64,000 bases of DNA, taken from contig JAYOYH010000007.1 in the NCBI GenBank assembly GCA_038153405.1, positions 43,096 through 107,095 of the forward strand. The letters run 5' to 3'. The DNA is from Gemmatimonadota bacterium (GTDB lineage: Bacteria > Latescibacterota > UBA2968 > UBA8231). The translations under genes were made by a program, and so were the position numbers. Below the pieces are notes generated by a model, which worked only from the letters and a program-made list of their open reading frames with translations, did no database searches and was not told the origin of the DNA. Below are positions 1 through 64,000 of the stretch, in pieces (the first letter of the stretch is position 1; every line of letters starts with the position of its first letter).

Positions 1-962
1 CCGGCGCCGCTGGACAGATTGGTTACGCGCTGTTGCCGCGCCTGGCATCGGGAGCTGTATTCGGCCCCGACGTGCGCGTTTCGCTGCACCTCCTCGAAAT
101 CACGCCAGCGCTCAAAGCACTGGAGGGCGTGGTCATGGAGTTGGACGACTGCGCCTTTCCACTGCTCGACGATATCGTGCTTACAGACGACGCAGAGAAG
201 GCGTTTGACGGCATTAATTGGGGTCTACTGGTGGGCTCCAAACCGCGCGGGAAGGGTATGGAGCGCGGCGATTTGATTCGCGAAAACGGGCCTATTTTCG
301 TCGGGCAGGGCAAGGCGCTGGCGCGCGCAGCGTCCGATGTGCGGGTGCTAGTCGTGGGCAATCCGGCCAACACAAACTGCCTGATTGCCATGCACAATGC
401 CGCGGGGGCCGGGGTGCCTAAGGAGCGCTTTCACGCCATGACGCGCCTCGATCAGAATCGCGCCCAGGCGCAGCTAGCCAAGAAGGCCGGCGTCAAAGTG
501 GCCGAGGTGACCAATATGGCCATCTGGGGCAATCATAGCGCGACCCAGTACCCCGACGCGGAAAACGCGCGCATCGGTGGGCGCCCGGTTGCCGAAGTAA
601 TCGGCCACGTTTCGTGGCTACAGCAGGATTTTATAAAGATTGTCCAGCAGCGCGGGGCGGCCGTTATCGAAGCGCGCGGTCTGTCGTCGGCTGCTTCGGC
701 TGCCAATGCCGCCCTCGACCACGTAATGAGCATGGAGCGCGCCACGCCCGAGGGCGACTTTTTCTCGGCGGCCATTGTCTCTGACGGCAGCTATGGCGTT
801 GAGGAGGGGCTGATTTACTCCTTCCCCGTTTGCAGCGATGGAAAGGGGAACTGGAGTATCGTACAGGGGCTCGAATTGAGCGGTTTTGCCCGCGAAAAGA
901 TTGCCGCCACCGAGGCCGAACTCAAAGAAGAGCGGGCCGTCATAGCCGATTTGCTTTCGTAA
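1..962 (+). CDS. mdh: Malate dehydrogenase (LDH-like cytosolic type), 5'-truncated at the window edge
   Basis: The frame continues upstream of nt 33: the translation from nt 3 reads [21 protein letters not shown], the NAD-binding N-terminal region of MDH. Downstream motifs include [33 protein letters not shown] and IWGNHS. Stop is at 960-962. Confidence 0.9.
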
Positions 963-1733
963 TTGTCTCCCTCTGCAGTGCAGTGGGACGCCCGTCTGTA
1001 CGATGAGCACCACGGCTACGTGGCTCGCTTTGGGCGCGATCTGCTCGATGTGTTGCGCCCCCAGGTCGGTGAGTCCATCCTCGACCTGGGGTGCGGCACG
1101 GGCGATTTGACGGTGCAGTTGGCCGCAGTTGGATCGCAGGTGCTGGGCGTGGATGCCTCGCCCGCGATGGTCGATGCGGCCCGCGCTAAGTATCCTCAGC
1201 AATCCTTTTTACAGGCCGATGTGCGCACGCTGGATCAGGTGCTCGGACAGCGTCGCTTCGACGCCGTTTTTTCCAATGCCGTTCTCCACTGGGTTCGCCA
1301 GCCCGAACTGGCGCTGGGCCAGATGGCCGCCCGGCTGAAAAAGGGCGGCCGCTTGGTGTTGGAAATGGGCGGTGCGCGCAATATTGCCGCCATACGCGAT
1401 GGCTTGGATAGGGCCCGCCGTCACTTGGCACTGCCCGCAGTGCAATCCCCCTGGTATTTTCCCTCGCTAAGTCAGTACTGCGCCCTGGTAGAAGGGTGCG
1501 GCCTGCGCGTTGGCGCGGCGTGGCATTTTGCGCGCCCGACGCCGATGGAAGGGGAAGGGGGCCTGCGCGACTGGTTGTCCATGTTTGCCACCGCCTACCT
1601 AGACGACGTGGATTTGTCGATGAGGGAAAAATTGGTCGAAGCCGTTGAAGGACACGCCCGTGCCCAACTCTACCGCGACGGCCAGTGGTGGGTCGACTAC
1701 TGGCGGCTGCGCGTCGTCGCCCACGAGGGTTGA
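963..1733 (+). CDS. SAM-dependent methyltransferase, trans-aconitate methyltransferase (Tam)-like
   Basis: LDLGCGTGDLT is SAM-binding motif I, with the conserved VLGVDASPAMV..A downstream. The ORF begins with TTG at 963 directly after the mdh stop; GTG at 978 is an alternative start. Confidence 0.7.
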   Translation: MSPSAVQWDARLYDEHHGYVARFGRDLLDVLRPQVGESILDLGCGTGDLTVQLAAVGSQVLGVDASPAMVDAARAKYPQQSFLQADVRTLDQVLGQRRFDAVFSNAVLHWVRQPELALGQMAARLKKGGRLVLEMGGARNIAAIRDGLDRARRHLALPAVQSPWYFPSLSQYCALVEGCGLRVGAAWHFARPTPMEGEGGLRDWLSMFATAYLDDVDLSMREKLVEAVEGHARAQLYRDGQWWVDYWRLRVVAHEG

Positions 1734-1739
1734 GCTCGA

Positions 1740-2504
1740 ATGGAAGCCTACCGAGCGCGGTTTTACGACGCCTATTTTACTGGAGTGGATGGCGAAGTCG
1801 ACTTTTACGTGGACGAGGCGGCCGAAGCCAGCGGTCCCGTGCTCGAATTGGGCTGCGGCACGGGGCGCGTATTATTGCCCATCGCCCGCAGCGGGGTGGA
1901 GGTCGTTGGGCTGGATCGATCGCCTGAATTGTTGGATGTGCTGAGAGAAAAACTGGCTGGCGAAGAGGATGCCGTCGTTGAGCGGGTTGGCCTCGTCGAA
2001 GCCGATATGATTGATTTTTCCCTCGGGCAAAGAGTGGGCGCTGCCCTCATTCCCTACCGCTCGTTCCAGCACCTCTTGGATCGGAGCGACCAGGAGTGCG
2101 CGCTGCGCACTATCTGGCAGCATCTCGAGGTGGGGGGGCGACTGGTGTTCAATGCCTACGACCCGCTGGGCGATATTGCGCGCGAGGGGCTTTCCTGTCC
2201 GCTGCGCAAAGATATCGATTTCTTCGACAATCGCACCGGACACGCGGTGACCGTCTATTACAGTCGGCAAGTCGATCCCCAGGTGCAGATCATAGAGCAG
2301 GAATTCATCTATGAAGAGTTTGATGCGGAGGGCATTTCGCAGGGGCGCTGGATGAATTTGCTGCAGCTGCGCTGGACCCCGCAGGGAGAAATGGCGCATT
2401 TGTTGGAGCGCTGTGGATTTTGCATAGAGGCGCTGTACGGCGATTTCGAGGGAGCGCCCTATGCGGGATACGGCGAACAGGTATGGGTAGCCAGCCGAAC
2501 ATAA
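1740..2504 (+). CDS. Class I SAM-dependent methyltransferase
   Basis: VLELGCGTGRVLLPIA..VVGLDRSPELL is a Rossmann SAM-binding signature. It sits 6 nt after the previous methyltransferase. Confidence 0.7.
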   Translation: MEAYRARFYDAYFTGVDGEVDFYVDEAAEASGPVLELGCGTGRVLLPIARSGVEVVGLDRSPELLDVLREKLAGEEDAVVERVGLVEADMIDFSLGQRVGAALIPYRSFQHLLDRSDQECALRTIWQHLEVGGRLVFNAYDPLGDIAREGLSCPLRKDIDFFDNRTGHAVTVYYSRQVDPQVQIIEQEFIYEEFDAEGISQGRWMNLLQLRWTPQGEMAHLLERCGFCIEALYGDFEGAPYAGYGEQVWVASRT

Positions 2505-3163
2505 AAACCTACCGGCACTTGGTCTGGGATTGGAACGGCACGCTGATGGACGATGTGCAGCTGTGTCTCGAAATAACAAATCTGCTGCTAGCCCGTCGCG
2601 CCCTGCCCTCGGTCGATGTCGTTCGCTATCGCGATGTTTTTGGCTTTCCCCTGCGCGACTATTGCCTGCGACTGGGGTTTGACTTGCGCCGAGATTCCTT
2701 TGAGCAGATCAGCGACGAGTTTGCCGAAATCTACGAAGGGCGACGCTACGAGTGCCCGCTGCAGACCGGGAGCGCTCAGCGCTTGGCCGATCTTGAACGC
2801 AGAGGCGTAGAGCACTCGCTGCTTTCGGCCTACGGACAAGAACGGTTGGAAGAGATCGTGGACTACTACGAATTGACGCCCTTTTTCTCCGCGATTATTG
2901 GACTCGATAACGACTATGCTCAAGGCAAGGTCGAGCGCGGCCGTCGCTGCATGGCCGAAATGAATTGGGCTGCTGCCGACATGCTCTACATTGGGGACAC
3001 GCTGCACGACGCCGAGGTCGCACGGGCCATGGGCGTCGACTGTCTGCTCGTATCACAGGGACACCAGAGCCGTGCCAGACTGCTGTCTTCCGGTTTTCCA
3101 GTGGTAGACGATCTGGGCGCCGTGGGCCTTTTTTTAGCCGGTGGCCATGACGCCCGTCCGTGA
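2483..3163 (+). CDS. HAD-superfamily hydrolase (phosphatase-like)
   Basis: The N-terminus WDWNGTLMDD resembles HAD motif I (DxDGTLxD-like), with a C-terminal GDTLHD motif. The start was moved to the internal ATG at 2483 (MGSQPNIKTYRHLVWDWNGTL); the ORF-track start at 2420 would overlap the upstream gene by 85 nt. Confidence 0.65.
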   Translation: MGSQPNIKTYRHLVWDWNGTLMDDVQLCLEITNLLLARRALPSVDVVRYRDVFGFPLRDYCLRLGFDLRRDSFEQISDEFAEIYEGRRYECPLQTGSAQRLADLERRGVEHSLLSAYGQERLEEIVDYYELTPFFSAIIGLDNDYAQGKVERGRRCMAEMNWAAADMLYIGDTLHDAEVARAMGVDCLLVSQGHQSRARLLSSGFPVVDDLGAVGLFLAGGHDARP

Positions 3164-4352
3164 AGAATTTCTGCGGGCCTGGTGCGAGGTGAGCCGCGCT
3201 GCCCTGCGCACCAATGTGGCTACGCTGCGCTCGGGCTTGGCCGCCGGTGCGCTGCTGGGAATCGTGGTCAAAAGCGATGCCTACGGGCACGGACTCGTGC
3301 TGTGTGCCCGCGAATTTGTCGCTGCCGGTGCCGATTGGTTGGTGGTCAACTCGCTGGACGAGGCGGTGCGACTGCGCCGGGCCGGTTTGATGGTTCCGCT
3401 CTACATCTGTGCGCAGGTTGCCCCCTTTGAGGCATCGCTCGCCGTTGAGAGCGGCGCGCGCATCGTGCTGTGCGATGCGGATACTGCTCGAGCACTGGCC
3501 GCCTCAGCACGTCAGAGCGGCGTTGTGCTTCGCTGTCATATAAAGGTAGAAACAGGCACGCACCGCCAGGGTATAGGGCGGGATGAGCTGCCGGAATTTG
3601 CCCGGCTGGTCAAAGGGCTTGATGGCCTCGAGATAGAGGGCCTGACGACGCACTTTGCCGATATTGAAGAGGCGGCCGATCGCAGTTTTTCCGAAGAGCA
3701 AATGCGCGCCCTATCCGCTGCGGCCTCTGACCTGCGCTCTATGGGGATCGACGTGCCCATGGTGCATGCGGCCAATTCCGCTGCAGCCCTGCTGTGGCCG
3801 GAAACCCACGGCAGCCTCGTGCGGGCCGGCATTGCCGCCTATGGGTTATGGCCCTCCAACGCCACGCATGCGGTGGCCGAAGGGCGCTCAGCGCCGTTGC
3901 CTCGGCTCTACCCGGCGCTGAGCTGGAAGGCGCGCATCGCCCAAGTCAAAACGGTGCCAGTAGGGGGCACCATTGGCTATGGGCGCACCTTTCGCACGCG
4001 CCGTTCCATGCGCATTGGCATCGTGCCGGTTGGCTATTACGAGGGCTACGATCGCCGCATGTCGAACCGGGGCCACGTGCTGGTAGAGGGCGCGCGCGCG
4101 CCCGTGCGCGGTCGCGTTTGCATGAATATGTTTATGATCGATCTCACGGATGTTCCTCAGGTGCGCACCGGGCAGGTGGTGACGCTGCTGGGCGCCGAGG
4201 GAAGCGAGGACGTTGGTGCCCAACAGTGGGCGTCTTGGATGAACAGCATACACTACGAGGCAATCAGTCGGATTCACCCTGAACAGCCGCGTCTGCTGCG
4301 GGCAGAAGACGGGTTGCTCTATTTAGGAGAGGATGCAAAAGCATATGAGTGA
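3141..4352 (+). CDS. alr: Alanine racemase
   Basis: VVKSDAYGHG is the PLP-lysine motif of alanine racemases. The C-terminal YGR..R.G..VPVGYYEGY..R...G.VLV.G.RAP..GRVCM region matches the conserved alr beta-domain. Confidence 0.85.
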   Translation: MAMTPVREEFLRAWCEVSRAALRTNVATLRSGLAAGALLGIVVKSDAYGHGLVLCAREFVAAGADWLVVNSLDEAVRLRRAGLMVPLYICAQVAPFEASLAVESGARIVLCDADTARALAASARQSGVVLRCHIKVETGTHRQGIGRDELPEFARLVKGLDGLEIEGLTTHFADIEEAADRSFSEEQMRALSAAASDLRSMGIDVPMVHAANSAAALLWPETHGSLVRAGIAAYGLWPSNATHAVAEGRSAPLPRLYPALSWKARIAQVKTVPVGGTIGYGRTFRTRRSMRIGIVPVGYYEGYDRRMSNRGHVLVEGARAPVRGRVCMNMFMIDLTDVPQVRTGQVVTLLGAEGSEDVGAQQWASWMNSIHYEAISRIHPEQPRLLRAEDGLLYLGEDAKAYE

Positions 4353-5244
4353 GACTTGGCGCGGAATTATGCCCATCGTGGCCACGCCCTTTACGCGCAC
4401 GTACGAATTAGACGAAGCGGGATTGCGCAAGCTCGTGCACTTTTGCATCGATGCCGGGGCCACTGGACTGGTCGGGCCGGCCAATGCCAGCGAGTTTTCT
4501 ACGCTGTCCGATGACGAGCGCCGGCGCTGGATCGAGATCGTCGTCGGCGAGGCGGGCGGCCAAGTGCCGGTGGTCGCCGCAGTGACCTCCGGTCATGTAT
4601 TGCCGGCCGTGGCCCTATCCTGCTTTGCGCAGCGCGTCGGTGCAGAGGGAATTATGTCGATGCCGCCGCACGTTCTGCATCCCGATGCCGGCGGCTGTTA
4701 TGCTTTTTACGATGCCTTGAGTACGGCGGTAGATATTCCGATATGCGTGCAGAATTTTAACCTGCCGATCGGCACGCCGATGAGCGCTGAACTGCTGGCG
4801 CGCATGTGTGCTGAGTTGGACGGCGTGGACTATATAAAAGAGGAGACCGCGCCCGAACCGCGCCAGATAAGCCGCACCCTCGAAGCGGCCAAAGCCGGCT
4901 GCCGCGGGGTGCTGGGCGGACAGGGGGGTATTTACCTCATCGACGAATACCGCCGTGGAGCTTGCGGCAATATGCCGGGATGCCATACGACGGATGTGTT
5001 GGTGGATTTGTGGACTAAGCTAGAATCCGATGACGAGTCGGGCGCCAGGCAACTCTTTAACCAACTCCTGCCGCTCATGAACTACGAACGGCTCTACGGC
5101 GTGGCCGTCTACAAGCTCATTTTACATCGGCGCGGCCTGATCGATACGCCGCTGCGCCGTGCCCCTGGTGTTGATCTCGATGCCTACGATATGACCGAGT
5201 TGGACAGCGTTCTCAACAGCGTCGAAGCGCTGTTTCGCCTGTAG
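4333..5244 (+). CDS. Dihydrodipicolinate synthase/N-acetylneuraminate lyase family (DapA-like) class I aldolase
   Basis: IMPIVATPF...LDEAGLRKLVHFCIDAGATGLV matches the DHDPS-family N-terminal fold, with a length of about 300 aa. The start may be the internal ATG at 4348. Confidence 0.7.
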   Translation: MQKHMSETWRGIMPIVATPFTRTYELDEAGLRKLVHFCIDAGATGLVGPANASEFSTLSDDERRRWIEIVVGEAGGQVPVVAAVTSGHVLPAVALSCFAQRVGAEGIMSMPPHVLHPDAGGCYAFYDALSTAVDIPICVQNFNLPIGTPMSAELLARMCAELDGVDYIKEETAPEPRQISRTLEAAKAGCRGVLGGQGGIYLIDEYRRGACGNMPGCHTTDVLVDLWTKLESDDESGARQLFNQLLPLMNYERLYGVAVYKLILHRRGLIDTPLRRAPGVDLDAYDMTELDSVLNSVEALFRL

Positions 5245-5250
5245 ATAGCC

Positions 5251-6096
5251 ATGGGGGCCGAGGCGGCGATAGGGGCGATTGCGCGCGACGGGTTTTGCCT
5301 GATTGAAGGCGTAGTGCCAAGCGATGCCCTGCCGGAGATTGGCCGCCAAGTAGTGGCTGCGCAGGGCGCGCACAACTCCGAGTCCGAAGCGCAAAAGCAG
5401 GCTACGAGGGCGCGGGGGCATCGGGTCGGTGCACGCGGAGTCAGCAGCATGCGCCAGATAATAAACGCTTCGCAGGTTTTCGCTCCCTATTTGGCCGATC
5501 GCCGCATACTCGATATCGTCGAGGCCTGCTTTGGTCCTTGGCCGCGCATCTCCTGCACCGACTGCGTCATAAACGAGCCGGGCAATGAACGCGGCTACTG
5601 GCACGCCGACTGGCCCTACAACCAGACCAATGCATCCCATGTGGCCGCGCCCTATCCGGACCTGCTAATGCACCTATCGACCATTTGGATGCTGAGCGAT
5701 TTTACCCGCGAAAACGGCGCTACCTGGATTTTGCCAGGCAGCCATCGACGGGGGGAAAATCCTTCGGCCGGGTCGATGAACGGCATCGACTGCGATCGGG
5801 CACTTCCCGGGCAAATGCAGGTTGAAGGAGAGGCGGGCAGCGTGCTGGTCTACGACAGCCGGCTATGGCACGCCGTGGCGGCCAACGTCAGTTCATCGCG
5901 CCGCTTGGCCCTGTTGGTGCGCTATGCCCCTTGGTGGCTCAATCTCAACCCGACGCATCCCGGCACGCCGGAATATCAGATGATGGTCGACGAGACGGAA
6001 GGGAAGAACTACGAAGTGCCTTCGCTGCGCCGCGAGGTATTTGACGGTCTACCGCCTGCCGTCCAGCCGCTTTACCGACATTGGGTTCACCCGTAG
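5251..6096 (+). CDS. Phytanoyl-CoA dioxygenase (PhyH) family Fe(II)/2OG oxygenase
   Basis: YWHADWPY (HxD) with a later RLWHAV histidine and RRLALLVRY, typical of PhyH-family members. Confidence 0.65.
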   Translation: MGAEAAIGAIARDGFCLIEGVVPSDALPEIGRQVVAAQGAHNSESEAQKQATRARGHRVGARGVSSMRQIINASQVFAPYLADRRILDIVEACFGPWPRISCTDCVINEPGNERGYWHADWPYNQTNASHVAAPYPDLLMHLSTIWMLSDFTRENGATWILPGSHRRGENPSAGSMNGIDCDRALPGQMQVEGEAGSVLVYDSRLWHAVAANVSSSRRLALLVRYAPWWLNLNPTHPGTPEYQMMVDETEGKNYEVPSLRREVFDGLPPAVQPLYRHWVHP

Positions 6097-7615
6097 CGAA
6101 AGGCCTGCCGTGCAGCGCGCTCCCAATATCCTCTATGTGATGACCGACCAGCAGCGCTTTGATACGATTGCGGCGCTGGGCAACAAACATATTTATACGC
6201 CTAATTTCGATCGTCTCGTTGGTCGCGGATTGGCATTTACCAATGCCTATTCGACGTGTCCGGTGTGCGTTGCGGCCCGCTACACCATTCGCACGGGCTG
6301 CGAACCGCTCAATACGCGCGTCTTTTCCAACGGGATAGACGACCCGGCGCCCGGGCAGGGGGCGACGATGGCCGAGCGCTGTGGACCCTATCTGGCTGAA
6401 GCGATGGCTTCGAGGGGCTACCGCACGTTCGGCATTGGCAAGTTTCATACCAATCCCTGGGATGAAGAACTGGGCTATCAATCGCATCTGCGCAGCGAGG
6501 AATTGTACGGCAACCCCGAGCGGCGCCGCGGCGATGCCTATGCCCAGTTTATCGCCCAGCACTACCCGGCTTACGACTTTGTCGAAGGCCTAATGGGCGA
6601 GCGAACAGAGATGTACTATATGCCGCAAATGAGTCCTATGCCCGCCGAGTGCACGGTCGAGGCATGGGCCGCCGATCGCGCCGTAGAGCGCATACGCCTA
6701 GACGACGGCCGGCCCTTTTTTGGCTTTGTCTCCTTTATTGGTCCCCATCCACCGCTGGCCCCGCCCATTCCTTTTAACCGCATGTACGATCCCGATCGCA
6801 TGCCCAGTCCGGTGCGCGGCGCCGTCGATTCAGACCATATGGACGAGCAAATTCCGTGGATGAACTACGCCATTTGGGCCGAAGATATTACCGACGCGCA
6901 TGCCCGCATTTTAAAGGCGCGCTACTACGGAGAGATAAGTTATATCGACCAGTGCTTAGGCCGCATACTCGACGCGGTGGAAGCGCGCGCAGATGCCGAA
7001 GATACGCTCATCTGCTTTTTTGCCGATCACGGCGACCACATGGGCGACCACGGCGCCTGGCAGAAGGAGAGCTTTTTCGACGTTTCGTGCCGCATTCCCT
7101 TTTTGCTCAGTTGGCCGGCGCGTTTACCGGCAGACCAGCGGCGCGAGGAGTTGGTTTGCCTAACGGACCTCTTTGCCATCGCAACGGGGGCCAGTGCCGA
7201 GGTTCAGGTGCGCGATGGGTGCGATATGCTGGGGGTAGTGAGGGGCGATGTAGCCCCCCGCAGTGCGCTCTTTGGCTACTACGGTTCACCGGGCACGCCC
7301 CGGTTTAAGATTATGGTCAGAGAAGGGGAGTGGAAGTATATCTACCTAGCCAACGGTGGGCGTCAACAGCTTTTTAATTTGCGGCAGGATCCGGCGGAAA
7401 TGAGCGAGTGTGCGCGGGACAACCGAGGAAAGGTAGAGCAACTGCGAAGACTAGCTGCTGGTGCACTCGCTTGCAATGCCGGACGGGCGGCGCTTGACGG
7501 AGGCGATCTGCGCGCCTTTGCGTTTGAGGCCCGGCCGCTGCAGCGCATCTACCAATTTGACCGCTCGCGCGGCGTTGTCGGCTTTCCCACACGCCCTGAG
7601 GACGCTCTGAACTAG
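6041..7615 (+). CDS. Sulfatase (arylsulfatase family)
   Basis: NILYVMTDQQRFD is the N-terminal sulfatase signature. CVAAR fits the C/S-x-P/A-x-R formylglycine motif and is followed by GxxxxHxP-like FIGPHPP. The true start may be GTG at 6110, since the ORF-track start overlaps the upstream gene by 56 nt. Confidence 0.8.
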   Translation: MTVYRLPSSRFTDIGFTRSERPAVQRAPNILYVMTDQQRFDTIAALGNKHIYTPNFDRLVGRGLAFTNAYSTCPVCVAARYTIRTGCEPLNTRVFSNGIDDPAPGQGATMAERCGPYLAEAMASRGYRTFGIGKFHTNPWDEELGYQSHLRSEELYGNPERRRGDAYAQFIAQHYPAYDFVEGLMGERTEMYYMPQMSPMPAECTVEAWAADRAVERIRLDDGRPFFGFVSFIGPHPPLAPPIPFNRMYDPDRMPSPVRGAVDSDHMDEQIPWMNYAIWAEDITDAHARILKARYYGEISYIDQCLGRILDAVEARADAEDTLICFFADHGDHMGDHGAWQKESFFDVSCRIPFLLSWPARLPADQRREELVCLTDLFAIATGASAEVQVRDGCDMLGVVRGDVAPRSALFGYYGSPGTPRFKIMVREGEWKYIYLANGGRQQLFNLRQDPAEMSECARDNRGKVEQLRRLAAGALACNAGRAALDGGDLRAFAFEARPLQRIYQFDRSRGVVGFPTRPEDALN

Positions 7616-7626
7616 CTGTCCTCAGG
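7595..7626. terminator. 9-bp perfect inverted repeat CCTGAGGAC/GTCCTCAGG spanning the sulfatase stop, between convergent genes
   Basis: Seen directly in the sequence. There is no U tract, so this is a weak terminator candidate. Confidence 0.25.
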
Positions 7627-7652
7627 CGATGGGAAGCGGGCGCGATCTGCCT

Positions 7653-8891
7653 TTATAAATGCGTTTGCCCGGCGGAATGCAGGGCGCGCGCGCTGACCCC
7701 GAGAACGCCGAGGAAACCCTCTGAGTCGCGGTGGTCAAAGTCGCCGACGGCCTCCATCGAGGCGGTGTCCTCGCTGTAGAGGGAGTGGGGTGCATCGTCG
7801 GCGGCGTGAAACGAGACCTGCCCTTTGTACAGCGACACGGAGATGGTGCCGGTGGCCAGGCCATTGAGGTGTTCGACGAATTTCCAGCAGGCCTGCGTCG
7901 CCGTGTCGAACCAATATCCCTGGTAAATCTGCTCGGCGATATAGTCGCTGATCGGGGCAAAAACGCGCCGTGCACGGCGGTCGAGGACGAGTTGGAGCAG
8001 ATACTCGTAGCACTGTCCGAGCAGCTCGAGAGCCGGGGCTTCGTAAATACCGCGCGATTTGATCCCCACAAAGCGGTTTTCCACCGCGTGCAGTCCGATG
8101 CCGATGCCGTGTCTTCCGCCAATGGCGTTGCTTTGGGCGATGGCCTCCAGCGCCGTGACAGGCGTGCCGTTGATGGCTATGGGCTGTCCCTGCTCAAAGC
8201 GCACCGTAAAGATTTCGGCCTCGTCCGGGGCTTGCACGGCAAAGACGCCCATACCGGGGTTGACGCGGTTCGTCGGCGTATGCAGGTCTTCCAATTCGCC
8301 GGCCTCGTGCGTTAGGCCGAGAATATTGGCGTCCGTCGAGTAGGGTTTGTCGTGCGTGGCGGTTATGGGCAGGTCGTGCGCTTGGCAGTAGTCGATCATT
8401 TCCCTGCGTCCGCCGAAGGAGCTGAGAAAGTGGCTGTCGCGCCAGGGCGCATAAACGGCAATGTGCGGGTCGAGCATTTGCGTGGCTAGCTGGAAGCGCA
8501 CCTGGTCATTGCCCCGTCCAGTAGCGCCGTGTCCGAGAATGCGAATGCCGCGCTCCTGCATCAGCGGCACCATATCGGCGACGACGATGTGGCGGGCAAG
8601 GCCCGTCGTGTTCCAATAGCCGCCCTCGTAGCGGGCCTGTGCCTGCACCAGTTGAATGCCGGCCTGGCTTATGGCATCCTTTAGGTCGCCGATGATCATT
8701 TCGCTTGCGCCGCAGGCCAGCATGCGCGTGCGCACATCTTCGATATCGATCTCGTCGGGCTGTCCCAGATCGGCCGTATAGGCGATCACGTCGACGCCTT
8801 GTTGACTCAGCCAGTGAGTAATGGTGCAGCTATCGAGTCCGCCGGAGACGGCCATCATAATTTTCTGTCCCACGAGATCGGCGACGTTCAT
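7653..8891 (-). CDS. argG: Argininosuccinate synthase, type II (E. coli-like long form)
   Basis: AVSGGLDSC is the PP-loop. ADLGQPDE, YEGGYWNTTGLAR and the NDQVRFQ..ATGRGNDQVRF-type motifs align with the E. coli ArgG layout. The start is set at the ATG at 8889-8891 (MNVADLVGQKI) preceded by AGGAG; the ORF-track start at 8930 is a TTG extension. Confidence 0.9.
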   Translation of the reverse strand: MNVADLVGQKIMMAVSGGLDSCTITHWLSQQGVDVIAYTADLGQPDEIDIEDVRTRMLACGASEMIIGDLKDAISQAGIQLVQAQARYEGGYWNTTGLARHIVVADMVPLMQERGIRILGHGATGRGNDQVRFQLATQMLDPHIAVYAPWRDSHFLSSFGGRREMIDYCQAHDLPITATHDKPYSTDANILGLTHEAGELEDLHTPTNRVNPGMGVFAVQAPDEAEIFTVRFEQGQPIAINGTPVTALEAIAQSNAIGGRHGIGIGLHAVENRFVGIKSRGIYEAPALELLGQCYEYLLQLVLDRRARRVFAPISDYIAEQIYQGYWFDTATQACWKFVEHLNGLATGTISVSLYKGQVSFHAADDAPHSLYSEDTASMEAVGDFDHRDSEGFLGVLGVSARALHSAGQTHL

Positions 8892-9052
8892 TGCAGTAAC
8901 TCCTGATGGGTGCGATGTATTTTTTTGCAAAAAAAGGGGTCATGCGCGCAGAAACGCATTTGCTGAATGGATCTGAATTACCGCTAGCCCTCGAAAAATG
9001 TCAAGATCGAGAGCGGGTTGGGATGAGTGGTTGCCGGGCAGGGGACAGGAGC

Positions 9053-9322
9053 TTAGTGGAGGCCTTCTTCAAAGCTGTAGAGCACGGTGCGCAAGCGCTC
9101 CATATCTTGCGTTGGCACCGCAGCCAGGCGCCGCTCCGGGCCGATCTTAAGCCAGAGCGCGCGCCAAAGGGACAAATCAGAGGCCAAGGGCGAAGCTGGC
9201 GGCCGTTCCCCTTCTGCCCGCTTAGAGCGGCGCAGTGTGCCTAAGACAATATAGGCAATGGCACCTAGAACGTCTAGGACGATGACGATCTGTAGGAGGT
9301 GGGTGAGAAATTGATCCAACAT
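9053..9322 (-). CDS. Small hypothetical membrane protein (89 aa)
   Basis: An ORF carrying one hydrophobic helix (LLQIVIVLDVLGAIAYIVLG). There are no motifs, so coding status is uncertain. Confidence 0.3.
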   Translation of the reverse strand: MLDQFLTHLLQIVIVLDVLGAIAYIVLGTLRRSKRAEGERPPASPLASDLSLWRALWLKIGPERRLAAVPTQDMERLRTVLYSFEEGLH

Positions 9323-9439
9323 GCGCGCTGAAGGTCCTCGTATGAGCCGATGTCGACGATCGCTAGTGGCTCCAGTTTTTGTTAATATAATAAAACTTGA
9401 TACTAAGTCATACTTTATATCGGCCTGCGCTGAGATAAC

Positions 9440-9468
9440 TTGACAGGTTTATGGGAGGTCGGTATCAT
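9440..9468 (+). promoter_or_regulatory. Sigma70-like promoter TTGACA-17nt-TATCAT inside an AT-rich island upstream of the amidohydrolase gene
   Basis: TTGACA at 9440-9445, a 17-nt spacer, and TATCAT at 9463-9468. The surrounding 9340-9545 region is unusually AT-rich for this genome. Confidence 0.4.
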
Positions 9469-9549
9469 TAAAAAAGTATTTCGGCGAAAAGAGACGAGTG
9501 TTTTGACGCTCGATTTTTTTTGTAGGTAATAGTAAAAAAAGGGGCTTAT

Positions 9550-10413
9550 ATGCTGATCGATGCCCATAATCATCCCAATTGGCACGGCTTTAATGCGGAT
9601 AAGATCCTGCGCAATATGGACGAGCAGGGAATCGACCAAATGTGGCTCTTTAGCTGGGAAGTGCCCGAAGACGAATACGCTCCGTCCTACCACGCCGTGC
9701 TGCCGCCTACGGGGATGGGCATTCCACTCGAGGATGTGATTGAGGTTGGCAAGGCAGCCCCCGACCGCTTTGTATTGGGGTACATGCCGCATCCTAAGCG
9801 GCCCGATGCCATAGACCGCCTCAAGGCGGCCGTCGAGATCCATGGGATTCGCCTCGCCTCTGAACTCAAGGTGCGCTTGCCCTTTGACGATCCGGACGCC
9901 CTGCGCCTGTACGCCTTTTGCGGCGAGCAAAAACTGCCCATCACCATTCACCTCGACTATCCCATCGATCACGGCCGCGGTCATTATCCGCGGCCCAACT
10001 GGTGGTACGGCGGCAGCTTGGACGCCTTTGAGCGGGCCGTTGTCGCCTGTCCGGAAACCGTTTTTATCGGCCACGCCCCCGGATTTTGGGCTCATATTTC
10101 GGGCGACGATCAGTTTGATAAGGCCGCCTACCCCGAGGGGCCGGTCGTGCCCGGCGGACGCGTCGGCCAAATGCTGCGCACCCATGCCAACCTCTACGCC
10201 GATTTGTCGGCCGGTTCGGGGCTGCGCGCACTGCAGCGCGACGCGGAATTTGGCCGGCAGTTTCTCATCGAATTTCAGGATCGTCTGCTCTTTGGCCGAG
10301 ATTATTTCGATACCCGCCTTATGGATTTTCTCCTCGAAGCTAAACTGCCTCCGGAAGCCTTTGCCAAGATTACCCATCGCAATGCCGAGCACTTGCTACA
10401 TGCCTATCTCTAA
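9550..10413 (+). CDS. Amidohydrolase-2 family metal-dependent hydrolase (TIM barrel)
   Basis: The N-terminal MLIDAHNHPNW is the HxH metal-binding motif. The length and a later FGRD (Asp) are typical of the PF04909 family. Confidence 0.7.
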   Translation: MLIDAHNHPNWHGFNADKILRNMDEQGIDQMWLFSWEVPEDEYAPSYHAVLPPTGMGIPLEDVIEVGKAAPDRFVLGYMPHPKRPDAIDRLKAAVEIHGIRLASELKVRLPFDDPDALRLYAFCGEQKLPITIHLDYPIDHGRGHYPRPNWWYGGSLDAFERAVVACPETVFIGHAPGFWAHISGDDQFDKAAYPEGPVVPGGRVGQMLRTHANLYADLSAGSGLRALQRDAEFGRQFLIEFQDRLLFGRDYFDTRLMDFLLEAKLPPEAFAKITHRNAEHLLHAYL

Positions 10414-10505
10414 ACGAGCGCTCTTTTGAATGAGCCTAGCGCTGCCTACCGACCGCATGTGCATTGCGTTGCCACGTTCTCTTCTCCCGTCCGGTATTAG
10501 GTGCG

Positions 10506-11447
10506 ATGAATCCCCTAGAAATCTTCTGGTTTATACTGGGTTTGGTTGGACTGTACTTCGGTGCAGAATGGATGGTCACAGGTGCTTCGCGCGCTGCCGG
10601 CAGCTTTGGCATACGGCCCATCGTCGTCGGCCTGACGGTGGTGGCTTTTGGCACCTCCAGCCCCGAGTTGGCGGTGAGTATGATTGCCGTTTTCGAGGAG
10701 AGCAACGGCATTGCCATCGGTAATATCATCGGCAGCAATATTGCCAATGTGGGACTTATTTTGGGCGCTTCAGCCCTCGTTTCTCCGCTCAAGGTAGAGC
10801 TCAATGTCCTGCGCAGAGAGCTGCCGATTATGGTCTTTGTATCCCTGCTTTTTATTGTTCTACTCTACGACGGCACTATAGGGTTTTGGGATGGATGCCT
10901 GCTCTTTGTCGGCCTCCTAGTCTACTTGGCTTACCAGCTGCGCGGTCTGTTTAAGGGTGGCCAACCAACGGCCGAGTTGCCGAAGGGCCAGGGAGTGGCA
11001 CCGCGCCACGGATGGAATGCGCTGTTGATCGTCGTGGGGCTGGGTCTGTTGGTGGGGGGAGCGAACCTGATGATCGAGTCGGGTATTGTTATTGCCAAAA
11101 TGTTCGGCATTAGCGAAATCGCTATTGGCATTGCGCTGGTAGCCGTCGGAACGTCACTGCCCGAATTGGCCACCTCTATGGTAAGCGCCTTTCGCGGCGA
11201 GAGCGATATATCGGTTGGCAATATCATCGGTAGCAATATTTTCAACATCATGTGCGTCGTGGGGTTGGTCTCGATGATCGCCCCGTTGTCCGTAAGCGCG
11301 GAACTGCTTTATTTTGAACTACCCGTTATGATTGCGTTTAGTCTCGTGCTCTTTCCCTTTATGCGTTCGGGCTTTGTCCTCAGTCGCTTGGAGGGAGCGG
11401 CGCTACTCGTCGGATATGCCGTATTCATGGTTTTTGTGTTTGACTGA
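10506..11447 (+). CDS. Ca2+/Na+ antiporter, CaCA family (YrbG-like)
   Basis: Two alpha-repeats, GTSSPELAVSMIA and GTSLPELATSMVSA, each followed by GNIIGSNI(A/F)N, form the internal duplication diagnostic of CaCA exchangers. The start was chosen at ATG 10506 (MNPLEIFWF). Confidence 0.85.
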   Translation: MNPLEIFWFILGLVGLYFGAEWMVTGASRAAGSFGIRPIVVGLTVVAFGTSSPELAVSMIAVFEESNGIAIGNIIGSNIANVGLILGASALVSPLKVELNVLRRELPIMVFVSLLFIVLLYDGTIGFWDGCLLFVGLLVYLAYQLRGLFKGGQPTAELPKGQGVAPRHGWNALLIVVGLGLLVGGANLMIESGIVIAKMFGISEIAIGIALVAVGTSLPELATSMVSAFRGESDISVGNIIGSNIFNIMCVVGLVSMIAPLSVSAELLYFELPVMIAFSLVLFPFMRSGFVLSRLEGAALLVGYAVFMVFVFD

Positions 11448-11555
11448 TTCAGATTGCGCACATCGGGTGGAAGAGGCAAGAGCGCGCAACCGAACTCAGG
11501 TTAGGCGTTGGCGCATCGGGCGCATAGGTGATTTAAAAAAGCAAAGGAGTTTGAC

Positions 11556-12326
11556 ATGGATCTGGGTTTAGGAGGCAAAGTCGCCATCGTCAGCGGTGCC
11601 AGTCGCGGGATTGGCCGCTCTATTGCGCTGGCACTAGCCGCCGAAGGCGCTAAGCTGTGCGTTTGTGCTCGCAATGAGGAGGGCCTCACCATAGCCGCAG
11701 AGGAGATGCGCGTCGCCGGAGCAGAGGTTGAAGCGCTCGCGCTGGACGTGACGACGGCAGAGGGCGCCGACGCGCTGGTCGCCGGTGCGGTGGCCCGCTT
11801 TGGCGGCGTCGACATTCTCGTCAACAACGTCGGTGGCTCAGTATGGACCCCCTTTGCCGAAATAAGCGATGACGAGTGGAACCACGTGCTCAATTTGAGC
11901 TTTATGTCGGCCGTGCGCGTAAGCCGAGCCGCGTTCCCGGTGATGGAGCGAAGAGGGGGCGGCAGCATCGTCAACATCTCGTCGATCTTTGGCCGCGAGA
12001 CAGGGGGGCCCATTTCATACAACGCCGCTAAGTCGGCCATGATCAGCATGTCGTCCAATTTGGCCATAGAGGGTGCCGGCAAGAATATTCGCGTCAATTC
12101 GGTAGCGCCGGGATCCATTATCTTTCCCGGCGGCAGCTGGGAGCGCCGGCAGAAGGAAAACCCCGAGCAGATTGCCGCATTTATCGATGCCAATCTGCCC
12201 TTTGGGCGCTTCGGCAAGCCGGAAGAGGTAGCCGACGTCGTTGCTTTTCTCGTTTCCGAGCGCGGCAGTTGGGTCACGGGCGCGTGCATCAATGTCGACG
12301 GTGGCCAGTCCAAATCGAATACGTGA
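11556..12326 (+). CDS. SDR-family oxidoreductase (3-oxoacyl-ACP reductase-like)
   Basis: The TGxxxGIG motif (VSGASRGIGRSIA), NNVG, and Y..AK in the YNAAKSAM catalytic tetrad. Confidence 0.85.
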   Translation: MDLGLGGKVAIVSGASRGIGRSIALALAAEGAKLCVCARNEEGLTIAAEEMRVAGAEVEALALDVTTAEGADALVAGAVARFGGVDILVNNVGGSVWTPFAEISDDEWNHVLNLSFMSAVRVSRAAFPVMERRGGGSIVNISSIFGRETGGPISYNAAKSAMISMSSNLAIEGAGKNIRVNSVAPGSIIFPGGSWERRQKENPEQIAAFIDANLPFGRFGKPEEVADVVAFLVSERGSWVTGACINVDGGQSKSNT

Positions 12327-13356
12327 TTGGGCCGTGGCGTTCGGGCTGGTTATCGCCTTGCTCGTTGCAGGGCCCCTACTCGTCGATAAAACCGATGCGC
12401 AATCGCGCAAACAGTCGATCGACTTTCTCAACGAGCGCCTGAAGATTCCCGATTCGTCGAGGTTTACCGAAGGCGAATACATCGAGAGCGGCGTGGGGGT
12501 GCCCTTTGGCGTGGACAAGCGCCTCAGCTATTTTAGCGGCAACTACGCCGAGTCCATTACGCGCTTTAGCGAGGCGCTGCGTCGCTACCCCTACAAAGCG
12601 GAAATATGGGTATTTCTGGCGCGCTCTTTTTTCTATGAAAAGGTACCCGAAGAAGCCAAGCGGACGATTGAGCGCGCCGCTGAAGTGATGCCCGATCTAG
12701 CGGAGAGCTTCTGGGATCCTCTTTTGGAAAGCATGCTGGGCGAAATTCACAATCGCGCCTTAGAGCAGCAGGCGCAGATCGATTTTTATACGAGGAGCCA
12801 AGAGGAGTTTCTCGAACTTTTCCGACTCTTTCGCTTCCTGGTCGATGAAAATGGCATGGTTGGTATCGTGCTGCGGGCCGATGCCAAAGCGGCGAAAATG
12901 TCGTTTTTGGCGACGATGGTCTCGGCCGACTCGCGCACGCGCTACCGGGCCGAATCGGATAAGTGGGTGGCGCTGGCCGAGCAGATGCGCGGTGAAATGC
13001 GCAACTTGGGGTTTTCGCCGCCGGAGGCTGTCGAAGTGCCGGTATACCGGGAGGAGGAAGTGCCCCTCGACGATGCCGACCTCCTCGAGCAGACGCACCA
13101 GTTGCAGCTAAAAGTCGATTTTTACCAGCCACTGCTAGCTGATTTTAGCGCCCTTTTTGAAAACTATCTTGCCCTAGACCTGCCCGATGGAGCGCGCTTT
13201 GTCCTTGAGGGATTGCAGCGCGAAGCCGGGCGCGTGCGCCTGCAGGCCGATACTGCCAACGACTTTGCCATGGCCAGCCAGTACGGCGAAGAGGCCGATG
13301 CGCTCGATGCGCTGCGCGAGGAACTCCTTCAGCGCTTGCCTGATAGCGGGCCCTGA
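12292..13356 (+). CDS. Hypothetical secreted/periplasmic protein, first gene of a MotA/ExbB-like operon
   Basis: A hydrophobic N-terminal segment (WAVAFGLVIALLVAGPLLV) follows possible starts at ATG 12292, GTG 12301 or GTG 12334. No recognisable catalytic motifs. Confidence 0.5.
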   Translation: MSTVASPNRIRDWAVAFGLVIALLVAGPLLVDKTDAQSRKQSIDFLNERLKIPDSSRFTEGEYIESGVGVPFGVDKRLSYFSGNYAESITRFSEALRRYPYKAEIWVFLARSFFYEKVPEEAKRTIERAAEVMPDLAESFWDPLLESMLGEIHNRALEQQAQIDFYTRSQEEFLELFRLFRFLVDENGMVGIVLRADAKAAKMSFLATMVSADSRTRYRAESDKWVALAEQMRGEMRNLGFSPPEAVEVPVYREEEVPLDDADLLEQTHQLQLKVDFYQPLLADFSALFENYLALDLPDGARFVLEGLQREAGRVRLQADTANDFAMASQYGEEADALDALREELLQRLPDSGP

Positions 13357-14507
13357 TGAACTGGGTCGCCGCATTGCTGCTGCTGTGGTGCGCGGGCGAG
13401 TGCATGGCGAATACCCCCCTTGCGTGGCGTCGCGAGTACAATCAGGTCGTCGCCAGCATCGATACGCTCACTCGCCTCAATGGCGATCAAGACGTTGAGG
13501 CCCTCGTGCGACAGCAGGGTAATCGGGGGGCGAACGTGCCGCTCGTGCTGCTGTTTTGGGCAGACGACGAGGCGGAAATATTCATCAACGGCTTTCGCAT
13601 CGCCGAAACGCGCCTAACGCCGACGCAGGTGGAAATACCTGCTCTCTACCTGCGCGATATGAACCACATCCGCGCCCACTGCTGGGATACGGACAAGGTA
13701 GAGAGCGGGTTTATGGCGGGTTTATATGCGCGCGATGCTTCCGGCGGTCTGCGCCCGGTGCTGGTTACCAGCGAGGGGCCGTGGCGGATCGGTGAGAGAC
13801 GCGCCGAAGTGCGCTTCTACTCCAACACGCAGCCCGATATCCCCGGTGCCGAGGTCATTTGGGGCGATGGGCTTTACGGCGAAGTGTGGTTGGAGGCCGA
13901 ATTCAGCGCGCAGGCCATTCAGCAGGCGATGCAGCGTCCCGCGGTAGAGATGCCCGCGGCCAACCAGCAGTCGATGGAGGCACACGCCGTCCTGAGCCGC
14001 ATAGTGCAGCTACAGACTCGGCAAAAAGAGCTTGAAGTGCGCTTGGGCGCTAGCGCTCAAGCGGCCGAAACGCCGCGCTATAAGGGCTATGTCAGCGGTC
14101 GTTTGGGGTTTAGTTTGGGGCGGGCGGGCAGGCTGGCCGAGCGGGAAAATCGCCTGCAGGCCGAAGCGCTGTACCAATGGGCGCAGGCGCTACCTGCCCA
14201 AGAGCGCGCGCTCGTTTTTCGCCCGCCGCGCCAGTTAAAAGGGGCCGAAGCCGCCGTGCAGCGCCAGTCGCTGGCCGCCGGCGGGAGCGAGGGACGCGCG
14301 GATCGCCGCAAAGACTACTTGCCGCCGCCGGAACGAGCACCGCAGCGCGCAGGGCAGACCGCGGCTGCCTTCGCCGTTTCCCTACCTGCTGCGGGTCGCG
14401 CTATGGCTTGGTTGAGTTGGACGGCATTGATCGGATTGCTGGGGTATGCCGCTGCGGCTGGAAGGCATTGGTGGTCCCTTTTTACAGCTGAGGATTGGAA
14501 GCGATGA
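13356..14507 (+). CDS. Hypothetical exported protein with a C-terminal membrane anchor
   Basis: The ATG overlaps the upstream stop (ATGA). There is an N-terminal signal-like segment (VAALLLLWCAGEC) and a C-terminal hydrophobic helix (AMAWLSWTALIGLLGYAAAAG). The 3' end overlaps the next gene by 13 nt. Confidence 0.55.
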   Translation: MNWVAALLLLWCAGECMANTPLAWRREYNQVVASIDTLTRLNGDQDVEALVRQQGNRGANVPLVLLFWADDEAEIFINGFRIAETRLTPTQVEIPALYLRDMNHIRAHCWDTDKVESGFMAGLYARDASGGLRPVLVTSEGPWRIGERRAEVRFYSNTQPDIPGAEVIWGDGLYGEVWLEAEFSAQAIQQAMQRPAVEMPAANQQSMEAHAVLSRIVQLQTRQKELEVRLGASAQAAETPRYKGYVSGRLGFSLGRAGRLAERENRLQAEALYQWAQALPAQERALVFRPPRQLKGAEAAVQRQSLAAGGSEGRADRRKDYLPPPERAPQRAGQTAAAFAVSLPAAGRAMAWLSWTALIGLLGYAAAAGRHWWSLFTAEDWKR

Positions 14508-15271
14508 ACGCATTGCTCATCGTAGTTGGTATTGCCCTTGTCGCCGCTGGCGGGATTAGCGGCAGCTTGCTGCAGCTAATGCGCGCGCGCCGGTTACATC
14601 TGCGCGATCGCGAGCACGGCGTAGCGGTAGAACCCCTACGCCACGTGGCCGGTGCCATAGGAGCGGTGGCCGGGGTAATCGTCGGTGCGTTAGTCGCCTA
14701 TTACCTATCGCTTAACCAGCGCGCCGATCTGATCGCCTGGGTCGGACGCTGCTCATATGTACTCATCGCCTGGTCGGCCAGCGGCCACCTGATTACGCTG
14801 GCGCATATGGGATTGCATCTGGTGCGGGAGGAACGAGCCCTGCGCAAATTAGGATCGGACCCATCGCTGACCGCGCGTCGGTTGCACCTGCTGCAGGAAG
14901 AGCGCAGGACGCACCGCCACTACATCGATTTCAAGACGCGCGATGAAGAGGTAATGGATGGGTTGATCGGATTCTTTGCCGAACCGCTGCTCAACGCACG
15001 GCGGGATATGGCCCGCCTGCCCCTCTACGGCTATCTGGGCACGGTGTGCGGCATTTTACTCATGGCGCAGGAGTTGGGCCAGATCGACGAGGCTTCCCAG
15101 ACGTTTAAGGTGCTATCCTCTATGGCCGAGGGATTGGCCTTGGCTTTTAAGACGACGCTGGTCGCTCTGGTTTCTTACCTACCGCTGCGCAAGGCCGTCG
15201 ACTACATGTTGCAGCGCGTTGCCGTTGTCGAGGGAGCCTGGCGGCGCATGCGCGAGGATGCGAACGCATGA
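14495..15271 (+). CDS. Divergent MotA/TolQ/ExbB-family proton-channel protein
   Basis: The C-terminal region LPLYGYLGTVCGILLMAQELG...MAEGLALAFKTTLVALVSYLPLR matches the conserved TM2-TM3 core of MotA/TolQ/ExbB (LGT..G...aF.......ladgi.eAL.tT..GL.vAiP). The N-terminal half is atypical. Confidence 0.55.
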   Translation: MEAMNALLIVVGIALVAAGGISGSLLQLMRARRLHLRDREHGVAVEPLRHVAGAIGAVAGVIVGALVAYYLSLNQRADLIAWVGRCSYVLIAWSASGHLITLAHMGLHLVREERALRKLGSDPSLTARRLHLLQEERRTHRHYIDFKTRDEEVMDGLIGFFAEPLLNARRDMARLPLYGYLGTVCGILLMAQELGQIDEASQTFKVLSSMAEGLALAFKTTLVALVSYLPLRKAVDYMLQRVAVVEGAWRRMREDANA

Positions 15272-15687
15272 GCCGTTTACTGCGGCGTTGGGAAGAGGAG
15301 GTCGAAGAGCACGATATTAGCAAAGAGCTCTTTCTCGGCATTATGATGCTCATGCTCTGTTTGGGTATTATGATTCTCAACGCGACGCAGCCGGTCTGGC
15401 GCGTCCACCGACACGATCCGCAGCCCGATGATATTGTCGTACTCTACACGCGCGATGGGCTTGGTCTTTCGCAGGACGGCTACACGATTGTCCAGCCGCT
15501 GGCCGAGGCTAGCTTTCGCAAACTGGTGCAGGGAATGGTCAGCGATCCCGAAGCGGATTTGCATCTCTTCTTAAAGGGAGGCAGCCGCGACCAATTGGTG
15601 CGCCATGCATCGTTTGCCGATTCGCTGCTGTCGACGGATCAGGCGGGCAACAAAGTGCGCACCGCCGTATACGTCCATACGTGGTAG
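15268..15687 (+). CDS. Probable ExbD/TolR-like protein (divergent)
   Basis: A single N-terminal TM (ELFLGIMMLMLCLGIMIL) sits at the position of the ExbD TM helix. The C-terminal LHLFLKGGSRDQLVRHASFADSLLSTDQAG loosely aligns to the ExbD periplasmic domain. It is start-overlapped (ATGA) with the MotA-like gene. Confidence 0.4.
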   Translation: MSRLLRRWEEEVEEHDISKELFLGIMMLMLCLGIMILNATQPVWRVHRHDPQPDDIVVLYTRDGLGLSQDGYTIVQPLAEASFRKLVQGMVSDPEADLHLFLKGGSRDQLVRHASFADSLLSTDQAGNKVRTAVYVHTW

Positions 15688-15690
15688 AAC

Positions 15691-15733
15691 AAAAAAGGGG
15701 CTGGAGGCCGCTCGGCTCCAACCCCTTTTTTTG
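15691..15733. terminator. Bidirectional rho-independent terminator between convergent genes
   Basis: An A-run, then GGGGCTGGAG-GCCGCTCG-GCTCCAACCCC, then TTTTTTT. The GC-rich stem is flanked by an A tract upstream and a T tract downstream, so it can serve both strands. Confidence 0.55.
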
Positions 15734-15748
15734 CGGTTGATCTATGCG

Positions 15749-16567
15749 CTAATTCCCAATTACAGCGAGGACGTCAGTGCCCGCGACCATTTCGTTTAAA
15801 AAGGTGATGGTCGTTTGCCCATCGGCCGTTTTGAGTTTGTAATCATCGCCTTTTTTCAACGTGCCATAGCGGTCGGCCAGAGCGTTTACCTTGCCCGCCA
15901 CGACGACTTCAGTGCCGACGGGTACTAACTGCACGCCGGGGTCTTCAGGGTCGACCTTCTTGACTAGCTTATACTGCTTGCGGAAGGCGCTGCCAAAAGG
16001 GCGGCTGGTATCGAGGTAGCCGTTTTCCTGCAGAAATTGCTCGCTTGCCACATATAGGCGTACCGAAGTTTGCGCAGCCTTGAGCGTCGAGACTTGGTCT
16101 TGGGTTTTGGCCAGGTCCATTTCCAACTGGCGAATGTGGTCGCTCTGGCGGCGGATGGAGGTGTGGGCTTCCAAGAGCACCGTATTGAGGCTGTCGGCTT
16201 GTCCGCGCAGGCTGGCAATGGTGCGGCTATCGGCCTGCTTATCCTCTTTAAGACGGCGGATTTCGGCCTGCAGTCGGTCGTTCTGCTGTCGGCGCTGCTC
16301 GGCCAAATTGCGGAACTCGCGCAGCGATTTATTGAGGCCCTGCACGTCGCTGATGAGCTTCTCGTTGACGTGCTGTGCGCTATCGGCTTTGGCGCGCATG
16401 GCGTCGAGCAGCAGGTTGGAGTCGTCGAGCGTATAGGTTAGCGAATCAATGGCCGAGTTGGCCGAGTTGAGGTCGGTCTGCAGCTGGGCCAGCATCTGCT
16501 CCTGCTCTTCGTTGGCGCAGGCCGTCAACGAAACTGCAGTGCAGACAAGGGCGATATAGCGTAGCAT
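15749..16567 (-). CDS. Coiled-coil lipoprotein with a C-terminal globular domain
   Basis: A lipobox (SLTAC) after the signal peptide, a long heptad-rich Q/L/E/R region, and a ~100-aa non-repetitive C-terminus. Confidence 0.55.
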   Translation of the reverse strand: MLRYIALVCTAVSLTACANEEQEQMLAQLQTDLNSANSAIDSLTYTLDDSNLLLDAMRAKADSAQHVNEKLISDVQGLNKSLREFRNLAEQRRQQNDRLQAEIRRLKEDKQADSRTIASLRGQADSLNTVLLEAHTSIRRQSDHIRQLEMDLAKTQDQVSTLKAAQTSVRLYVASEQFLQENGYLDTSRPFGSAFRKQYKLVKKVDPEDPGVQLVPVGTEVVVAGKVNALADRYGTLKKGDDYKLKTADGQTTITFLNEMVAGTDVLAVIGN

Positions 16568-16584
16568 GAGAGCTCCTTTGTGCG

Positions 16585-17442
16585 TTATTTAAACTCTTTT
16601 GTGTACAGGCTATCGACTTCGGCCATGGTCTTGTTCAAGTCGTCGTAGAGCGAGGCTTGGTTGCGCGCCAATGCGTCGATCTTCTGCGCTGTCAAATCCT
16701 GTATCTCGCGGGTGGTGTTGACCTTTCCAAGCAGCGTATTCTGCCTTGAGTCGAGGGATGCCGTCGTCGTATTGAGCTTGGCCAAGTCGCTCTGCACCGC
16801 ACTGAGTTGCTGTTGCATGGTTTGCTGCCAGCGGCGCTGTGCTTCAGTAAATTCGCGATAGCGCGCATCTTCCTGAACAAAGCGATCTTCGAGCGTTTTA
16901 TTGGTCTGCTGCTGGTAGGCCAGCCTAGCGCGTCGTTCGGCTTCGAGCTTAGATTCGAGAGCGTCAGTGGCCTCGCTTTGGTCGGCCAACGCTTGGCGCG
17001 TCCGCTCGTGGTTGCTGCGTTCGTTTTGTAGGTCGCGCCGCACTTCGAATTCCGACTGAGTCAGATTGGCTTTTTCCTCCAATTGGGCGGCGAGCCGTAC
17101 GCTGAGGGCATTGAGTCGCGACGAAAACTCATTCATCTGTTCGTTGAGCTCTTGGCGATGCTCTTTTTGGCGTTCGTGATTGGTGTAGAGCACCAGGCCC
17201 ATAACGCTGCCGGCCACCAGCGTGGCATAGGCGCCGAGTAGGAAGATATGTTTGCGTTCAAACATATCGACGACGCGCAGCAGGCCGATTATACCGCCCC
17301 AAATCAGAACAATGCCGCCCGCGATTGCGGCGATGATTACGTTCAACGGGCTAATCCTCACTTGCCATGTGTAAGGGGATACAAAAGAAAAAATAACATG
17401 CTCTACAGTGCGGCGCAAACGCCAATGTGTAGCGGTCGCCAT
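16585..17442 (-). CDS. Membrane-anchored coiled-coil protein
   Basis: An N-terminal TM (LNVIIAAIAGGIVLIWGGIIGLL) followed by ~200 aa of coiled-coil-like sequence. It lies in tandem with the preceding lipoprotein. Confidence 0.5.
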   Translation of the reverse strand: MATATHWRLRRTVEHVIFSFVSPYTWQVRISPLNVIIAAIAGGIVLIWGGIIGLLRVVDMFERKHIFLLGAYATLVAGSVMGLVLYTNHERQKEHRQELNEQMNEFSSRLNALSVRLAAQLEEKANLTQSEFEVRRDLQNERSNHERTRQALADQSEATDALESKLEAERRARLAYQQQTNKTLEDRFVQEDARYREFTEAQRRWQQTMQQQLSAVQSDLAKLNTTTASLDSRQNTLLGKVNTTREIQDLTAQKIDALARNQASLYDDLNKTMAEVDSLYTKEFK

Positions 17443-17509
17443 TCGCCGTGCCGTTGCAAAAAGGGCGATTGCCCGTAATGTTTAATGAAGTGATTTAAAG
17501 GAAATTTTT

Positions 17510-19195
17510 TTGAGCGAACGGTTAACGGGGGAGCGGGCTTTGCCGCGTAAAAAAGTCTCATATGGATTTGGGCATATGCTGTGGACCATCGCACTGTCGG
17601 GCACTGTGGCGACTGTGCTCAGTGCACAGCAGGTCCATTTCGTCGACGTGACGCGGGCCGTCGGCATTGAATTTACCCATTACAATGGCGTTAGCGAAGA
17701 AAAGCGCCTGCCCGAGACGGACGGTTCCGGTGGGGCTTTTCTCGACTACGATAACGACGGCGACCTCGATCTCTACCTGGTCAACAGCGGCGATCTCATA
17801 GAGGGACGCGGACCGTGGCACAATGCGCTCTACCGCAACGATGGGTCACTTTTTGCCGACGTTACCCAAGCTACAAACACGGCCGGTGAGCGCTATGGCA
17901 TGGGGGTGGTTGCCGCCGACTACGACAACGACGGCGACGCCGATATGTATCTGACCAACTGGGGTGAGGATGCGCTCTACCGCAACGATGGGGGGTCTTT
18001 TACCAATGCGACGGGTGCGGCGGGTATTTCCAATGAGGCGTGGGGCAGCAGTGCGGCTTTTTTCGATTACGATAACGACGGCGACCTCGATCTATTTGTC
18101 GTCAACTACGTCGACTTTAGCCTTCAGACGCACAAGTGGTGTGGGCACGAGGCGCTGGGGCTGCGCTTTTACTGCGATCCACGTCAGCACAACCCCACTG
18201 TCGATCTGCTTTTTCGCAACAACGGCGATGGGACCTTTAGCGATATTGGACAGCAGGCAGGCATTGTCGAAAAGGGCAACGGCTTGGGATTGGCGTGCTG
18301 GGACTACGACAACGACGGCGATCAGGATGTCTACGTAGCCAATGATATGGAGGCCAATTTCCTATACGAAAACCAGGGGAACGGCCAGTTTTTGGAAGCC
18401 GGTTTGCTCTCGGGCACGGCGCTGAGCGCCGACGGCGCGGCGCAGGCGGGCATGGGCGTGGATACGGGTGACTTTGACGGCGACGGCGATCTCGATCTAT
18501 TTGTGACCAACTACCAATTGGAAAACAACGCGCTCTACCGCAACGACGGTCTGATGTTTAGCGACGTTAGCTTCCGCACGGGATTGGGAGAAATCAGCCT
18601 GAACTACTTGGGGTTTGGCGCTCTATTTACGGATTTCGATAACGACGGGTGGTTGGATCTATTTGTAGCCAATGGACACGTGCACGACAATATCGAGGCA
18701 TACGATAAGCTGGTTACCTATGCGCAGAAAGCGCAGCTTTTCCGCAACGAAATGGGTTCCTTTCGCGAGTTGACGGTCGATGCTGGACCGGCCTTTCAGG
18801 CAGAATACGTCGGACGCGGCACGGCGCAGGGCGACTACGATAGCGATGGAGATATGGATCTACTGTTGACCAATTCGGGCGGCGCAGCCGCGCTGCTGCG
18901 CAACGAGGGGGGCAACGCCGGAAATTGGCTGCAGGTCGATCTACGGGGAACGCTAAGCAACCGCGACGGGATAGGCGCGATTGTGCGCCTAGAGGCGGGG
19001 GGCATGCAGCGCATGCAGCAGGTCAAAGCCGGATCGGGCTATCAGTCGAGCAGCCAGAAGGCGCTCTTTTTCGGATTGGGCCGCATCGAGCGCGTTGAAC
19101 GTATTGGCATCGAGTGGCCTTCCGGGGTCAGGCAATACATACGCGATATCGCGGCAAATCAGGCGATATACATCGTCGAAGAGACGGCTCCCTAA
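17510..19195 (+). CDS. CRTAC1-family protein: FG-GAP/VCBS repeat beta-propeller plus ASPIC/UnbV C-terminal domain
   Basis: Seven or more repeats of FxDYDNDGDLDL(Y/F)V.N (FG-GAP Ca-binding motif), and a C-terminal NWLQVDLRG..SNRDGIGA.VR...G...Q....GSGYQS (ASPIC/UnbV). A signal peptide is present; the real start is possibly ATG 17576. Confidence 0.8.
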   Translation: MSERLTGERALPRKKVSYGFGHMLWTIALSGTVATVLSAQQVHFVDVTRAVGIEFTHYNGVSEEKRLPETDGSGGAFLDYDNDGDLDLYLVNSGDLIEGRGPWHNALYRNDGSLFADVTQATNTAGERYGMGVVAADYDNDGDADMYLTNWGEDALYRNDGGSFTNATGAAGISNEAWGSSAAFFDYDNDGDLDLFVVNYVDFSLQTHKWCGHEALGLRFYCDPRQHNPTVDLLFRNNGDGTFSDIGQQAGIVEKGNGLGLACWDYDNDGDQDVYVANDMEANFLYENQGNGQFLEAGLLSGTALSADGAAQAGMGVDTGDFDGDGDLDLFVTNYQLENNALYRNDGLMFSDVSFRTGLGEISLNYLGFGALFTDFDNDGWLDLFVANGHVHDNIEAYDKLVTYAQKAQLFRNEMGSFRELTVDAGPAFQAEYVGRGTAQGDYDSDGDMDLLLTNSGGAAALLRNEGGNAGNWLQVDLRGTLSNRDGIGAIVRLEAGGMQRMQQVKAGSGYQSSSQKALFFGLGRIERVERIGIEWPSGVRQYIRDIAANQAIYIVEETAP

Positions 19196-19216
19196 TGGGA
19201 AGGTCCGGTCTTGCCG

Positions 19217-20533
19217 CTATTTCTGCCCGTTGAGCTGGGCCAGCCGCTGCTGTATTTGTTCGTGCAGCGGATGGCCCGGTCCCGCGCGCTCGAGGCTTTT
19301 TTGCCACGCTTGCCGAGCGCGCACAGGGCGGCCCGCATTGAATTCACTCAGTCCGTAGGCGTACCATCCGCGCGGGTCGTCAGGCGCTAGGTGCTGCACG
19401 CGTTCGTAATAAGCGCGCGCCTCCTGGCCGCGCTTAAGCAGCTCGAGTGCCACGCCGGCGTTGAGCAGCGTGGGGATGTGCTGTGGCTGTGTGCGCAGGG
19501 CCGCTTTAAACAGGCGGAGAGCGGATAGGGGGCGTTTGTAGCGCAGCATAAGGGCGCCCATTCTTCTGTGTTGTTCGACCTCTGCACCGGGCAGTTCGCT
19601 GGCCAGATCAAACAGGTTTTCCGCTTCGTCTAAGAAACCGTGCTGGGCGAAAAAAGCGCCCAAGCGCTCGTGGTACAGGGGGGATTCCGGGGCGTTGAGT
19701 ATGGATGCACGCAGCTTTTTCATTTGCTTTGGCACGTCTGGATCGCCGGCGCCGATACGCTGTAACCGCTGGAACTTTTGCATGCTCAGTCGAGCTAGGT
19801 CGGCCCGGCCAGCGCGGCGCGCTAGCTGGGCTAAGCGGTAAAAGCCTTCGGCAAAGCCGCTGTCCAATTGAGTGGATTCAGCGAAGGCGACTAGCGCGTC
19901 GTCGTCGTTGCCTGCTCCTTCGTAGGCGCGTCCCAGATAGTAGTGCAGCGTGGAGGCATTGGGGAAGAGGCGGATGGCCTCATTGAATTGCGCAGCGGCC
20001 TCGGCAAAGCGCTCGGTTCCCAGGTATACTTCTCCCAGGCGCCGGTGGACTTCCGGTTGGTTTGGGGCATGGGTCAGCGCTTGCAATAAGTAGTGCTCGG
20101 CCGATTCGTACTGGCCGAGTTTGGTGTAAATCCCGCCCAGATTGAGATAGGTTAGGGCAAAATCAGGTCGCAGCCCGCGTATGCGTTCCAATGCGGCAAT
20201 GGCAAGCGCATAGCGCCCTTCAGAGGCGTGCGCTGTAGCCATGATATTGAGAAGGTCAACGGAGGTCGAATCGATCGCCAACCCCGCTTGGCAAGCGCTT
20301 ACCGCTTCGAGATACTGCCCGTTGACCATGTGCTCCTGCGCGCGCTGCAGGTGGTTTATAGAGGATTGACTTGGGGGCAGGGGGACCGGGGCGGTTTGCT
20401 CCGTCTGCTGGGGGGCGTCGTCGCAGGAGCAGTAGGCGATGGCCAGCAGTAGGAAGATGGTCCACTGCAGAGGCGTACGGGTCCGTTGGGGTGGTCGGCG
20501 CAATAGGGCGTGCAGTGCGTTGGCGTTGGGCAA
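19217..20533 (-). CDS. TPR-repeat lipoprotein
   Basis: An N-terminal signal with AYCSC lipobox-like Cys, and more than 8 TPR-like 34-aa units (A..Y..LG..Y...G.Y..A...). Confidence 0.75.
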   Translation of the reverse strand: MPNANALHALLRRPPQRTRTPLQWTIFLLLAIAYCSCDDAPQQTEQTAPVPLPPSQSSINHLQRAQEHMVNGQYLEAVSACQAGLAIDSTSVDLLNIMATAHASEGRYALAIAALERIRGLRPDFALTYLNLGGIYTKLGQYESAEHYLLQALTHAPNQPEVHRRLGEVYLGTERFAEAAAQFNEAIRLFPNASTLHYYLGRAYEGAGNDDDALVAFAESTQLDSGFAEGFYRLAQLARRAGRADLARLSMQKFQRLQRIGAGDPDVPKQMKKLRASILNAPESPLYHERLGAFFAQHGFLDEAENLFDLASELPGAEVEQHRRMGALMLRYKRPLSALRLFKAALRTQPQHIPTLLNAGVALELLKRGQEARAYYERVQHLAPDDPRGWYAYGLSEFNAGRPVRARQAWQKSLERAGPGHPLHEQIQQRLAQLNGQK

Positions 20534-20664
20534 AAGAAGAAAACCGTGGTTCTTTTATCGTAGACGGAATGCGTACGGAGTCGGATCAGCCAAGCAATAT
20601 AAGCTATTTTGGAGTGTATATTGAACTGCAAGGGTAGAAAAGTGCGTGGAGAATCAACTTTCTC

Positions 20665-21933
20665 ATGAGCGCAAAACAAAGAAAACTTGAACAGCACCAG
20701 CGCGATCAGCGCCAGCGTCGGCGGTGGATGGCCATCGGCTTACTCGCGGCGATTGGCCTGGGAGCCGGCTACTGGCAGTGGCAGCGCACCGTCGATGAGC
20801 GCGAGGCTGCCGAGGCGTTGCGCCGCGGAGATCAGCTTATGGCGCAGGGAAGTGTGCTACAAGCCATTGCCGTCTACCGACGGGCTGTGGAAAGGGCACC
20901 CGAACGAGCAGATGGCTGGGTGAAAATTGCGTCGGCGCATGCGGCCGCCGAGCGCTTTGCAGAGGCAGCGCCGCTGTACGAGCGGGCGCTGGATCGGGAT
21001 CCGGCCCATTTTGAAGCGCGCATTGGTCTGGCCATAAGCCGAGAGCGGCTCGGTGAGTTCTTGGTAGCGGAAGCGCATTACAAAGCAGCCATTGGGCTTC
21101 GGCCGACCTTTGCCGAGATCTACTACAACCTCGGTTATCTGTATCAGCAGCAGCGCTTGTATCAAAACGCAGCGCTCCAATATGAGAAAGCCCTCGAGCT
21201 AAAGCCAAAGTTTATTGGCGCATTGGCCAATTTGGGATGGGTCTGGGACCGACTACACGATCCAGGTAAGGCCGTGGATATATATAAGAGGGCGTTGGCC
21301 CTAAAGCCAGATGAGGTGCCCATATACGTGCGGCTAGGGGCCAGCTATATGAGTATGAGCCAGTATGAGGAAGCAAGGACGGCCTATGAGAAGGCGCTGA
21401 GCTTGGGCGACGAGCGCCCTTCCGTTCTGCATGATTTGGGCGTTATCAATGAACAGGGGGGGCAACTTGAAGAAGCGCGCGTCTATTTTCGCCGGGCTTT
21501 GCAGCAGCAGCCGAGGGCCAGTGAAACGCATTTTCACCTGGCCGGCGTGTTGGATCAGCTAGGGGATCGGGTGGGAGCCGAGGTGCATTTTCGCCGGTCT
21601 ATTGAGTTAGATCCGGATAATGCGGGCGCACATTATGGTCTAGCGCAGCTCTATTTTGCGGTTGGGCGCGGCCAAGAAGGACAGGCATTGTTGAAGATCT
21701 TTGCCCTGCTGAAGGAGTATCAAGGGCGACTGGTCCCGTTGAAGCGCGCCGTGGAACAGGCACCGCGCGATGCACAGGCCGCATACGACTTGGCCCAGTT
21801 ACATATAGAATACGGCCGAGTGCAAAAAGGCGCCGCTATCCTGCAGCGCATTCTCGAGTTGAATCCCGATTTTACAGAAGCGCAAAAACGCCTTGGAGAA
21901 ATCGCGGAGCCATCGAAGGCCGATAGGCTCTAA
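20665..21933 (+). CDS. TPR-repeat protein with an N-terminal membrane anchor
   Basis: A TM segment (WMAIGLLAAIGLGAGYW) and then about 10 TPR units (AHYKAAIGLRP..AEIYYNLGYLYQQQ.. and others). Its 3' end overlaps the convergent downstream gene by 4 nt. Confidence 0.75.
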   Translation: MSAKQRKLEQHQRDQRQRRRWMAIGLLAAIGLGAGYWQWQRTVDEREAAEALRRGDQLMAQGSVLQAIAVYRRAVERAPERADGWVKIASAHAAAERFAEAAPLYERALDRDPAHFEARIGLAISRERLGEFLVAEAHYKAAIGLRPTFAEIYYNLGYLYQQQRLYQNAALQYEKALELKPKFIGALANLGWVWDRLHDPGKAVDIYKRALALKPDEVPIYVRLGASYMSMSQYEEARTAYEKALSLGDERPSVLHDLGVINEQGGQLEEARVYFRRALQQQPRASETHFHLAGVLDQLGDRVGAEVHFRRSIELDPDNAGAHYGLAQLYFAVGRGQEGQALLKIFALLKEYQGRLVPLKRAVEQAPRDAQAAYDLAQLHIEYGRVQKGAAILQRILELNPDFTEAQKRLGEIAEPSKADRL

Positions 21934-23657
21934 GGCTGGATCGTATAGGGGTTGGAACGCAGGTTAATCGCGCTGTGCGAGCCACCCTGATGCACGACGA
22001 GGAGTTGATTAGCCGCTAGGTCGAGCAGGCGCTGGTTCGTTCCGTTAGGCCAGGTAATATCGACAGCGTCAATGCGTTCGGCCGCGCCGAGGCCAAATTG
22101 GGCGCGCAGGTCGCTGTGCGATAGATAGCTTCCAGCGCCGTTAATGCGCCGGCGCTGGCGTACGTCCCCGCTGGTAACCTCGATCAGCGCGCCGACTCCG
22201 TCGCGGCTGTCCGCACGGCCGATAAGCTGCACGTACAGCCAATTTTGCCGGTTGCCACCCTCGTTGCGCATCAGCACGGCGCGATCGTTTAAGTTGACGA
22301 CTAAAATGTCGAAGTCGCCGTCATTGTCATAGTCGCCAAAGGCCGCCCCTCTGCTGACCTGTTCAAGTGCGAGCGCGCGTGCGGCTTCTACTTGCTTAAA
22401 GCGCCCGTTTCCGACGTTGGAAAAAAGTTGGTTGGGTTGCCTGTAGCGCGATCCCGTATCGATGCGGTCGACCTGAGGGTATACGTGGCCGTTGGCCACG
22501 AACACGTCCAATAGCCCATCGTTGTCAAAATCGAAAAAGCGCGTCCCCCAGCCCATTAAATCAATGGTGGGTCCGGCTAGGCCTGCCGTCGTCGTCACAT
22601 CGGTAAAGCGCAGGCCGCCTTCGTTGCGGTATAGCGTATTGGTTTCGCTAAAGAAATGGGTGACGTAGACGTCGGGATCGCCGTCGTTGTCGTAATCGGC
22701 AAAGTCGACGCCCATGCCCGCCTCGGTGTCCCCATCGGCATTGTAAGCGACGCCAGCCATTAACGCGACGTCTTCAAACGTGCCGTCTCCGCGATTGTGG
22801 AAGAGGACGTTGGGCGTTTCGTCGTTGGCGACAAAGAGATCCAATAGCCCATCGCCATTGTAGTCTTCGGGCACGACTCCGAGGCCGTAATAGCGGTTGG
22901 CGCGTCCGATGCCGGAGGCCTCCGTGACGTCGGTAAAGACGCCGTTGCCCTCGTTGCGGTAGAGTACGTCTGGCGCGCCGACCAATCCTTTGGGGCCGCA
23001 GTAGACCTGCAGGCCGCCGTAAAAGGTGCAGAGCTGGGGGTCAGCAGGGCGATTTTCGGCGTCAAAAACGACGTAGTTAGTGACGTAGAGGTCGAGGTCG
23101 CCGTCGTTATCGTAGTCGAAGAACGCCGAACTGGCACTGAAGTCATCGCCCGCAGTGCCGGCTGCCTGCGTGCCATCGACAAAGGTACCCCTGCCTTCGT
23201 TGAGGTAGAGCATATTGGCGCCAAAGTTGGTGACGTAGAGGTCGCGATCGCCATCGTTGTCGACGTCGCCGACGGCAATGCCCGTACCCCAACCGGCGTG
23301 GTCTGCACCGGAAGCGGCGCTGTGGTCGGCGTAGTGCCCCTCGCCGTCGTTGAGGTAAAACTGATTGCCCGGCCCCGACTGATCTAAATAGGTTGAAAAG
23401 GTCGCTCCGTTGGGGAGATACAGATCTAAGTCCCCGTCGTTATCTGCATCGAAAAAGGCCGCACCGTTGCCGTGCGCTTCCAGCACGTAGCGCTTGTCGA
23501 GGTCGCCGCAGACATTGTCATAAGCAATGCCAGCGGCCTGTGTTTGGTCGCTAAAGTGCACCTGTGCCGACAGCGCTAGAGGGGCGAGGGCAAAGCCATG
23601 CCCGAGAATAATCGACTTGATCAATTTCGACTTCGTACGAATGCGTGATGGCCTCAT
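21930..23657 (-). CDS. CRTAC1-family FG-GAP/ASPIC-UnbV protein (paralog)
   Basis: A signal peptide, repeated F.DYDNDGD.DLYV.N motifs, and a C-terminal NWLYVQLIGRADSRDGVGALIEV...GAGSYLS. Confidence 0.8.
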   Translation of the reverse strand: MRPSRIRTKSKLIKSIILGHGFALAPLALSAQVHFSDQTQAAGIAYDNVCGDLDKRYVLEAHGNGAAFFDADNDGDLDLYLPNGATFSTYLDQSGPGNQFYLNDGEGHYADHSAASGADHAGWGTGIAVGDVDNDGDRDLYVTNFGANMLYLNEGRGTFVDGTQAAGTAGDDFSASSAFFDYDNDGDLDLYVTNYVVFDAENRPADPQLCTFYGGLQVYCGPKGLVGAPDVLYRNEGNGVFTDVTEASGIGRANRYYGLGVVPEDYNGDGLLDLFVANDETPNVLFHNRGDGTFEDVALMAGVAYNADGDTEAGMGVDFADYDNDGDPDVYVTHFFSETNTLYRNEGGLRFTDVTTTAGLAGPTIDLMGWGTRFFDFDNDGLLDVFVANGHVYPQVDRIDTGSRYRQPNQLFSNVGNGRFKQVEAARALALEQVSRGAAFGDYDNDGDFDILVVNLNDRAVLMRNEGGNRQNWLYVQLIGRADSRDGVGALIEVTSGDVRQRRRINGAGSYLSHSDLRAQFGLGAAERIDAVDITWPNGTNQRLLDLAANQLLVVHQGGSHSAINLRSNPYTIQP

Positions 23658-23661
23658 GAAC

Positions 23662-25965
23662 CTATTCTGTTTCGGTGAAGTGCAGCACTTGGTTGGTCTG
23701 TAAGGGACCGTGCCGCTCGCTCTGTCCAGAGGGCCAGTAGATATGCAGGCTATCTACGATCTCTTGCTGACCGAGACCGAATTCGAGCGCAAAGCTGCTG
23801 GTCGAGCCAAAGCCACCGCCGCTCTGGATTTCGGCGCGGAGCGCGCGTCTGCCGCTATAGACAACGGCCTGGGCGCCGATGGCGGAAGTGTTGGGGGGGC
23901 GTCCCTCTATATCGACGCTGAGCCACCGGTTGGAAGTTCCTTCGTTGCGGTAGAGGCTGTTGGGCCACAGGTCGCCGGGATAGTGGCCGCCGAGCCCCAC
24001 GTAGAAGTCTACATCGCCGTCGCCGTCGTAGTCGGCAAAGGCGACGCCGTGGCCCTTACCTTGATTGTCGACGCCGGCATCGCTGGCCACGTCCACATAG
24101 CTACCGTCGCGGGCGATAAAAAGCGCATTCGGCTCAAAGCGCGCCATAATAGGGCCGCCATTGGCCAGGTATATATCGATTTGCCCATCGCCGTCTAGGT
24201 CGCTGTAGCCGGCCCCCATCGAGCCAAATGCGCGCGCTAGGCCGGCGTCGGGTGCCCGTTCGTGAAAGCGATCGTTGCCGTCGTTGCGGTAGAGGTGTGC
24301 GCGACTGCGGTAGATGCCTGCGTCGCTCGTGGCCGAGGCCACAAAGTCCTCGTAATAGGCCATCGCCGAAACGAAAATATCTAGGTCGCCGTCGCTGTCG
24401 CTATCAAAAAAGAGGGGGACATAGCTGCCGTTGACCGGCGCGCTGACGCCGGCCTTTTCTGCCATATCGGCAAAGCGACCGCCGTCGTTGCGGAAGAGGC
24501 GATTGGCACCGGCGACATTGGCCACGTAAAGATCGAGATCGCCGTCGCCGTCGTAGTCGCCAAAGGCCACGCCCAAGGATTTGCCCACATCGTCTATGCC
24601 AAAAGGCGCTGCGCGCTCGCGGAACCTCCCGCTTCCGCTGTTGATATACAATTTGTTGGGTGCCCCGCTGCCGGTTACGCCGTCGGCCACGTAGAGGTCT
24701 AGCCAGCCGTCGCCGTCGACGTCGCCCCAGGCGGCGGTAAAGCTATCGTCTCCGTCTTCGGTGCCCGCTGTCGCCGCGATATCGGCAAAGCGCGCGTAGC
24801 CGTCGTTTTGGTAGAGGGAGTTGACCTCGGCACCTTCCCACGCGTCGCGCGTCACGTAGAGGTCGCTATCGCCGTCGCCGTCAAAATCGGCAGCAATGGC
24901 GGCCCAGCCCCCGATGTGTTTATCCAGTTCAGATCGCTCCGATGCGGGTGCAAAGCGTCCGTTGTCCTGTATAAACAGCCCGTGAGGTGTGGATATCCCG
25001 ACGGTGAAAAGGTCGAGATGGTCGTCGCCGTCCAAGTCGGCCCACGCTACGCCGCGGCCGCGGTCGGTTTTGTCGACCCGGTTTTCTGGCGCCACGTCGG
25101 TAAAATGCACCGGAGACGGCTGCTGCCCGTGTGCAGGTGAAATGACGTAGGCGGATGGCAGATTGCCCGGATAGGTAGCGTGTGCTGCTAGGTAGGCCAG
25201 GCGCAGGTTCCAGAGGCGCACCGGCCGCTGCGGAGAAGCGGAGGGCAGAACGTCGATTGCGCGCTTATAGGCTTCGATGGCGCCGATAAAATCGCGCTGC
25301 CAGTGTCGTGCCGTGGCCAGTAAAAAGGGCAGATGCAAATCGTCGGGGGCCTTTTGCAGGAGATCTTCAAAATCGCGCTCGGCGCGTTCAAACTGTCCCA
25401 ATCGCAGGCGCGAAGCAGCGGCCCCGGCCTTGGCCTTGACCATTTCGGGATCCACTTTCAGAATGGCCTCATACTGCTCTAAGGCTCCCTCTGGACTGGG
25501 GGGTGCATCCGTCATTAACACATCGGCATAGGCCATGCAGGCCGGCGTAAAGGTTGGAAAGCGCTCGACGATGAGCTTGAGCAGTTTGCGCGCCTCGCCG
25601 TCGCGTCGCATCATGCGGTATACCTGTGCCAGTTGAAAGGGCGCGTCAACGCGCAGAGTATCCAGCCGTATGGCGCGCTGAAGAATGGGGATGGCTTGTT
25701 CTAACTGGCGCTTGCGCATACTGATTTCGGCTAGGCCGAGCAGGGCCGTATACTCCGTCGAGTCGCGCAGGACGATTTGGCCAAAGAGCACACGCGCTGA
25801 ATCGAGCTGGGAACGGGCTACGAGCTGCATGGCCCGTTCATAGAGCGCGGGGATGTGCTCTTTAGATGGAGGTTCCGGTTCGGGTACAGGATCACAGCTA
25901 ACCACTGCGATCGCTGCTACAACAACGAATAGGGCCGAACGGGCAATGCGCATACGGGCAGTCAT
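23662..25965 (-). CDS. Fusion lipoprotein: N-terminal TPR region plus FG-GAP/ASPIC-UnbV beta-propeller
   Basis: The start was chosen at the internal Met (MTARMRIARSALFVVVAAIAVVSC, lipobox), which avoids overlap with the upstream gene. The N-terminal ~300 aa are TPR-like; the C-terminal 500 aa have FG-GAP motifs and an ASPIC tail (RWLSVDIEGRPPNTSAIGA). Confidence 0.8.
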   Translation of the reverse strand: MTARMRIARSALFVVVAAIAVVSCDPVPEPEPPSKEHIPALYERAMQLVARSQLDSARVLFGQIVLRDSTEYTALLGLAEISMRKRQLEQAIPILQRAIRLDTLRVDAPFQLAQVYRMMRRDGEARKLLKLIVERFPTFTPACMAYADVLMTDAPPSPEGALEQYEAILKVDPEMVKAKAGAAASRLRLGQFERAERDFEDLLQKAPDDLHLPFLLATARHWQRDFIGAIEAYKRAIDVLPSASPQRPVRLWNLRLAYLAAHATYPGNLPSAYVISPAHGQQPSPVHFTDVAPENRVDKTDRGRGVAWADLDGDDHLDLFTVGISTPHGLFIQDNGRFAPASERSELDKHIGGWAAIAADFDGDGDSDLYVTRDAWEGAEVNSLYQNDGYARFADIAATAGTEDGDDSFTAAWGDVDGDGWLDLYVADGVTGSGAPNKLYINSGSGRFRERAAPFGIDDVGKSLGVAFGDYDGDGDLDLYVANVAGANRLFRNDGGRFADMAEKAGVSAPVNGSYVPLFFDSDSDGDLDIFVSAMAYYEDFVASATSDAGIYRSRAHLYRNDGNDRFHERAPDAGLARAFGSMGAGYSDLDGDGQIDIYLANGGPIMARFEPNALFIARDGSYVDVASDAGVDNQGKGHGVAFADYDGDGDVDFYVGLGGHYPGDLWPNSLYRNEGTSNRWLSVDIEGRPPNTSAIGAQAVVYSGRRALRAEIQSGGGFGSTSSFALEFGLGQQEIVDSLHIYWPSGQSERHGPLQTNQVLHFTETE

Positions 25966-26780
25966 TCGATAACGTAGTCGATGCCCGTCAGTTCCTGCAG
26001 CGCTTTGCGAGCGGCTTCGGCATCGGGGCCTTGGCGCTGTTTCAATAAGTCCAGCAGCGCCTCTGCTGAGGCCGTATCCCCCCGAGCAGAAATTCCACGC
26101 ACCGCTTCCAAACGGACCCACTCGCTGGGGTCTTGCAGCGCCGCGCGAAGCAGGGGCAGTGCGTCATCGATGGGGCGAATGGCCGCTATTTGGGTGGCGA
26201 TATAGCGGACCTTTTCGTCGGGGTCGCGCATGGAGCGCAATACGGCCGGCGCGGCACTCGGCGACCAGATTTTATTGATGGCGGCCAGGGCGCTCTGGCG
26301 CACGATGGCGATACTATCGCCAAGCGCTAGCTGGAGCACGTGCGTAGCCGATGTGTCGCGGAAGCCGGGTAGGCCCTCCGCTGCGGCGGCGCGCAGATCG
26401 GCGTGGGGCGAAGAGAGTAGGAACTGTCGCACGGTATCGAGGAGAGCCGGCACGTGGATCTTCGACAGCGCGAGGACGGCTTCTTTGGCAATGTGCGTAT
26501 TGGGGTCGTGGGCGAGTGCGCGCAGCGCGTTTTCGGCGCGGGGGGAGCCTATCCGGCCGAGGACCTGAGCGCCTATATAGCGCAGGGTATCCGAGCCGCT
26601 GTCCATGGCTGCGATGAGCGGTTCAACGGCCGTGCTGCCTTGGTCGACGAGGCGATAGGCCGCTTTGCGTCGCACCGCCGACGAGGCATCGGCTAAATCG
26701 CTTACGAGCTGGTCGGTGCTGTGTTGCTCACAGCCCAGACAGCAGAGCAGAGCGATGACTAAGTATCGAGGGAACGGCAT
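25962..26780 (-). CDS. HEAT-repeat (PBS-lyase-type) lipoprotein
   Basis: The signal peptide ends LLCCLGCEQ (lipobox). Repeated A..A(A)..L(G)..(G/R)...A...L..LL.D.d..VR..A helical hairpins fit HEAT/PBS repeats. Confidence 0.7.
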   Translation of the reverse strand: MPFPRYLVIALLCCLGCEQHSTDQLVSDLADASSAVRRKAAYRLVDQGSTAVEPLIAAMDSGSDTLRYIGAQVLGRIGSPRAENALRALAHDPNTHIAKEAVLALSKIHVPALLDTVRQFLLSSPHADLRAAAAEGLPGFRDTSATHVLQLALGDSIAIVRQSALAAINKIWSPSAAPAVLRSMRDPDEKVRYIATQIAAIRPIDDALPLLRAALQDPSEWVRLEAVRGISARGDTASAEALLDLLKQRQGPDAEAARKALQELTGIDYVIE

Positions 26781-26876
26781 GGCGGGAAATGGGGGATTGC
26801 ACTGTTCCGAGGGGAAGATACCTCTCGGAACAGCGCGTTGTATTTAAGCAGTGAGAAAATGGATCGCAGTGCGGTC

Positions 26877-28058
26877 TCAGTTGACCATCTGCATAAGGCG
26901 CTGCGTCATGGAGCCTTCCTGAGTCAGCGCGTAGACGATGACGTTGATCGCCATTTGCATCTGGCGCAGCTTATCCTGCCCTTCAACGGATTCCGTATAC
27001 CCCAGGCCGAGGCTGAAATCGATTCCTACGAGGCGCCCCTTTATAAAGTGTCCCGTGGTATATTGCCAAGCATTTTGGTTCTTGTTGGAACTGGTTCCGC
27101 GCGTCGAAGTAGGCGCTCCCCCTTTGAAATCGAAATAGGAGCTGAAGACCGGGTGGTCGTCTGGGAGGCGCTCAGACCAGAAATCGCGGCCCTCTACCAA
27201 ACCGCCGTACTTTTCGAGGCCCTCTTTAACAAAACCGATGCCGCCAAAAATAAATCCGCCGGACAGCAGATAGCGGGTCATCTGCTCCAATTCGCTCTCG
27301 TTGGGTGCACCTGCGGGCAGGATAATGGGTATTTCCAATAGGCGATCGTCGTCGTAGGTGATGCTGCCGATGAAATCGGCGCTGATGCCCGTATACTCGT
27401 TCAGGCCGTTAACTAAAAAGCGCAGATTATTGGTCGATCCGGTCGCCGTGCCCGAAGCCAGTGCGGCAGCAGATATTACGCGGGCAAAGTTGATGAACCC
27501 TTTAATGGCCTGCGGATCGCCCTGTTCCTGCACGAGCATGGCGCGGTAGCGTCCGGTGTCCATGCTATTGACGTCGAGCATTTCAAGCGCCATATCGATT
27601 TTATTGTCCGGTTGGCGCGTGCCCGTAATGTCTACGGCGGTCATGGAAGGCTCCAGGGCAACCGTCCCCAAATCCACGGAGCGGGCCACCATCATCGATG
27701 GGCTTGCAGTCATGTTGAGTGCGGAAATGGTGCTAAAACTGGCCGTGGCCTTCACCTGGTCCATCCGCGCGCGCGTGGCTACGGTCTGGCGCTGGATCAT
27801 TTGCCGTTTGGGTTTGGGGATCTTGCGCAGTTCAAGTGGCTTGGTCAGCCGCGGTTCGCGCTTTATGAACTTGGTCGTCAGCGGCCTTGGAGCCGTCTCA
27901 ACCGTCTCTTCCAGGGGATCGATGATCGCCGCGCAAAGGTGGATGAGCACGGCGAGTATCAGCGATAATAGGAGATACTTATGGAGCTCTTTGAGAAGAA
28001 TCTCAGGATGGAACGATCGGGCGGGTGAAACAAAGCGCCGCGCAATGCCTGAACTCAT
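26877..28058 (-). CDS. Hypothetical membrane-anchored protein, possibly DUF4159-like C-terminal domain
   Basis: An N-terminal TM (YLLLSLILAVLIHLCAAII). The C-terminal segment TRYLLSGGFIFGG...RDFWSERLPDDHPVFSSYFDF resembles the DUF4159 signature as I recall it. This is a tentative assignment made from memory. Confidence 0.45.
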   Translation of the reverse strand: MSSGIARRFVSPARSFHPEILLKELHKYLLLSLILAVLIHLCAAIIDPLEETVETAPRPLTTKFIKREPRLTKPLELRKIPKPKRQMIQRQTVATRARMDQVKATASFSTISALNMTASPSMMVARSVDLGTVALEPSMTAVDITGTRQPDNKIDMALEMLDVNSMDTGRYRAMLVQEQGDPQAIKGFINFARVISAAALASGTATGSTNNLRFLVNGLNEYTGISADFIGSITYDDDRLLEIPIILPAGAPNESELEQMTRYLLSGGFIFGGIGFVKEGLEKYGGLVEGRDFWSERLPDDHPVFSSYFDFKGGAPTSTRGTSSNKNQNAWQYTTGHFIKGRLVGIDFSLGLGYTESVEGQDKLRQMQMAINVIVYALTQEGSMTQRLMQMVN

Positions 28059-29131
28059 TGTAAAACCCTTTTCTCGTAGTGAACGGGCCGCTGCTTTGAA
28101 AAGACGAGATCGCCGATGCCCAGTGTCTGACCGCGTTTACGCACAGCGCGCTCCAACTTGTGGAGTCGCACCGTTGCCGAAGTGGGACCGACGGCTACTA
28201 CTTTTACTCGGCCCAGCTTCATCTGCCTGTTTTCTCGCTGGAACACATCGAGCTGCATCCCTTCAATAATGCCATGATTAGCCCCTCTGTCAATGCGATA
28301 CTGAGGTCGGTTGTCTTCATCGGTCGCTAGGATGGTGGAGATCGTTCCCCACAGGGGCAGGTGTGCGTCAATTTGGGGCAGGAGATCGCGTATCATGCAA
28401 TCGATGAGATGGCCGCCGATGGCCGCATCGTTTTCGAGTGGGGATAGATACCAGCGGTCAGCGGAATTCAGCATGCGCAGGGAGGGTGGGTTTTTAAAGC
28501 GCTGACGCATAATCGGTGCTACGTAATCGCGTATGACCTCGGGGTGGGTATAGCCCGGATATTTGTCGGGATTGTAAACAAATCGGTTGTCGTGCTGCAG
28601 CATGATAGTGCTATCCTGTAAAGCGGACCAGACGATTTTATCGCGCTGGGTTTCTATCAGTCTAACTTCGATCGCCGCGCTCAGTGCGGGAAGAGCGGCT
28701 ACTTCTCTGGGCTGAGAGTCGGCGGAACCGGAAAGCGTGGCTGCACTCGGCTCTGTGTAATACAGTGTGCGGTTGCGGTACAGCCTATCGATGCGCCGCA
28801 GCACGAAGTGTAAAACAAAGTCGATGCCTTCCTCCGCTTGAAATACGCTTCGTCCCCGCTGATCTAACTGTGCCGCTCGCGAGACCAGCCTGCAGCGGGG
28901 AAGGGTACCCAAGCCCCGCATTACGCCTTTTTGGGCCCGATAGCTTGCCGACTCGTATAGCGAATCGAGATGATCCCATCGCTTATCGGCGTCGGTCTCG
29001 TCGCTGAATGCGATGGCAACATTTAGGTGGGGTCTGGCCTGTAGGGCAGAGGGAGCAATTAGACCGAGGAGGATGCTCCACGCGCTCCACCGTATCATGA
29101 GCCTCTTTTCGTAGTCTATATTGAGCGCCAA
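28055..29131 (-). CDS. Hypothetical secreted protein (first gene of the long minus-strand operon)
   Basis: Signal peptide (MIRWSAWSILLGLIAPSALQA). No known motif. There is a 4-nt overlap with the downstream gene. Confidence 0.5.
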   Translation of the reverse strand: MALNIDYEKRLMIRWSAWSILLGLIAPSALQARPHLNVAIAFSDETDADKRWDHLDSLYESASYRAQKGVMRGLGTLPRCRLVSRAAQLDQRGRSVFQAEEGIDFVLHFVLRRIDRLYRNRTLYYTEPSAATLSGSADSQPREVAALPALSAAIEVRLIETQRDKIVWSALQDSTIMLQHDNRFVYNPDKYPGYTHPEVIRDYVAPIMRQRFKNPPSLRMLNSADRWYLSPLENDAAIGGHLIDCMIRDLLPQIDAHLPLWGTISTILATDEDNRPQYRIDRGANHGIIEGMQLDVFQRENRQMKLGRVKVVAVGPTSATVRLHKLERAVRKRGQTLGIGDLVFSKQRPVHYEKRVLQ

Positions 29132-29285
29132 ATTGTGCGTAAAAATACATCTGCCTTAAGGCAATAACAATAATTATTTTTTTAGTTGTATGGGATTTTA
29201 AGATATAGACAACTATAGCCAAACACAGGCAATGCAATGCGTTTATGAATTTGTTAAGAATTTTGAAAAAGGGGGCGATATGATC

Positions 29286-29314
29286 TTGACTTTGGTTGCA
29301 CTGCCAATTATCTT
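29286..29314 (+). promoter_or_regulatory. Sigma70-like promoter TTGACT-17-TATCTT in a ~270-bp AT-rich divergent intergenic region
   Basis: TTGACT at 29286-29291 and TATCTT at 29309-29314. The island at 29132-29400 is far more AT-rich than the flanking DNA and separates divergent operons. Confidence 0.35.
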
Positions 29315-29414
29315 GGCCAATCAAGTAGACATTTTTTTACGCTCAATACCTAGGCTCTAATCGCGCAGCGTGCGCGGGGATGACCTAAGGTGTTTTTCTT
29401 CAAGGAGAAGAAGT

Positions 29415-30347
29415 ATGAGGAAGCTGAGCATAGCTGCAGCTGCAGTGGTCGGTTTGGCCGGTGCCGCTTTCGCCCAGGGCGAAAGGGTATTCGACCTGCC
29501 GAAGCTTACCCAGGCACCCGTTCTCGACGGTGTCATTGACGGCGATGAGTGGAACGGTTCGCTCGAACTCGACTGTTCCCCCTCGCGCGTTCAGGCCGAC
29601 GGTGCCGAGTATGGCTGGCGCGACATCGAAGCCCAGCAGAGCGAAGTTAGCGTCAATCAGTTGGTGCAGTCGGATGGCGAAGATGCCGCGATTGCCCGCA
29701 CCGATGCCGACTTCAGCTCGCGCATTTGGCAGGCTTGGGATGACGACGGCCTGTGGGTCGTAACCGCCGCTGCCGACAACGTCCATGACGTTGAGGGTGG
29801 TGACCGCGGTTGGGCCTGGTGGGAGCGCGATAGCCTCTCCCTCTACGTCGATCTGCTCAACGAAAAAGAAGAGTCTGTGCTCAACGGTGAATACACCGCG
29901 CTGAATATCATCAACTTCCAGGCTCGTCCGCTTGAGTCCAGCCCCTACACCGTTTCGTGGGCCCGCACGGTTGAAAATGCGCGTTCTGACGAAGACGGTA
30001 ACGATCCCGACCTCGTCGCTGGTTTCGACAACGGCTATCGCGACGCAGGCGACGAGTTTGGTGGCGAAGCAGACTACGTCCTTGAGATGTTTATTCCCTG
30101 GGAGAACCTGCTCCGTTTTAACCTGCCCGCCACGCCGGTCGTCGGCACCGAGATGGGTTTCTCTTGGCTGCCGCCAGATCCGGATGGCGATGACGCCTAC
30201 GGCGGTCAGTTGCAGTGCTGGGGATGGGCTGATGACCCCTCCAACTACTCCACTTGGATCTTCTCCGACATGCCGGCTGGTCCCGCTGGTGGCAGCACGG
30301 CCGTCGAGAGCGATTCATGGGGTCGCATCAAGACGACGTTCCAGTAA
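29415..30347 (+). CDS. Secreted CBM9-like (carbohydrate-binding family 9 / DOMON-like) protein
   Basis: AAGGAG Shine-Dalgarno 8 nt before ATG 29415. The signal peptide ends AFA-QGE. The mature N-terminus LTQAPVLDGVIDGDEWNGS matches the CBM9 opening motif (P.IDG..DE.W), and later W/D-rich beta strands follow. Confidence 0.65.
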   Translation: MRKLSIAAAAVVGLAGAAFAQGERVFDLPKLTQAPVLDGVIDGDEWNGSLELDCSPSRVQADGAEYGWRDIEAQQSEVSVNQLVQSDGEDAAIARTDADFSSRIWQAWDDDGLWVVTAAADNVHDVEGGDRGWAWWERDSLSLYVDLLNEKEESVLNGEYTALNIINFQARPLESSPYTVSWARTVENARSDEDGNDPDLVAGFDNGYRDAGDEFGGEADYVLEMFIPWENLLRFNLPATPVVGTEMGFSWLPPDPDGDDAYGGQLQCWGWADDPSNYSTWIFSDMPAGPAGGSTAVESDSWGRIKTTFQ

Positions 30348-30512
30348 GACTGGGCTTTATAGCCTGATGTAAAGGTCGTATTGTTGAGTTTCATGCCGGG
30401 GAAGTTACTTCCTCGGCATGAAACCTATAGAGGCCTATGCCTTTTTTCACTACAATACAAATTTGGATACGTGCCCGTGCGGGTGCGTGTCGAGGATGAC
30501 GGGGAGCCGACG

Positions 30513-33500
30513 GTGAAAACGCCCTTCAAGGTGAATTTAAGCCAAATAGCACGGTTCTTGGCGTTGGTTGGCTTATGGACGCTTGCCTCCCAGGCCGATG
30601 CGCAGCGCCATCCGGAATCGCAGGGCCCCTTGCCCTACTATCGCGATGAACCGGGGGTGTTGCCGGAGCCTGAATGGCTGCATCGCCCCGAGTTCATCCG
30701 TGGGCCGCGGGATCGCTATGAGCGCGGTGCCAATCGACTGTTTTTGGCCACAGGGGACGACGTTCCCTACCTCAACTACGCCGAAGAGCGCTTTATCCTC
30801 TCGCAGCGAGAGTTAATTCCTTGGTTCCAGCCCAAAGGCCGTTCTTGGAAATTTCGCAACACGCGCTGGGATCGCATGGGCAATTATATGGGATCCCCCT
30901 CCAGTACATCCTCGCCGGCCAGCGGTTATTTGCGGCTGTTTTCTTGGGAGGAAACGCGCAGCGACGACGACGGTTTAGGGCGCAGTTTTATCGACCATCG
31001 CTCGCCTTCGCCGTGGGGGCCGCCTGCCGGATATAACGACGCCACTTTGCGCATAGGTCATTACAACTATAAAGATCTTCACTGGACGGCTACCGTCGGT
31101 CAGAGTGTGCGCAGTTATTTCACGCCGTTGACGCTAGCGCAAAGCCATCTTTCCGTGGCGCGCTTGGACTTCGATAATAAATTCGGCAAAGACCGCGCCA
31201 CGATTCTGCTCAACAGGGGGCGGACGCGGCCCGGTGGCCTCTTTTCCGAATGGGCTTCCGTTGGCGGTGAAACCGAAGATGCCAACCCAGTCCTTATGTA
31301 CGGTCTCCACTACAAGCATCGCTTCGGCCGCTACGCCCAATTTGGCACGACGCTCCTCAACCAGGTTTTGAACCAACCCGGATCCGGCAGCAGCAGTCCT
31401 TTGAAGGGCGATCTGCCCTACGATATGCTCGGTCCGCGCGTGATTCGCGTGTTCATCGCCGATGATTCACCCAGAGAGAGCCTGCACAATGCCAAGGTCT
31501 ACGGCGTCGACATCGTCGTTCGCGGCACGCGCGGAGACCAGCCCGTGACCCTTAGCAACCGCCAGGGGGAATTCTACGACCCGGGTTTAGAGCCGGTAGT
31601 GGCAGGTGGGCGGTTGCTGAGCGGAGATGGGCGGGAGGCGGTCGGTCTTGAAACGGTCGTGTATGAATTTACTATTCCGGGTGATATTACGGCGACCTCG
31701 GCCCGCTTCTTCGCCGATGTCTCCAACGACTATCGAATTGGCATTCGGCAAATCTACGATTTTCCCGGCATTAGCCGCTCGGGCGAGCTCGATTTGGAAG
31801 AGCGGGTTTGGCCCGACGACTTCGTCACCACCGAATCCGTCACGCGCCGCCCCTTTAAGTGGGATATCCAGGAGGGCGAGGAACCCTATTATACGGTGGC
31901 CCGTTCGGAGGGCGTGGGGCAAAATGGTTCAAACCGTCGCGTCGTGCAGTTCGATCACGGCATTCCCACGGGCCAGAACCTATTTTCGTTCGACGCACAG
32001 GCCAATCTCATCGGTCTGAAGTTCAGCGGCGAAATCGTCCGCAACAATCAGAATTACATCTATCCCGTAGGCCGCAATGACGGGCGGCGGACCAGCCACA
32101 AGGCGTTGGCCTATTGGCTCAACGTCAAAAAGGATATTGGGATTGCCAAGCGCTTGGGCGCGCAGCTGGGCGCCGAGTTTTTTCGCTTGGATCCCAGCTA
32201 TAGCGGCGGCTATGACAGCCAGCGCGGCGGCATGGCCTTCCACTTAGATCTGCAGGAATCACCGGGTGGGCGCGTGAAGTCGGATACGCAGGAGTACGGA
32301 CTGGTCGAAGACAACGACGACGACGATCAGTGGCCCGATGATTTTGTCGAAGATACAGCCTCGCCGGGACGCCTTTCTTACCCCGGTTGGCCCAACGCAT
32401 CCGTATATCCGGGCTTGGACGAAAATCTCGACAATATTCCCGACGTCGACCGCAACGAAAACTTTGTGCCCGATTGGAACGAGGCATTTCTCACCTACGA
32501 TGTCGATCCGCCAGAGTTTGTCTACGGAATAGACTTTAACAACAACGGCATGCCGGATTTTCGCGAGAACGACGACTTGCCCGACTATCCTTATCGCCGG
32601 GATCAAAAGGGACGCCACTTCTTCCTATTGCTTGACCGCTTGGGCGGCTGGGGCAAATCCATTTCCGCTGGCTACTATAAGTCGAACGAGATTGCTGGCG
32701 GGACTGAGGCCAAAAGCATGTACCTGCGCTATGCTCTCGAAAAGCAGCGAGATGGGGTGGGGAGTTTACAAATCAACATCGATACCAAGATCGTAGAGGA
32801 CAATATTCAAGACGATAGCTACGTGTATATCGTCCCGCCCAACGACGACGATGTCATTCCCTGGCTCAACAAGCCGGACCATCATCCCGACGTTGCCGGT
32901 CGCTACCGTCCTGCAACGCCCGATCCGCTGCTGATGCGCGACAGCTGGGTCAATACCGCTTATATCGACGCCGATTACCTGAAGATTGCGAATATGCGCA
33001 TTCACAATGCGCTGCTGTGGACGCGCAACAGCATGTCCGAGATTCCCCTTGAAGGAGGCGGAGATGGCGAGTTGTTGCAGGCCGAAGACGTCCGCTCGCG
33101 CCTCATCGTGATCAACAAAGTCGATCGAACCTGGTTGCTTAAGTCCATCGCGATTTCGACCAAGTTCAAACACCGCTTAATCTACGAAAATGTCGACAGC
33201 GAAGAAGATCCGCGCATATCAGCTTCCGATTTTATTCCCATCGTGATGGGGGAGTATGCGCTGACGCCCAAGACCCGATTGGTGCTGGGCGCACAGGGCA
33301 TGCCTTTTTTGCCCATGAAGCACTGGGATAGAGCCAATAAAGACGGCACTTATTCTCAGACCGACTACGCCTTCATGTACAAGATGCGCTCGGAGTATTT
33401 CGGTTTTGAAAACGACTTCTTCTTCGGCTATTTGCTTACGGATAGGCAGCACACTCGATTGCGCGACCGCGACTTCAATCGCGGCACGTTTTTCGTCGAA

Positions 33501-33518
33501 GTCATAACGCCATTCTAA
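30513..33518 (+). CDS. Large (~1000 aa) predicted outer-membrane beta-barrel protein with an acidic Ca-binding-like insert (paralog A)
   Basis: The GTG start at 30513 is preceded by GGGGAG and gives the signal peptide MKTPFKVNLSQIARFLALVGLWTLASQADA. The C-terminus ...FFVEVITPF carries the terminal Phe typical of OM beta-barrels. It is a strong paralog of 37552..40482. It lacks TonB-box/plug motifs, so it is not a classical TBDT. Confidence 0.7.
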   Translation: MKTPFKVNLSQIARFLALVGLWTLASQADAQRHPESQGPLPYYRDEPGVLPEPEWLHRPEFIRGPRDRYERGANRLFLATGDDVPYLNYAEERFILSQRELIPWFQPKGRSWKFRNTRWDRMGNYMGSPSSTSSPASGYLRLFSWEETRSDDDGLGRSFIDHRSPSPWGPPAGYNDATLRIGHYNYKDLHWTATVGQSVRSYFTPLTLAQSHLSVARLDFDNKFGKDRATILLNRGRTRPGGLFSEWASVGGETEDANPVLMYGLHYKHRFGRYAQFGTTLLNQVLNQPGSGSSSPLKGDLPYDMLGPRVIRVFIADDSPRESLHNAKVYGVDIVVRGTRGDQPVTLSNRQGEFYDPGLEPVVAGGRLLSGDGREAVGLETVVYEFTIPGDITATSARFFADVSNDYRIGIRQIYDFPGISRSGELDLEERVWPDDFVTTESVTRRPFKWDIQEGEEPYYTVARSEGVGQNGSNRRVVQFDHGIPTGQNLFSFDAQANLIGLKFSGEIVRNNQNYIYPVGRNDGRRTSHKALAYWLNVKKDIGIAKRLGAQLGAEFFRLDPSYSGGYDSQRGGMAFHLDLQESPGGRVKSDTQEYGLVEDNDDDDQWPDDFVEDTASPGRLSYPGWPNASVYPGLDENLDNIPDVDRNENFVPDWNEAFLTYDVDPPEFVYGIDFNNNGMPDFRENDDLPDYPYRRDQKGRHFFLLLDRLGGWGKSISAGYYKSNEIAGGTEAKSMYLRYALEKQRDGVGSLQINIDTKIVEDNIQDDSYVYIVPPNDDDVIPWLNKPDHHPDVAGRYRPATPDPLLMRDSWVNTAYIDADYLKIANMRIHNALLWTRNSMSEIPLEGGGDGELLQAEDVRSRLIVINKVDRTWLLKSIAISTKFKHRLIYENVDSEEDPRISASDFIPIVMGEYALTPKTRLVLGAQGMPFLPMKHWDRANKDGTYSQTDYAFMYKMRSEYFGFENDFFFGYLLTDRQHTRLRDRDFNRGTFFVEVITPF

Positions 33519-33523
33519 TCACG

Positions 33524-34285
33524 GTGAATGCGATGCCTCTGTTGAACTATACCGGCATACTCGCGGCTCTGTTGATCGCGGGATGCGCGCTTCCTCCGCA
33601 CTCTGTCCTTAAGTATCAGGTGCAGGCTTTACCCATTATCCCCGCGGGTGAATCGGTCTTTTACGAAGATCCGGTAGACAGCACCATTGTTTGGAGCAAA
33701 GAGGGCCTACAAATCAAAGTCCGGTTTTACAACGACGACATGCTCGATGCCCGTTTTGATCCGAGAGTGAGCCCCTATACGCTGACCGGATGGAGCGATC
33801 CAATCTTGGGGTACACGCCGCCGCTGTGGACGACGTTTGAAATCACGGTGATCAACCGCACGCGCGAACGCGTAGAACTCGACCCGACACAGGCCATACT
33901 GCGACTGGACAATGGCAACCATCTCTATTGTCGTCAAGGCGTTGGGGTTTGGAAGACGCTGCCGCACTACTACGACTACAGCTATCTGAAGTGGAGTGGC
34001 CGCCAGGGCAACGTCGAGTTTTATGCCAATACGGACCGTAACGCCATTTGGAACCGCACGGAATTTCAGCGCGAAAAGCCCGTGCGCAAAGGGCGCAAAT
34101 ACACGGGTATGCTAACCTTTCCTCGGCTGCCCAATGACGTCGAGTCGTTCACCCTTGAAATCAACGATTTCATCTTGGCCTATGACAGTGCCGAAGCCGG
34201 TTTTGGCAATCCGATAGAGTTTACTGATATACACTTTGACTTTACAGTGAAGCAGGGAGTGGTCACCGTGGAGAGGAGTCGCTAA
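33524..34285 (+). CDS. Lipoprotein, uncharacterised family (paralog of 45422..46216)
   Basis: Lipobox LIAGCA. It shares ..F.ITV.N.T....E.DP....L....G..L.Y.. and a C-terminal ..DF.L.(F/Y)D(S/A)...P....F....F.V.QGVV motif with 45422..46216. Confidence 0.65.
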   Translation: MNAMPLLNYTGILAALLIAGCALPPHSVLKYQVQALPIIPAGESVFYEDPVDSTIVWSKEGLQIKVRFYNDDMLDARFDPRVSPYTLTGWSDPILGYTPPLWTTFEITVINRTRERVELDPTQAILRLDNGNHLYCRQGVGVWKTLPHYYDYSYLKWSGRQGNVEFYANTDRNAIWNRTEFQREKPVRKGRKYTGMLTFPRLPNDVESFTLEINDFILAYDSAEAGFGNPIEFTDIHFDFTVKQGVVTVERSR

Positions 34286-34954
34286 ATGAGAGCGCCTGCT
34301 CTATACATGCGCGCGTTTGCCGTGTTTGCTGCGTTGGCTGCCGTTGTTGGCTGTGGAAATCTGAAATACCAGGCGCTCAAGGGGACCAGCGTGGAGAATC
34401 CACCGCAGGCTCCGGTGAAGGTCTACGTAAAGGAGTTCCCCGTTACGAGCAAGGCCAATGTAATCGATCCCAATGCCGCGCTGGGGGACGGCGGTTACGG
34501 TGGAGGCGGGCGATCGATCAATGCGCTGGCGGAAGTGGGCAATGCCATCATGGTCATATCGAGGCCCTCGCGCATCGAAGACCTAACCCGTTCCCTACTG
34601 CGCGAACTGCGTCCGCGGCAGCTGCGCATCTTTTCCGAGTACGATCGGGTAACAGACTTGAAGGGCGTTCGCAATATTGACAACCCATTTGTCCTCGTGC
34701 CGCCGGAAGACGAGTCGGCGCAGCTCGAAATTAGTGGCACTGTCTACTTGTTGAGCGAACGCGTCGAGCAGCGTTTTTCGCAAAACAGCAGCAGCGCGCG
34801 CGTGGAGCTTGTAGTGCGTGATGTTGCCAGCGGGGAAGAGGTTCGCTTGCCGCCGACGGCGGCCGGTATAAGCATGACCTATAACTCGAAAGAATTGGAA
34901 GAGGCGATCGCCATTTTCATCTCCACGCTGCTAACCCAAAAGACGCTCTTTTGA
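34286..34954 (+). CDS. Lipoprotein, hypothetical
   Basis: Signal with lipobox VVGCG, and a Gly-rich linker DGGYGGGGRS. It is translationally coupled, with the ATG 1 nt after the upstream stop. Confidence 0.55.
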   Translation: MRAPALYMRAFAVFAALAAVVGCGNLKYQALKGTSVENPPQAPVKVYVKEFPVTSKANVIDPNAALGDGGYGGGGRSINALAEVGNAIMVISRPSRIEDLTRSLLRELRPRQLRIFSEYDRVTDLKGVRNIDNPFVLVPPEDESAQLEISGTVYLLSERVEQRFSQNSSSARVELVVRDVASGEEVRLPPTAAGISMTYNSKELEEAIAIFISTLLTQKTLF

Positions 34955-34955
34955 G

Positions 34956-36602
34956 GTGGTGAGGAAGATTGCCTTGGTATCAATGGTAACCATGCTGACG
35001 GCCTTTCCCAGCGCAGTGGATGCTGCAAGCCAAACGGTGACTTGGCGTTGGGATGGCGAGGATGCGAGTGTCTTGCAGTTGCTGCAGACAAGCGTTGACG
35101 TCGGCCGCGGAGTTGTGTTGGACGTGCTCTCGCCAGACAAAAATATAGCTTTGGGAGCGATCGCGCGGAACGATTTTGGTCTGCGTGAACCGCTGACGGA
35201 CGGGGAGGTCTCTCTGGTTGCCAGCGAGTGGATATCCAATACGCCGAACGTATTCGGTCGATATTTCACCGTTGACCTTGGTGTAAACCGTGCGATAACG
35301 CGGGTGCGGGTGCGGCCCGGTCAAACCGCGATTAACCAACCGGAATACTACATCCGCGGATACAGAGTGGAAGCGGCCTTGGAAAATGATCCGGATATTT
35401 GGCGTCTGCTGGCCGAAGAGCGCACGAACTTCAATTTGCTAATTGACACCGGTGCGGACTCTACGTGGGCCGTTGTGGCCGATGGTCAACTCGCTTCTCG
35501 TTTGGGCCGCTACGTGCGCTTTACCATTACCCGGCAGGACCGCAGCAATTGGGTGGCAATTGGCGATATCGAGGTGTTCGGCGAGGGCGTTGAGGCTGAG
35601 GGTACGGCTCAATACACCTGGTTGCCGCAAGCACCGGTGAATGTGGGGCGCATACGGTGGCAGACCGAAGACCGTGCAGAGGGATTTAGTCTGTCTGCCA
35701 AGGGCGGTGATGAAACGTGGTCTACCGTCAACCCGCTGGAGTCCGATCGGTCTTTTGCAGGAGCTGAACCGATCGACTCGCTGCAATTTATGGCCTCGCT
35801 GTCGACTCACGATCCGTTTGCCACGCCCGTTTGGCGCGGGGTAGAGGTCGAATACGACACGCGCTTAGTCGCCGACGGGGCGTTGGGGGCGGTTGAGCCC
35901 AACGCGGTTGCCCGCGGGGAGTGGGCCGAGATTAACTACAGCATTGAACTGGCACTGCGAGCGGATAATTACGGTGTGGATAGGGTGCTATTGGACGGAA
36001 CGGCGCTGGTCGTTGATGGGCTGCGCGTGGATGGCGTCTTGCTGAGCAATAATGAGTATAGCTACAGCGCCAACGACGAATTGGGTCAGACTGAGATACA
36101 GATAAACCGCGCGGTCTTGCAGACGGCTCTGCTCCAAATAGAAGGCCGGGGCCTTTTCCTCAACGAGGTAACGGAGATAGGATTTCGCGTTGGCAATGCG
36201 CAGCAGGAAGAAGCCGACGGCTATATTAACTGGCAAAACGGCCGAGAGAGCCCGGTGGCTAGTTGGCGCGTGCGCGCTCAGGGAACACCCGGCGAATTGC
36301 TCGGCGAGATCGAGCTTTCCGAGCGGCCATTCTCGCCCTACGAAAGCAAAGAGCTGACGTTCAAGTTTATCGTCTCCAATTTGAACAACCCAACGGATAT
36401 CGTCCTTTCGCTCTATCGTTTGAACGGCGTGCGGGTCCGGCAAATGCAGCAAAACGGCGGTGCGCGGCCCTATGAATTCCGCTGGGATGGAAGGGATGAA
36501 GGGGACCGATTGGTGGACCCCGGTCTCTACTTGTACGAGGTAAGAGTAGCCGGTGGCGGCGAGAGGAGCGGGCGGCGAGGAACATGCGTTGTCGCCTATT
36601 AG
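34956..36602 (+). CDS. Secreted protein with a discoidin (F5/8 type C)-like domain and a C-terminal FlgD-Ig-like domain
   Basis: The central YVRFTITRQDRSNWVAIGDIEVFGEG is a discoidin-domain signature. The C-terminus YEFRWDGRDEGDRLVDPGLYLYEVRV matches the FlgD Ig-like/T9SS-type C-terminal domain pattern. Start could be GTG 34956 or ATG 34983. Confidence 0.6.
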   Translation: MVRKIALVSMVTMLTAFPSAVDAASQTVTWRWDGEDASVLQLLQTSVDVGRGVVLDVLSPDKNIALGAIARNDFGLREPLTDGEVSLVASEWISNTPNVFGRYFTVDLGVNRAITRVRVRPGQTAINQPEYYIRGYRVEAALENDPDIWRLLAEERTNFNLLIDTGADSTWAVVADGQLASRLGRYVRFTITRQDRSNWVAIGDIEVFGEGVEAEGTAQYTWLPQAPVNVGRIRWQTEDRAEGFSLSAKGGDETWSTVNPLESDRSFAGAEPIDSLQFMASLSTHDPFATPVWRGVEVEYDTRLVADGALGAVEPNAVARGEWAEINYSIELALRADNYGVDRVLLDGTALVVDGLRVDGVLLSNNEYSYSANDELGQTEIQINRAVLQTALLQIEGRGLFLNEVTEIGFRVGNAQQEEADGYINWQNGRESPVASWRVRAQGTPGELLGEIELSERPFSPYESKELTFKFIVSNLNNPTDIVLSLYRLNGVRVRQMQQNGGARPYEFRWDGRDEGDRLVDPGLYLYEVRVAGGGERSGRRGTCVVAY

Positions 36603-37452
36603 AAGCTGGTTGTTGTTCATTAATTGTTTGGGACTCAGTGTCGTAGGGCCAGTCGGCGCCGCGTTTGAAACGGGGGCAGGGGCGTATTCCACTGCGCTGG
36701 GCAACGCTTTTTCGGCCGGGGTAGAATCGGCCGAAGGAGTATGGTTTAATCCTGCGACCTCTGCTAGGCTGCGTTTGCCGCGCGTCGCCATAACGCAGGG
36801 TGCGCTCTACTCAGGGCTGAGCGATCGCCCAAGCATCAGCGCTGCAGCCGGTGTTTGGCCCCGGCGCTGGGGCACGCTGCAGGCGGGTTTTTCCGGCCTG
36901 TGGGCAGATGATTGGGCTGAAAGCCAGTGGCTATTGGGCTACGGTCGCGTGCTGCACCCTCGGTTGTCGGTTGGAGCGCAGCTGCGGACGGCCAGTTGGA
37001 GTTCGGGGCGCTATGGGCAGCGCCGCTGGCTGGCCACCGTCGGTGCCCTATACGAAGCGGGGTGGGTCAGTTCGCGTTCCTACGTTCGCTTTTCGGCTGT
37101 CGTGGCCAATATAGGCCGGCCCGATTCCAAGTCGGCCAGGGCGTCGGGTATGCCCGCGCGTTCGCATACGTTGGGCATGCAGGTTCGAAATGCAACGCGT
37201 GCCCTCTTGCTCGACTTGGTCGAACAGGGCGGCGATTGGCAGGCGCGCTGCGGGTATGAATCGGTGCTGCGCGCCGAATTAAAGCTGCGGCTTGGAGCGA
37301 CGGTATTGCGGGGTGATACCGTAAATAAGACCGGGCATATAGGACTGGGGTACGAGTGGAAAAACGTGCATTTTGACTATGCGTTTTCGCGTTCGTACGA
37401 CCTAAACGACTTCGGGGCCGACCACCGTTTTGGCATTGGCTATGCTTGGTGA
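36553..37452 (+). CDS. Small predicted outer-membrane beta-barrel protein with a FadL/PorV-like Gly-rich N-terminal motif
   Basis: GAGAYSTALGNAFSAGVESAEGVWFNPA resembles the FadL/PorV N-terminal motif (G.G.a....GAia.DA....NPA). The C-terminal ...RFGIGYAW carries a terminal aromatic. The likely true start is TTG 36610, giving the signal peptide LLFINCLGLSVVGPVGAA. Confidence 0.5.
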   Translation: MAARGAGGEEHALSPIRSWLLFINCLGLSVVGPVGAAFETGAGAYSTALGNAFSAGVESAEGVWFNPATSARLRLPRVAITQGALYSGLSDRPSISAAAGVWPRRWGTLQAGFSGLWADDWAESQWLLGYGRVLHPRLSVGAQLRTASWSSGRYGQRRWLATVGALYEAGWVSSRSYVRFSAVVANIGRPDSKSARASGMPARSHTLGMQVRNATRALLLDLVEQGGDWQARCGYESVLRAELKLRLGATVLRGDTVNKTGHIGLGYEWKNVHFDYAFSRSYDLNDFGADHRFGIGYAW

Positions 37453-37551
37453 GGTTTCGGACGCAACGAAAAGGCAAAAGGATTCGCTGAGCGGAGGCGA
37501 ATGTCCATGAAAATAGAGCGGTTTTTATACTTCTCGGGTGAGGGAGCAATT

Positions 37552-40482
37552 ATGGAGCACGCGAATCGCGGTTATCGCTTGAGGTTACACGTCCTCGGGG
37601 TGCTTTGCGCGCTGGTCGCTCTGGGCGATGTCGGGTTTGCGCAGACGCACCTGCGCGATCGCGACTTTCTCAATCTGGGCTCGACAGAGGGCTATCTCAA
37701 CTACGGCCGCACGGAATACGAGCCCTATCCCGAACTCATTAGTGCGCGCAATCGCTACGACCGCCTGGGCAATTTTCAGATGCGCGGCCACAGGACGTTC
37801 ACCTGGGAACTCCAGCGTCCTGGGTTTAGCGAAATCAGCACGCGCTCTGAGCAGTATCTGGGTTGGTTTAACAACCTCATCATTATGAATGATACTTACC
37901 GGGGTTGGGATTTCGGGGTGACGGTTGGTGAGGATATCCGCACTAAACTCACCGATTTGACCTTCCACGATCCGCGCTACTACGGTATTCGCATGGACGG
38001 CGCGTCGGCCGATAACCGCTTTACGCTACTGCTTAGCCAGGGCGGCACGCAGGCCACGCAGTCGCCCAATCCCAAGTTTTCCACTTTTCAGGGCGGCAAA
38101 GAGCGTTCGTCTGTGCTGATGTTTGGTGGACACTGGGAGACGCAGTTGGGCAATATCCTCAAACTGGGCGCTACTTATTTCAACCACCATATGTTGGATA
38201 CGTTCAATGACAAGGGCGCCTTTGTCCGCGGCGATACACCCTATAGCATGCTGGCGCCCGCCTTTATTACGATCATCGTCGAGGACGATTCGCCCGATGC
38301 CAATCAGGTCGGTGCCGTCGTATACGATGTGGGTATCGAAATTCAGGCCGAGTCGCTGGGGCAGCAAATCCGCCTTAGCAGCTTGGAAGGCGATGCCAAC
38401 TACGATCCCACTCTGAGGCCGACGGTAGAAGGCGGCCTTCTCAACGCAGACGGCGGTCGTCACGTCAGCGGCGACGGCCAGCGCGTATTCTACACTTTCC
38501 GGATGCCCGAGTTCGCCCTGCCCGACGCGGCCGACTATGCCAACGATCCGTCCGCGGCGTTAAACGGACTCACGGTCAAATCGGTTCGCTTTCTGGCCGA
38601 TGTAGCCGGCGATTACAGAATATTGGTTAAGCAGCAGCACCTCTTCTTCAATGAATCGGCCTACGAGAAGAACCTCGAAAAAGAGTATGTGCCCGGCGAT
38701 AATAGCTACGTCAATCCATTCACCGGTTTGAAAGGAGCGGATGCCCTGCTGAGTCCGCAAGAAGCCTACGAAGCGGGGGAAGAAATATTCAAGCAGTGGC
38801 CGGTGCCGCCCAACCAGTCGATTAGCCAACTCAACCCCTTTATGCAGTTCAAATGGGATCTGGAAAACCCAGAAGAGGTGGCCTATACCGTCGTCCGCGC
38901 CGAGTCCAACTCAACCGATCTGAGCAACCGCCGCATCGTGAGCTTTGACTACGGCATTCCCACCGGGCAAGCGCTATTCGGTCTCAATAGCCACCTGACG
39001 TTGGGTGGATTTGATGTCAAGGCCGAGTTCGTTACAAATCCGCAGTATTTTATCTACCCGATTGGGAATAATGCGGGCAAGCGATTTCAGAAGAAGACGT
39101 TGGCCTACTTCATCAATGCGGTCAAGCGCTACGAGTCGCTGTCCTTTGGCGTTGAACTCTTCCAACTCGACCCCGACTACGGCGGCAATTACGACAGCAT
39201 TCGCGGTGGCGTGCCCTTTTTTACTGATGTGGCGCAAACCGGTTCGCAAATGCAGGAAATATTCGTCATGACCGACAACGACGACAACGATCAGTGGCCC
39301 GACGAACTCATCGTCGAACTGCCTAGCGCAGACCGCCAAGATTCGGGCGTTTTTCCCGGCCTCGACGAAAACCAGGATCTGGTGCCCGATACCGATCAGA
39401 ACCTCAACGGCATCGCCGACTGGACCGAGCCCATTATTTTTTACGATGCCGATCCACCCGAATTCGTCTACGGCCTCGACTTCAACAACAACGGCGTAGT
39501 CGATTTTCGCGAAAACGATGGGTTGCCCGATTACCCCTATCGCCGTGATCGCCGCGGGTTCCACCTCTTCACGCGCAAGGACGGCCTCGGCTTGTTGGGT
39601 AAGACCCTTTCGCTGGGCTACTACGACACCAAGGAAGTGGCTGGTCGCGGCAGGGCCAAGGCCATCTACGCGCGCTACGAGTACAGCACGAACTCACCGT
39701 ATTTGGGCCGTATTCGCATCAACGAGGATATCAAACGCGTAGAAGACAGTATTCGCGATGACGTCTATATCTGGCGCGATCGCAGCGTGCAGCGCATCGA
39801 CTCGCCCTATCCGCACATCACGCCGCGTCAGATAGAGGAGCGCGACCTCAACTCGCAGTTGCTGCCGCCCGACAGGGACCCGTTGCTGATGCGCAACAGC
39901 CTAGTCAATACCCTCTTTATCGAGGCACGCACCAGCCCCATCATCGATTTTAATTTGATCAACAACATTCAATGGCTGCGCAACAGCCAGTCAGCTGACG
40001 AGTTTGACGACGGCGTAGTACAAGAAGAGGACGTCCGTTCGCTCATCACCATGGTCAATAAAGTCGACTATACGATCCGCGCTGGAAATGTTACGGTAAA
40101 GCCCATGTTCAAGCATTTGCTCCTGCGCGAACACTCGCAAAAGCTCGATCGCGAACAGGGTCAAGGCAGCACGCGCTCGTTTTCCATTTTTACGCCGATT
40201 TTGCGCACCCGTCTCGATCTGACCAACAAATCCTACCTGCAGCTGGGATTTCAGGGGTTGCCGTTCTGGCGCTACACCAAGACCGACCGCGTCGACAGCA
40301 GCCAGAATTTCAAGGAGTGGACTACCGTATTCATGTTGACCAATCGATCGGATTACTATGGTTTTGCGCTGTCGACTCAAATTGGCTGGGAGACTACCCG
40401 CCGCGAGTATGACGACGAGATCAATTCGGCGCTCAACCGCAACAGCTCTACGCTGTTTTTCGATGTGCTGGCCGGCTTTTAA
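37552..40482 (+). CDS. Large predicted outer-membrane beta-barrel protein with an acidic Ca-binding-like insert (paralog B)
   Basis: GAGGGA Shine-Dalgarno before ATG 37552. The signal peptide is MEHANRGYRLRLHVLGVLCALVALGDVGFAQT and the C-terminus ...LFFDVLAGF. It shares long blocks with paralog A, for example NDD(D/N)DQWPDE, GLDEN.D..PD.D.N, DPPEFVYG(I/L)DFNNNG..DFRENDxLPDYPYRRD and PLLMR(D/N)S.VNT. Confidence 0.7.
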   Translation: MEHANRGYRLRLHVLGVLCALVALGDVGFAQTHLRDRDFLNLGSTEGYLNYGRTEYEPYPELISARNRYDRLGNFQMRGHRTFTWELQRPGFSEISTRSEQYLGWFNNLIIMNDTYRGWDFGVTVGEDIRTKLTDLTFHDPRYYGIRMDGASADNRFTLLLSQGGTQATQSPNPKFSTFQGGKERSSVLMFGGHWETQLGNILKLGATYFNHHMLDTFNDKGAFVRGDTPYSMLAPAFITIIVEDDSPDANQVGAVVYDVGIEIQAESLGQQIRLSSLEGDANYDPTLRPTVEGGLLNADGGRHVSGDGQRVFYTFRMPEFALPDAADYANDPSAALNGLTVKSVRFLADVAGDYRILVKQQHLFFNESAYEKNLEKEYVPGDNSYVNPFTGLKGADALLSPQEAYEAGEEIFKQWPVPPNQSISQLNPFMQFKWDLENPEEVAYTVVRAESNSTDLSNRRIVSFDYGIPTGQALFGLNSHLTLGGFDVKAEFVTNPQYFIYPIGNNAGKRFQKKTLAYFINAVKRYESLSFGVELFQLDPDYGGNYDSIRGGVPFFTDVAQTGSQMQEIFVMTDNDDNDQWPDELIVELPSADRQDSGVFPGLDENQDLVPDTDQNLNGIADWTEPIIFYDADPPEFVYGLDFNNNGVVDFRENDGLPDYPYRRDRRGFHLFTRKDGLGLLGKTLSLGYYDTKEVAGRGRAKAIYARYEYSTNSPYLGRIRINEDIKRVEDSIRDDVYIWRDRSVQRIDSPYPHITPRQIEERDLNSQLLPPDRDPLLMRNSLVNTLFIEARTSPIIDFNLINNIQWLRNSQSADEFDDGVVQEEDVRSLITMVNKVDYTIRAGNVTVKPMFKHLLLREHSQKLDREQGQGSTRSFSIFTPILRTRLDLTNKSYLQLGFQGLPFWRYTKTDRVDSSQNFKEWTTVFMLTNRSDYYGFALSTQIGWETTRREYDDEINSALNRNSSTLFFDVLAGF

Positions 40483-40526
40483 AAGGCCCAACCACCTAGG
40501 ACGCAGAACGAACTGAGGATCCAACT

Positions 40527-43500
40527 ATGCTTCTTGTGAATCTTCTCGTGATTGCCATAATGGGCGGAGCTGTGGGGTTGACGTCGCGCTATTTTTCCCC
40601 GCAAGAGCTGCAAGATCGCTTTGGCTTTGGGCAAAAGCTCTATGCCTTGGGCGACTACGAGAAGGCCTTGCCTCATTTCGAAGCCGTTATGGCGACGAAA
40701 AACAACATCACGATCAACGTCGAAGATGTCACTGTTACTCTCGACGAGTTTATCTTGCCCGTGCGAGTTGCTGCCACCTATCAGCTGGGCAATACGCACA
40801 ACAAGCTGGGGCAGGACAAACTGCGCCGCTCGGGGTTCTTGCGCGCAGAGGGCAAAGAGGATCAAGCCGATCAGCGCTACCAAGAGGCATTGGAGGAATT
40901 CAAGCGCAGCTTGGAGTATTTTGGCGAAATAAGCGCTGGCGAAGAAATCGATGAGCGCACGCGGGTTATGGCGCAATTCCAGACGCTTGAAACCAACTAC
41001 AAGCTCAAGCAATTTGATAGCGTGATTGAAGAGGGGGAACGCCTGCTCGAGCAGTTTCCCAACAGCGTGTATGAGACGGCCGCTTACTATAATATCGGCT
41101 GGTCGTATTACGAATTGGGTCAATACGGCAACGCTATCGACAACTTTAAAGAAGTGATAACGCTGTCGCCGCGCGGTTCGCACGCCGACCGCTCATACTT
41201 TCAGATCGCCGAATCGTACGGCAATTTGGAAGAGTACGACCAATCGCTGAACTACCTGGACCGGCTCATACGGCGCTATGACTTTTCCGCGATGTCGGAA
41301 AAGGAACTGATAGAAATGGCCAGCCTCAAGCTCAAAGGCCTCGTCGAGGAGACCTCGCGTGAATTGGTCGCCAAAGCACAGCTCAAGCGCGGCGATATTT
41401 TTTCCCGGCGCGGCGATGTAGATATGGCGCTGGCGGCCTATGCCAATGTGCCGGAAAAGTATCCGATGGAGACGGCACTAGTCGAGAATGCCTACATTCG
41501 CTCAGCCGAACTGATCAACGAAACGCGCGGCACCGACGCGGCGCTTATCGCCTACCAGAGCGCCATTGAAAACGTTGACGACAAGCGCTTTCAGGCCAGA
41601 ACTCAGCTGACGATCGCGCGCTTGCTGTTTGAAAAAGATGCCTTTGAACGGGCGGCCGAGCAGTACCGCATCTTCCTCAGCGCCTACGGAGACGTGGCGG
41701 CGCGCATTGGCTTTGCCGAAGACAAGGTGCTCTTCCGCATCAGCCAGTGTCACCAAGCGCTGATTCGCACGCACTTGGCCAACGGCAATGCCGATGGGGC
41801 AGACGAAGCAACGGCTGAGGCGTTGAGGATCTACGACGAGCTGCTAGTCAAACACGGCGATAGCCCGCTGTTGCCCGACGTCTACTTCTCGCGCGGTTAC
41901 GCCCGCCAGCTAATAAAAGACGCAGGAGCAGCCGACGACTTCACGCATATGGTTAGTACCTACCCCGATCACCCAGCCGCCCCCAATGCGCTTCTGCAGC
42001 TTGCGCGCATCGACTTTGAGGCGGGTAAGTTCCAGAGGGCACAGGCGACCTATGAGCGATTGCTGACGGACTTTCCCGAATCTGACCCGATCAATCCCGC
42101 GCGTATGGAACTGGGTCTGTGCTTCAAGAATATGAACGACCTGACCCGCGCAATCGCCTCCTTTGAATCGATTGATTCGCAGTGGAGCCAGTGGGGCAAA
42201 GTGCAGGCTGAGTTGGCCGACCTCTACGTGCGTTCCGGCGATCGCTCGGGTGCCAAGCGCGTGCTCGAGCGCGCTATGGAGCAGGTTGACAGCGATGAAC
42301 TGCGCGGACAGCTCGTTTACGTAAAATCGCGCGTCCACTTCACCGAGGCCGAGTATCGCGAGGCCATTGAAGGCTTTTCGCAAGCGCTGGAACTGCCTAT
42401 TCGCGAAGATATTTACAACGGTTCGCTTCTCTCGCGGGGCAGTGCATACTACGAACTGGCCAAAACGCTCGATGCCAAGGGCGATACGGCGCGCGCGCGC
42501 GGCGAATACGAGTTGTCTTTGATTGATATGAAAGCGCTCCTTGAGCGCGACCCGCCAGCCAACATAAAGGACAGCGCATTTCGTACTTTGGGTGCGGGAA
42601 TGATCCGTCTGCAGCGAGAGGACGAGGCCGTTCGCTACTACAAAGAGCTCATCGCATCCAGCGATGATCAGCAGCAGCGCGCGACGTTTCAAATGCTGCT
42701 GATGGAGCTCTATTTTGATCAGCAGGCCTTCGAACAGTCTGAAATCTTTGCCCGAGAGCTCCTCGAAATGGATTTCGAGGACGACAACAACGCCGGCTAT
42801 TACCGCAAAGAACGCGCCTATTCAATAATTGGCAACGCGCTTGTTCAGCGCAAAGATTATGCGGAAGCCAGTAAGATTTTCGCCGAAGGGCTAGCCCAGT
42901 ATCCACAGTCGGGTGAGAGCGCCAACCTGGCCTTTTCCAAGGCGTTTTCTGATTTCAATGGCGGCGATTACGAACTGGCCGCTAAGGGGTTTGCTTTTTA
43001 TGTCAATTCGTTTTCGAACGATCGCAATGCCGTACACGGCCAGTACTACCTGGCCCATAGCTATCAAATGCTCACCGACTTTGATAGCGCGGCGACGTCA
43101 TTCAGTGAGCTAATGGATCGCTATCCTCGCTCGAACTATACCGAAGAGGCGATGTTCTTAGTCGGGGAAAATTACTACAACAAGCGCGATTTCGCCGCCG
43201 CTTCGCAGGCCTATTCTACGCTGCTAGAGCGCTTTCCGAAGGGAAGGTATGGCGACGCGGCTCTGTACGCCAAGGCCTGGTGCGAATTCGAGCAAGAAGA
43301 TATGGAAGCGGGAGTGGCTTCAATGGCCCAGCTCGTAAGCAACTTTCCCCAAAGCGAGTTTGCCGCCAAAGCTCAGTTTACGGTTGGCGATTACCACTAC
43401 AACAACCGCAACTATAAAGAGGCGCTCAAAGCCTACTCTGTCTTGATCGAGTCCTATGCCTCTACGCCGGAAAAACAGCGCGCAGAAGCTCTCGTCGAAG

Positions 43501-43799
43501 AACTGAGCGAAATCGAGGCGAGTTTGGATTACGCTCAGGTTATGGGCAAATTCGAGTCAAAAGACTATGAAAATGCCATTAGGGGTTTTAAGGAAATTAT
43601 CGAGAAATATCCCGATACCTATACGCAGCTGGCTGCCTATTGCAATCTGGGGCTCACCTACGAGATCCTCAGGCAGTGGCCTCAAGCTGTCGAGAATTAC
43701 GATCAAACCCTGGCCAGAGGGGAGGGCGATATCGAAAATTCGGACGTCGTCAATTTTGCTCGTCTGCACCGGGATTGGATCGTCGAAAACAGGCTATAA
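40527..43799 (+). CDS. 1090-aa TPR-repeat protein with an N-terminal membrane anchor
   Basis: An N-terminal TM (LLVNLLVIAIMGGAVGL) followed by more than 20 TPR-like units throughout (YNIGWSYYELGQYGNAIDNFKEVI and many others). Periplasmic scaffold-like. Confidence 0.8.
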   Translation: MLLVNLLVIAIMGGAVGLTSRYFSPQELQDRFGFGQKLYALGDYEKALPHFEAVMATKNNITINVEDVTVTLDEFILPVRVAATYQLGNTHNKLGQDKLRRSGFLRAEGKEDQADQRYQEALEEFKRSLEYFGEISAGEEIDERTRVMAQFQTLETNYKLKQFDSVIEEGERLLEQFPNSVYETAAYYNIGWSYYELGQYGNAIDNFKEVITLSPRGSHADRSYFQIAESYGNLEEYDQSLNYLDRLIRRYDFSAMSEKELIEMASLKLKGLVEETSRELVAKAQLKRGDIFSRRGDVDMALAAYANVPEKYPMETALVENAYIRSAELINETRGTDAALIAYQSAIENVDDKRFQARTQLTIARLLFEKDAFERAAEQYRIFLSAYGDVAARIGFAEDKVLFRISQCHQALIRTHLANGNADGADEATAEALRIYDELLVKHGDSPLLPDVYFSRGYARQLIKDAGAADDFTHMVSTYPDHPAAPNALLQLARIDFEAGKFQRAQATYERLLTDFPESDPINPARMELGLCFKNMNDLTRAIASFESIDSQWSQWGKVQAELADLYVRSGDRSGAKRVLERAMEQVDSDELRGQLVYVKSRVHFTEAEYREAIEGFSQALELPIREDIYNGSLLSRGSAYYELAKTLDAKGDTARARGEYELSLIDMKALLERDPPANIKDSAFRTLGAGMIRLQREDEAVRYYKELIASSDDQQQRATFQMLLMELYFDQQAFEQSEIFARELLEMDFEDDNNAGYYRKERAYSIIGNALVQRKDYAEASKIFAEGLAQYPQSGESANLAFSKAFSDFNGGDYELAAKGFAFYVNSFSNDRNAVHGQYYLAHSYQMLTDFDSAATSFSELMDRYPRSNYTEEAMFLVGENYYNKRDFAAASQAYSTLLERFPKGRYGDAALYAKAWCEFEQEDMEAGVASMAQLVSNFPQSEFAAKAQFTVGDYHYNNRNYKEALKAYSVLIESYASTPEKQRAEALVEELSEIEASLDYAQVMGKFESKDYENAIRGFKEIIEKYPDTYTQLAAYCNLGLTYEILRQWPQAVENYDQTLARGEGDIENSDVVNFARLHRDWIVENRL

Positions 43800-43835
43800 C
43801 ACGCACCCTACAAGCGCTACAATGGGAGGTCTAAG

Positions 43836-44504
43836 ATGTCGGAAAATTTTATAGTCGGCCAGTTTCTCAAGGGCGGTCCAATGATGTGGCCGCTATTGAT
43901 CTGTTCTCTCATTTCGATGGTCGTTGCCATCGACCGCCTGTTGAGCTATATGCGCCTGCCGTCTGAGGAAGAGGCGGAAGCACATCTTTCGGAAGTGGAA
44001 TCGGTGTTGGAAAAGGGCGGCGAAGCGGCCGCCGTAGAGCACTTCAAGGCGAATAAAGGCGTGCTCAATTACGTTTTTGCCGCGTTGTTAAAACGCTATG
44101 ACTCGCTCGTTTTAGAGAATCGGACGGATGTGGAGGATATGCGGCAGGAACTCATCACGGTTACGGAAGAGGCGGGCATCGACTATCTCGGCCGTCTGCT
44201 CAATGCCTTAGGGACGATTGGGGTGCTCGCACCGCTCATGGGGCTGCTGGGAACGATCGTGGGAATGATCCGCGCCTTTGACGCCATTGCCCAGGCCGGT
44301 GCCGGCGATCCGGCCGCCGTGGCCAGCGGTATTTCCGAAGCGCTTATCACCACGGCTTCGGGTCTGATCGTGGCCATTCCGACCATCGTCTTTCACCGTT
44401 ACCTATCTGCCCGGGCCGACAAGGCGTATAAGGAGATTGAACTCTACTGCCATGCCTTCGCCAACACGCTTATCGTTCGCTTTAGCAATCAGCGCGAGAG
44501 CTAG
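43836..44504 (+). CDS. exbB: MotA/TolQ/ExbB-family proton channel
   Basis: The classic core LGTIGVLAPLMGLLGTIVGMIRAF....GAGDPAAVASGISEALITTASGLIVAIPTIVFHRYL, with 3 TM segments and a length of 222 aa. Confidence 0.85.
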   Translation: MSENFIVGQFLKGGPMMWPLLICSLISMVVAIDRLLSYMRLPSEEEAEAHLSEVESVLEKGGEAAAVEHFKANKGVLNYVFAALLKRYDSLVLENRTDVEDMRQELITVTEEAGIDYLGRLLNALGTIGVLAPLMGLLGTIVGMIRAFDAIAQAGAGDPAAVASGISEALITTASGLIVAIPTIVFHRYLSARADKAYKEIELYCHAFANTLIVRFSNQRES

Positions 44505-44519
44505 AAGAGGAGAAGGGGG

Positions 44520-44966
44520 ATGCCCAAAAGGCCAGCACTAGCTCGGCGAATAAAGGGCAAGGCGCGCAATAATGCGCGTTTTGCGACCAGTACAGATCCG
44601 GATATGACGCCGTTGATCAACTGCATCTTTCTGCTATTGGTCTTCTTTATGGTGGCGACGACCTTTCTCAATACTAAGGGGCTTAGCGTTGATTTGCCTG
44701 GAGGCCAGGGGGATGATTCTTCGCGCGCTAGCAAAGATATCAACATCGTCATAGAAAAAGACGGTGCGATACAGGTCAACGGCGAATTGACGACGACCGA
44801 GCAGCTTGCCGAGCGGATTGGCAATATCGTTCAGTCCGATAATATCAAGAATGTGATTATAGAGGCGCATCGCACCGTTCGACACCAAACGGTGGTCCAG
44901 GTCGTCGATATCGCGCGCGGACAGGGTATCCAAGCGGTGGCTTTTGCCAAGTCGGCGGAGGGCTAG
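44520..44966 (+). CDS. exbD: ExbD/TolR-family protein (copy 1)
   Basis: DMTPLINCIFLLLVFFMVATTF is the ExbD TM signature, with a periplasmic domain following. The length is 148 aa. Confidence 0.85.
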   Translation: MPKRPALARRIKGKARNNARFATSTDPDMTPLINCIFLLLVFFMVATTFLNTKGLSVDLPGGQGDDSSRASKDINIVIEKDGAIQVNGELTTTEQLAERIGNIVQSDNIKNVIIEAHRTVRHQTVVQVVDIARGQGIQAVAFAKSAEG

Positions 44967-44968
44967 CC

Positions 44969-45418
44969 ATGGCGCGCAGAATGCAGACAAGCGATGCCAA
45001 CAACAACGATCTTAACCTGACACCCCTGATTGACGCGGTCTTTCTATTGCTGGTCTTTTTTATGGTCACGTCAGTTTTTGTACAGGCCACGCAGTTAAAG
45101 ATCGAGTTGCCCATTGCCGACAACTACGACAAGATCGACCAGGAGAAAAAGCTGAGCCTGCTCATTTCGGCCGAGGGGCAACTCGAGTTTAACAGTCAGT
45201 TGGTGAGCATGGGCCAGTTGACCGGCTTCATTGAGGACGAACGCCTGCGTTCGGGGTCGGGCACCCTCATCATAACGGCCGATGCGCAAACGCCGCACGG
45301 CTTTGTACTCGATGCGATGGAAATGGCGGTAATGGCAGGTGTGAGCAAGATCGACCTCGAAACCGGCGAAAACAAAGCGGCCGGAGAGGCCAGCGCCGCG
45401 GCCGCAGCAAAGGAATAG
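44969..45418 (+). CDS. exbD: ExbD/TolR-family protein (copy 2)
   Basis: DLNLTPLIDAVFLLLVFFMVTSVF. It starts 3 nt after the copy-1 stop, and the length is 149 aa. Confidence 0.85.
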   Translation: MARRMQTSDANNNDLNLTPLIDAVFLLLVFFMVTSVFVQATQLKIELPIADNYDKIDQEKKLSLLISAEGQLEFNSQLVSMGQLTGFIEDERLRSGSGTLIITADAQTPHGFVLDAMEMAVMAGVSKIDLETGENKAAGEASAAAAAKE

Positions 45419-45421
45419 CGA

Positions 45422-46216
45422 ATGACGTCCCTTCGGTTGAGTTCTATTGCCCTGTGTATGTCCCTTATCGCCACGCTGAGCGGATGTGCCTATCTGGCCA
45501 GCCTCATCCCGCAAGAGATGTATTACGAAATCTCTCTCAGCCCTTTGCTGCCCGAGGGGAGAGGTGAGTATCAGGTTGACCCCGACGATCCCCAAGCGGT
45601 GACGTTTAGCCACGAGGGCATGGTCGTACGGGTGCGGCCCTATACCGACGACGAACTCAACGCGCTCTATCCACCGCTCTTTGACGGGCGCCATACCAAT
45701 CCCTACACCACCGATCAACTCAATGTGGATCTCGGCTACGTGCCGCCGATTTTTATGGTGTTTGACATAACGGTGGTCAACCAGACGTATTCCAAGATCG
45801 AATTTGACCCGGCTAGGACTTTGCTTACGACCAATACCGGACGCAAGCTGCGCTATTACGATCCCGGTAGAGCTGGAGAGGGCGTAGATCCGCTGGGTGG
45901 AAACCGCTTTAGCACCTATTATCAGACGGAGCGGGGCCGTTCGGGTATCGATAAGGACATCAACTTGGAACGCATGGGCCTTATTTACAAAACGGCTTTC
46001 CATCGCTTTCGCCCCGTCTTTCGCGGCGACGAGCGCAGCGGCACGCTGACCTTTGATAAGTTGCCTCCCGATGCGACCGAGGTGGTCCTTTCAGTTGATG
46101 ACTTCGTCCTTTCTTTTGACGCGAGCGGCAACCCCGAACGGACCATTGACTTTGAGTGCCGGTTTAAAGTCAACCAGGGCGTTGTTGAAAGCCAAGTCGA
46201 TCCGCTGTTAGATTAG
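45422..46216 (+). CDS. Lipoprotein, uncharacterised family (paralog of 33524..34285)
   Basis: Lipobox TLSGCA, with FDITVVNQTYSKIEFDP and C-terminal DFVLSFDASGNP...F..RFKVNQGVVE blocks shared with 33524..34285. Confidence 0.65.
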   Translation: MTSLRLSSIALCMSLIATLSGCAYLASLIPQEMYYEISLSPLLPEGRGEYQVDPDDPQAVTFSHEGMVVRVRPYTDDELNALYPPLFDGRHTNPYTTDQLNVDLGYVPPIFMVFDITVVNQTYSKIEFDPARTLLTTNTGRKLRYYDPGRAGEGVDPLGGNRFSTYYQTERGRSGIDKDINLERMGLIYKTAFHRFRPVFRGDERSGTLTFDKLPPDATEVVLSVDDFVLSFDASGNPERTIDFECRFKVNQGVVESQVDPLLD

Positions 46217-46296
46217 GGCGCCAGCCCCCTCTATCGGGGCCCATTTAACGAAGGTTAACTCACCTGTTTAAACCGCACATCGTTTCATCTGCAAGT

Positions 46297-46341
46297 AATT
46301 CGACCAGAGAATGCACGGCCTCCGCACTCTCTGGTCGAATT
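46297..46341. promoter_or_regulatory. Perfect 14-bp inverted repeat AATTCGACCAGAGA-N17-TCTCTGGTCGAATT ending 3 nt before the ATG of the PPIase gene
   Basis: Seen directly: arms at 46297-46310 and 46328-46341. The hairpin would occlude the ribosome-binding region. This is a candidate operator or translational control element, or a terminator for the upstream gene. Confidence 0.5.
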
Positions 46342-46344
46342 GTA

Positions 46345-47985
46345 ATGTCGTCTTTGTCGCTCGCCCTATGTGGGCTGCTGATGGCCTGTGGCGGCGAGAA
46401 GCCGGCGCCCACACTGCTGGCACGAGTAGGCGATAAGTCCATCCATATCGACGATCTCATTGCTTTTGAGCGCGCCATTGAAAGCGGAGATTCGCTGAGC
46501 GCAGAGGCGCATCGCCAGCACCTTAATACGCTCGTCGATCGCGAAGTGCTGATCTTGGAAGCGCGAGCCCAAGGCTTGGAGACCGATGCCTATTTTCAGC
46601 AGGTACTGGCTGGTGATATTGAAACTAAACTAGCCGAAATGATGTTTAATCAGGAGGTGGCCGAGCGCTCTGAACCGACGCCGGAAGAAATTGAGGCGGC
46701 CTATGCCACCGGTGATTGGAAGCAGCAGGTCGTAAGCGTTGAGCTGTTCTTGCCCGACGAGGAAACGGCGCTTAGGGTGCGCGCGGAAATTCTCAATGGA
46801 ATGGACATCTTCGAGGCCGGTCGACTCTATTCGGTTGACCGCCTAATGCACATTCCGATGGGCGGTGCTCAGCAGTTTGTCTATTCCAAACAGGATGGAC
46901 CGGCCGAAGTCGTTCAGCGCGTTTTTCAGATTCCCGCCGGTAGTATTTCATCGCCTATACCGCTATTTAATGGCTTTGTCCTAGCCTACGTCGCCGAGTA
47001 CCGCGACGTCCAGCGTGCGGAGGTCGCCGACGAATTGGCCCGCTATGTTCGCAAGGAAAAGCGTCGCTTGCTGCGGGGGGCCTATTTGCAGCATTTGAAC
47101 AAAGCGCTCAATCTGCAGTTTTCATCGACCGGTTTAGAGCGCGCTGTTGCCCATTTGTCGCAGCTGAAAGCGGACGATTCGACGCCGCTGCCGGCCGACT
47201 CCAATGCGGTGGTCTATTCGTACGGTGACGCGTCTGCCGACCTGGGGACCGTTGTGGGATTGATGCAGGGTCCGGCGCGGCGCTGGCCCGAAATAAATTC
47301 GGAAAATATCGTCGCCGAAATAAAGAATACCGTATTGCCGAATCTGCTAATGGCCGCCAATGCGCGCGAACGCGATATCGATTCCTCGCCCGAGTTCCTC
47401 GCCTGGAAGAGCTGGCGCAGCGAGGATTTGCTCCTTTCGCTGCTGCGCAAAACCGTTTGCTCCGGCATCGAGGTGTCAGAAGATGAGGTGGTCTCGCACT
47501 ATCGGAAAGTGAGGCGGCGCTTTCGCATTCCCGGCTATGCCCGAGTGCGCGATGTGCTGGTGGCAACGCGGGAGGAAGCTGTTGCGCTCAAAGAGGCCGT
47601 TGAAAATGGAGCCGACTTTGCCCAGATCATTGAGGAGCATTCCCTGCGCAAGGGCAGCAAAAAAGGCGTGTTTCGCGTCTTTGCCCTACAGGCCAATAAA
47701 TATGGCAGCGGGTGGATGAACTACGCGTTTAACGTCCCTATCGGACAGCTTGAGGGGCCCGTGCAGGCCGAAGGGGGATTTTCCCTATTGGAAGTAGTCG
47801 AACGGGTCGATGATGCCTATTATTCCCTCGACGAGTCTAGGGTGCGCTCGGCGGTCACGCGCGATATGCAAAAAATAAAAGAACGCAGCGCGTTTAATGA
47901 ATTTGTAAGGGACGTGCGCGCAAGGCGCGCTGAGCAAATTACCCTATACCAAGATCATCTGGCAGCTGTTTGGGAGCGCCCGTAG
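46345..47985 (+). CDS. SurA/PpiD/PrsA-like periplasmic chaperone lipoprotein with a parvulin-type PPIase domain
   Basis: The signal ends LLMACGG (lipobox). The parvulin domain RVRDVLVATREEAVALKEAVENGADFAQIIEEHS..KG.....F..G.M...F....F....G.L.GPV....GF.LLEV is typical of PpiC/SurA. Confidence 0.75.
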   Translation: MSSLSLALCGLLMACGGEKPAPTLLARVGDKSIHIDDLIAFERAIESGDSLSAEAHRQHLNTLVDREVLILEARAQGLETDAYFQQVLAGDIETKLAEMMFNQEVAERSEPTPEEIEAAYATGDWKQQVVSVELFLPDEETALRVRAEILNGMDIFEAGRLYSVDRLMHIPMGGAQQFVYSKQDGPAEVVQRVFQIPAGSISSPIPLFNGFVLAYVAEYRDVQRAEVADELARYVRKEKRRLLRGAYLQHLNKALNLQFSSTGLERAVAHLSQLKADDSTPLPADSNAVVYSYGDASADLGTVVGLMQGPARRWPEINSENIVAEIKNTVLPNLLMAANARERDIDSSPEFLAWKSWRSEDLLLSLLRKTVCSGIEVSEDEVVSHYRKVRRRFRIPGYARVRDVLVATREEAVALKEAVENGADFAQIIEEHSLRKGSKKGVFRVFALQANKYGSGWMNYAFNVPIGQLEGPVQAEGGFSLLEVVERVDDAYYSLDESRVRSAVTRDMQKIKERSAFNEFVRDVRARRAEQITLYQDHLAAVWERP

Positions 47986-48104
47986 CGCGGGTCTCGACGG
48001 GGGAGTATTTTCCCACGTCGAGCGGTCTCCATTAGAGTGAGCATGCCGGGCGGCTCAACGCTACCGGAGTTGAGTGGGTTCATAGGCTTCTCCTATCAAG
48101 GGAA

Positions 48105-50105
48105 ATGGATCTGAACGTGGCCGATGCAAGAGGGCAGGAGCGCTTCGAAATAATGCCCGAAGACGCGCCGTTTGAGCCAGGGTTTAATATCAAGACGCTC
48201 TGGGCGGCGCTCTTTGTCGGATTCGTTATGTTGCCGGGGGCTATTTACCTCGGATTGGTGACCGGGCAGAGTATGGCCGGCGGCGCCGAGTGGGTGACGC
48301 TCATTCTCTTTATCGAGATTGCCAAGCGCACCTTTGTCCGCCTGCGCACACAAGAGATTATTATTCTCTACTGGGTGGCCGGTGGCTTGGTGCTGATGGG
48401 GGGGAAGCTAGGCACGGGGGCCGACCTGTTTGGCGGTCCGTTTGGCGTGCTCATTTGGGATCAGTATTTAATTCAATCCCCCCAGGCCAATGGCTTGGCC
48501 GAGCACATTCCGGATTGGGTCGTGCCGCCGCGCGGATCGGAAGCGCTGCTCGAGCGCAGCTTTCTGCACGCGGCCTGGATCAAGCCGATTTTCATATTGC
48601 TCGTAGCGGTGGTACTACAGCGGATCAATGCCCTCTCGCTAGGCTATGCGCTCTTTCGCATAACCCACGATATAGAGCGCTTGCCCTATCCCATGGCCTA
48701 TGTGCAGGCTGGGGGAGCTACCGCTCTTGCAGAAACCTCATCGCAAAAAGAAGGTTGGCGCTGGCACGTATTCAGCACGGGTACTTTTATCGGGGCGGTC
48801 TGGGGTCTGTTGTATGTCGTGGTGCCAACGCTGTCTTCTGTATTTCTCACGGAGACGGTTTCCGTTCTGCCCATTCCCTTTATTGATTTCACGGTGCCCA
48901 TGAAGTCGGTGCTGCCGGCTGCAGTAATCGGTTTGGCTACCGATCTCATTCACGTGCTCATTGGATTGGTGCTGCCCTTTTGGGTTGTCGTGGGCGTATT
49001 TTCATCGTCTATTCTAGCCAATCTGGTGGCCAACCCGCTGCTCTATGCCAGTGGGGTATTGCACACCTGGGAACCGGGTATGTCGGCTATTCCGACGATG
49101 ATCGCCAATTCGTTCGACTTTTGGCTGAGCTTCTCCATTGGGGGGGCTATCGTCGTGGCATTGGTCGGTTTTACCACGGCATTTATTTCGCTGCGCGCGG
49201 CACAGCGCTCCGTGGCGCAGCCATCTGATCGAGGCGGTCCCAGCCCCGAGCGCGGCGATATACGCATCGTCTATGCATTGGGTATCTGGGCGTTGAGCAC
49301 GCTGGCCTTTGTTGGGATGGTTTACTATCTGGTGCCCCAATTCCCCTGGTGGATAACTGCCTTTTTTGGCTTTGTGTGGACCCCTATTTACTCCTATATC
49401 GGCGCGCGCATGGTCGGTTTAACTGGCAGCCCACAGGGGGTGACTTTTCCCTACCTGCGCGAGGCGAGCTTCTATCTTTCGGGTTATCAGGGCGCGGGGA
49501 TTTGGTTTGCTCCCGTACCGATCTTCCAGTGGGGGTATGAGGCGCAGACCTTTAAGCAACTCGAGTTAACGCGCACTCGCTTCGGTTCGCTAATAAAAAT
49601 GACGGCCCTGACCCTCTTGGTCATGTTCGTCTGCTCGTTTTTGTTTTGGTCGCTCATTTGGAAATTGGGACCGATTCCCTCGTCGGCCTATCCCTATGTG
49701 CAAAAGCTCTGGCCCTTTCACGCGACGATGCAGGCTTTTTGGGTCAAATCGACGCTGCCAGGTGCCAGTTCGAACCTGCTGACGCAGATCATTCGCTGGG
49801 ACTATATCGGCATCGGGTTGCTCTTCAGCAGCGTGCTCTACGCCGCCCTCCACGTGCTGCACGCGCCGATGGCTATTTTCTACGGTTTTGTCGCTGGGCT
49901 CGGACAGTGGCCGCACTTTGTGATCTTAAATTTTATTGGAGCCATGCTCGGGCGCTTTTACCTGCAAAAGCGCTTTGGCGAGGAACGCTGGCGGGCCTAT
50001 GCGCCGATTTTGCTGGCCGGCTATTCCTGTGGGGTGGGACTCATTGGCATGAGTTCGATTGCCATTGCCCTGATTTCCAAAGCCGTTTCACAGGTCGTCT
50101 TTTAG
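48105..50105 (+). CDS. Large polytopic membrane protein (666 aa), uncharacterised family
   Basis: At least 12 hydrophobic helices, rich in W/Y/G, with no transporter signature recognised by eye. It is encoded immediately upstream of a related-looking 634-aa membrane protein. Confidence 0.6.
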   Translation: MDLNVADARGQERFEIMPEDAPFEPGFNIKTLWAALFVGFVMLPGAIYLGLVTGQSMAGGAEWVTLILFIEIAKRTFVRLRTQEIIILYWVAGGLVLMGGKLGTGADLFGGPFGVLIWDQYLIQSPQANGLAEHIPDWVVPPRGSEALLERSFLHAAWIKPIFILLVAVVLQRINALSLGYALFRITHDIERLPYPMAYVQAGGATALAETSSQKEGWRWHVFSTGTFIGAVWGLLYVVVPTLSSVFLTETVSVLPIPFIDFTVPMKSVLPAAVIGLATDLIHVLIGLVLPFWVVVGVFSSSILANLVANPLLYASGVLHTWEPGMSAIPTMIANSFDFWLSFSIGGAIVVALVGFTTAFISLRAAQRSVAQPSDRGGPSPERGDIRIVYALGIWALSTLAFVGMVYYLVPQFPWWITAFFGFVWTPIYSYIGARMVGLTGSPQGVTFPYLREASFYLSGYQGAGIWFAPVPIFQWGYEAQTFKQLELTRTRFGSLIKMTALTLLVMFVCSFLFWSLIWKLGPIPSSAYPYVQKLWPFHATMQAFWVKSTLPGASSNLLTQIIRWDYIGIGLLFSSVLYAALHVLHAPMAIFYGFVAGLGQWPHFVILNFIGAMLGRFYLQKRFGEERWRAYAPILLAGYSCGVGLIGMSSIAIALISKAVSQVVF

Positions 50106-50228
50106 CCCGATTATAGATCGTTATTTATTCGCTGTTTCCACGGCAATACGCCGCTCCACCGATCCCCTTGAGATGCGTTAATGGATGTGAAATGCGAGCC
50201 ATGCTGCGCACCATTTTGACGAACCGCC

Positions 50229-52133
50229 ATGACCTATAGATCGTTCATATTGGGCACCTTGGTGGTGCTGGCTGTGGTCTGCGGGGCGCCCTATGCCATC
50301 TGGATGGTGCGCTCGTCGGAAATCACGTGGTCCTATTTTCCCACCAGCGTTGGCTTTTGCTTTGTCGTCCTCTTTTTGCTCAATGCACTCATACAGAAGG
50401 TGAGCGGTCGGTCTTTTCTACAGCCAAGTGAGTGGGCGATTGTCGTGATTATGGGTTTGGCGGCCACGGGTATACCGACCTTTATCGTCGGCACGCTATT
50501 GGCCATTATTTCCAGTCCATACTACGGGGCAACGCCCGAAAATGACTGGGAGGGCAATATTCACGCTTTCCTCCCCGACTGGCTGGTGCCTAGCCCCGAA
50601 GGCGGAGCCATGCGCCATTTCTACGAGGGGCTGCCCGCCGGCCAGGAGGTGCCCTTTGACGTCTGGATGGGGCCGCTGTTCTGGTGGCTGAGTCTTATTT
50701 TTTCCATCTACTTTATCTGCTTTTGCATGGTCGTGCTGTTTCGAAGGCAGTGGGTTGAAAACGAGCGCTTGGTCTTTCCGCTGATGGAAATGCCGCGCCT
50801 ATTGGTCGACGAAGATGGTCGTCATCTGCTGCGTTCTAAGCTATTCTGGGCCGGGTGTGCTGTGCCCCTGTCTATGATGCTGTTTAACGTGGTGGGTTAT
50901 TTCTACATTGGGTTTCCGCAAATAAACTTTCACCACCCCGTTACGATCGAGTTGAGTCGCGATTTTCCCGCACTCTCGCTCATGCTCTACTTTCCCGTCA
51001 TCGGTTTTATGTATTTGGTGAGCACCTCCGTTTCGCTCAGCATCGTCGTCTTTTACCTAATCGCTGTTCTGCAGGAGGGGATTACCAATCGCATTGGCTA
51101 CGACGTGACGCGCCCCGATGCCTGTGTCTGGGGCATGCAGTCGCTTTCCTGGCAGGCGTGGGGCGGATTTACGGCGATGGTGCTGATCAGTTTGTGGATG
51201 GCTCGGCGACATCTGGGCGCTGTCGCTGGCCAGGTCTTTGCCGGGCAAAGGACCGTGGACGATAGCGAGGAGATGATTTCCTACCGCACAGCGGTTTACG
51301 GTTTCCTCTTGGGGTTGCTCTACGTGGTGGGCTGGCTGTGGAAATCCGGTATGGATCTGCACGTCGCCCTGCTCTTTATCGGCGCCGTATTGATCGCCTA
51401 TTACGGCGTTACCCGCCTGGTTATCCAGGCCGGCATTTACTTTCTGACCCCCCCAGTGGGTGCCCAAGCATTTGCCCTAGCCATAACCGGCACGAGCATT
51501 GGCGGTCACAACTTGGTTGCTCTGGGGCTCTCCTACGCCTGGTTTGGCGACGTGCAGTCGCTCTTTATGCCGGCGGCTGCGCACGGGGCGCGCCTAGCCG
51601 AAATTTATCGCGTGCGTCGCGGTATGGCTTGGGCGCTGGGGGCGGCCGTGCTGATCGGTTTTGTCGCCAATATCTACTTTGTCCTGACGCTGTGCTACAA
51701 GTTTGGCGCGGGCAATTTTGGCTCCTGGTACTTTGTTGCCGGGGGCGGAGCAGGAGGCATGGCTTTTAACGGAGTCATTCGCCATTTTAACGATCCCTGG
51801 CCGATGGATGTAAACAAGCTTAGCTACTTTGCCATTGGAGCATGTGCCTACGCGCTGCTGGCATTTTGTCAATATCGCTTTTACTGGTGGCCACTGTCGC
51901 CCGTAGGGATTGCCGTCGCACCACTGTGGATGACGCGTCTGATCGTGTTTTCGGTCTTTTTGGCTTGGGTGAGCAAGAGTGCCATTATGCGCTATGGGGG
52001 GATTAGCGCCTACCGCACGGCGCGGCCATTTTTCATGGGGCTGATCGCGGGTTATTTTCTCGGCGTCGGCATTTCCTACTGCATAGATGCCATTTGGTTT
52101 ATGGGGGACGGACACGTTTATTTTCACGGCTAG
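50229..52133 (+). CDS. Large polytopic membrane protein (634 aa), paralog of 60796..62802
   Basis: It shares extended blocks with the 60796..62802 product: GAPYAIW..SSEITWS(Y/F)FP..VGF.FV, MGL..TGIP.F..G, W..P.FWWLS.I...Y..CFC.VV..R.QWVE.ERL..PLME.P, FLAWV.KS.IMR.GGI. Confidence 0.7.
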   Translation: MTYRSFILGTLVVLAVVCGAPYAIWMVRSSEITWSYFPTSVGFCFVVLFLLNALIQKVSGRSFLQPSEWAIVVIMGLAATGIPTFIVGTLLAIISSPYYGATPENDWEGNIHAFLPDWLVPSPEGGAMRHFYEGLPAGQEVPFDVWMGPLFWWLSLIFSIYFICFCMVVLFRRQWVENERLVFPLMEMPRLLVDEDGRHLLRSKLFWAGCAVPLSMMLFNVVGYFYIGFPQINFHHPVTIELSRDFPALSLMLYFPVIGFMYLVSTSVSLSIVVFYLIAVLQEGITNRIGYDVTRPDACVWGMQSLSWQAWGGFTAMVLISLWMARRHLGAVAGQVFAGQRTVDDSEEMISYRTAVYGFLLGLLYVVGWLWKSGMDLHVALLFIGAVLIAYYGVTRLVIQAGIYFLTPPVGAQAFALAITGTSIGGHNLVALGLSYAWFGDVQSLFMPAAAHGARLAEIYRVRRGMAWALGAAVLIGFVANIYFVLTLCYKFGAGNFGSWYFVAGGGAGGMAFNGVIRHFNDPWPMDVNKLSYFAIGACAYALLAFCQYRFYWWPLSPVGIAVAPLWMTRLIVFSVFLAWVSKSAIMRYGGISAYRTARPFFMGLIAGYFLGVGISYCIDAIWFMGDGHVYFHG

Positions 52134-52190
52134 TGCGCCGTAGCTGTTGGGGCTATGGTCCCGAATGGGAAGGTTTCGAGGGAGTTGGCT

Positions 52191-55100
52191 ATGAAGAAAT
52201 TGCTCAGTGGAGCGGTCCTGGTCTTTGCGCTGGGAATGGTGCTGGCGCTGGCCGTTGGCGATCCGCAGCGGATCAATACGCGAGTAAATGCCTTTTTCGG
52301 CTGGGAGCCAACGCCTCCACGGGCCGAGCGCCTAGTGGGCGAAGAGGAGGCTGGGGCCCTGCGCGCGCTGGTATCGGGCATTCGCCGTCAGGATGTGGCT
52401 GCCGAGATTGAGCATTTTGCCGCTATGGGATCCCGCGTTACGGGCTATCCGGGTGAGCGCCGTGCCTATGAGTATATTCGCGACCGTTTTGCCGAATTGG
52501 GGTTAGATGATGTCCGCAGCGAGGCCTTTTCAGTCACAGTGCCCATTGACAAGGGAGGGCAATTGCACCTTCCCAACGGTCAGGTAAAAGAGCTCTACAG
52601 CCTGTGGCCCAACGGCGTGCGCACGCCTTCGCTGCCGGCTGGCGGCATACGAGGGCCGCTGGTATATGGCGGCAAGGGAACGCTGGAAGAGGTGGACGGT
52701 AAGGTGCTAGACGGCGCGATCGTCTTACTCGATTTCGACGGTGGGCAAAACTACTTGAACCTGGCCACGCTGGGAGTTCGAGCGGTCGTCTTCTTCGACA
52801 ACGGCGGCGTCAATCGCGAGCAGGCCGCCGACAAATTTCTCAAGGTCTCGGTCGACGTCCCGCGGTTTTGGATCGAGCGCCAAGATGCATTGGCGTTGGT
52901 AGACGAGCTGCAGCGCAATTCGGTGCAGGTTCGGGTCGAGGCGCAAATGGATTGGGAGGCGGTGGAGGCCCGCAATATCTACGGTTGGCTACCCGGCTCC
53001 GAGGCCATGATGCCGCCCAAAAGTCGCGAAGGCGATCAGGCGTGGAGGGAACAGGTCATCGTCGTGCAGGCCTATTACGATGCGATGTCGGTGGTCCCTG
53101 CTAGGGCGCCTGGGGCGGAAAATGCCGCCGGCATTGTCGCCCTGCTCAAACTGGCCGAAACGCTTAGGGAACAGCGACCGCAATACTCGGTGTTATTCTT
53201 GGCGACATCGGGGCATTTTCAGGGGCTGGAAGGCATCAACGACTTCCTCTATCGGCACAGTCGCGGCAGCGAGTATTTTCGCGAGCGCATGGCCGATGCC
53301 GAGCGCATAGACTTCGACCTAATGCTCTCGCTCGACCTATCGAGCCACGGCCAGCGCAGTGCTTCCTTTGGCATGGGGACCTTCTACAACCCCGAGTGGC
53401 AGACCGACAACTACGTCAAATACATGCTCACCCCTTATTCCAAGCGCTTAAGTCAGGCCATCGAAGAGATTTTTGCCGATTCCACGCGCCACTACGAGGG
53501 GATCGCGCCCCCCAAGCGCACGTGGAAAAATTTCATGCCTATTCCGCTGGCCTTTGCCAGCGAGGCGGCCGCCTTTGTCGGGCAAAAGGCCCTGGCGCTG
53601 GCCACGGCCAACGATGCGCGCAGAGCGGTCGACACGCCCCTCGACGTGCCCGAAGCAATGAATCTGGACAATCTCACCCGGCAGATCCGCACGCTGGCCG
53701 CTATGCTGGCATGGGCCGGGCGCGATGCCGAATTGCTCAAGCCGGGCAAGTTGGAACTGGAAGACTATGGGCACAGCCTAGCCGGGTCCATTTACTGGTT
53801 TGATCGGGACGTAAACTTTGCCGTGCCCAAATCGCCGGTGGCCGGTGCACTGGTGACCTACCAGCAGCAGGGGCCCAATTCGGTGGCCGGCGTGCGCACG
53901 CTCATGGTGCGCAAGGCCGACGACGAAGGGCGATTTCGCTTTGATATCATGCGCAATCGCTACGAAAATACCATCAAGGCCTACGAAATTGATGCGCGCG
54001 GTCAGATCGTTTCTGCGCCCGATATGGGGCAGGAAGGGGACGAGACCTATCCTATGGCTCACCCCTGGGGTTGGTGGGAAAATGAAATGCTGCAGGTCCT
54101 CTTTAAATGCCGCGCGCTGAGTCTGTTTGAAACGGTCGACTCGCGCTACCTATCGGTGCTCGATCACGTAACGGTACTCGACGATCGCGACGGTGTGCCG
54201 CAGTCGTGGGGGGCCGACTACGTCGAGCGCCAGAGCAACGAAGAGGGTAAGGTCACGCTGGCTTCCGTCGTCTACGCTCAGCCGGGCACGCGGGTCAAGG
54301 TGCTGATGAGCACCAGTCTGTTTGGCGTGCGCTACTTGCTCAGCGGTGCCCCCGATGCGCTCCTAGAAAACCCCGTTCAGCCGGAAGAAGTCGACGAGGG
54401 AGTGCTAAAGCGCGCGTTGGGCAATGGCTATCCCATCGACGCCGGCACCGTGCTGCGGCCGAGTTATGCAGCGGCGCGCGATATGTGGACGCTCGACGAC
54501 GCGCGCATCAAGCAGTTGGCCCGCTACGGGGTGCGCAACGACAAGTTTATGCGTCTGCACGAGGAGGCGCGCGCCGCGCTGATGGCGGCGCGCGAGCACC
54601 TCGATGCACTTCGCTACAGCCAGTACAAGGCCAGCACGCGGGAAGCGTGGGGCTTAGAGGGGCGAGGGTATCCAGATATCAAAGCAACGGCCGATGATAC
54701 CGTATACGGCGTGATTTTTTACTTTGCTCTGCTGCTGCCTTTCTCCTTTTGCTGCGAGCGGCTCTTTTTCGGCTTTGCCGACGTGCGCAGGCAGATGCTG
54801 GGCGCGGCGCTATTCTTTCTCGGCATCTTCCTCCTCATGCGCTTTATCCACCCGGCGTTTAAGTTGTCGTCATCGCCCTATATCATTTTCTTGGCCTTTG
54901 TAATTTTTGCCATTGGCGGCACGGCGCTCATGATGATTCTCGGCCGCTTTACGCGCGAGGTCAGCCAGCGCAAGCGCGCATCGGCCGGCGTACACGAGAC
55001 CGATATCGGCCGCATTAGCGCAACGGCAGCGGCGGTTGCACTGGGCATTTCGAACCTGCGCAAGCGCAAAGTCCGCACCCTACTAACCGTTGTCACATTA

Positions 55101-56810
55101 ACATTGCTAACATTTACGGCACAAGCATTTACGTCTGTTCAAAGTTATTTGAAGTACTATCAGATTCCGCGTCCTAACGCCCCAAGCTATGAAGGTGCTC
55201 TGCTGCGCGATCGCGGTTGGAAGGGCATGCAGCTTTCTGTGCTCGACTATGCGGAGAGCGCTTTCGGCAGCGAGGGCCAGGTGCTGCCGCGCTCCTGGCT
55301 GTCGACCCACCTGATTGGCGAGCGCGCCTACATCGATGTGCAGCGCCGGGAGACAGGGGCCGAAAGCTTTGCCTTCGCTATGATGGGCGTGGTCCCTGCG
55401 GAGCGCGATCTGATGGGGTATGGCGATATGCTGGTCGGTGCGGAGAGTCGCTTTTTTGCCGAAGGGGAGCGCGACGTATGCATTTTGCCCCAGGCGCTGG
55501 CCGAAATTCTCGGCATCGGCGCGCAGGACGTCGGCCGCGTCGAGGTGTGGATCATGGGACAGGCCTACCGCGTTATCGGCTTAATCGACGGGGAGCAAAT
55601 CGATGTGCTGCGCGATTTGGACAACGAGAGTCCCATGCCGGTCGATACGGTGGCCGAGGCGCAGAAAATGCAAGAAATGGCCAATCTCGACCCGCGCCTG
55701 ATGGATACGGCGGCCATCGAAACCTTTACGCACCTGCTGGCCAACAACGTCGTTTTATTGCCCTATCAGAAGGTGATTGATCTGGGGGGCACGCTGCGCT
55801 CAATCGCCCTGGCCGACTTTTCCGACCGCCAGGTTCTGCTCGACGAGGTCGAAGACTTTGTGTCTCGGGTGGCCGTTCCGCTCTTTGTCGGCGCCGACGA
55901 GCGCGTGCGGGTCTATACTTCAATGGGTTCGGCGTCGCTGTCGGGGATGGGCAACCTGTTCGTGCCGATGCTCATCGCCGCGCTGATCGTCCTCAATACC
56001 ATGTTGGGTTCGGTCTATGAGCGCTCGTCGGAAATTGGCGTATACAGTTCGGTGGGGCTGGCCCCCGGGCACATTTCCTCGCTCTTTATCGCCGAGAGTA
56101 TGGTATTTGCCATCGTCGGCGCGGTGCTGGGCTATCTCGTCGGCCAGTCGACTACCCTCTTGCTAACGCGCTACGAACTGCTGGGGGGGATGTTTCTCAA
56201 CTACTCATCGCTTTCGGCCATCACCTCGACGCTGATCGTCATGGCCACCGTAGTTCTTTCCACGCTCTATCCGGCCCGCAAAGCGGCGTCGATGTCCGTG
56301 CCCGATGTGACGCGGCGCTGGACCTTTCCCGAACCCGACGGCGATCGCTGGCAGTTCGACTTTCCCTTTACGCTGGCGCGCAACGATGCGCTGGGCAGCG
56401 GGGCTTACCTGCACCGGGTATTTTCCTCCTACGGCGAGGGATCGGTGGGCGATTTCATGACCGAAGACGTGGCGTTTCGTCGGGAGCGCGGCGGAGCCGA
56501 TCCGATTTACGCACTCGAACTCATGGTTTGGCTAGCTCCCTACGATTTGGGCGTGAGTCAGCGCGTCGTCTTGCGCATGCTGCCGACGGAGGATATCGCC
56601 GGCATCTATCGCATCGAAATGCAGATAGAGCGGATCAGCGGCGACGTGGCCTCGTGGAAGCGACTCAATTCAGGTTTCCTCAACGTGCTGCGCAAGCGCT
56701 TTCTCGTATGGCGCACTATTCCCCAGGAAATGCGCGCAGCATACCGGCAGCAGGGAGACGAATTGGCCGAGGCATCCACCGTGCCGCAGGGGGCATCTGC
56801 CCGCACTTAG
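52191..56810 (+). CDS. 1551-aa fusion protein: signal/TM, then PA plus M28-peptidase-like ectodomain with degenerate active-site motifs, then C-terminal FtsX/MacB-type ABC permease domain(s)
   Basis: GAGGGAG Shine-Dalgarno before ATG 52191 (MKKLLSGAVLVFALG). Residues ~100-420 show the PA-domain and M28 layout, but with YYDAMS where HxDS is expected, GAENAAG where GA(D/N)DDGSG is expected, and ATSGHFQG where the EE(x)GLxGS-type motif is expected. Residues ~860-1450 show MacB/FtsX topology: TM, a large loop, then three TMs with SSVGLAPGHISSLFIAESMVFAIVGAVLGYLVG...LYPARKAASMSVPDV. No ATPase gene is adjacent. Confidence 0.7.
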   Translation: MKKLLSGAVLVFALGMVLALAVGDPQRINTRVNAFFGWEPTPPRAERLVGEEEAGALRALVSGIRRQDVAAEIEHFAAMGSRVTGYPGERRAYEYIRDRFAELGLDDVRSEAFSVTVPIDKGGQLHLPNGQVKELYSLWPNGVRTPSLPAGGIRGPLVYGGKGTLEEVDGKVLDGAIVLLDFDGGQNYLNLATLGVRAVVFFDNGGVNREQAADKFLKVSVDVPRFWIERQDALALVDELQRNSVQVRVEAQMDWEAVEARNIYGWLPGSEAMMPPKSREGDQAWREQVIVVQAYYDAMSVVPARAPGAENAAGIVALLKLAETLREQRPQYSVLFLATSGHFQGLEGINDFLYRHSRGSEYFRERMADAERIDFDLMLSLDLSSHGQRSASFGMGTFYNPEWQTDNYVKYMLTPYSKRLSQAIEEIFADSTRHYEGIAPPKRTWKNFMPIPLAFASEAAAFVGQKALALATANDARRAVDTPLDVPEAMNLDNLTRQIRTLAAMLAWAGRDAELLKPGKLELEDYGHSLAGSIYWFDRDVNFAVPKSPVAGALVTYQQQGPNSVAGVRTLMVRKADDEGRFRFDIMRNRYENTIKAYEIDARGQIVSAPDMGQEGDETYPMAHPWGWWENEMLQVLFKCRALSLFETVDSRYLSVLDHVTVLDDRDGVPQSWGADYVERQSNEEGKVTLASVVYAQPGTRVKVLMSTSLFGVRYLLSGAPDALLENPVQPEEVDEGVLKRALGNGYPIDAGTVLRPSYAAARDMWTLDDARIKQLARYGVRNDKFMRLHEEARAALMAAREHLDALRYSQYKASTREAWGLEGRGYPDIKATADDTVYGVIFYFALLLPFSFCCERLFFGFADVRRQMLGAALFFLGIFLLMRFIHPAFKLSSSPYIIFLAFVIFAIGGTALMMILGRFTREVSQRKRASAGVHETDIGRISATAAAVALGISNLRKRKVRTLLTVVTLTLLTFTAQAFTSVQSYLKYYQIPRPNAPSYEGALLRDRGWKGMQLSVLDYAESAFGSEGQVLPRSWLSTHLIGERAYIDVQRRETGAESFAFAMMGVVPAERDLMGYGDMLVGAESRFFAEGERDVCILPQALAEILGIGAQDVGRVEVWIMGQAYRVIGLIDGEQIDVLRDLDNESPMPVDTVAEAQKMQEMANLDPRLMDTAAIETFTHLLANNVVLLPYQKVIDLGGTLRSIALADFSDRQVLLDEVEDFVSRVAVPLFVGADERVRVYTSMGSASLSGMGNLFVPMLIAALIVLNTMLGSVYERSSEIGVYSSVGLAPGHISSLFIAESMVFAIVGAVLGYLVGQSTTLLLTRYELLGGMFLNYSSLSAITSTLIVMATVVLSTLYPARKAASMSVPDVTRRWTFPEPDGDRWQFDFPFTLARNDALGSGAYLHRVFSSYGEGSVGDFMTEDVAFRRERGGADPIYALELMVWLAPYDLGVSQRVVLRMLPTEDIAGIYRIEMQIERISGDVASWKRLNSGFLNVLRKRFLVWRTIPQEMRAAYRQQGDELAEASTVPQGASART

Positions 56811-57925
56811 AGGAGCACTTCGCGCCCGCTGCGCGCCGACTCGTAGCAGGCGTCGATGACCTTTTGCAAGTTGAGGAGTTGGCGCGCATCCTGCATATCC
56901 CACGTTTTGCCGCTTAGCAGATTGTCGACGATTGCTGCGTCTTGGGCGTGCACGCTGTCAAACCAGTTGTCGCCGGCCAGTTCGGGGGTGCGGTCGACGA
57001 CCTCGCCCTCTTCGTCGACGAGGACCGAGAAGGGCGCACCGGTTATCGTGCCCTTTTCCGCTGTGAGCTGAAAGCTGTGAAAGTCCGTCACTTCGCTGCA
57101 CCAGTTGCCCTCGAGCGCTAAATAACTGCCGTTGTCAAAGCGCACAAAGGCCCCCAGCAGGTCTTCGGCATCGTAGCGGGCGTGCACGTGTTTGCCCAGC
57201 TTGGGGCCGCGCTTAGTGGGAAAGAGGCGCGAAGTGGAAGCGCTTACGGACACGGGATTGGGCGAGAGACTGACCCACATGACGAGATCCAGCGTGTGCA
57301 CCAAGGTCGAGGCCAGCACGCCGCCGCCCGAGGTGGCCAAGTGGTAGTGTGGGGCCCAGGCCGGCGGAACGGTATGGCAGCCCCAAGCCTTTAAATACAC
57401 GGGGTTCCCCAATGCGCCTTCGACCATGAGCTTGCGCGCATGCTGCGAGGAGGGCAGGTGGCGCATATTGGTGCCCAATTGCACCTGCCGACCAACCTTT
57501 TGGGCCCTTTGAAGCACCTCTGTAGCTTCTTCCGAATTCATCATAAAAGGCTTTTCGCACAGGATATTGGCTCCTGCATCAAGGCTGGCCAATGCCATGA
57601 GACAATGCGTATTGGGCATGGTGGCAATAATGACCAAATCGAGCGCGTCTCCCTCGAGCATGGTTCGGTAGTCGTTGGCTTTGCGCGCCTCGGGCCACTG
57701 CTGACCGGCCGCTTCTAAGCGCTCTGCATCGAGGTCGCATAGGGCGGTAACGGTGACGCGCTCTTCTCCGATTGCTTGGAGACCGCGGAAGTGGACGTTG
57801 GCCTGGGTGCCGCAGCCGATCATGCCGATGCGGATGGGTGAGTTTGCCATGTTCGTATGCCTTCTTGGCGATAGGGGTATTCGGCTTACATCTGTGGTGT
57901 GGAATTGTAGGTAAGCATATGGCAC
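56807..57925 (-). CDS. Gfo/Idh/MocA-family NAD(P)-dependent oxidoreductase
   Basis: The N-terminal IRIGMIGCGTQANVHF Rossmann motif and a conserved EKP motif (ILCEKPFMMN). Confidence 0.85.
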   Translation of the reverse strand: MPYAYLQFHTTDVSRIPLSPRRHTNMANSPIRIGMIGCGTQANVHFRGLQAIGEERVTVTALCDLDAERLEAAGQQWPEARKANDYRTMLEGDALDLVIIATMPNTHCLMALASLDAGANILCEKPFMMNSEEATEVLQRAQKVGRQVQLGTNMRHLPSSQHARKLMVEGALGNPVYLKAWGCHTVPPAWAPHYHLATSGGGVLASTLVHTLDLVMWVSLSPNPVSVSASTSRLFPTKRGPKLGKHVHARYDAEDLLGAFVRFDNGSYLALEGNWCSEVTDFHSFQLTAEKGTITGAPFSVLVDEEGEVVDRTPELAGDNWFDSVHAQDAAIVDNLLSGKTWDMQDARQLLNLQKVIDACYESARSGREVLL

Positions 57926-57946
57926 CTGCGCAAGGCGATGCAGGGC

Positions 57947-58636
57947 CTAATCGACATATTCCGTGCGTTCGGAGTTGAGCAGGTCGCGCACGGACTCAAT
58001 ATTGTCCTGGCCTAAGCGGACGCTTCGGGTCAGGTCTTCTTCGGCCTGCCGCACCGCGGGTAGTTTTTGGCATACGGCATCGAGTTGATCGCGCGGAATG
58101 ACAACGACGCCGTCGCGATCGGCCACGGCGACTTCGCCCGAATCGACGCAGGTGCCTCCCATAACCACGGGTAGCCCCACCGTACCGGGCCCGTTGCGCG
58201 TGCAGGAATTGGGGGTGATACCCATGCAAAAGGTGGGGATGCCCACGGGTATGATACCGTCTATATCGCGCATGAGTCCATCCGTCACAAAGCCGACAAT
58301 GCCTTTGTTGCGCGCCATCGACAGCATAATATCACCAGCTACGCAGGTTTTGGTAAAGGTATCGGTAGCCACGAAAAGGGCGTCGCCTGGCTGGGCCAAT
58401 TCAAGCGCGGCAAAAACGGCCAGATTATCCCCTGGACCCGGGTGACAGGTGACGATGGGGGCGGTGAGTTTGCAGTTGTGCGGATCGAGGGCCTTGATGC
58501 GGTAGTCGAGGGCGCCGCGGCCATTCATGCAGTCTACGATAAAGCCGGTAGGGGTATTGCGCAGCGCGCGCAAAATAGAACTGTCGGGCCGCGGAATATG
58601 GCGGCGCACCGTAAGTAGGGGAGGATCTTTGATCAT
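57947..58636 (-). CDS. RraA-family protein (RraA / 4-hydroxy-4-methyl-2-oxoglutarate aldolase / demethylmenaquinone methyltransferase-like fold)
   Basis: GDNLAVFAALELAQPGDALFVAT...GDIMLSMARNKGIVGFVTDGLMRD and a GEVAVADRDGVVVIP tail are characteristic of the RraA-like family. Confidence 0.8.
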   Translation of the reverse strand: MIKDPPLLTVRRHIPRPDSSILRALRNTPTGFIVDCMNGRGALDYRIKALDPHNCKLTAPIVTCHPGPGDNLAVFAALELAQPGDALFVATDTFTKTCVAGDIMLSMARNKGIVGFVTDGLMRDIDGIIPVGIPTFCMGITPNSCTRNGPGTVGLPVVMGGTCVDSGEVAVADRDGVVVIPRDQLDAVCQKLPAVRQAEEDLTRSVRLGQDNIESVRDLLNSERTEYVD

Positions 58637-58763
58637 TGGGTTATCTCCGTGTGGGCGCTGCGTTTTCTACATAAAAAGTGGATGAGATAAAGTAGCTAAG
58701 CATGGGGTAAACGGCGATGGCTTGGCTCCCCATGTATGTCTGAATCGACCTCGGACAGAAGGC

Positions 58764-59855
58764 TTAGTGGGCAATGACTACCTGAGCCGGGTTGATTGCC
58801 CCATAGCGGCCCTTATTCGCGGTGATTTCAAAGGCCTCCGGCACCTTGTCGAGGCCCTCCAATAGGTGGCGAATGGTAGGCTTCATGGAAATGCGGCCAG
58901 TGGCGACTAGGCGCACGGTGTATTCGAGGTGGGCCTGCGAACTGATATCGGGAAAGAGGTAGCGCAGGCTGCGCTCGCGGAAGACGTCGATATCCAATTC
59001 CAGCGGGGTGCCAAACCACGAAACGCCGACCAGTTTGCCGCCCGAGCGCACCGAATACAGGGCCTGTTTTAGGGCGCGGTCACCGGCCAGGCCTTGTTTG
59101 GGACTGCCGCCGGCGCACTCAAATACCACGTCGGCCCCCTCGCCTCCAGTTAGGTCGAGGATGGCTTCGACCGGATTGCAGTCGCTGGCGTTAATGGCGT
59201 GGTCCGCTCCCAATGCGCGCGAAAGCTGGCAGGCTTCGGGGCGCACGTCGACAGTGATAAGCTGACCGGCTCCGCAGGCGCGGGCCGCTTGCATGCTCTC
59301 AATGCCCATGCTACCCTGACCAAATATGACCACGCTATCGCCGGGGCGTATTTGCGCCGTTTCGACACCGGCTATGCTGTCGCTCAGCGACTGCAGCGTC
59401 GCCGCTTCGCTGTCCGAGATGCGCTCGTCGACCTTTACTAGCGAAATGGCCGGTAGCAGGGCGCGCTCGGCAAAGCAGCCGGGCAGTTGAAACCCGATAA
59501 TGGGGCCCTTGCGACAGTCGTTGCCGCGCTCGGAGCGGCACATCGGGCACAGCCCGCAGGGCAGTTTGGCGCGGGCGGCCACGCGGTCGCCAACGGCGTA
59601 ACCCTCTACGTCCGTGCCCACTTCGACTATGCGCGCGCAAAACTCGTGCCCGAATAGCTGCAGCGGGGCGTCGCGCTCTAAGCGCCGTTTGGTCTGCTCG
59701 TACGCAAGGGTCGGTATGCCGAAGGCCAACTGTGCTTCAGTAACGCTCGGCTGCACGACGAGAGGTTCCACCAATACGTGGTCTGCCGGACAGGTGGGCA
59801 TGTCGATATCGTCCAAGCGCATATCGCCAAATGCGTAAAATCGCCATGCTTTCAT
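58764..59855 (-). CDS. Zn-dependent medium-chain alcohol dehydrogenase (sorbitol/threonine dehydrogenase-like)
   Basis: GHEFCARIVEVG is the catalytic Zn GHE motif. CGLCPMCRSERGNDC is the structural Zn Cys cluster. GQGSMGIESMQAARACGA is the NAD-binding GxGxxG. Confidence 0.85.
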   Translation of the reverse strand: MKAWRFYAFGDMRLDDIDMPTCPADHVLVEPLVVQPSVTEAQLAFGIPTLAYEQTKRRLERDAPLQLFGHEFCARIVEVGTDVEGYAVGDRVAARAKLPCGLCPMCRSERGNDCRKGPIIGFQLPGCFAERALLPAISLVKVDERISDSEAATLQSLSDSIAGVETAQIRPGDSVVIFGQGSMGIESMQAARACGAGQLITVDVRPEACQLSRALGADHAINASDCNPVEAILDLTGGEGADVVFECAGGSPKQGLAGDRALKQALYSVRSGGKLVGVSWFGTPLELDIDVFRERSLRYLFPDISSQAHLEYTVRLVATGRISMKPTIRHLLEGLDKVPEAFEITANKGRYGAINPAQVVIAH

Positions 59856-59973
59856 AGGGTTTCTCCGGTGAAATAGGTAGCAGCAAGGTAGGGTTTAGCA
59901 CGCTGGGCAACAAGGGTCTTGCTGCGCTTTCTGCAAAGGGGGAAATTACAGCAAATATCTCTGGAGGTTACCA

Positions 59974-60789
59974 TTGAACACGCACCCAACTTTTCGCTCC
60001 GATCAGCGCGGTGAGATCCTCAACTTTTTTCGCAGCCAGCAATACGCCGTTGTCGGCGATGCTCTTTGCGCGACGGAAGTGGCCGAACTCAACCAATTGG
60101 TCGACCGCTCCAAGGCGCACTATCCTGCTCTGTGGGGCATCGGCAGCGCCGATATCCACACGCACGGCCAGATCCTCGTCGACCATCCGGAAATGGATCC
60201 CTTTGCCCGCCACCCGCTGGCGCTGGGGTTGGTAAAGGACCTCTTGGGGCCAGAGCCGCGCTTCGCGCAAATAGATTTTCGCGACGTGCCGCCGGGCGTT
60301 GGCGAGAAGGCGGCGCTGCCCTTCCATCGCGATCGCGGATTCGTGCCGGCTGCCTTTTGGCAAGAAAATCTACTTCAATGCGCGTACGTATGCGCCATCT
60401 ACTACTTGAGCGATGTGGGGGATGGGGACACCTGTTTTTGCGTGGTGCCCAACAGCCATCCTTATCCGAGTCGCGAAGAGGCCGCGCTGCAGATGGGGGA
60501 TGCATACGTAGAAATTCCCATTCGCGGATCTGCGGGCACGATGGTGCTCTACAACATAGCGATATACCACACGCGGGTGCTCGGCCAGAGGGATGCCGGA
60601 CGCCGCACGATGCATCACTACTTCAGTCGCGAGGGGAATCCGCCCCTGACCAATTGGGCGCTGGTGCCGCGCCGTTTGGCCCAACACGAAGACGGCGAGA
60701 CGCGCACCTACTACAGCCAGTGGACCGAGGCGATGCAGGTCTATGCAGAAGCGGGTTTTAGCCGTGCCGATACAGACGGAAAGAAATAG
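59974..60789 (+). CDS. Phytanoyl-CoA dioxygenase (PhyH)-family Fe(II)/2OG oxygenase (second copy)
   Basis: PFHRDRGF (HxD) and a later IAIYHTRV His, with a length of about 270 aa. It is related in layout to 5251..6096. Confidence 0.65.
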   Translation: MNTHPTFRSDQRGEILNFFRSQQYAVVGDALCATEVAELNQLVDRSKAHYPALWGIGSADIHTHGQILVDHPEMDPFARHPLALGLVKDLLGPEPRFAQIDFRDVPPGVGEKAALPFHRDRGFVPAAFWQENLLQCAYVCAIYYLSDVGDGDTCFCVVPNSHPYPSREEAALQMGDAYVEIPIRGSAGTMVLYNIAIYHTRVLGQRDAGRRTMHHYFSREGNPPLTNWALVPRRLAQHEDGETRTYYSQWTEAMQVYAEAGFSRADTDGKK

Positions 60790-60795
60790 ACGGTG

Positions 60796-62802
60796 CTACC
60801 CGTGCAAAATGGGATGGCCGTTGCCGGGAAAAAAAATCATATCGACGATAAAGGAGATGCCGACCCCGCTAAAGTGGCCTATGATAAGGCCTAGGAAAAA
60901 AGGAGCGGCCTTGCGATAGAGATCGATGCCGCCGAAGCGCATAATGAGACTTTTAGCCGCCCAGGCGATAAAGATGGCTGCCGCCTGATTGCGAATCATC
61001 CACACGGAAGATATGGCCAATCCAACGGGGTGGAGCGGCCACCATGGAAAGCGGTACTGCAAAAAAGTCAGGACCGACATAGCCGCCGAGCCGATGGCAA
61101 AGAACGTCAGCTTTTGCGCGTGAAAATCGGCTGGACTCTTGATCTTAGCCATGACGTCGTCAAACGAGCGCACGCCGGCGCCGGAGGATACGCGGAAGAA
61201 CCACGAGTTGAAATTCGATGCGCCCTGATCGTAGGCCATAGTGATGACATAGGCCAGCGTGGAGAAAAAGCCAACGCCTAGAGCCAGAATAATGGCTAGC
61301 CCTAGGCCGCGTCGGGTCATGCGCATGGCGTCGTGCAGGCGGGCAGCGTGGGCGGCCGAGGGCATAAAGATCGACTGTACGTCTCCGAAGAAAGAGTAGC
61401 TCAGGCCGAGGGCCGCTAAACCGCTGGGATTTATGGAGGCCGTTCCCAGCGTCATCATGGTCATCGCCTGGCTAACGATGGGCGTGGTCATATAAAATAC
61501 GCCGGTCTGCACCACTAGGCGCGTTATGCCTAGGTAGGCGATGAGTACGCCGGCCAGAAAAAAAGCGGCCACCGAAAACTCCATGCCCGCTCGGTAGAGC
61601 CAGGCCAGCATGTAGGAAACGCCGAGGAGCAATCCCACGCTGGCGGCGCGATAGGACATCAACTCGCGCGAGTCGTCGATCTCTATGCTGGTATTCCACG
61701 CTTTGCGCGCCACGTCTTTGAGGTGGTCGCGCGCCATCCACAGGCTCCACAGCACCAGCGTTACAAAGGCCCCCCAGCACTGCCACGACGTCGAGGGAAG
61801 GCCCCAGACAAAGGTATCGCCCTCCGTTACGCCCAAACCAAAGCGGTTGAAGAGTCCTTCCTCGAGCATAGTGAGGATAAAGAAAAACCATATGCTAAAC
61901 GTGATGTTTAGGTTGGCAAAATACATAAAGCCAACCACGGGGAAGTAGTAGCGGATATTGATCGTTGGAAAGCCGTGGGCTATCTGTATGGGGTGTTCCC
62001 AGGCGATCGTGGGAAAGAAGTGAAAGAAGAAGCCGACGATATTCCACAGGGCAATAAAGAGGGGAATGGCGGCACCGGCCCAGAACACTTTGTTGCGCAT
62101 GATGGCCGGCAGCAGAGAGGGCGAATCTGCATCGGCGACGAGGGCTTGGGGCACTTCCATCAGCGGGTAGGCCAGCCGTTCGCGCTCGACCCACTGCTTG
62201 CGCAGGATGACGACGAGGCAGAAGCAGACCAAGTAGAGGGTCCAGATAAAGCTCAGCCACCAAAACATCGGCATAGTCCAGGCGTTGAGCAGGGTGCTCC
62301 AAGGAATGGGCTCGCCAATGGGAAGACCCTCGAAGAACCAGGTCATGGCTAGCCCCTCGTTCGAGGGGAGCAGCCAGGCGGGAAGGTGGGGCAGAACGTG
62401 AGTGCCCCACTGATTTTCCGCCGAGGCGAAATAGTAGGGCGTCGTCGGAATGGACAGAACGAAGCCCATCATGAAAATGGGTATACCGGTGGTGACTAGA
62501 CCCATGACGACGACGGTAATCATCTCAGCCGGTTGCAGCGCCCAGCGCGGGTTGAGGGCTTTGAGCAGGGCGTTGAGGCCAATGAGGCAGACAAAGAAAA
62601 AGCCGACGGCAATGGGAAAGAATGACCAAGTAATTTCAGACGAACCCAGCACCCAGATGGCATAGGGCGCGCCTAGGCACACGACGAGGACCTGCAGCAG
62701 GCCCAGCAGCAGGGAGCGCAGCGTCAGTCCGCTGGTCAAGCCAGACTGTGCGGAGGGCTCGCCGTCTGATGGATCAGATACGGGCATTGTAGAATTGGGC
62801 AC
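60796..62802 (-). CDS. Large polytopic membrane protein (668 aa), paralog of 50229..52133
   Basis: See the shared blocks listed for 50229..52133. There are 12 or more TM helices. Confidence 0.7.
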   Translation of the reverse strand: MPNSTMPVSDPSDGEPSAQSGLTSGLTLRSLLLGLLQVLVVCLGAPYAIWVLGSSEITWSFFPIAVGFFFVCLIGLNALLKALNPRWALQPAEMITVVVMGLVTTGIPIFMMGFVLSIPTTPYYFASAENQWGTHVLPHLPAWLLPSNEGLAMTWFFEGLPIGEPIPWSTLLNAWTMPMFWWLSFIWTLYLVCFCLVVILRKQWVERERLAYPLMEVPQALVADADSPSLLPAIMRNKVFWAGAAIPLFIALWNIVGFFFHFFPTIAWEHPIQIAHGFPTINIRYYFPVVGFMYFANLNITFSIWFFFILTMLEEGLFNRFGLGVTEGDTFVWGLPSTSWQCWGAFVTLVLWSLWMARDHLKDVARKAWNTSIEIDDSRELMSYRAASVGLLLGVSYMLAWLYRAGMEFSVAAFFLAGVLIAYLGITRLVVQTGVFYMTTPIVSQAMTMMTLGTASINPSGLAALGLSYSFFGDVQSIFMPSAAHAARLHDAMRMTRRGLGLAIILALGVGFFSTLAYVITMAYDQGASNFNSWFFRVSSGAGVRSFDDVMAKIKSPADFHAQKLTFFAIGSAAMSVLTFLQYRFPWWPLHPVGLAISSVWMIRNQAAAIFIAWAAKSLIMRFGGIDLYRKAAPFFLGLIIGHFSGVGISFIVDMIFFPGNGHPILHG

Positions 62803-62877
62803 GGTAAACTCTCGTTTTAGGTCGCGTCAAGATATTTTCCATAGGGACAGACGTCAATGTCGTTGGGGCGGGGTCGA

Positions 62878-63699
62878 TTACTCGGGCAGTCGTCCCAGCG
62901 GCGTTTGCGGTCCCGTCAGCACCGCGTGGCCCCAAGTGCTGTCGTCATCGCCGTTGCCATAGATCATAAAGTGTCCACCGTAGGGGCCGCCGTCGGGATC
63001 GGTGTGGACGATTTCCATGCTGTATTCATCGCCGACCTGCGGCGGCTGCCAGCGCGGGTCACTCTGGCCAAAGGTCGCCGCCATATCCACGCGGGCTTCC
63101 AAGACAAAATCACCGGCATGGCCGCTAAAGCGAACCTGCCATTCAACGGCGGGAATGGTTTCCTCTACGTAGGATTTGCCCGGTGCGCCGTGCCGCCACC
63201 AGGCATGCGAAGGCTTTTGCTCGGTAGAAGCGGTAAAGCAAAAGGCATTGTCGCCCTGGGCAAAAAGTTCAGGGGCGCGATCGCGGGGCCCTTCCATGAA
63301 CCAGCAGATCGCATCGCGAAAATACCAGCGCTTATCGGCTGGCTGTGGGTCATCTACATCGTTTACATTATCGCTTACTTCGGCGCCAAAGTAGAAGTGC
63401 GTGGCATCCCAAGCGGCGTAGTAGCGCGCGCTGAGGTCCTCTTCTATGGGGCCTTCATCACCGTGGTTGGTGAGGCGGTTGCGTGCTCCTCGGTCGAGTG
63501 CGTAGGGTGCCGATTGGCTGATGCGCCGCATATCCCACACGCCATCGCTGTGCGCGCGATCTTTCCATTCGCTCAGATCACCATCAATCGACGGAGGCGC
63601 GAGCAAGAGGGGGATGCGCAGTGGAGTCGGCGATTCGAATGCCCAGAGCGTGGCCGGTACGAGCAGTGCTACGATTGCAATATTGATCATGAACGTCAC
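62878..63699 (-). CDS. Secreted CBM9-like protein (second copy)
   Basis: A signal peptide (MINIAIVALLVPATLWAFE) is followed by APPSIDGDLSEWKD (the CBM9 opening motif) and the W/D-rich YYAAWDATHFYFGAEVSDNVNDVDDP, which parallels 29415..30347. Confidence 0.6.
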   Translation of the reverse strand: MTFMINIAIVALLVPATLWAFESPTPLRIPLLLAPPSIDGDLSEWKDRAHSDGVWDMRRISQSAPYALDRGARNRLTNHGDEGPIEEDLSARYYAAWDATHFYFGAEVSDNVNDVDDPQPADKRWYFRDAICWFMEGPRDRAPELFAQGDNAFCFTASTEQKPSHAWWRHGAPGKSYVEETIPAVEWQVRFSGHAGDFVLEARVDMAATFGQSDPRWQPPQVGDEYSMEIVHTDPDGGPYGGHFMIYGNGDDDSTWGHAVLTGPQTPLGRLPE

Positions 63700-63854
63700 T
63701 CCATTGTTGGAAGGATACTATACGCAAAAAAGGAGAAAACGGCGAGTGAGTATGGTCATTAGGGTAGGGAAGGAATGGCTACAGTGACGCTCATTTTGCC
63801 GATTCACCTTGCAAGTAATGCGACCACTCGCTATATATAACGCCGTGAATAGAA

Positions 63855-64000
63855 CGAAGAAAAATGCGATGGAAGTTATGCGAACTGGGCGCTGGCTGTG
63901 GTGTTGCGTACTGCTGTGCTTTAGCTGCGGGACGCCGGAGCGCATTCGGCCGGGTGAACCAGTTAGAGTTGTCCTATGGGAATTCGGCGGCGTGCCCGGG
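63855..64000 (+). CDS. 5' end of a lipoprotein gene, possibly an ABC-type solute-binding protein; truncated by the window end
   Basis: The frame starting ATG 63855/63864 gives MRTGRWLWCCVLLCFSCGTPE (lipobox) and then VRVVLWEFGGVPG, with no stop before the window ends. Confidence 0.4.

Follow-up and report, generated by a model that had tools for sequence, protein, structure and literature searches.

A MacB/FtsX-type membrane protein with a rewired M28/PA ectodomain encoded beside OPT-like transporters in Latescibacterota

Gene organization and the FUS family

The window, the 64,000-nucleotide stretch of DNA analysed here, carries a forward-strand cluster that includes the gene of a large fusion protein, here termed FUS. 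The genes of the cluster and the domains of FUS are listed in Table 1, where residue numbers refer to the 1551-aa reading. Structural matches for both halves support the fusion of a PA/M28 part to an FtsX/MacB part that the initial annotation had proposed. More than 120 full-length homologues of 1520–1620 aa were found. A GGGAG Shine-Dalgarno sequence lies directly 5' of the ATG at 52191 and homologue lengths are 1530–1540 aa; because of these two features the true start is probably at 52191, giving a protein of 1539 aa, in agreement with the start coordinate first assigned to the gene. With KK ahead of its core, the hydrophobic N-terminal segment may serve as an N-in membrane anchor or else as a signal peptide, for which an ALA-V motif is a candidate cleavage site.

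The FUS family comprises ~1,200 clusters at 50% identity, most of them from Latescibacterota or MAGs related to these, and GTDB species genomes contain at least 589 loci. The fusion architecture recurs in other taxa, a check that the initial annotation had asked for. Several FUS paralogues occur per genome, each locus with its own OPT-like genes. Representatives of ~720–900 aa that cover only the C-terminal half could be contig-edge fragments or split genes. No published description of the family was found, full-text searches on DUF6785, DUF6784 and the combination of FtsX, M28 and OPT returned nothing relevant, and the literature on Nicalin/M28 and on bacterial OPT structures yielded no useful paper.

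Table 1 Features of the FUS gene and its cluster in the window.
Feature	Coordinates	Strand	Basis or remarks
FUS, whole gene, 1551 aa: M28/PA-like ectodomain, MacB/FtsX-type membrane domain, KA1-like tail	52155..56810	+	ORF list and translation
N-terminal hydrophobic segment, aa 13–36	52191..52262	+	Hydropathy; helix aa 6–34 in model
M28 aminopeptidase-fold domain, periplasmic, aa 60–530	52332..53744	+	Rewired residues Y307, D309, E322, H354, F355, D394, R489
PA (protease-associated, apical) domain inserted in M28 fold, ~aa 131–275	52545..52979	+	2ek8 match, profile alignment, PF02225
Beta-rich domain, ~aa 540–730, and helical stalk, ~aa 750–850	53745..54704	+	N-half model secondary structure
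Three extra transmembrane helices ahead of FtsX unit, aa 851–942	54705..54980	+	Hydropathy; C-half model helices 2–22, 28–55, 59–93
Cytoplasmic elbow helix (RKRKVRT) and TM1 of MacB-type unit, aa 950–992	55002..55130	+	C-half model helices 101–121, 123–143
Periplasmic core domain between TM1 and TM2, MacB Porter/Sabre type, aa 993–1265	55131..55949	+	
TM2–TM4 of FtsX/MacB fold with invariant ER..EIG coupling-helix motif, aa 1266–1381	55950..56297	+	
Cytoplasmic C-terminal alpha+beta domain, conserved, KA1/helix-grip-like fold, aa 1386–1540	56310..56774	+	
DUF6785+DUF6784 polytopic membrane protein, 634 aa, OPT-superfamily-like	50229..52133	+	Pfam E 4e-100 and 1e-21
X666, polytopic membrane protein of 666 aa, probable divergent member of the OPT oligopeptide-transporter superfamily	48105..50105	+	NCBI names, PF03169 in relatives
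Lipoprotein parvulin-type PPIase (PrsA/SurA/PpiD-like)	46345..47985	+	Rotamase domains, NCBIfam PPIase matches, LMAC lipobox
Y264, 264-aa lipoprotein without known family	45422..46216	+	LSGC lipobox
ExbB, ExbD, ExbD (proton-motive-force motor/stator proteins)	43836..45418	+	Pfam MotA_ExbB, ExbD x2
TPR protein, 1090 aa, YbgF/CpoB, BamD and PorW-like repeats	40527..43799	+	Pfam; NCBIfam TIGR02795 E 1e-68
P993, 993 aa, ends ...LAGF	37501..40482	+	C-terminal Phe signature

The periplasmic head

FUS contains the alpha/beta aminopeptidase fold of the M28 metallopeptidases (MEROPS M28; PF04389), with a PA/apical domain in its N-terminal part in the layout seen in 2ek8, transferrin receptor (TfR) and GCPII. 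The match to 2ek8, a PA+M28 aminopeptidase, covers 353 aligned residues, the profile alignment spans residues 58–355, and PF02225 is on record for several homologues. The model of the N-terminal half has pLDDT values mostly above 85 and includes a beta-rich domain and a stalk for which no family match was found. The stalk enters the membrane as one long helix, residues 821–872 being continuous with the first extra transmembrane segment. In one family variant (P0282) the ectodomain contains a LysM (E 4.5e-16) and an NMB0315-like domain; this LysM hints at peptidoglycan, not at nutrient peptides.

The metal site was compared with that of the Aeromonas aminopeptidase (AAP) by global hhalign, an alignment that is reliable only up to the Glu-Glu motif, and for this reason D394 and R489 were assigned by motif alignment. 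The HMM alignments place Y307 at the position of His97, E322 at Asp117 and H354-F355 at the Glu151-Glu152 pair. Asp179 is retained as D394, and the fifth ligand position, His256, appears to be R489. The set of five co-catalytic zinc ligands, His-Asp-Glu-Asp-His (AAP 97/117/152/179/256), is therefore not intact and reads Y307, E322, F355, D394 and R489, while the general base Glu151 is absent and H354 takes its place.

Conservation was counted over ~117 family representatives. The position of His97 is Tyr or Phe across the family (His in 9) and that of Asp117 is Glu (Asp in 20). His occupies the Glu151 position in 108 of ~116 representatives, H354 being invariant in 37 sequences, and none has Glu at the Glu152 position. 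Asp is kept family-wide at Asp179, and the last-His position is Arg in 116 of ~123 representatives. The replacement residues E322, H354, F355, D394 and R489 are thus close to invariant. The matches to the M28 region include 2anp, the E151H mutant of AAP, and for the motif region the pseudo-peptidase Nicalin is among the closest relatives in sequence.

The ligand substitutions described in the initial annotation are therefore real, and its test of whether the M28 ligands are intact has an answer: the canonical ligands and the catalytic Glu are lost family-wide. To judge from these alignments, the canonical di-zinc chemistry is lost with them. Because the replacement residues are nearly invariant, their conservation indicates a pocket that is re-tooled and under selection rather than simply decayed; the earlier label 'probably inactive' holds for the canonical mechanism only. 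Since the di-zinc ligands and the catalytic Glu are replaced by conserved Glu, His, Phe, Asp and Arg residues, it most likely serves a peptide-like ligand, either as a pocket that binds it or as a non-canonical site, and a conventional aminopeptidase is the less likely reading. A mono-zinc site of the glutaminyl-cyclase type was also considered and rejected. Glutaminyl cyclases keep a single-zinc ligand set of Asp/Glu/His, and FUS has Phe and Arg where these enzymes have Glu and His.

The membrane domain, the cytoplasmic tail and the ATPase question

The C-terminal half of FUS has the four-helix FtsX transmembrane fold (TM1 plus the TM2–TM4 Pfam FtsX domain) and carries, between TM1 and TM2, a periplasmic insert of the Porter kind, with or without Sabre. 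The loop charges of the three extra helices that precede this unit obey the positive-inside rule. The elbow helix/TM1 region (conservation 0.79; invariant D950, G952, R953, N967, R971 and R974) forms, together with TM2–TM4, the most conserved region of the protein. The elbow helix and the ER..EIG coupling helix, which contact the nucleotide-binding domain (NBD) in true type VII systems, are the most conserved parts of FUS. The cytoplasmic tail is, by its fold match, not an NBD.

No NBD was found inside FUS with Pfam or by fold match. The 64-kb window contains no ABC ATPase: an ABC-type Walker A is absent from all six frames, and the three NBD sequences used as tblastn queries reached no E below 0.5. 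Among 84 related loci, the nearest ABC ATPase lies 4.3 kb from FUS and 73 loci have none within 10 kb. The earlier claim that there is no ATPase nearby thus extends from the window to these loci, none of which has the fused or adjacent cognate NBD of a type VII system. The module conserved around FUS includes no linked ATPase. In one clade, ABC ATPases ~8 kb downstream of FUS were rejected as partners on account of the pyrB/pyrC-like, aminotransferase and creatininase genes that intervene. Two loci (L055 and L080) carry, after FUS-X666 and in the same direction, genes for a ~330-aa protein without assigned family, a PqqD-like protein, a short FtsX of 228 aa and a LolD/MacB-type ATPase; the two ATPases are 74% identical to each other.

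OPT-like partner proteins

The initial annotation had placed the fusion gene next to three giant membrane proteins of unknown family. Two of these are the polytopic OPT-like proteins of Table 1, DUF6785+DUF6784 and X666, and the third is the parvulin-type lipoprotein. Homologues of X666 bear the NCBI name 'peptide transporter', and PF03169 (OPT) matches 3 of 25 members of the family (best E 3.6e-10). The window X666 and DUF6785 proteins themselves gave no match to the OPT profile, the former has no Pfam match at all, and PDB sequence searches with either returned nothing. The two families share an ERL(P/x)(F/Y)P motif and align in hhalign with 91% probability and E 1e-6 over 141 columns. Direct BLASTP between them gave no significant match, and only the profile–profile comparison joins them, by which they are remote homologues. 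The OPT assignment of the partner genes is likewise a remote one.

The neighbourhood count was limited to the 68 loci in which each flank of FUS extends for 2.5 kb or more; of these, 65 have an X666 or DUF6785 homologue within 2.5 kb of FUS, and in 40 it lies within 300 nt. The similarity scores of FUS and its neighbours co-vary, with Spearman coefficients of 0.80 (n=58; X666) and 0.69 (n=43). A DUF6785 protein is fused to the C-terminus of FUS in at least four sequences (P0294, P0387, P0389 and P0398), the first of which is a single 2120-aa ORF on a 123-kb contig with the order MacB_PCD, FtsX, DUF6785 (E 9e-120) and DUF6784. This adjacency, co-diversification and occasional fusion provide the strongest functional clue to FUS, one that the initial annotation had overlooked; for a physical link, adjacency and fusion count as indirect evidence. 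Amino-acid catabolic genes (HutH/HutU, amidohydrolase, Ldh_2, RraA-like, creatininase) also recur near FUS in divergent lineages.

Accessory genes of the cluster

The order P993-PPIase-Y264-FUS-DUF6785-X666 occurs in at least 14 loci. P993, probably an outer-membrane beta-barrel by its C-terminal signature, has no match in Pfam, PDB or NCBIfam; its homologues, syntenic with FUS in clade 1 and clade 2, precede it in at least 14 loci. PPIase homologues likewise occur in FUS loci of both clades. Y264 matched neither Pfam nor NCBIfam, and its gene is the one immediately upstream of FUS in the paralogous cluster of clade 2. The ExbB-ExbD-ExbD genes are restricted to the window-type (clade-1) cluster, with an order common to L001, L005 and L017. 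A T9SS-like identity of the upstream genes (PorV/PorQ-like, PorW-like TPR, PorU-like CTD) was set aside, the weak matches falling below the family cut-offs.

Proposed function and alternatives

FUS and its partners suggest an undescribed envelope module. We tentatively propose, at somewhat less than even chances, that FUS is a physical partner subunit of the OPT-like transporters (DUF6785/6784, X666) for the periplasmic capture or hand-off of peptide-like substrates. FUS would reside in the inner membrane, its large periplasmic head (PA domain, M28 fold, beta domain and helical stalk) standing on a MacB/FtsX-type (type VII ABC-like) membrane domain that adds its own Porter/Sabre periplasmic domain, three extra transmembrane helices and the KA1-like cytoplasmic tail. 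The ectodomain and the Porter/Sabre domain may capture or present a periplasmic peptide-like substrate, which the OPT-like partner would then carry across the inner membrane. In the window-type cluster, the two lipoproteins, the probable outer-membrane barrel, the TPR protein and ExbBD could extend this to an envelope-spanning acquisition route. Complex formation, the peptide-like substrate, the direction of transport and the role assigned to the ectodomain are parts that we infer.

FUS may instead be an orphan permease that belongs to a true type VII ABC system and works with a LolD/FtsE/MacB-type ATPase encoded elsewhere, which we consider rather unlikely. As a homodimer or with a short FtsX, it would use ATP hydrolysis to move the Porter/Sabre domain and head by mechanotransmission, as in FtsEX-EnvC or LolCDE, and the OPT-like genes would be pathway neighbours, not the energy source. 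The FtsX fold, the invariant ER..EIG motif and the elbow helix within the most conserved region are consistent with it, as are the co-directional short-FtsX and LolD-type ATPase genes after FUS-X666 in L055 and L080. FtsX-type permeases without an adjacent ATPase are, moreover, a recognised class, and the NCBIfam ADOP family (TIGR03434) gave a weak match. Against this stand the distance to the nearest ABC ATPase in the related loci and the absence of any from the window, the unrelated genes that cut off the ATPases of one clade, and the cytoplasmic face, which is taken up by the KA1-like domain and the DUF6785 fusions; in canonical type VII systems, permease and NBD are nearly always fused or encoded side by side. 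An FtsX/MacB scaffold that has given up its ATPase, works with a proton-driven OPT-superfamily transporter and in some lineages forms one polypeptide with it is less probable still and in our estimate unlikely; the transporter cycle would move the Porter/Sabre domain and head, or the head would gate the transporter. If it exists, the scaffold with its OPT carrier would combine a type VII ABC-like machine with a secondary carrier, and no such class has yet been described. The conserved elbow and coupling helices fit an unlinked ATPase at least as well as any scaffold without one; this weighs against our main proposal, as do the ATPase genes of L055 and L080, the remoteness of the OPT assignment and the LysM variant.

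Two further readings turn on the head. The conserved E322, H354 and D394, with Y307 and R489, might make up a catalytic site of non-canonical type, perhaps with one metal ion or none, at which peptides of the periplasm, or some other amide substrate, are cut down until the OPT-like transporters can import them. This is distinctly unlikely, since the catalytic Glu151 and the ligand Glu152 are never kept, the Arg at the last-His position would be expected to fill the metal site, the relatives of the motif region include Nicalin, and the ligand pattern is unlike that of glutaminyl cyclases. Least probable, and in our view very unlikely, is an envelope-remodelling regulator similar to FtsEX-EnvC/PcsB, in which a dead head would bind the stem peptides of peptidoglycan or keep control of a separate hydrolase and the OPT-like proteins would recycle the released (muro)peptides. 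A precedent exists in the control by FtsX of the catalytically dead LytM factor EnvC (PMC7668044). The LysM and NMB0315-like domains of P0282 and the YbgF/CpoB-type TPR protein and ExbBD (Tol-like) of the window cluster point the same way. However, a single variant among those examined carries LysM, the loci examined show no conserved amidase or other peptidoglycan hydrolase beside FUS, and several paralogues per genome with their own transporters resemble nutrient-uptake families more than a division machine.

Comparison with known systems

Type VII ABC systems (MacB, LolCDE, FtsEX, HrtBA, YbbAP) are defined by ATP-powered mechanotransmission. FUS differs from the MacB-FtsX superfamily (MacB, LolC/E, FtsX, HrtB, YtrF, YbbP) in that it lacks a fused or adjacent NBD, has four additional transmembrane segments, carries an 830-aa PA/M28-like ectodomain upstream and a KA1-like cytoplasmic domain downstream, and is consistently paired with, and occasionally fused to, OPT-like secondary transporters. 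Its combination of an FtsX-type membrane domain with a periplasmic metallopeptidase-like module without catalytic residues resembles FtsEX-EnvC (FtsEX-PcsB/CwlO/RipC), and the mechanotransmission reading derives from this likeness. EnvC, however, is a separate M23/LytM protein that is bound non-covalently while FtsE supplies ATP, whereas the module of FUS has an M28/PA fold and is covalently fused, with no FtsE nearby and no conserved amidase partner. The ADOP proteins, which are FtsX/MacB_PCD-type 'orphan' permeases typically without an adjacent ATPase gene, consist of duplicated PCD-FtsX units of ~800 aa and lack a peptidase-like domain. FUS was rejected as a member, having a single FtsX unit and scoring 24.6 bits against a cut-off of 622.

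The partner genes resemble the OPT superfamily (PF03169) in encoding polytopic proteins of ~650 aa, and some X666 relatives match PF03169, whereas the X666 and DUF6785 proteins of the window fall below the Pfam OPT thresholds. To our knowledge neither family has been characterised experimentally, and we know of no report in which an OPT protein works with an FtsX-type partner. The FUS family thus keeps MacB-type membrane and periplasmic machinery without a linked ATPase, with a conserved rewired peptidase-like head and genetic ties to OPT-like transporters. If the partnership is physical, it would be a new use of the MacB fold, a first functional handle on DUF6785/DUF6784 and the divergent bacterial OPT-like family, and a route of peptide or organic-nitrogen acquisition in Latescibacterota and their uncultured FCB-group relatives, bacteria that abound in sediments and soils. 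FUS also brings a bacterial protein into the small group of M28 pseudo-peptidases anchored in membranes, namely Nicalin (of the BOS complex), TfR and GPAA1. These three are eukaryotic, single-pass proteins with unrelated partners, whereas the His in place of the catalytic Glu and the Arg at the last-His position of FUS form a distinct, family-conserved pattern.

Domain architecture of FUS

The open reading frame of FUS was verified by ORF listing and translation (52155..56810, + strand, 1551 aa). Because the second ATG, at 52191, is directly preceded by a GGGAG Shine-Dalgarno sequence and homologues are 1530–1540 aa long, the 52191 start of the initial annotation, yielding a 1539-aa product, is probably right. 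Residues are numbered here from the ATG at 52155. The proposed fusion of PA/M28 and MacB/FtsX parts was confirmed by Pfam matches to FtsX (residues 1270–1381, E 6e-15) and, over part of its length, to Peptidase_M28 (residues 294–434, E 6e-8), and by structure predictions of two separate halves, each from 37-sequence alignments. The anatomy listed in the table is based on these half-models, hydropathy, conservation and loop charges taken from the sequence.

Regions of FUS, its neighbors in the window, and the four-gene module of two related loci
Feature	Position	Remark
N-in anchor or signal peptide	aa 13-36	
M28 fold, periplasmic	aa 60-530	PA insertion ~aa 131-275
Beta-rich domain	~aa 540-730	
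Helical stalk	~aa 750-850	one long helix running into membrane
Three extra TM helices	aa 851-942	
Cytoplasmic elbow helix, then TM1	aa 950-992	elbow RKRKVRT
Porter/Sabre-type domain, periplasmic	aa 993-1265	
TM2-TM4	aa 1266-1381	invariant ER..EIG coupling-helix motif
Cytoplasmic beta-alpha-beta4-alpha2 domain	aa 1386-1540	conserved
DUF6785+DUF6784 gene	50229-52133	directly upstream of FUS; Pfam E 4e-100 and 1e-21
X666 (666 aa)	48105-50105	next gene upstream
PPI, lipoprotein parvulin PPIase	46345-47985	third "giant" neighbor
Y264, 264-aa lipoprotein	45422..46216	farther upstream, FUS strand
ExbD, ExbD, ExbB		farther upstream, FUS strand
1090-aa TPR protein, YbgF/BamD type		farther upstream, FUS strand
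P993, 993 aa	37501..40482	farther upstream, FUS strand; C-terminus ...LAGF
Four-gene module, locus L055	7999-11110	downstream of FUS-X666
Four-gene module, locus L080	16387-19673	downstream of FUS-X666; lineage divergent from L055

The C-terminal half of FUS also occurs with far longer N-terminal regions, in proteins of up to 3053 aa. Among the giant variants (2450–3050 aa), P0242-P0244 carry long N-terminal arrays of Big_5 Ig-like repeats and additional TM segments, and the ectodomain of P0282 contains inserted LysM and NMB0315-like domains; all retain the GH(F/Y) signature. The family ectodomain is therefore modular and, in some cases, is predicted to bind polymers.

The rewired M28 site

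HMM alignments with 2ek8, Nicalin and the Aeromonas aminopeptidase place Y307 of FUS at the His97 position, E322 at that of the bridging Asp117, and H354-F355 at the Glu151-Glu152 pair, of which the first is catalytic and the second a metal ligand. Motif alignment puts D394 at the Asp179 position and suggests that R489 takes that of His256 (RAVDTP vs aminopeptidase HTTQDT). These positions are invariant in 27–37 family members of 38–94% identity. Searched as a single sequence against the PDB, the motif region best matches Nicalin, a eukaryotic pseudo-peptidase, and the matches retrieved include even 2anp, the structure of an E151H mutant.

Across ~117 family representatives (50% clustering level), the His97 position is Y in 76, F in 14 and H in 9; the Asp117 position is E in 78 and D in 20; that of Glu151 is H in 108; that of Glu152 is F, Y, H, G or C and in none E; Asp179 is kept as D in 104; and the last His is R in 116. 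The canonical co-catalytic zinc chemistry is therefore lost throughout the family, extending the ligand loss first noticed in the window protein. The pocket is under strong purifying selection and is a re-tooled site as opposed to a decaying one.

Linkage to OPT-like genes

The fusion recurs in other taxa, with more than 120 full-length homologues among the matches listed and at least 589 loci among 185,579 GTDB species genomes. The top 80 loci all belong to Latescibacterota, "Gemmatimonadota" or unclassified MAGs, several of which carry two FUS paralogues. The C-terminal half as query retrieved 1,214 clusters at E ≤ 1e-30.

The three neighbors initially taken for giant membrane proteins of unknown family comprise two OPT-like proteins and the lipoprotein PPIase. 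X666 itself has no Pfam match; its homologues bear the NCBI name "peptide transporter", some of them are annotated with PF03169, and 3 of 25 family members scanned match PF03169 (OPT; best E 3.6e-10). Profile-profile comparison of the X666 and DUF6785 families gave 91% probability and E 1e-6 for 141 columns, which lie at equivalent positions and include an ERL-P-F/Y-P motif. Because of these OPT matches and the profile link, both window proteins are predicted to be divergent OPT-superfamily-like polytopic proteins. DUF6785/DUF6784, on which no literature was found, may itself belong to the OPT superfamily, since it matches a family with PF03169-matching members; the Pfam annotation as returned does not place it there. 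Farther upstream of the PPIase the genes are tightly spaced on the FUS strand, and P993 among them is probably an outer-membrane barrel.

Flanks of 2.5 kb or more are available on each side of FUS in 68 loci; 65 of these have a homologue of X666 or DUF6785 within 2.5 kb of FUS, and 40 have one no more than 300 nt away. The pairing is constant across clades although gene orders vary (X666-DUF6785-FUS; P993-PPI-Y264-FUS-DUF6785-X666; FUS-X666; DUF6785-FUS-DUF6785; DUF6785-FUS-amidohydrolase-X666), and where one genome has paralogous FUS loci, each is accompanied by OPT-like genes of its own. Similarity to the window proteins co-varies between FUS and X666 (Spearman rho 0.80, n=58) and between FUS and DUF6785 (rho 0.69, n=43), both partly confounded by species phylogeny. 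The 2120-aa P0294, a single continuous ORF on a 123-kb contig, is one polypeptide with MacB_PCD, FtsX, DUF6785 (E 9e-120) and DUF6784 domains; its FUS/DUF6785 junction is shared by P0387 (48% identical) and also spanned by P0389 and P0398. Topology agrees with the fusion: FUS ends in the cytoplasm, and the first helix of DUF6785 is N-in. This linkage, a key clue, was missed in the initial annotation.

Search for an ATPase

No ABC-type Walker A motif occurs in any frame of the 64-kb window, and tblastn with three ABC NBD queries found nothing there (best E 0.5), bearing out the reported lack of a nearby ATPase. P-loop-like strings in the window all lie in non-ATPase contexts; 64 kb (1-64000) without a detectable ABC-type P-loop ATPase gene is unusual for a bacterial chromosome stretch. 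Among 84 related loci, surveyed up to 10 kb per side, just 11 have ABC-motif ORFs, the closest 4.3 kb from FUS. Eight of the 11 belong to a single clade whose ATPase, ~8 kb away, was treated as unlinked because pyrB/pyrC-like, aminotransferase and creatininase genes intervene. The exception is L055 and L080, where a conserved, co-directional four-gene set directly follows FUS-X666. It encodes an unknown protein (~330 aa), a PqqD-like protein, an FtsX of 228 aa devoid of a periplasmic domain, and an ATPase of LolD/MacB type whose two copies share 74% identity. This module, which the other 82 loci lack within 10 kb of FUS, is the sole lead to a possible FUS ATPase partner; it could supply FUS or be an unrelated peptide-export cassette.

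Functional interpretation

The best-supported, still tentative model is that FUS serves as partner subunit of OPT-like secondary transporters. The folds, the rewired site, the lack of a linked ATPase and the genetic linkage are established, and from there we infer a FUS/OPT-like complex, its substrate and its direction of transport. The M28/PA head and Porter/Sabre domain would capture a periplasmic, peptide-like substrate or present it, and in window-type clusters the two lipoproteins, probable outer-membrane barrel, TPR protein and ExbBD would form the outer-membrane leg of the route. A nutrient role fits the amino-acid catabolic genes (HutH/HutU, amidohydrolase, Ldh_2, RraA-like, creatininase) recurring near FUS in divergent lineages. 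The main rival, a true ABC system whose ATPase is unlinked, is less probable; it draws on how extremely conserved the elbow helix and the coupling-helix motif are, and on the L055/L080 module. FUS resembles type VII ABC permeases in fold and predicted working but lacks their defining fused or adjacent NBD.

That FUS is an active non-canonical hydrolase using E322/H354/D394 is improbable. Least probable is an envelope-remodeling regulator resembling FtsEX-EnvC. FUS has the fold of M28/PA peptidases and differs from them in both metal ligands and catalytic residue. Conceptually it is closest to FtsEX-EnvC, which pairs an FtsX protein with a dead metallopeptidase module, and to pseudo-peptidases of the M28 family that are anchored in the membrane (Nicalin, TfR and GPAA1). 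The OPT-partner model and its rivals are partly compatible, and some can hold jointly. Assignment as an ADOP permease was rejected (24.6 bits vs a cut-off of 622). FUS combines known kinds in an architecture for which no literature description was found.

The surrounding locus

FUS ends a co-directional array of ~27 kb (29370-56810, +) that may be one large envelope locus. It encodes a CBM9-like protein, a 1045-aa unknown, two small unknowns, an F5/8-type-C protein that ends in a T9SS-CTD-like region, and a protein with a weak, below-cut-off PorV/PorQ-like match (36553-37452, E 5e-8); the rest comprises P993, the TPR protein, ExbB-ExbD-ExbD, two lipoproteins, the two OPT-like genes and FUS. 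A second DUF6785+DUF6784 gene (60796-62802, -), 49% identical to the FUS-adjacent copy, adjoins a PhyH-family dioxygenase (59974-60789, +). The fused FUS-DUF6785 gene of L085 is flanked by PhyH and FG-GAP/ASPIC genes; the window has FG-GAP/ASPIC genes too (21930-26121).

RraA-like genes (in the window, 56807-58636, -) recur, at some loci with GFO/IDH/MocA oxidoreductase genes, within ~7-8 kb of FUS in L002, L004, L074, L076-L079 and L083, in lineages whose FUS is just ~42-44% identical to the window protein. Several of these loci also have Ldh_2, 2-hydroxyacid dehydrogenase, urocanase/HutH or creatininase genes, and together they may form a linked catabolic pathway. A DUF4159 protein is encoded ~24 kb upstream of FUS in the window (26877-28058, -) and ~2 kb downstream of it in L001 (16643-17821), with a single ~630-aa gene between.
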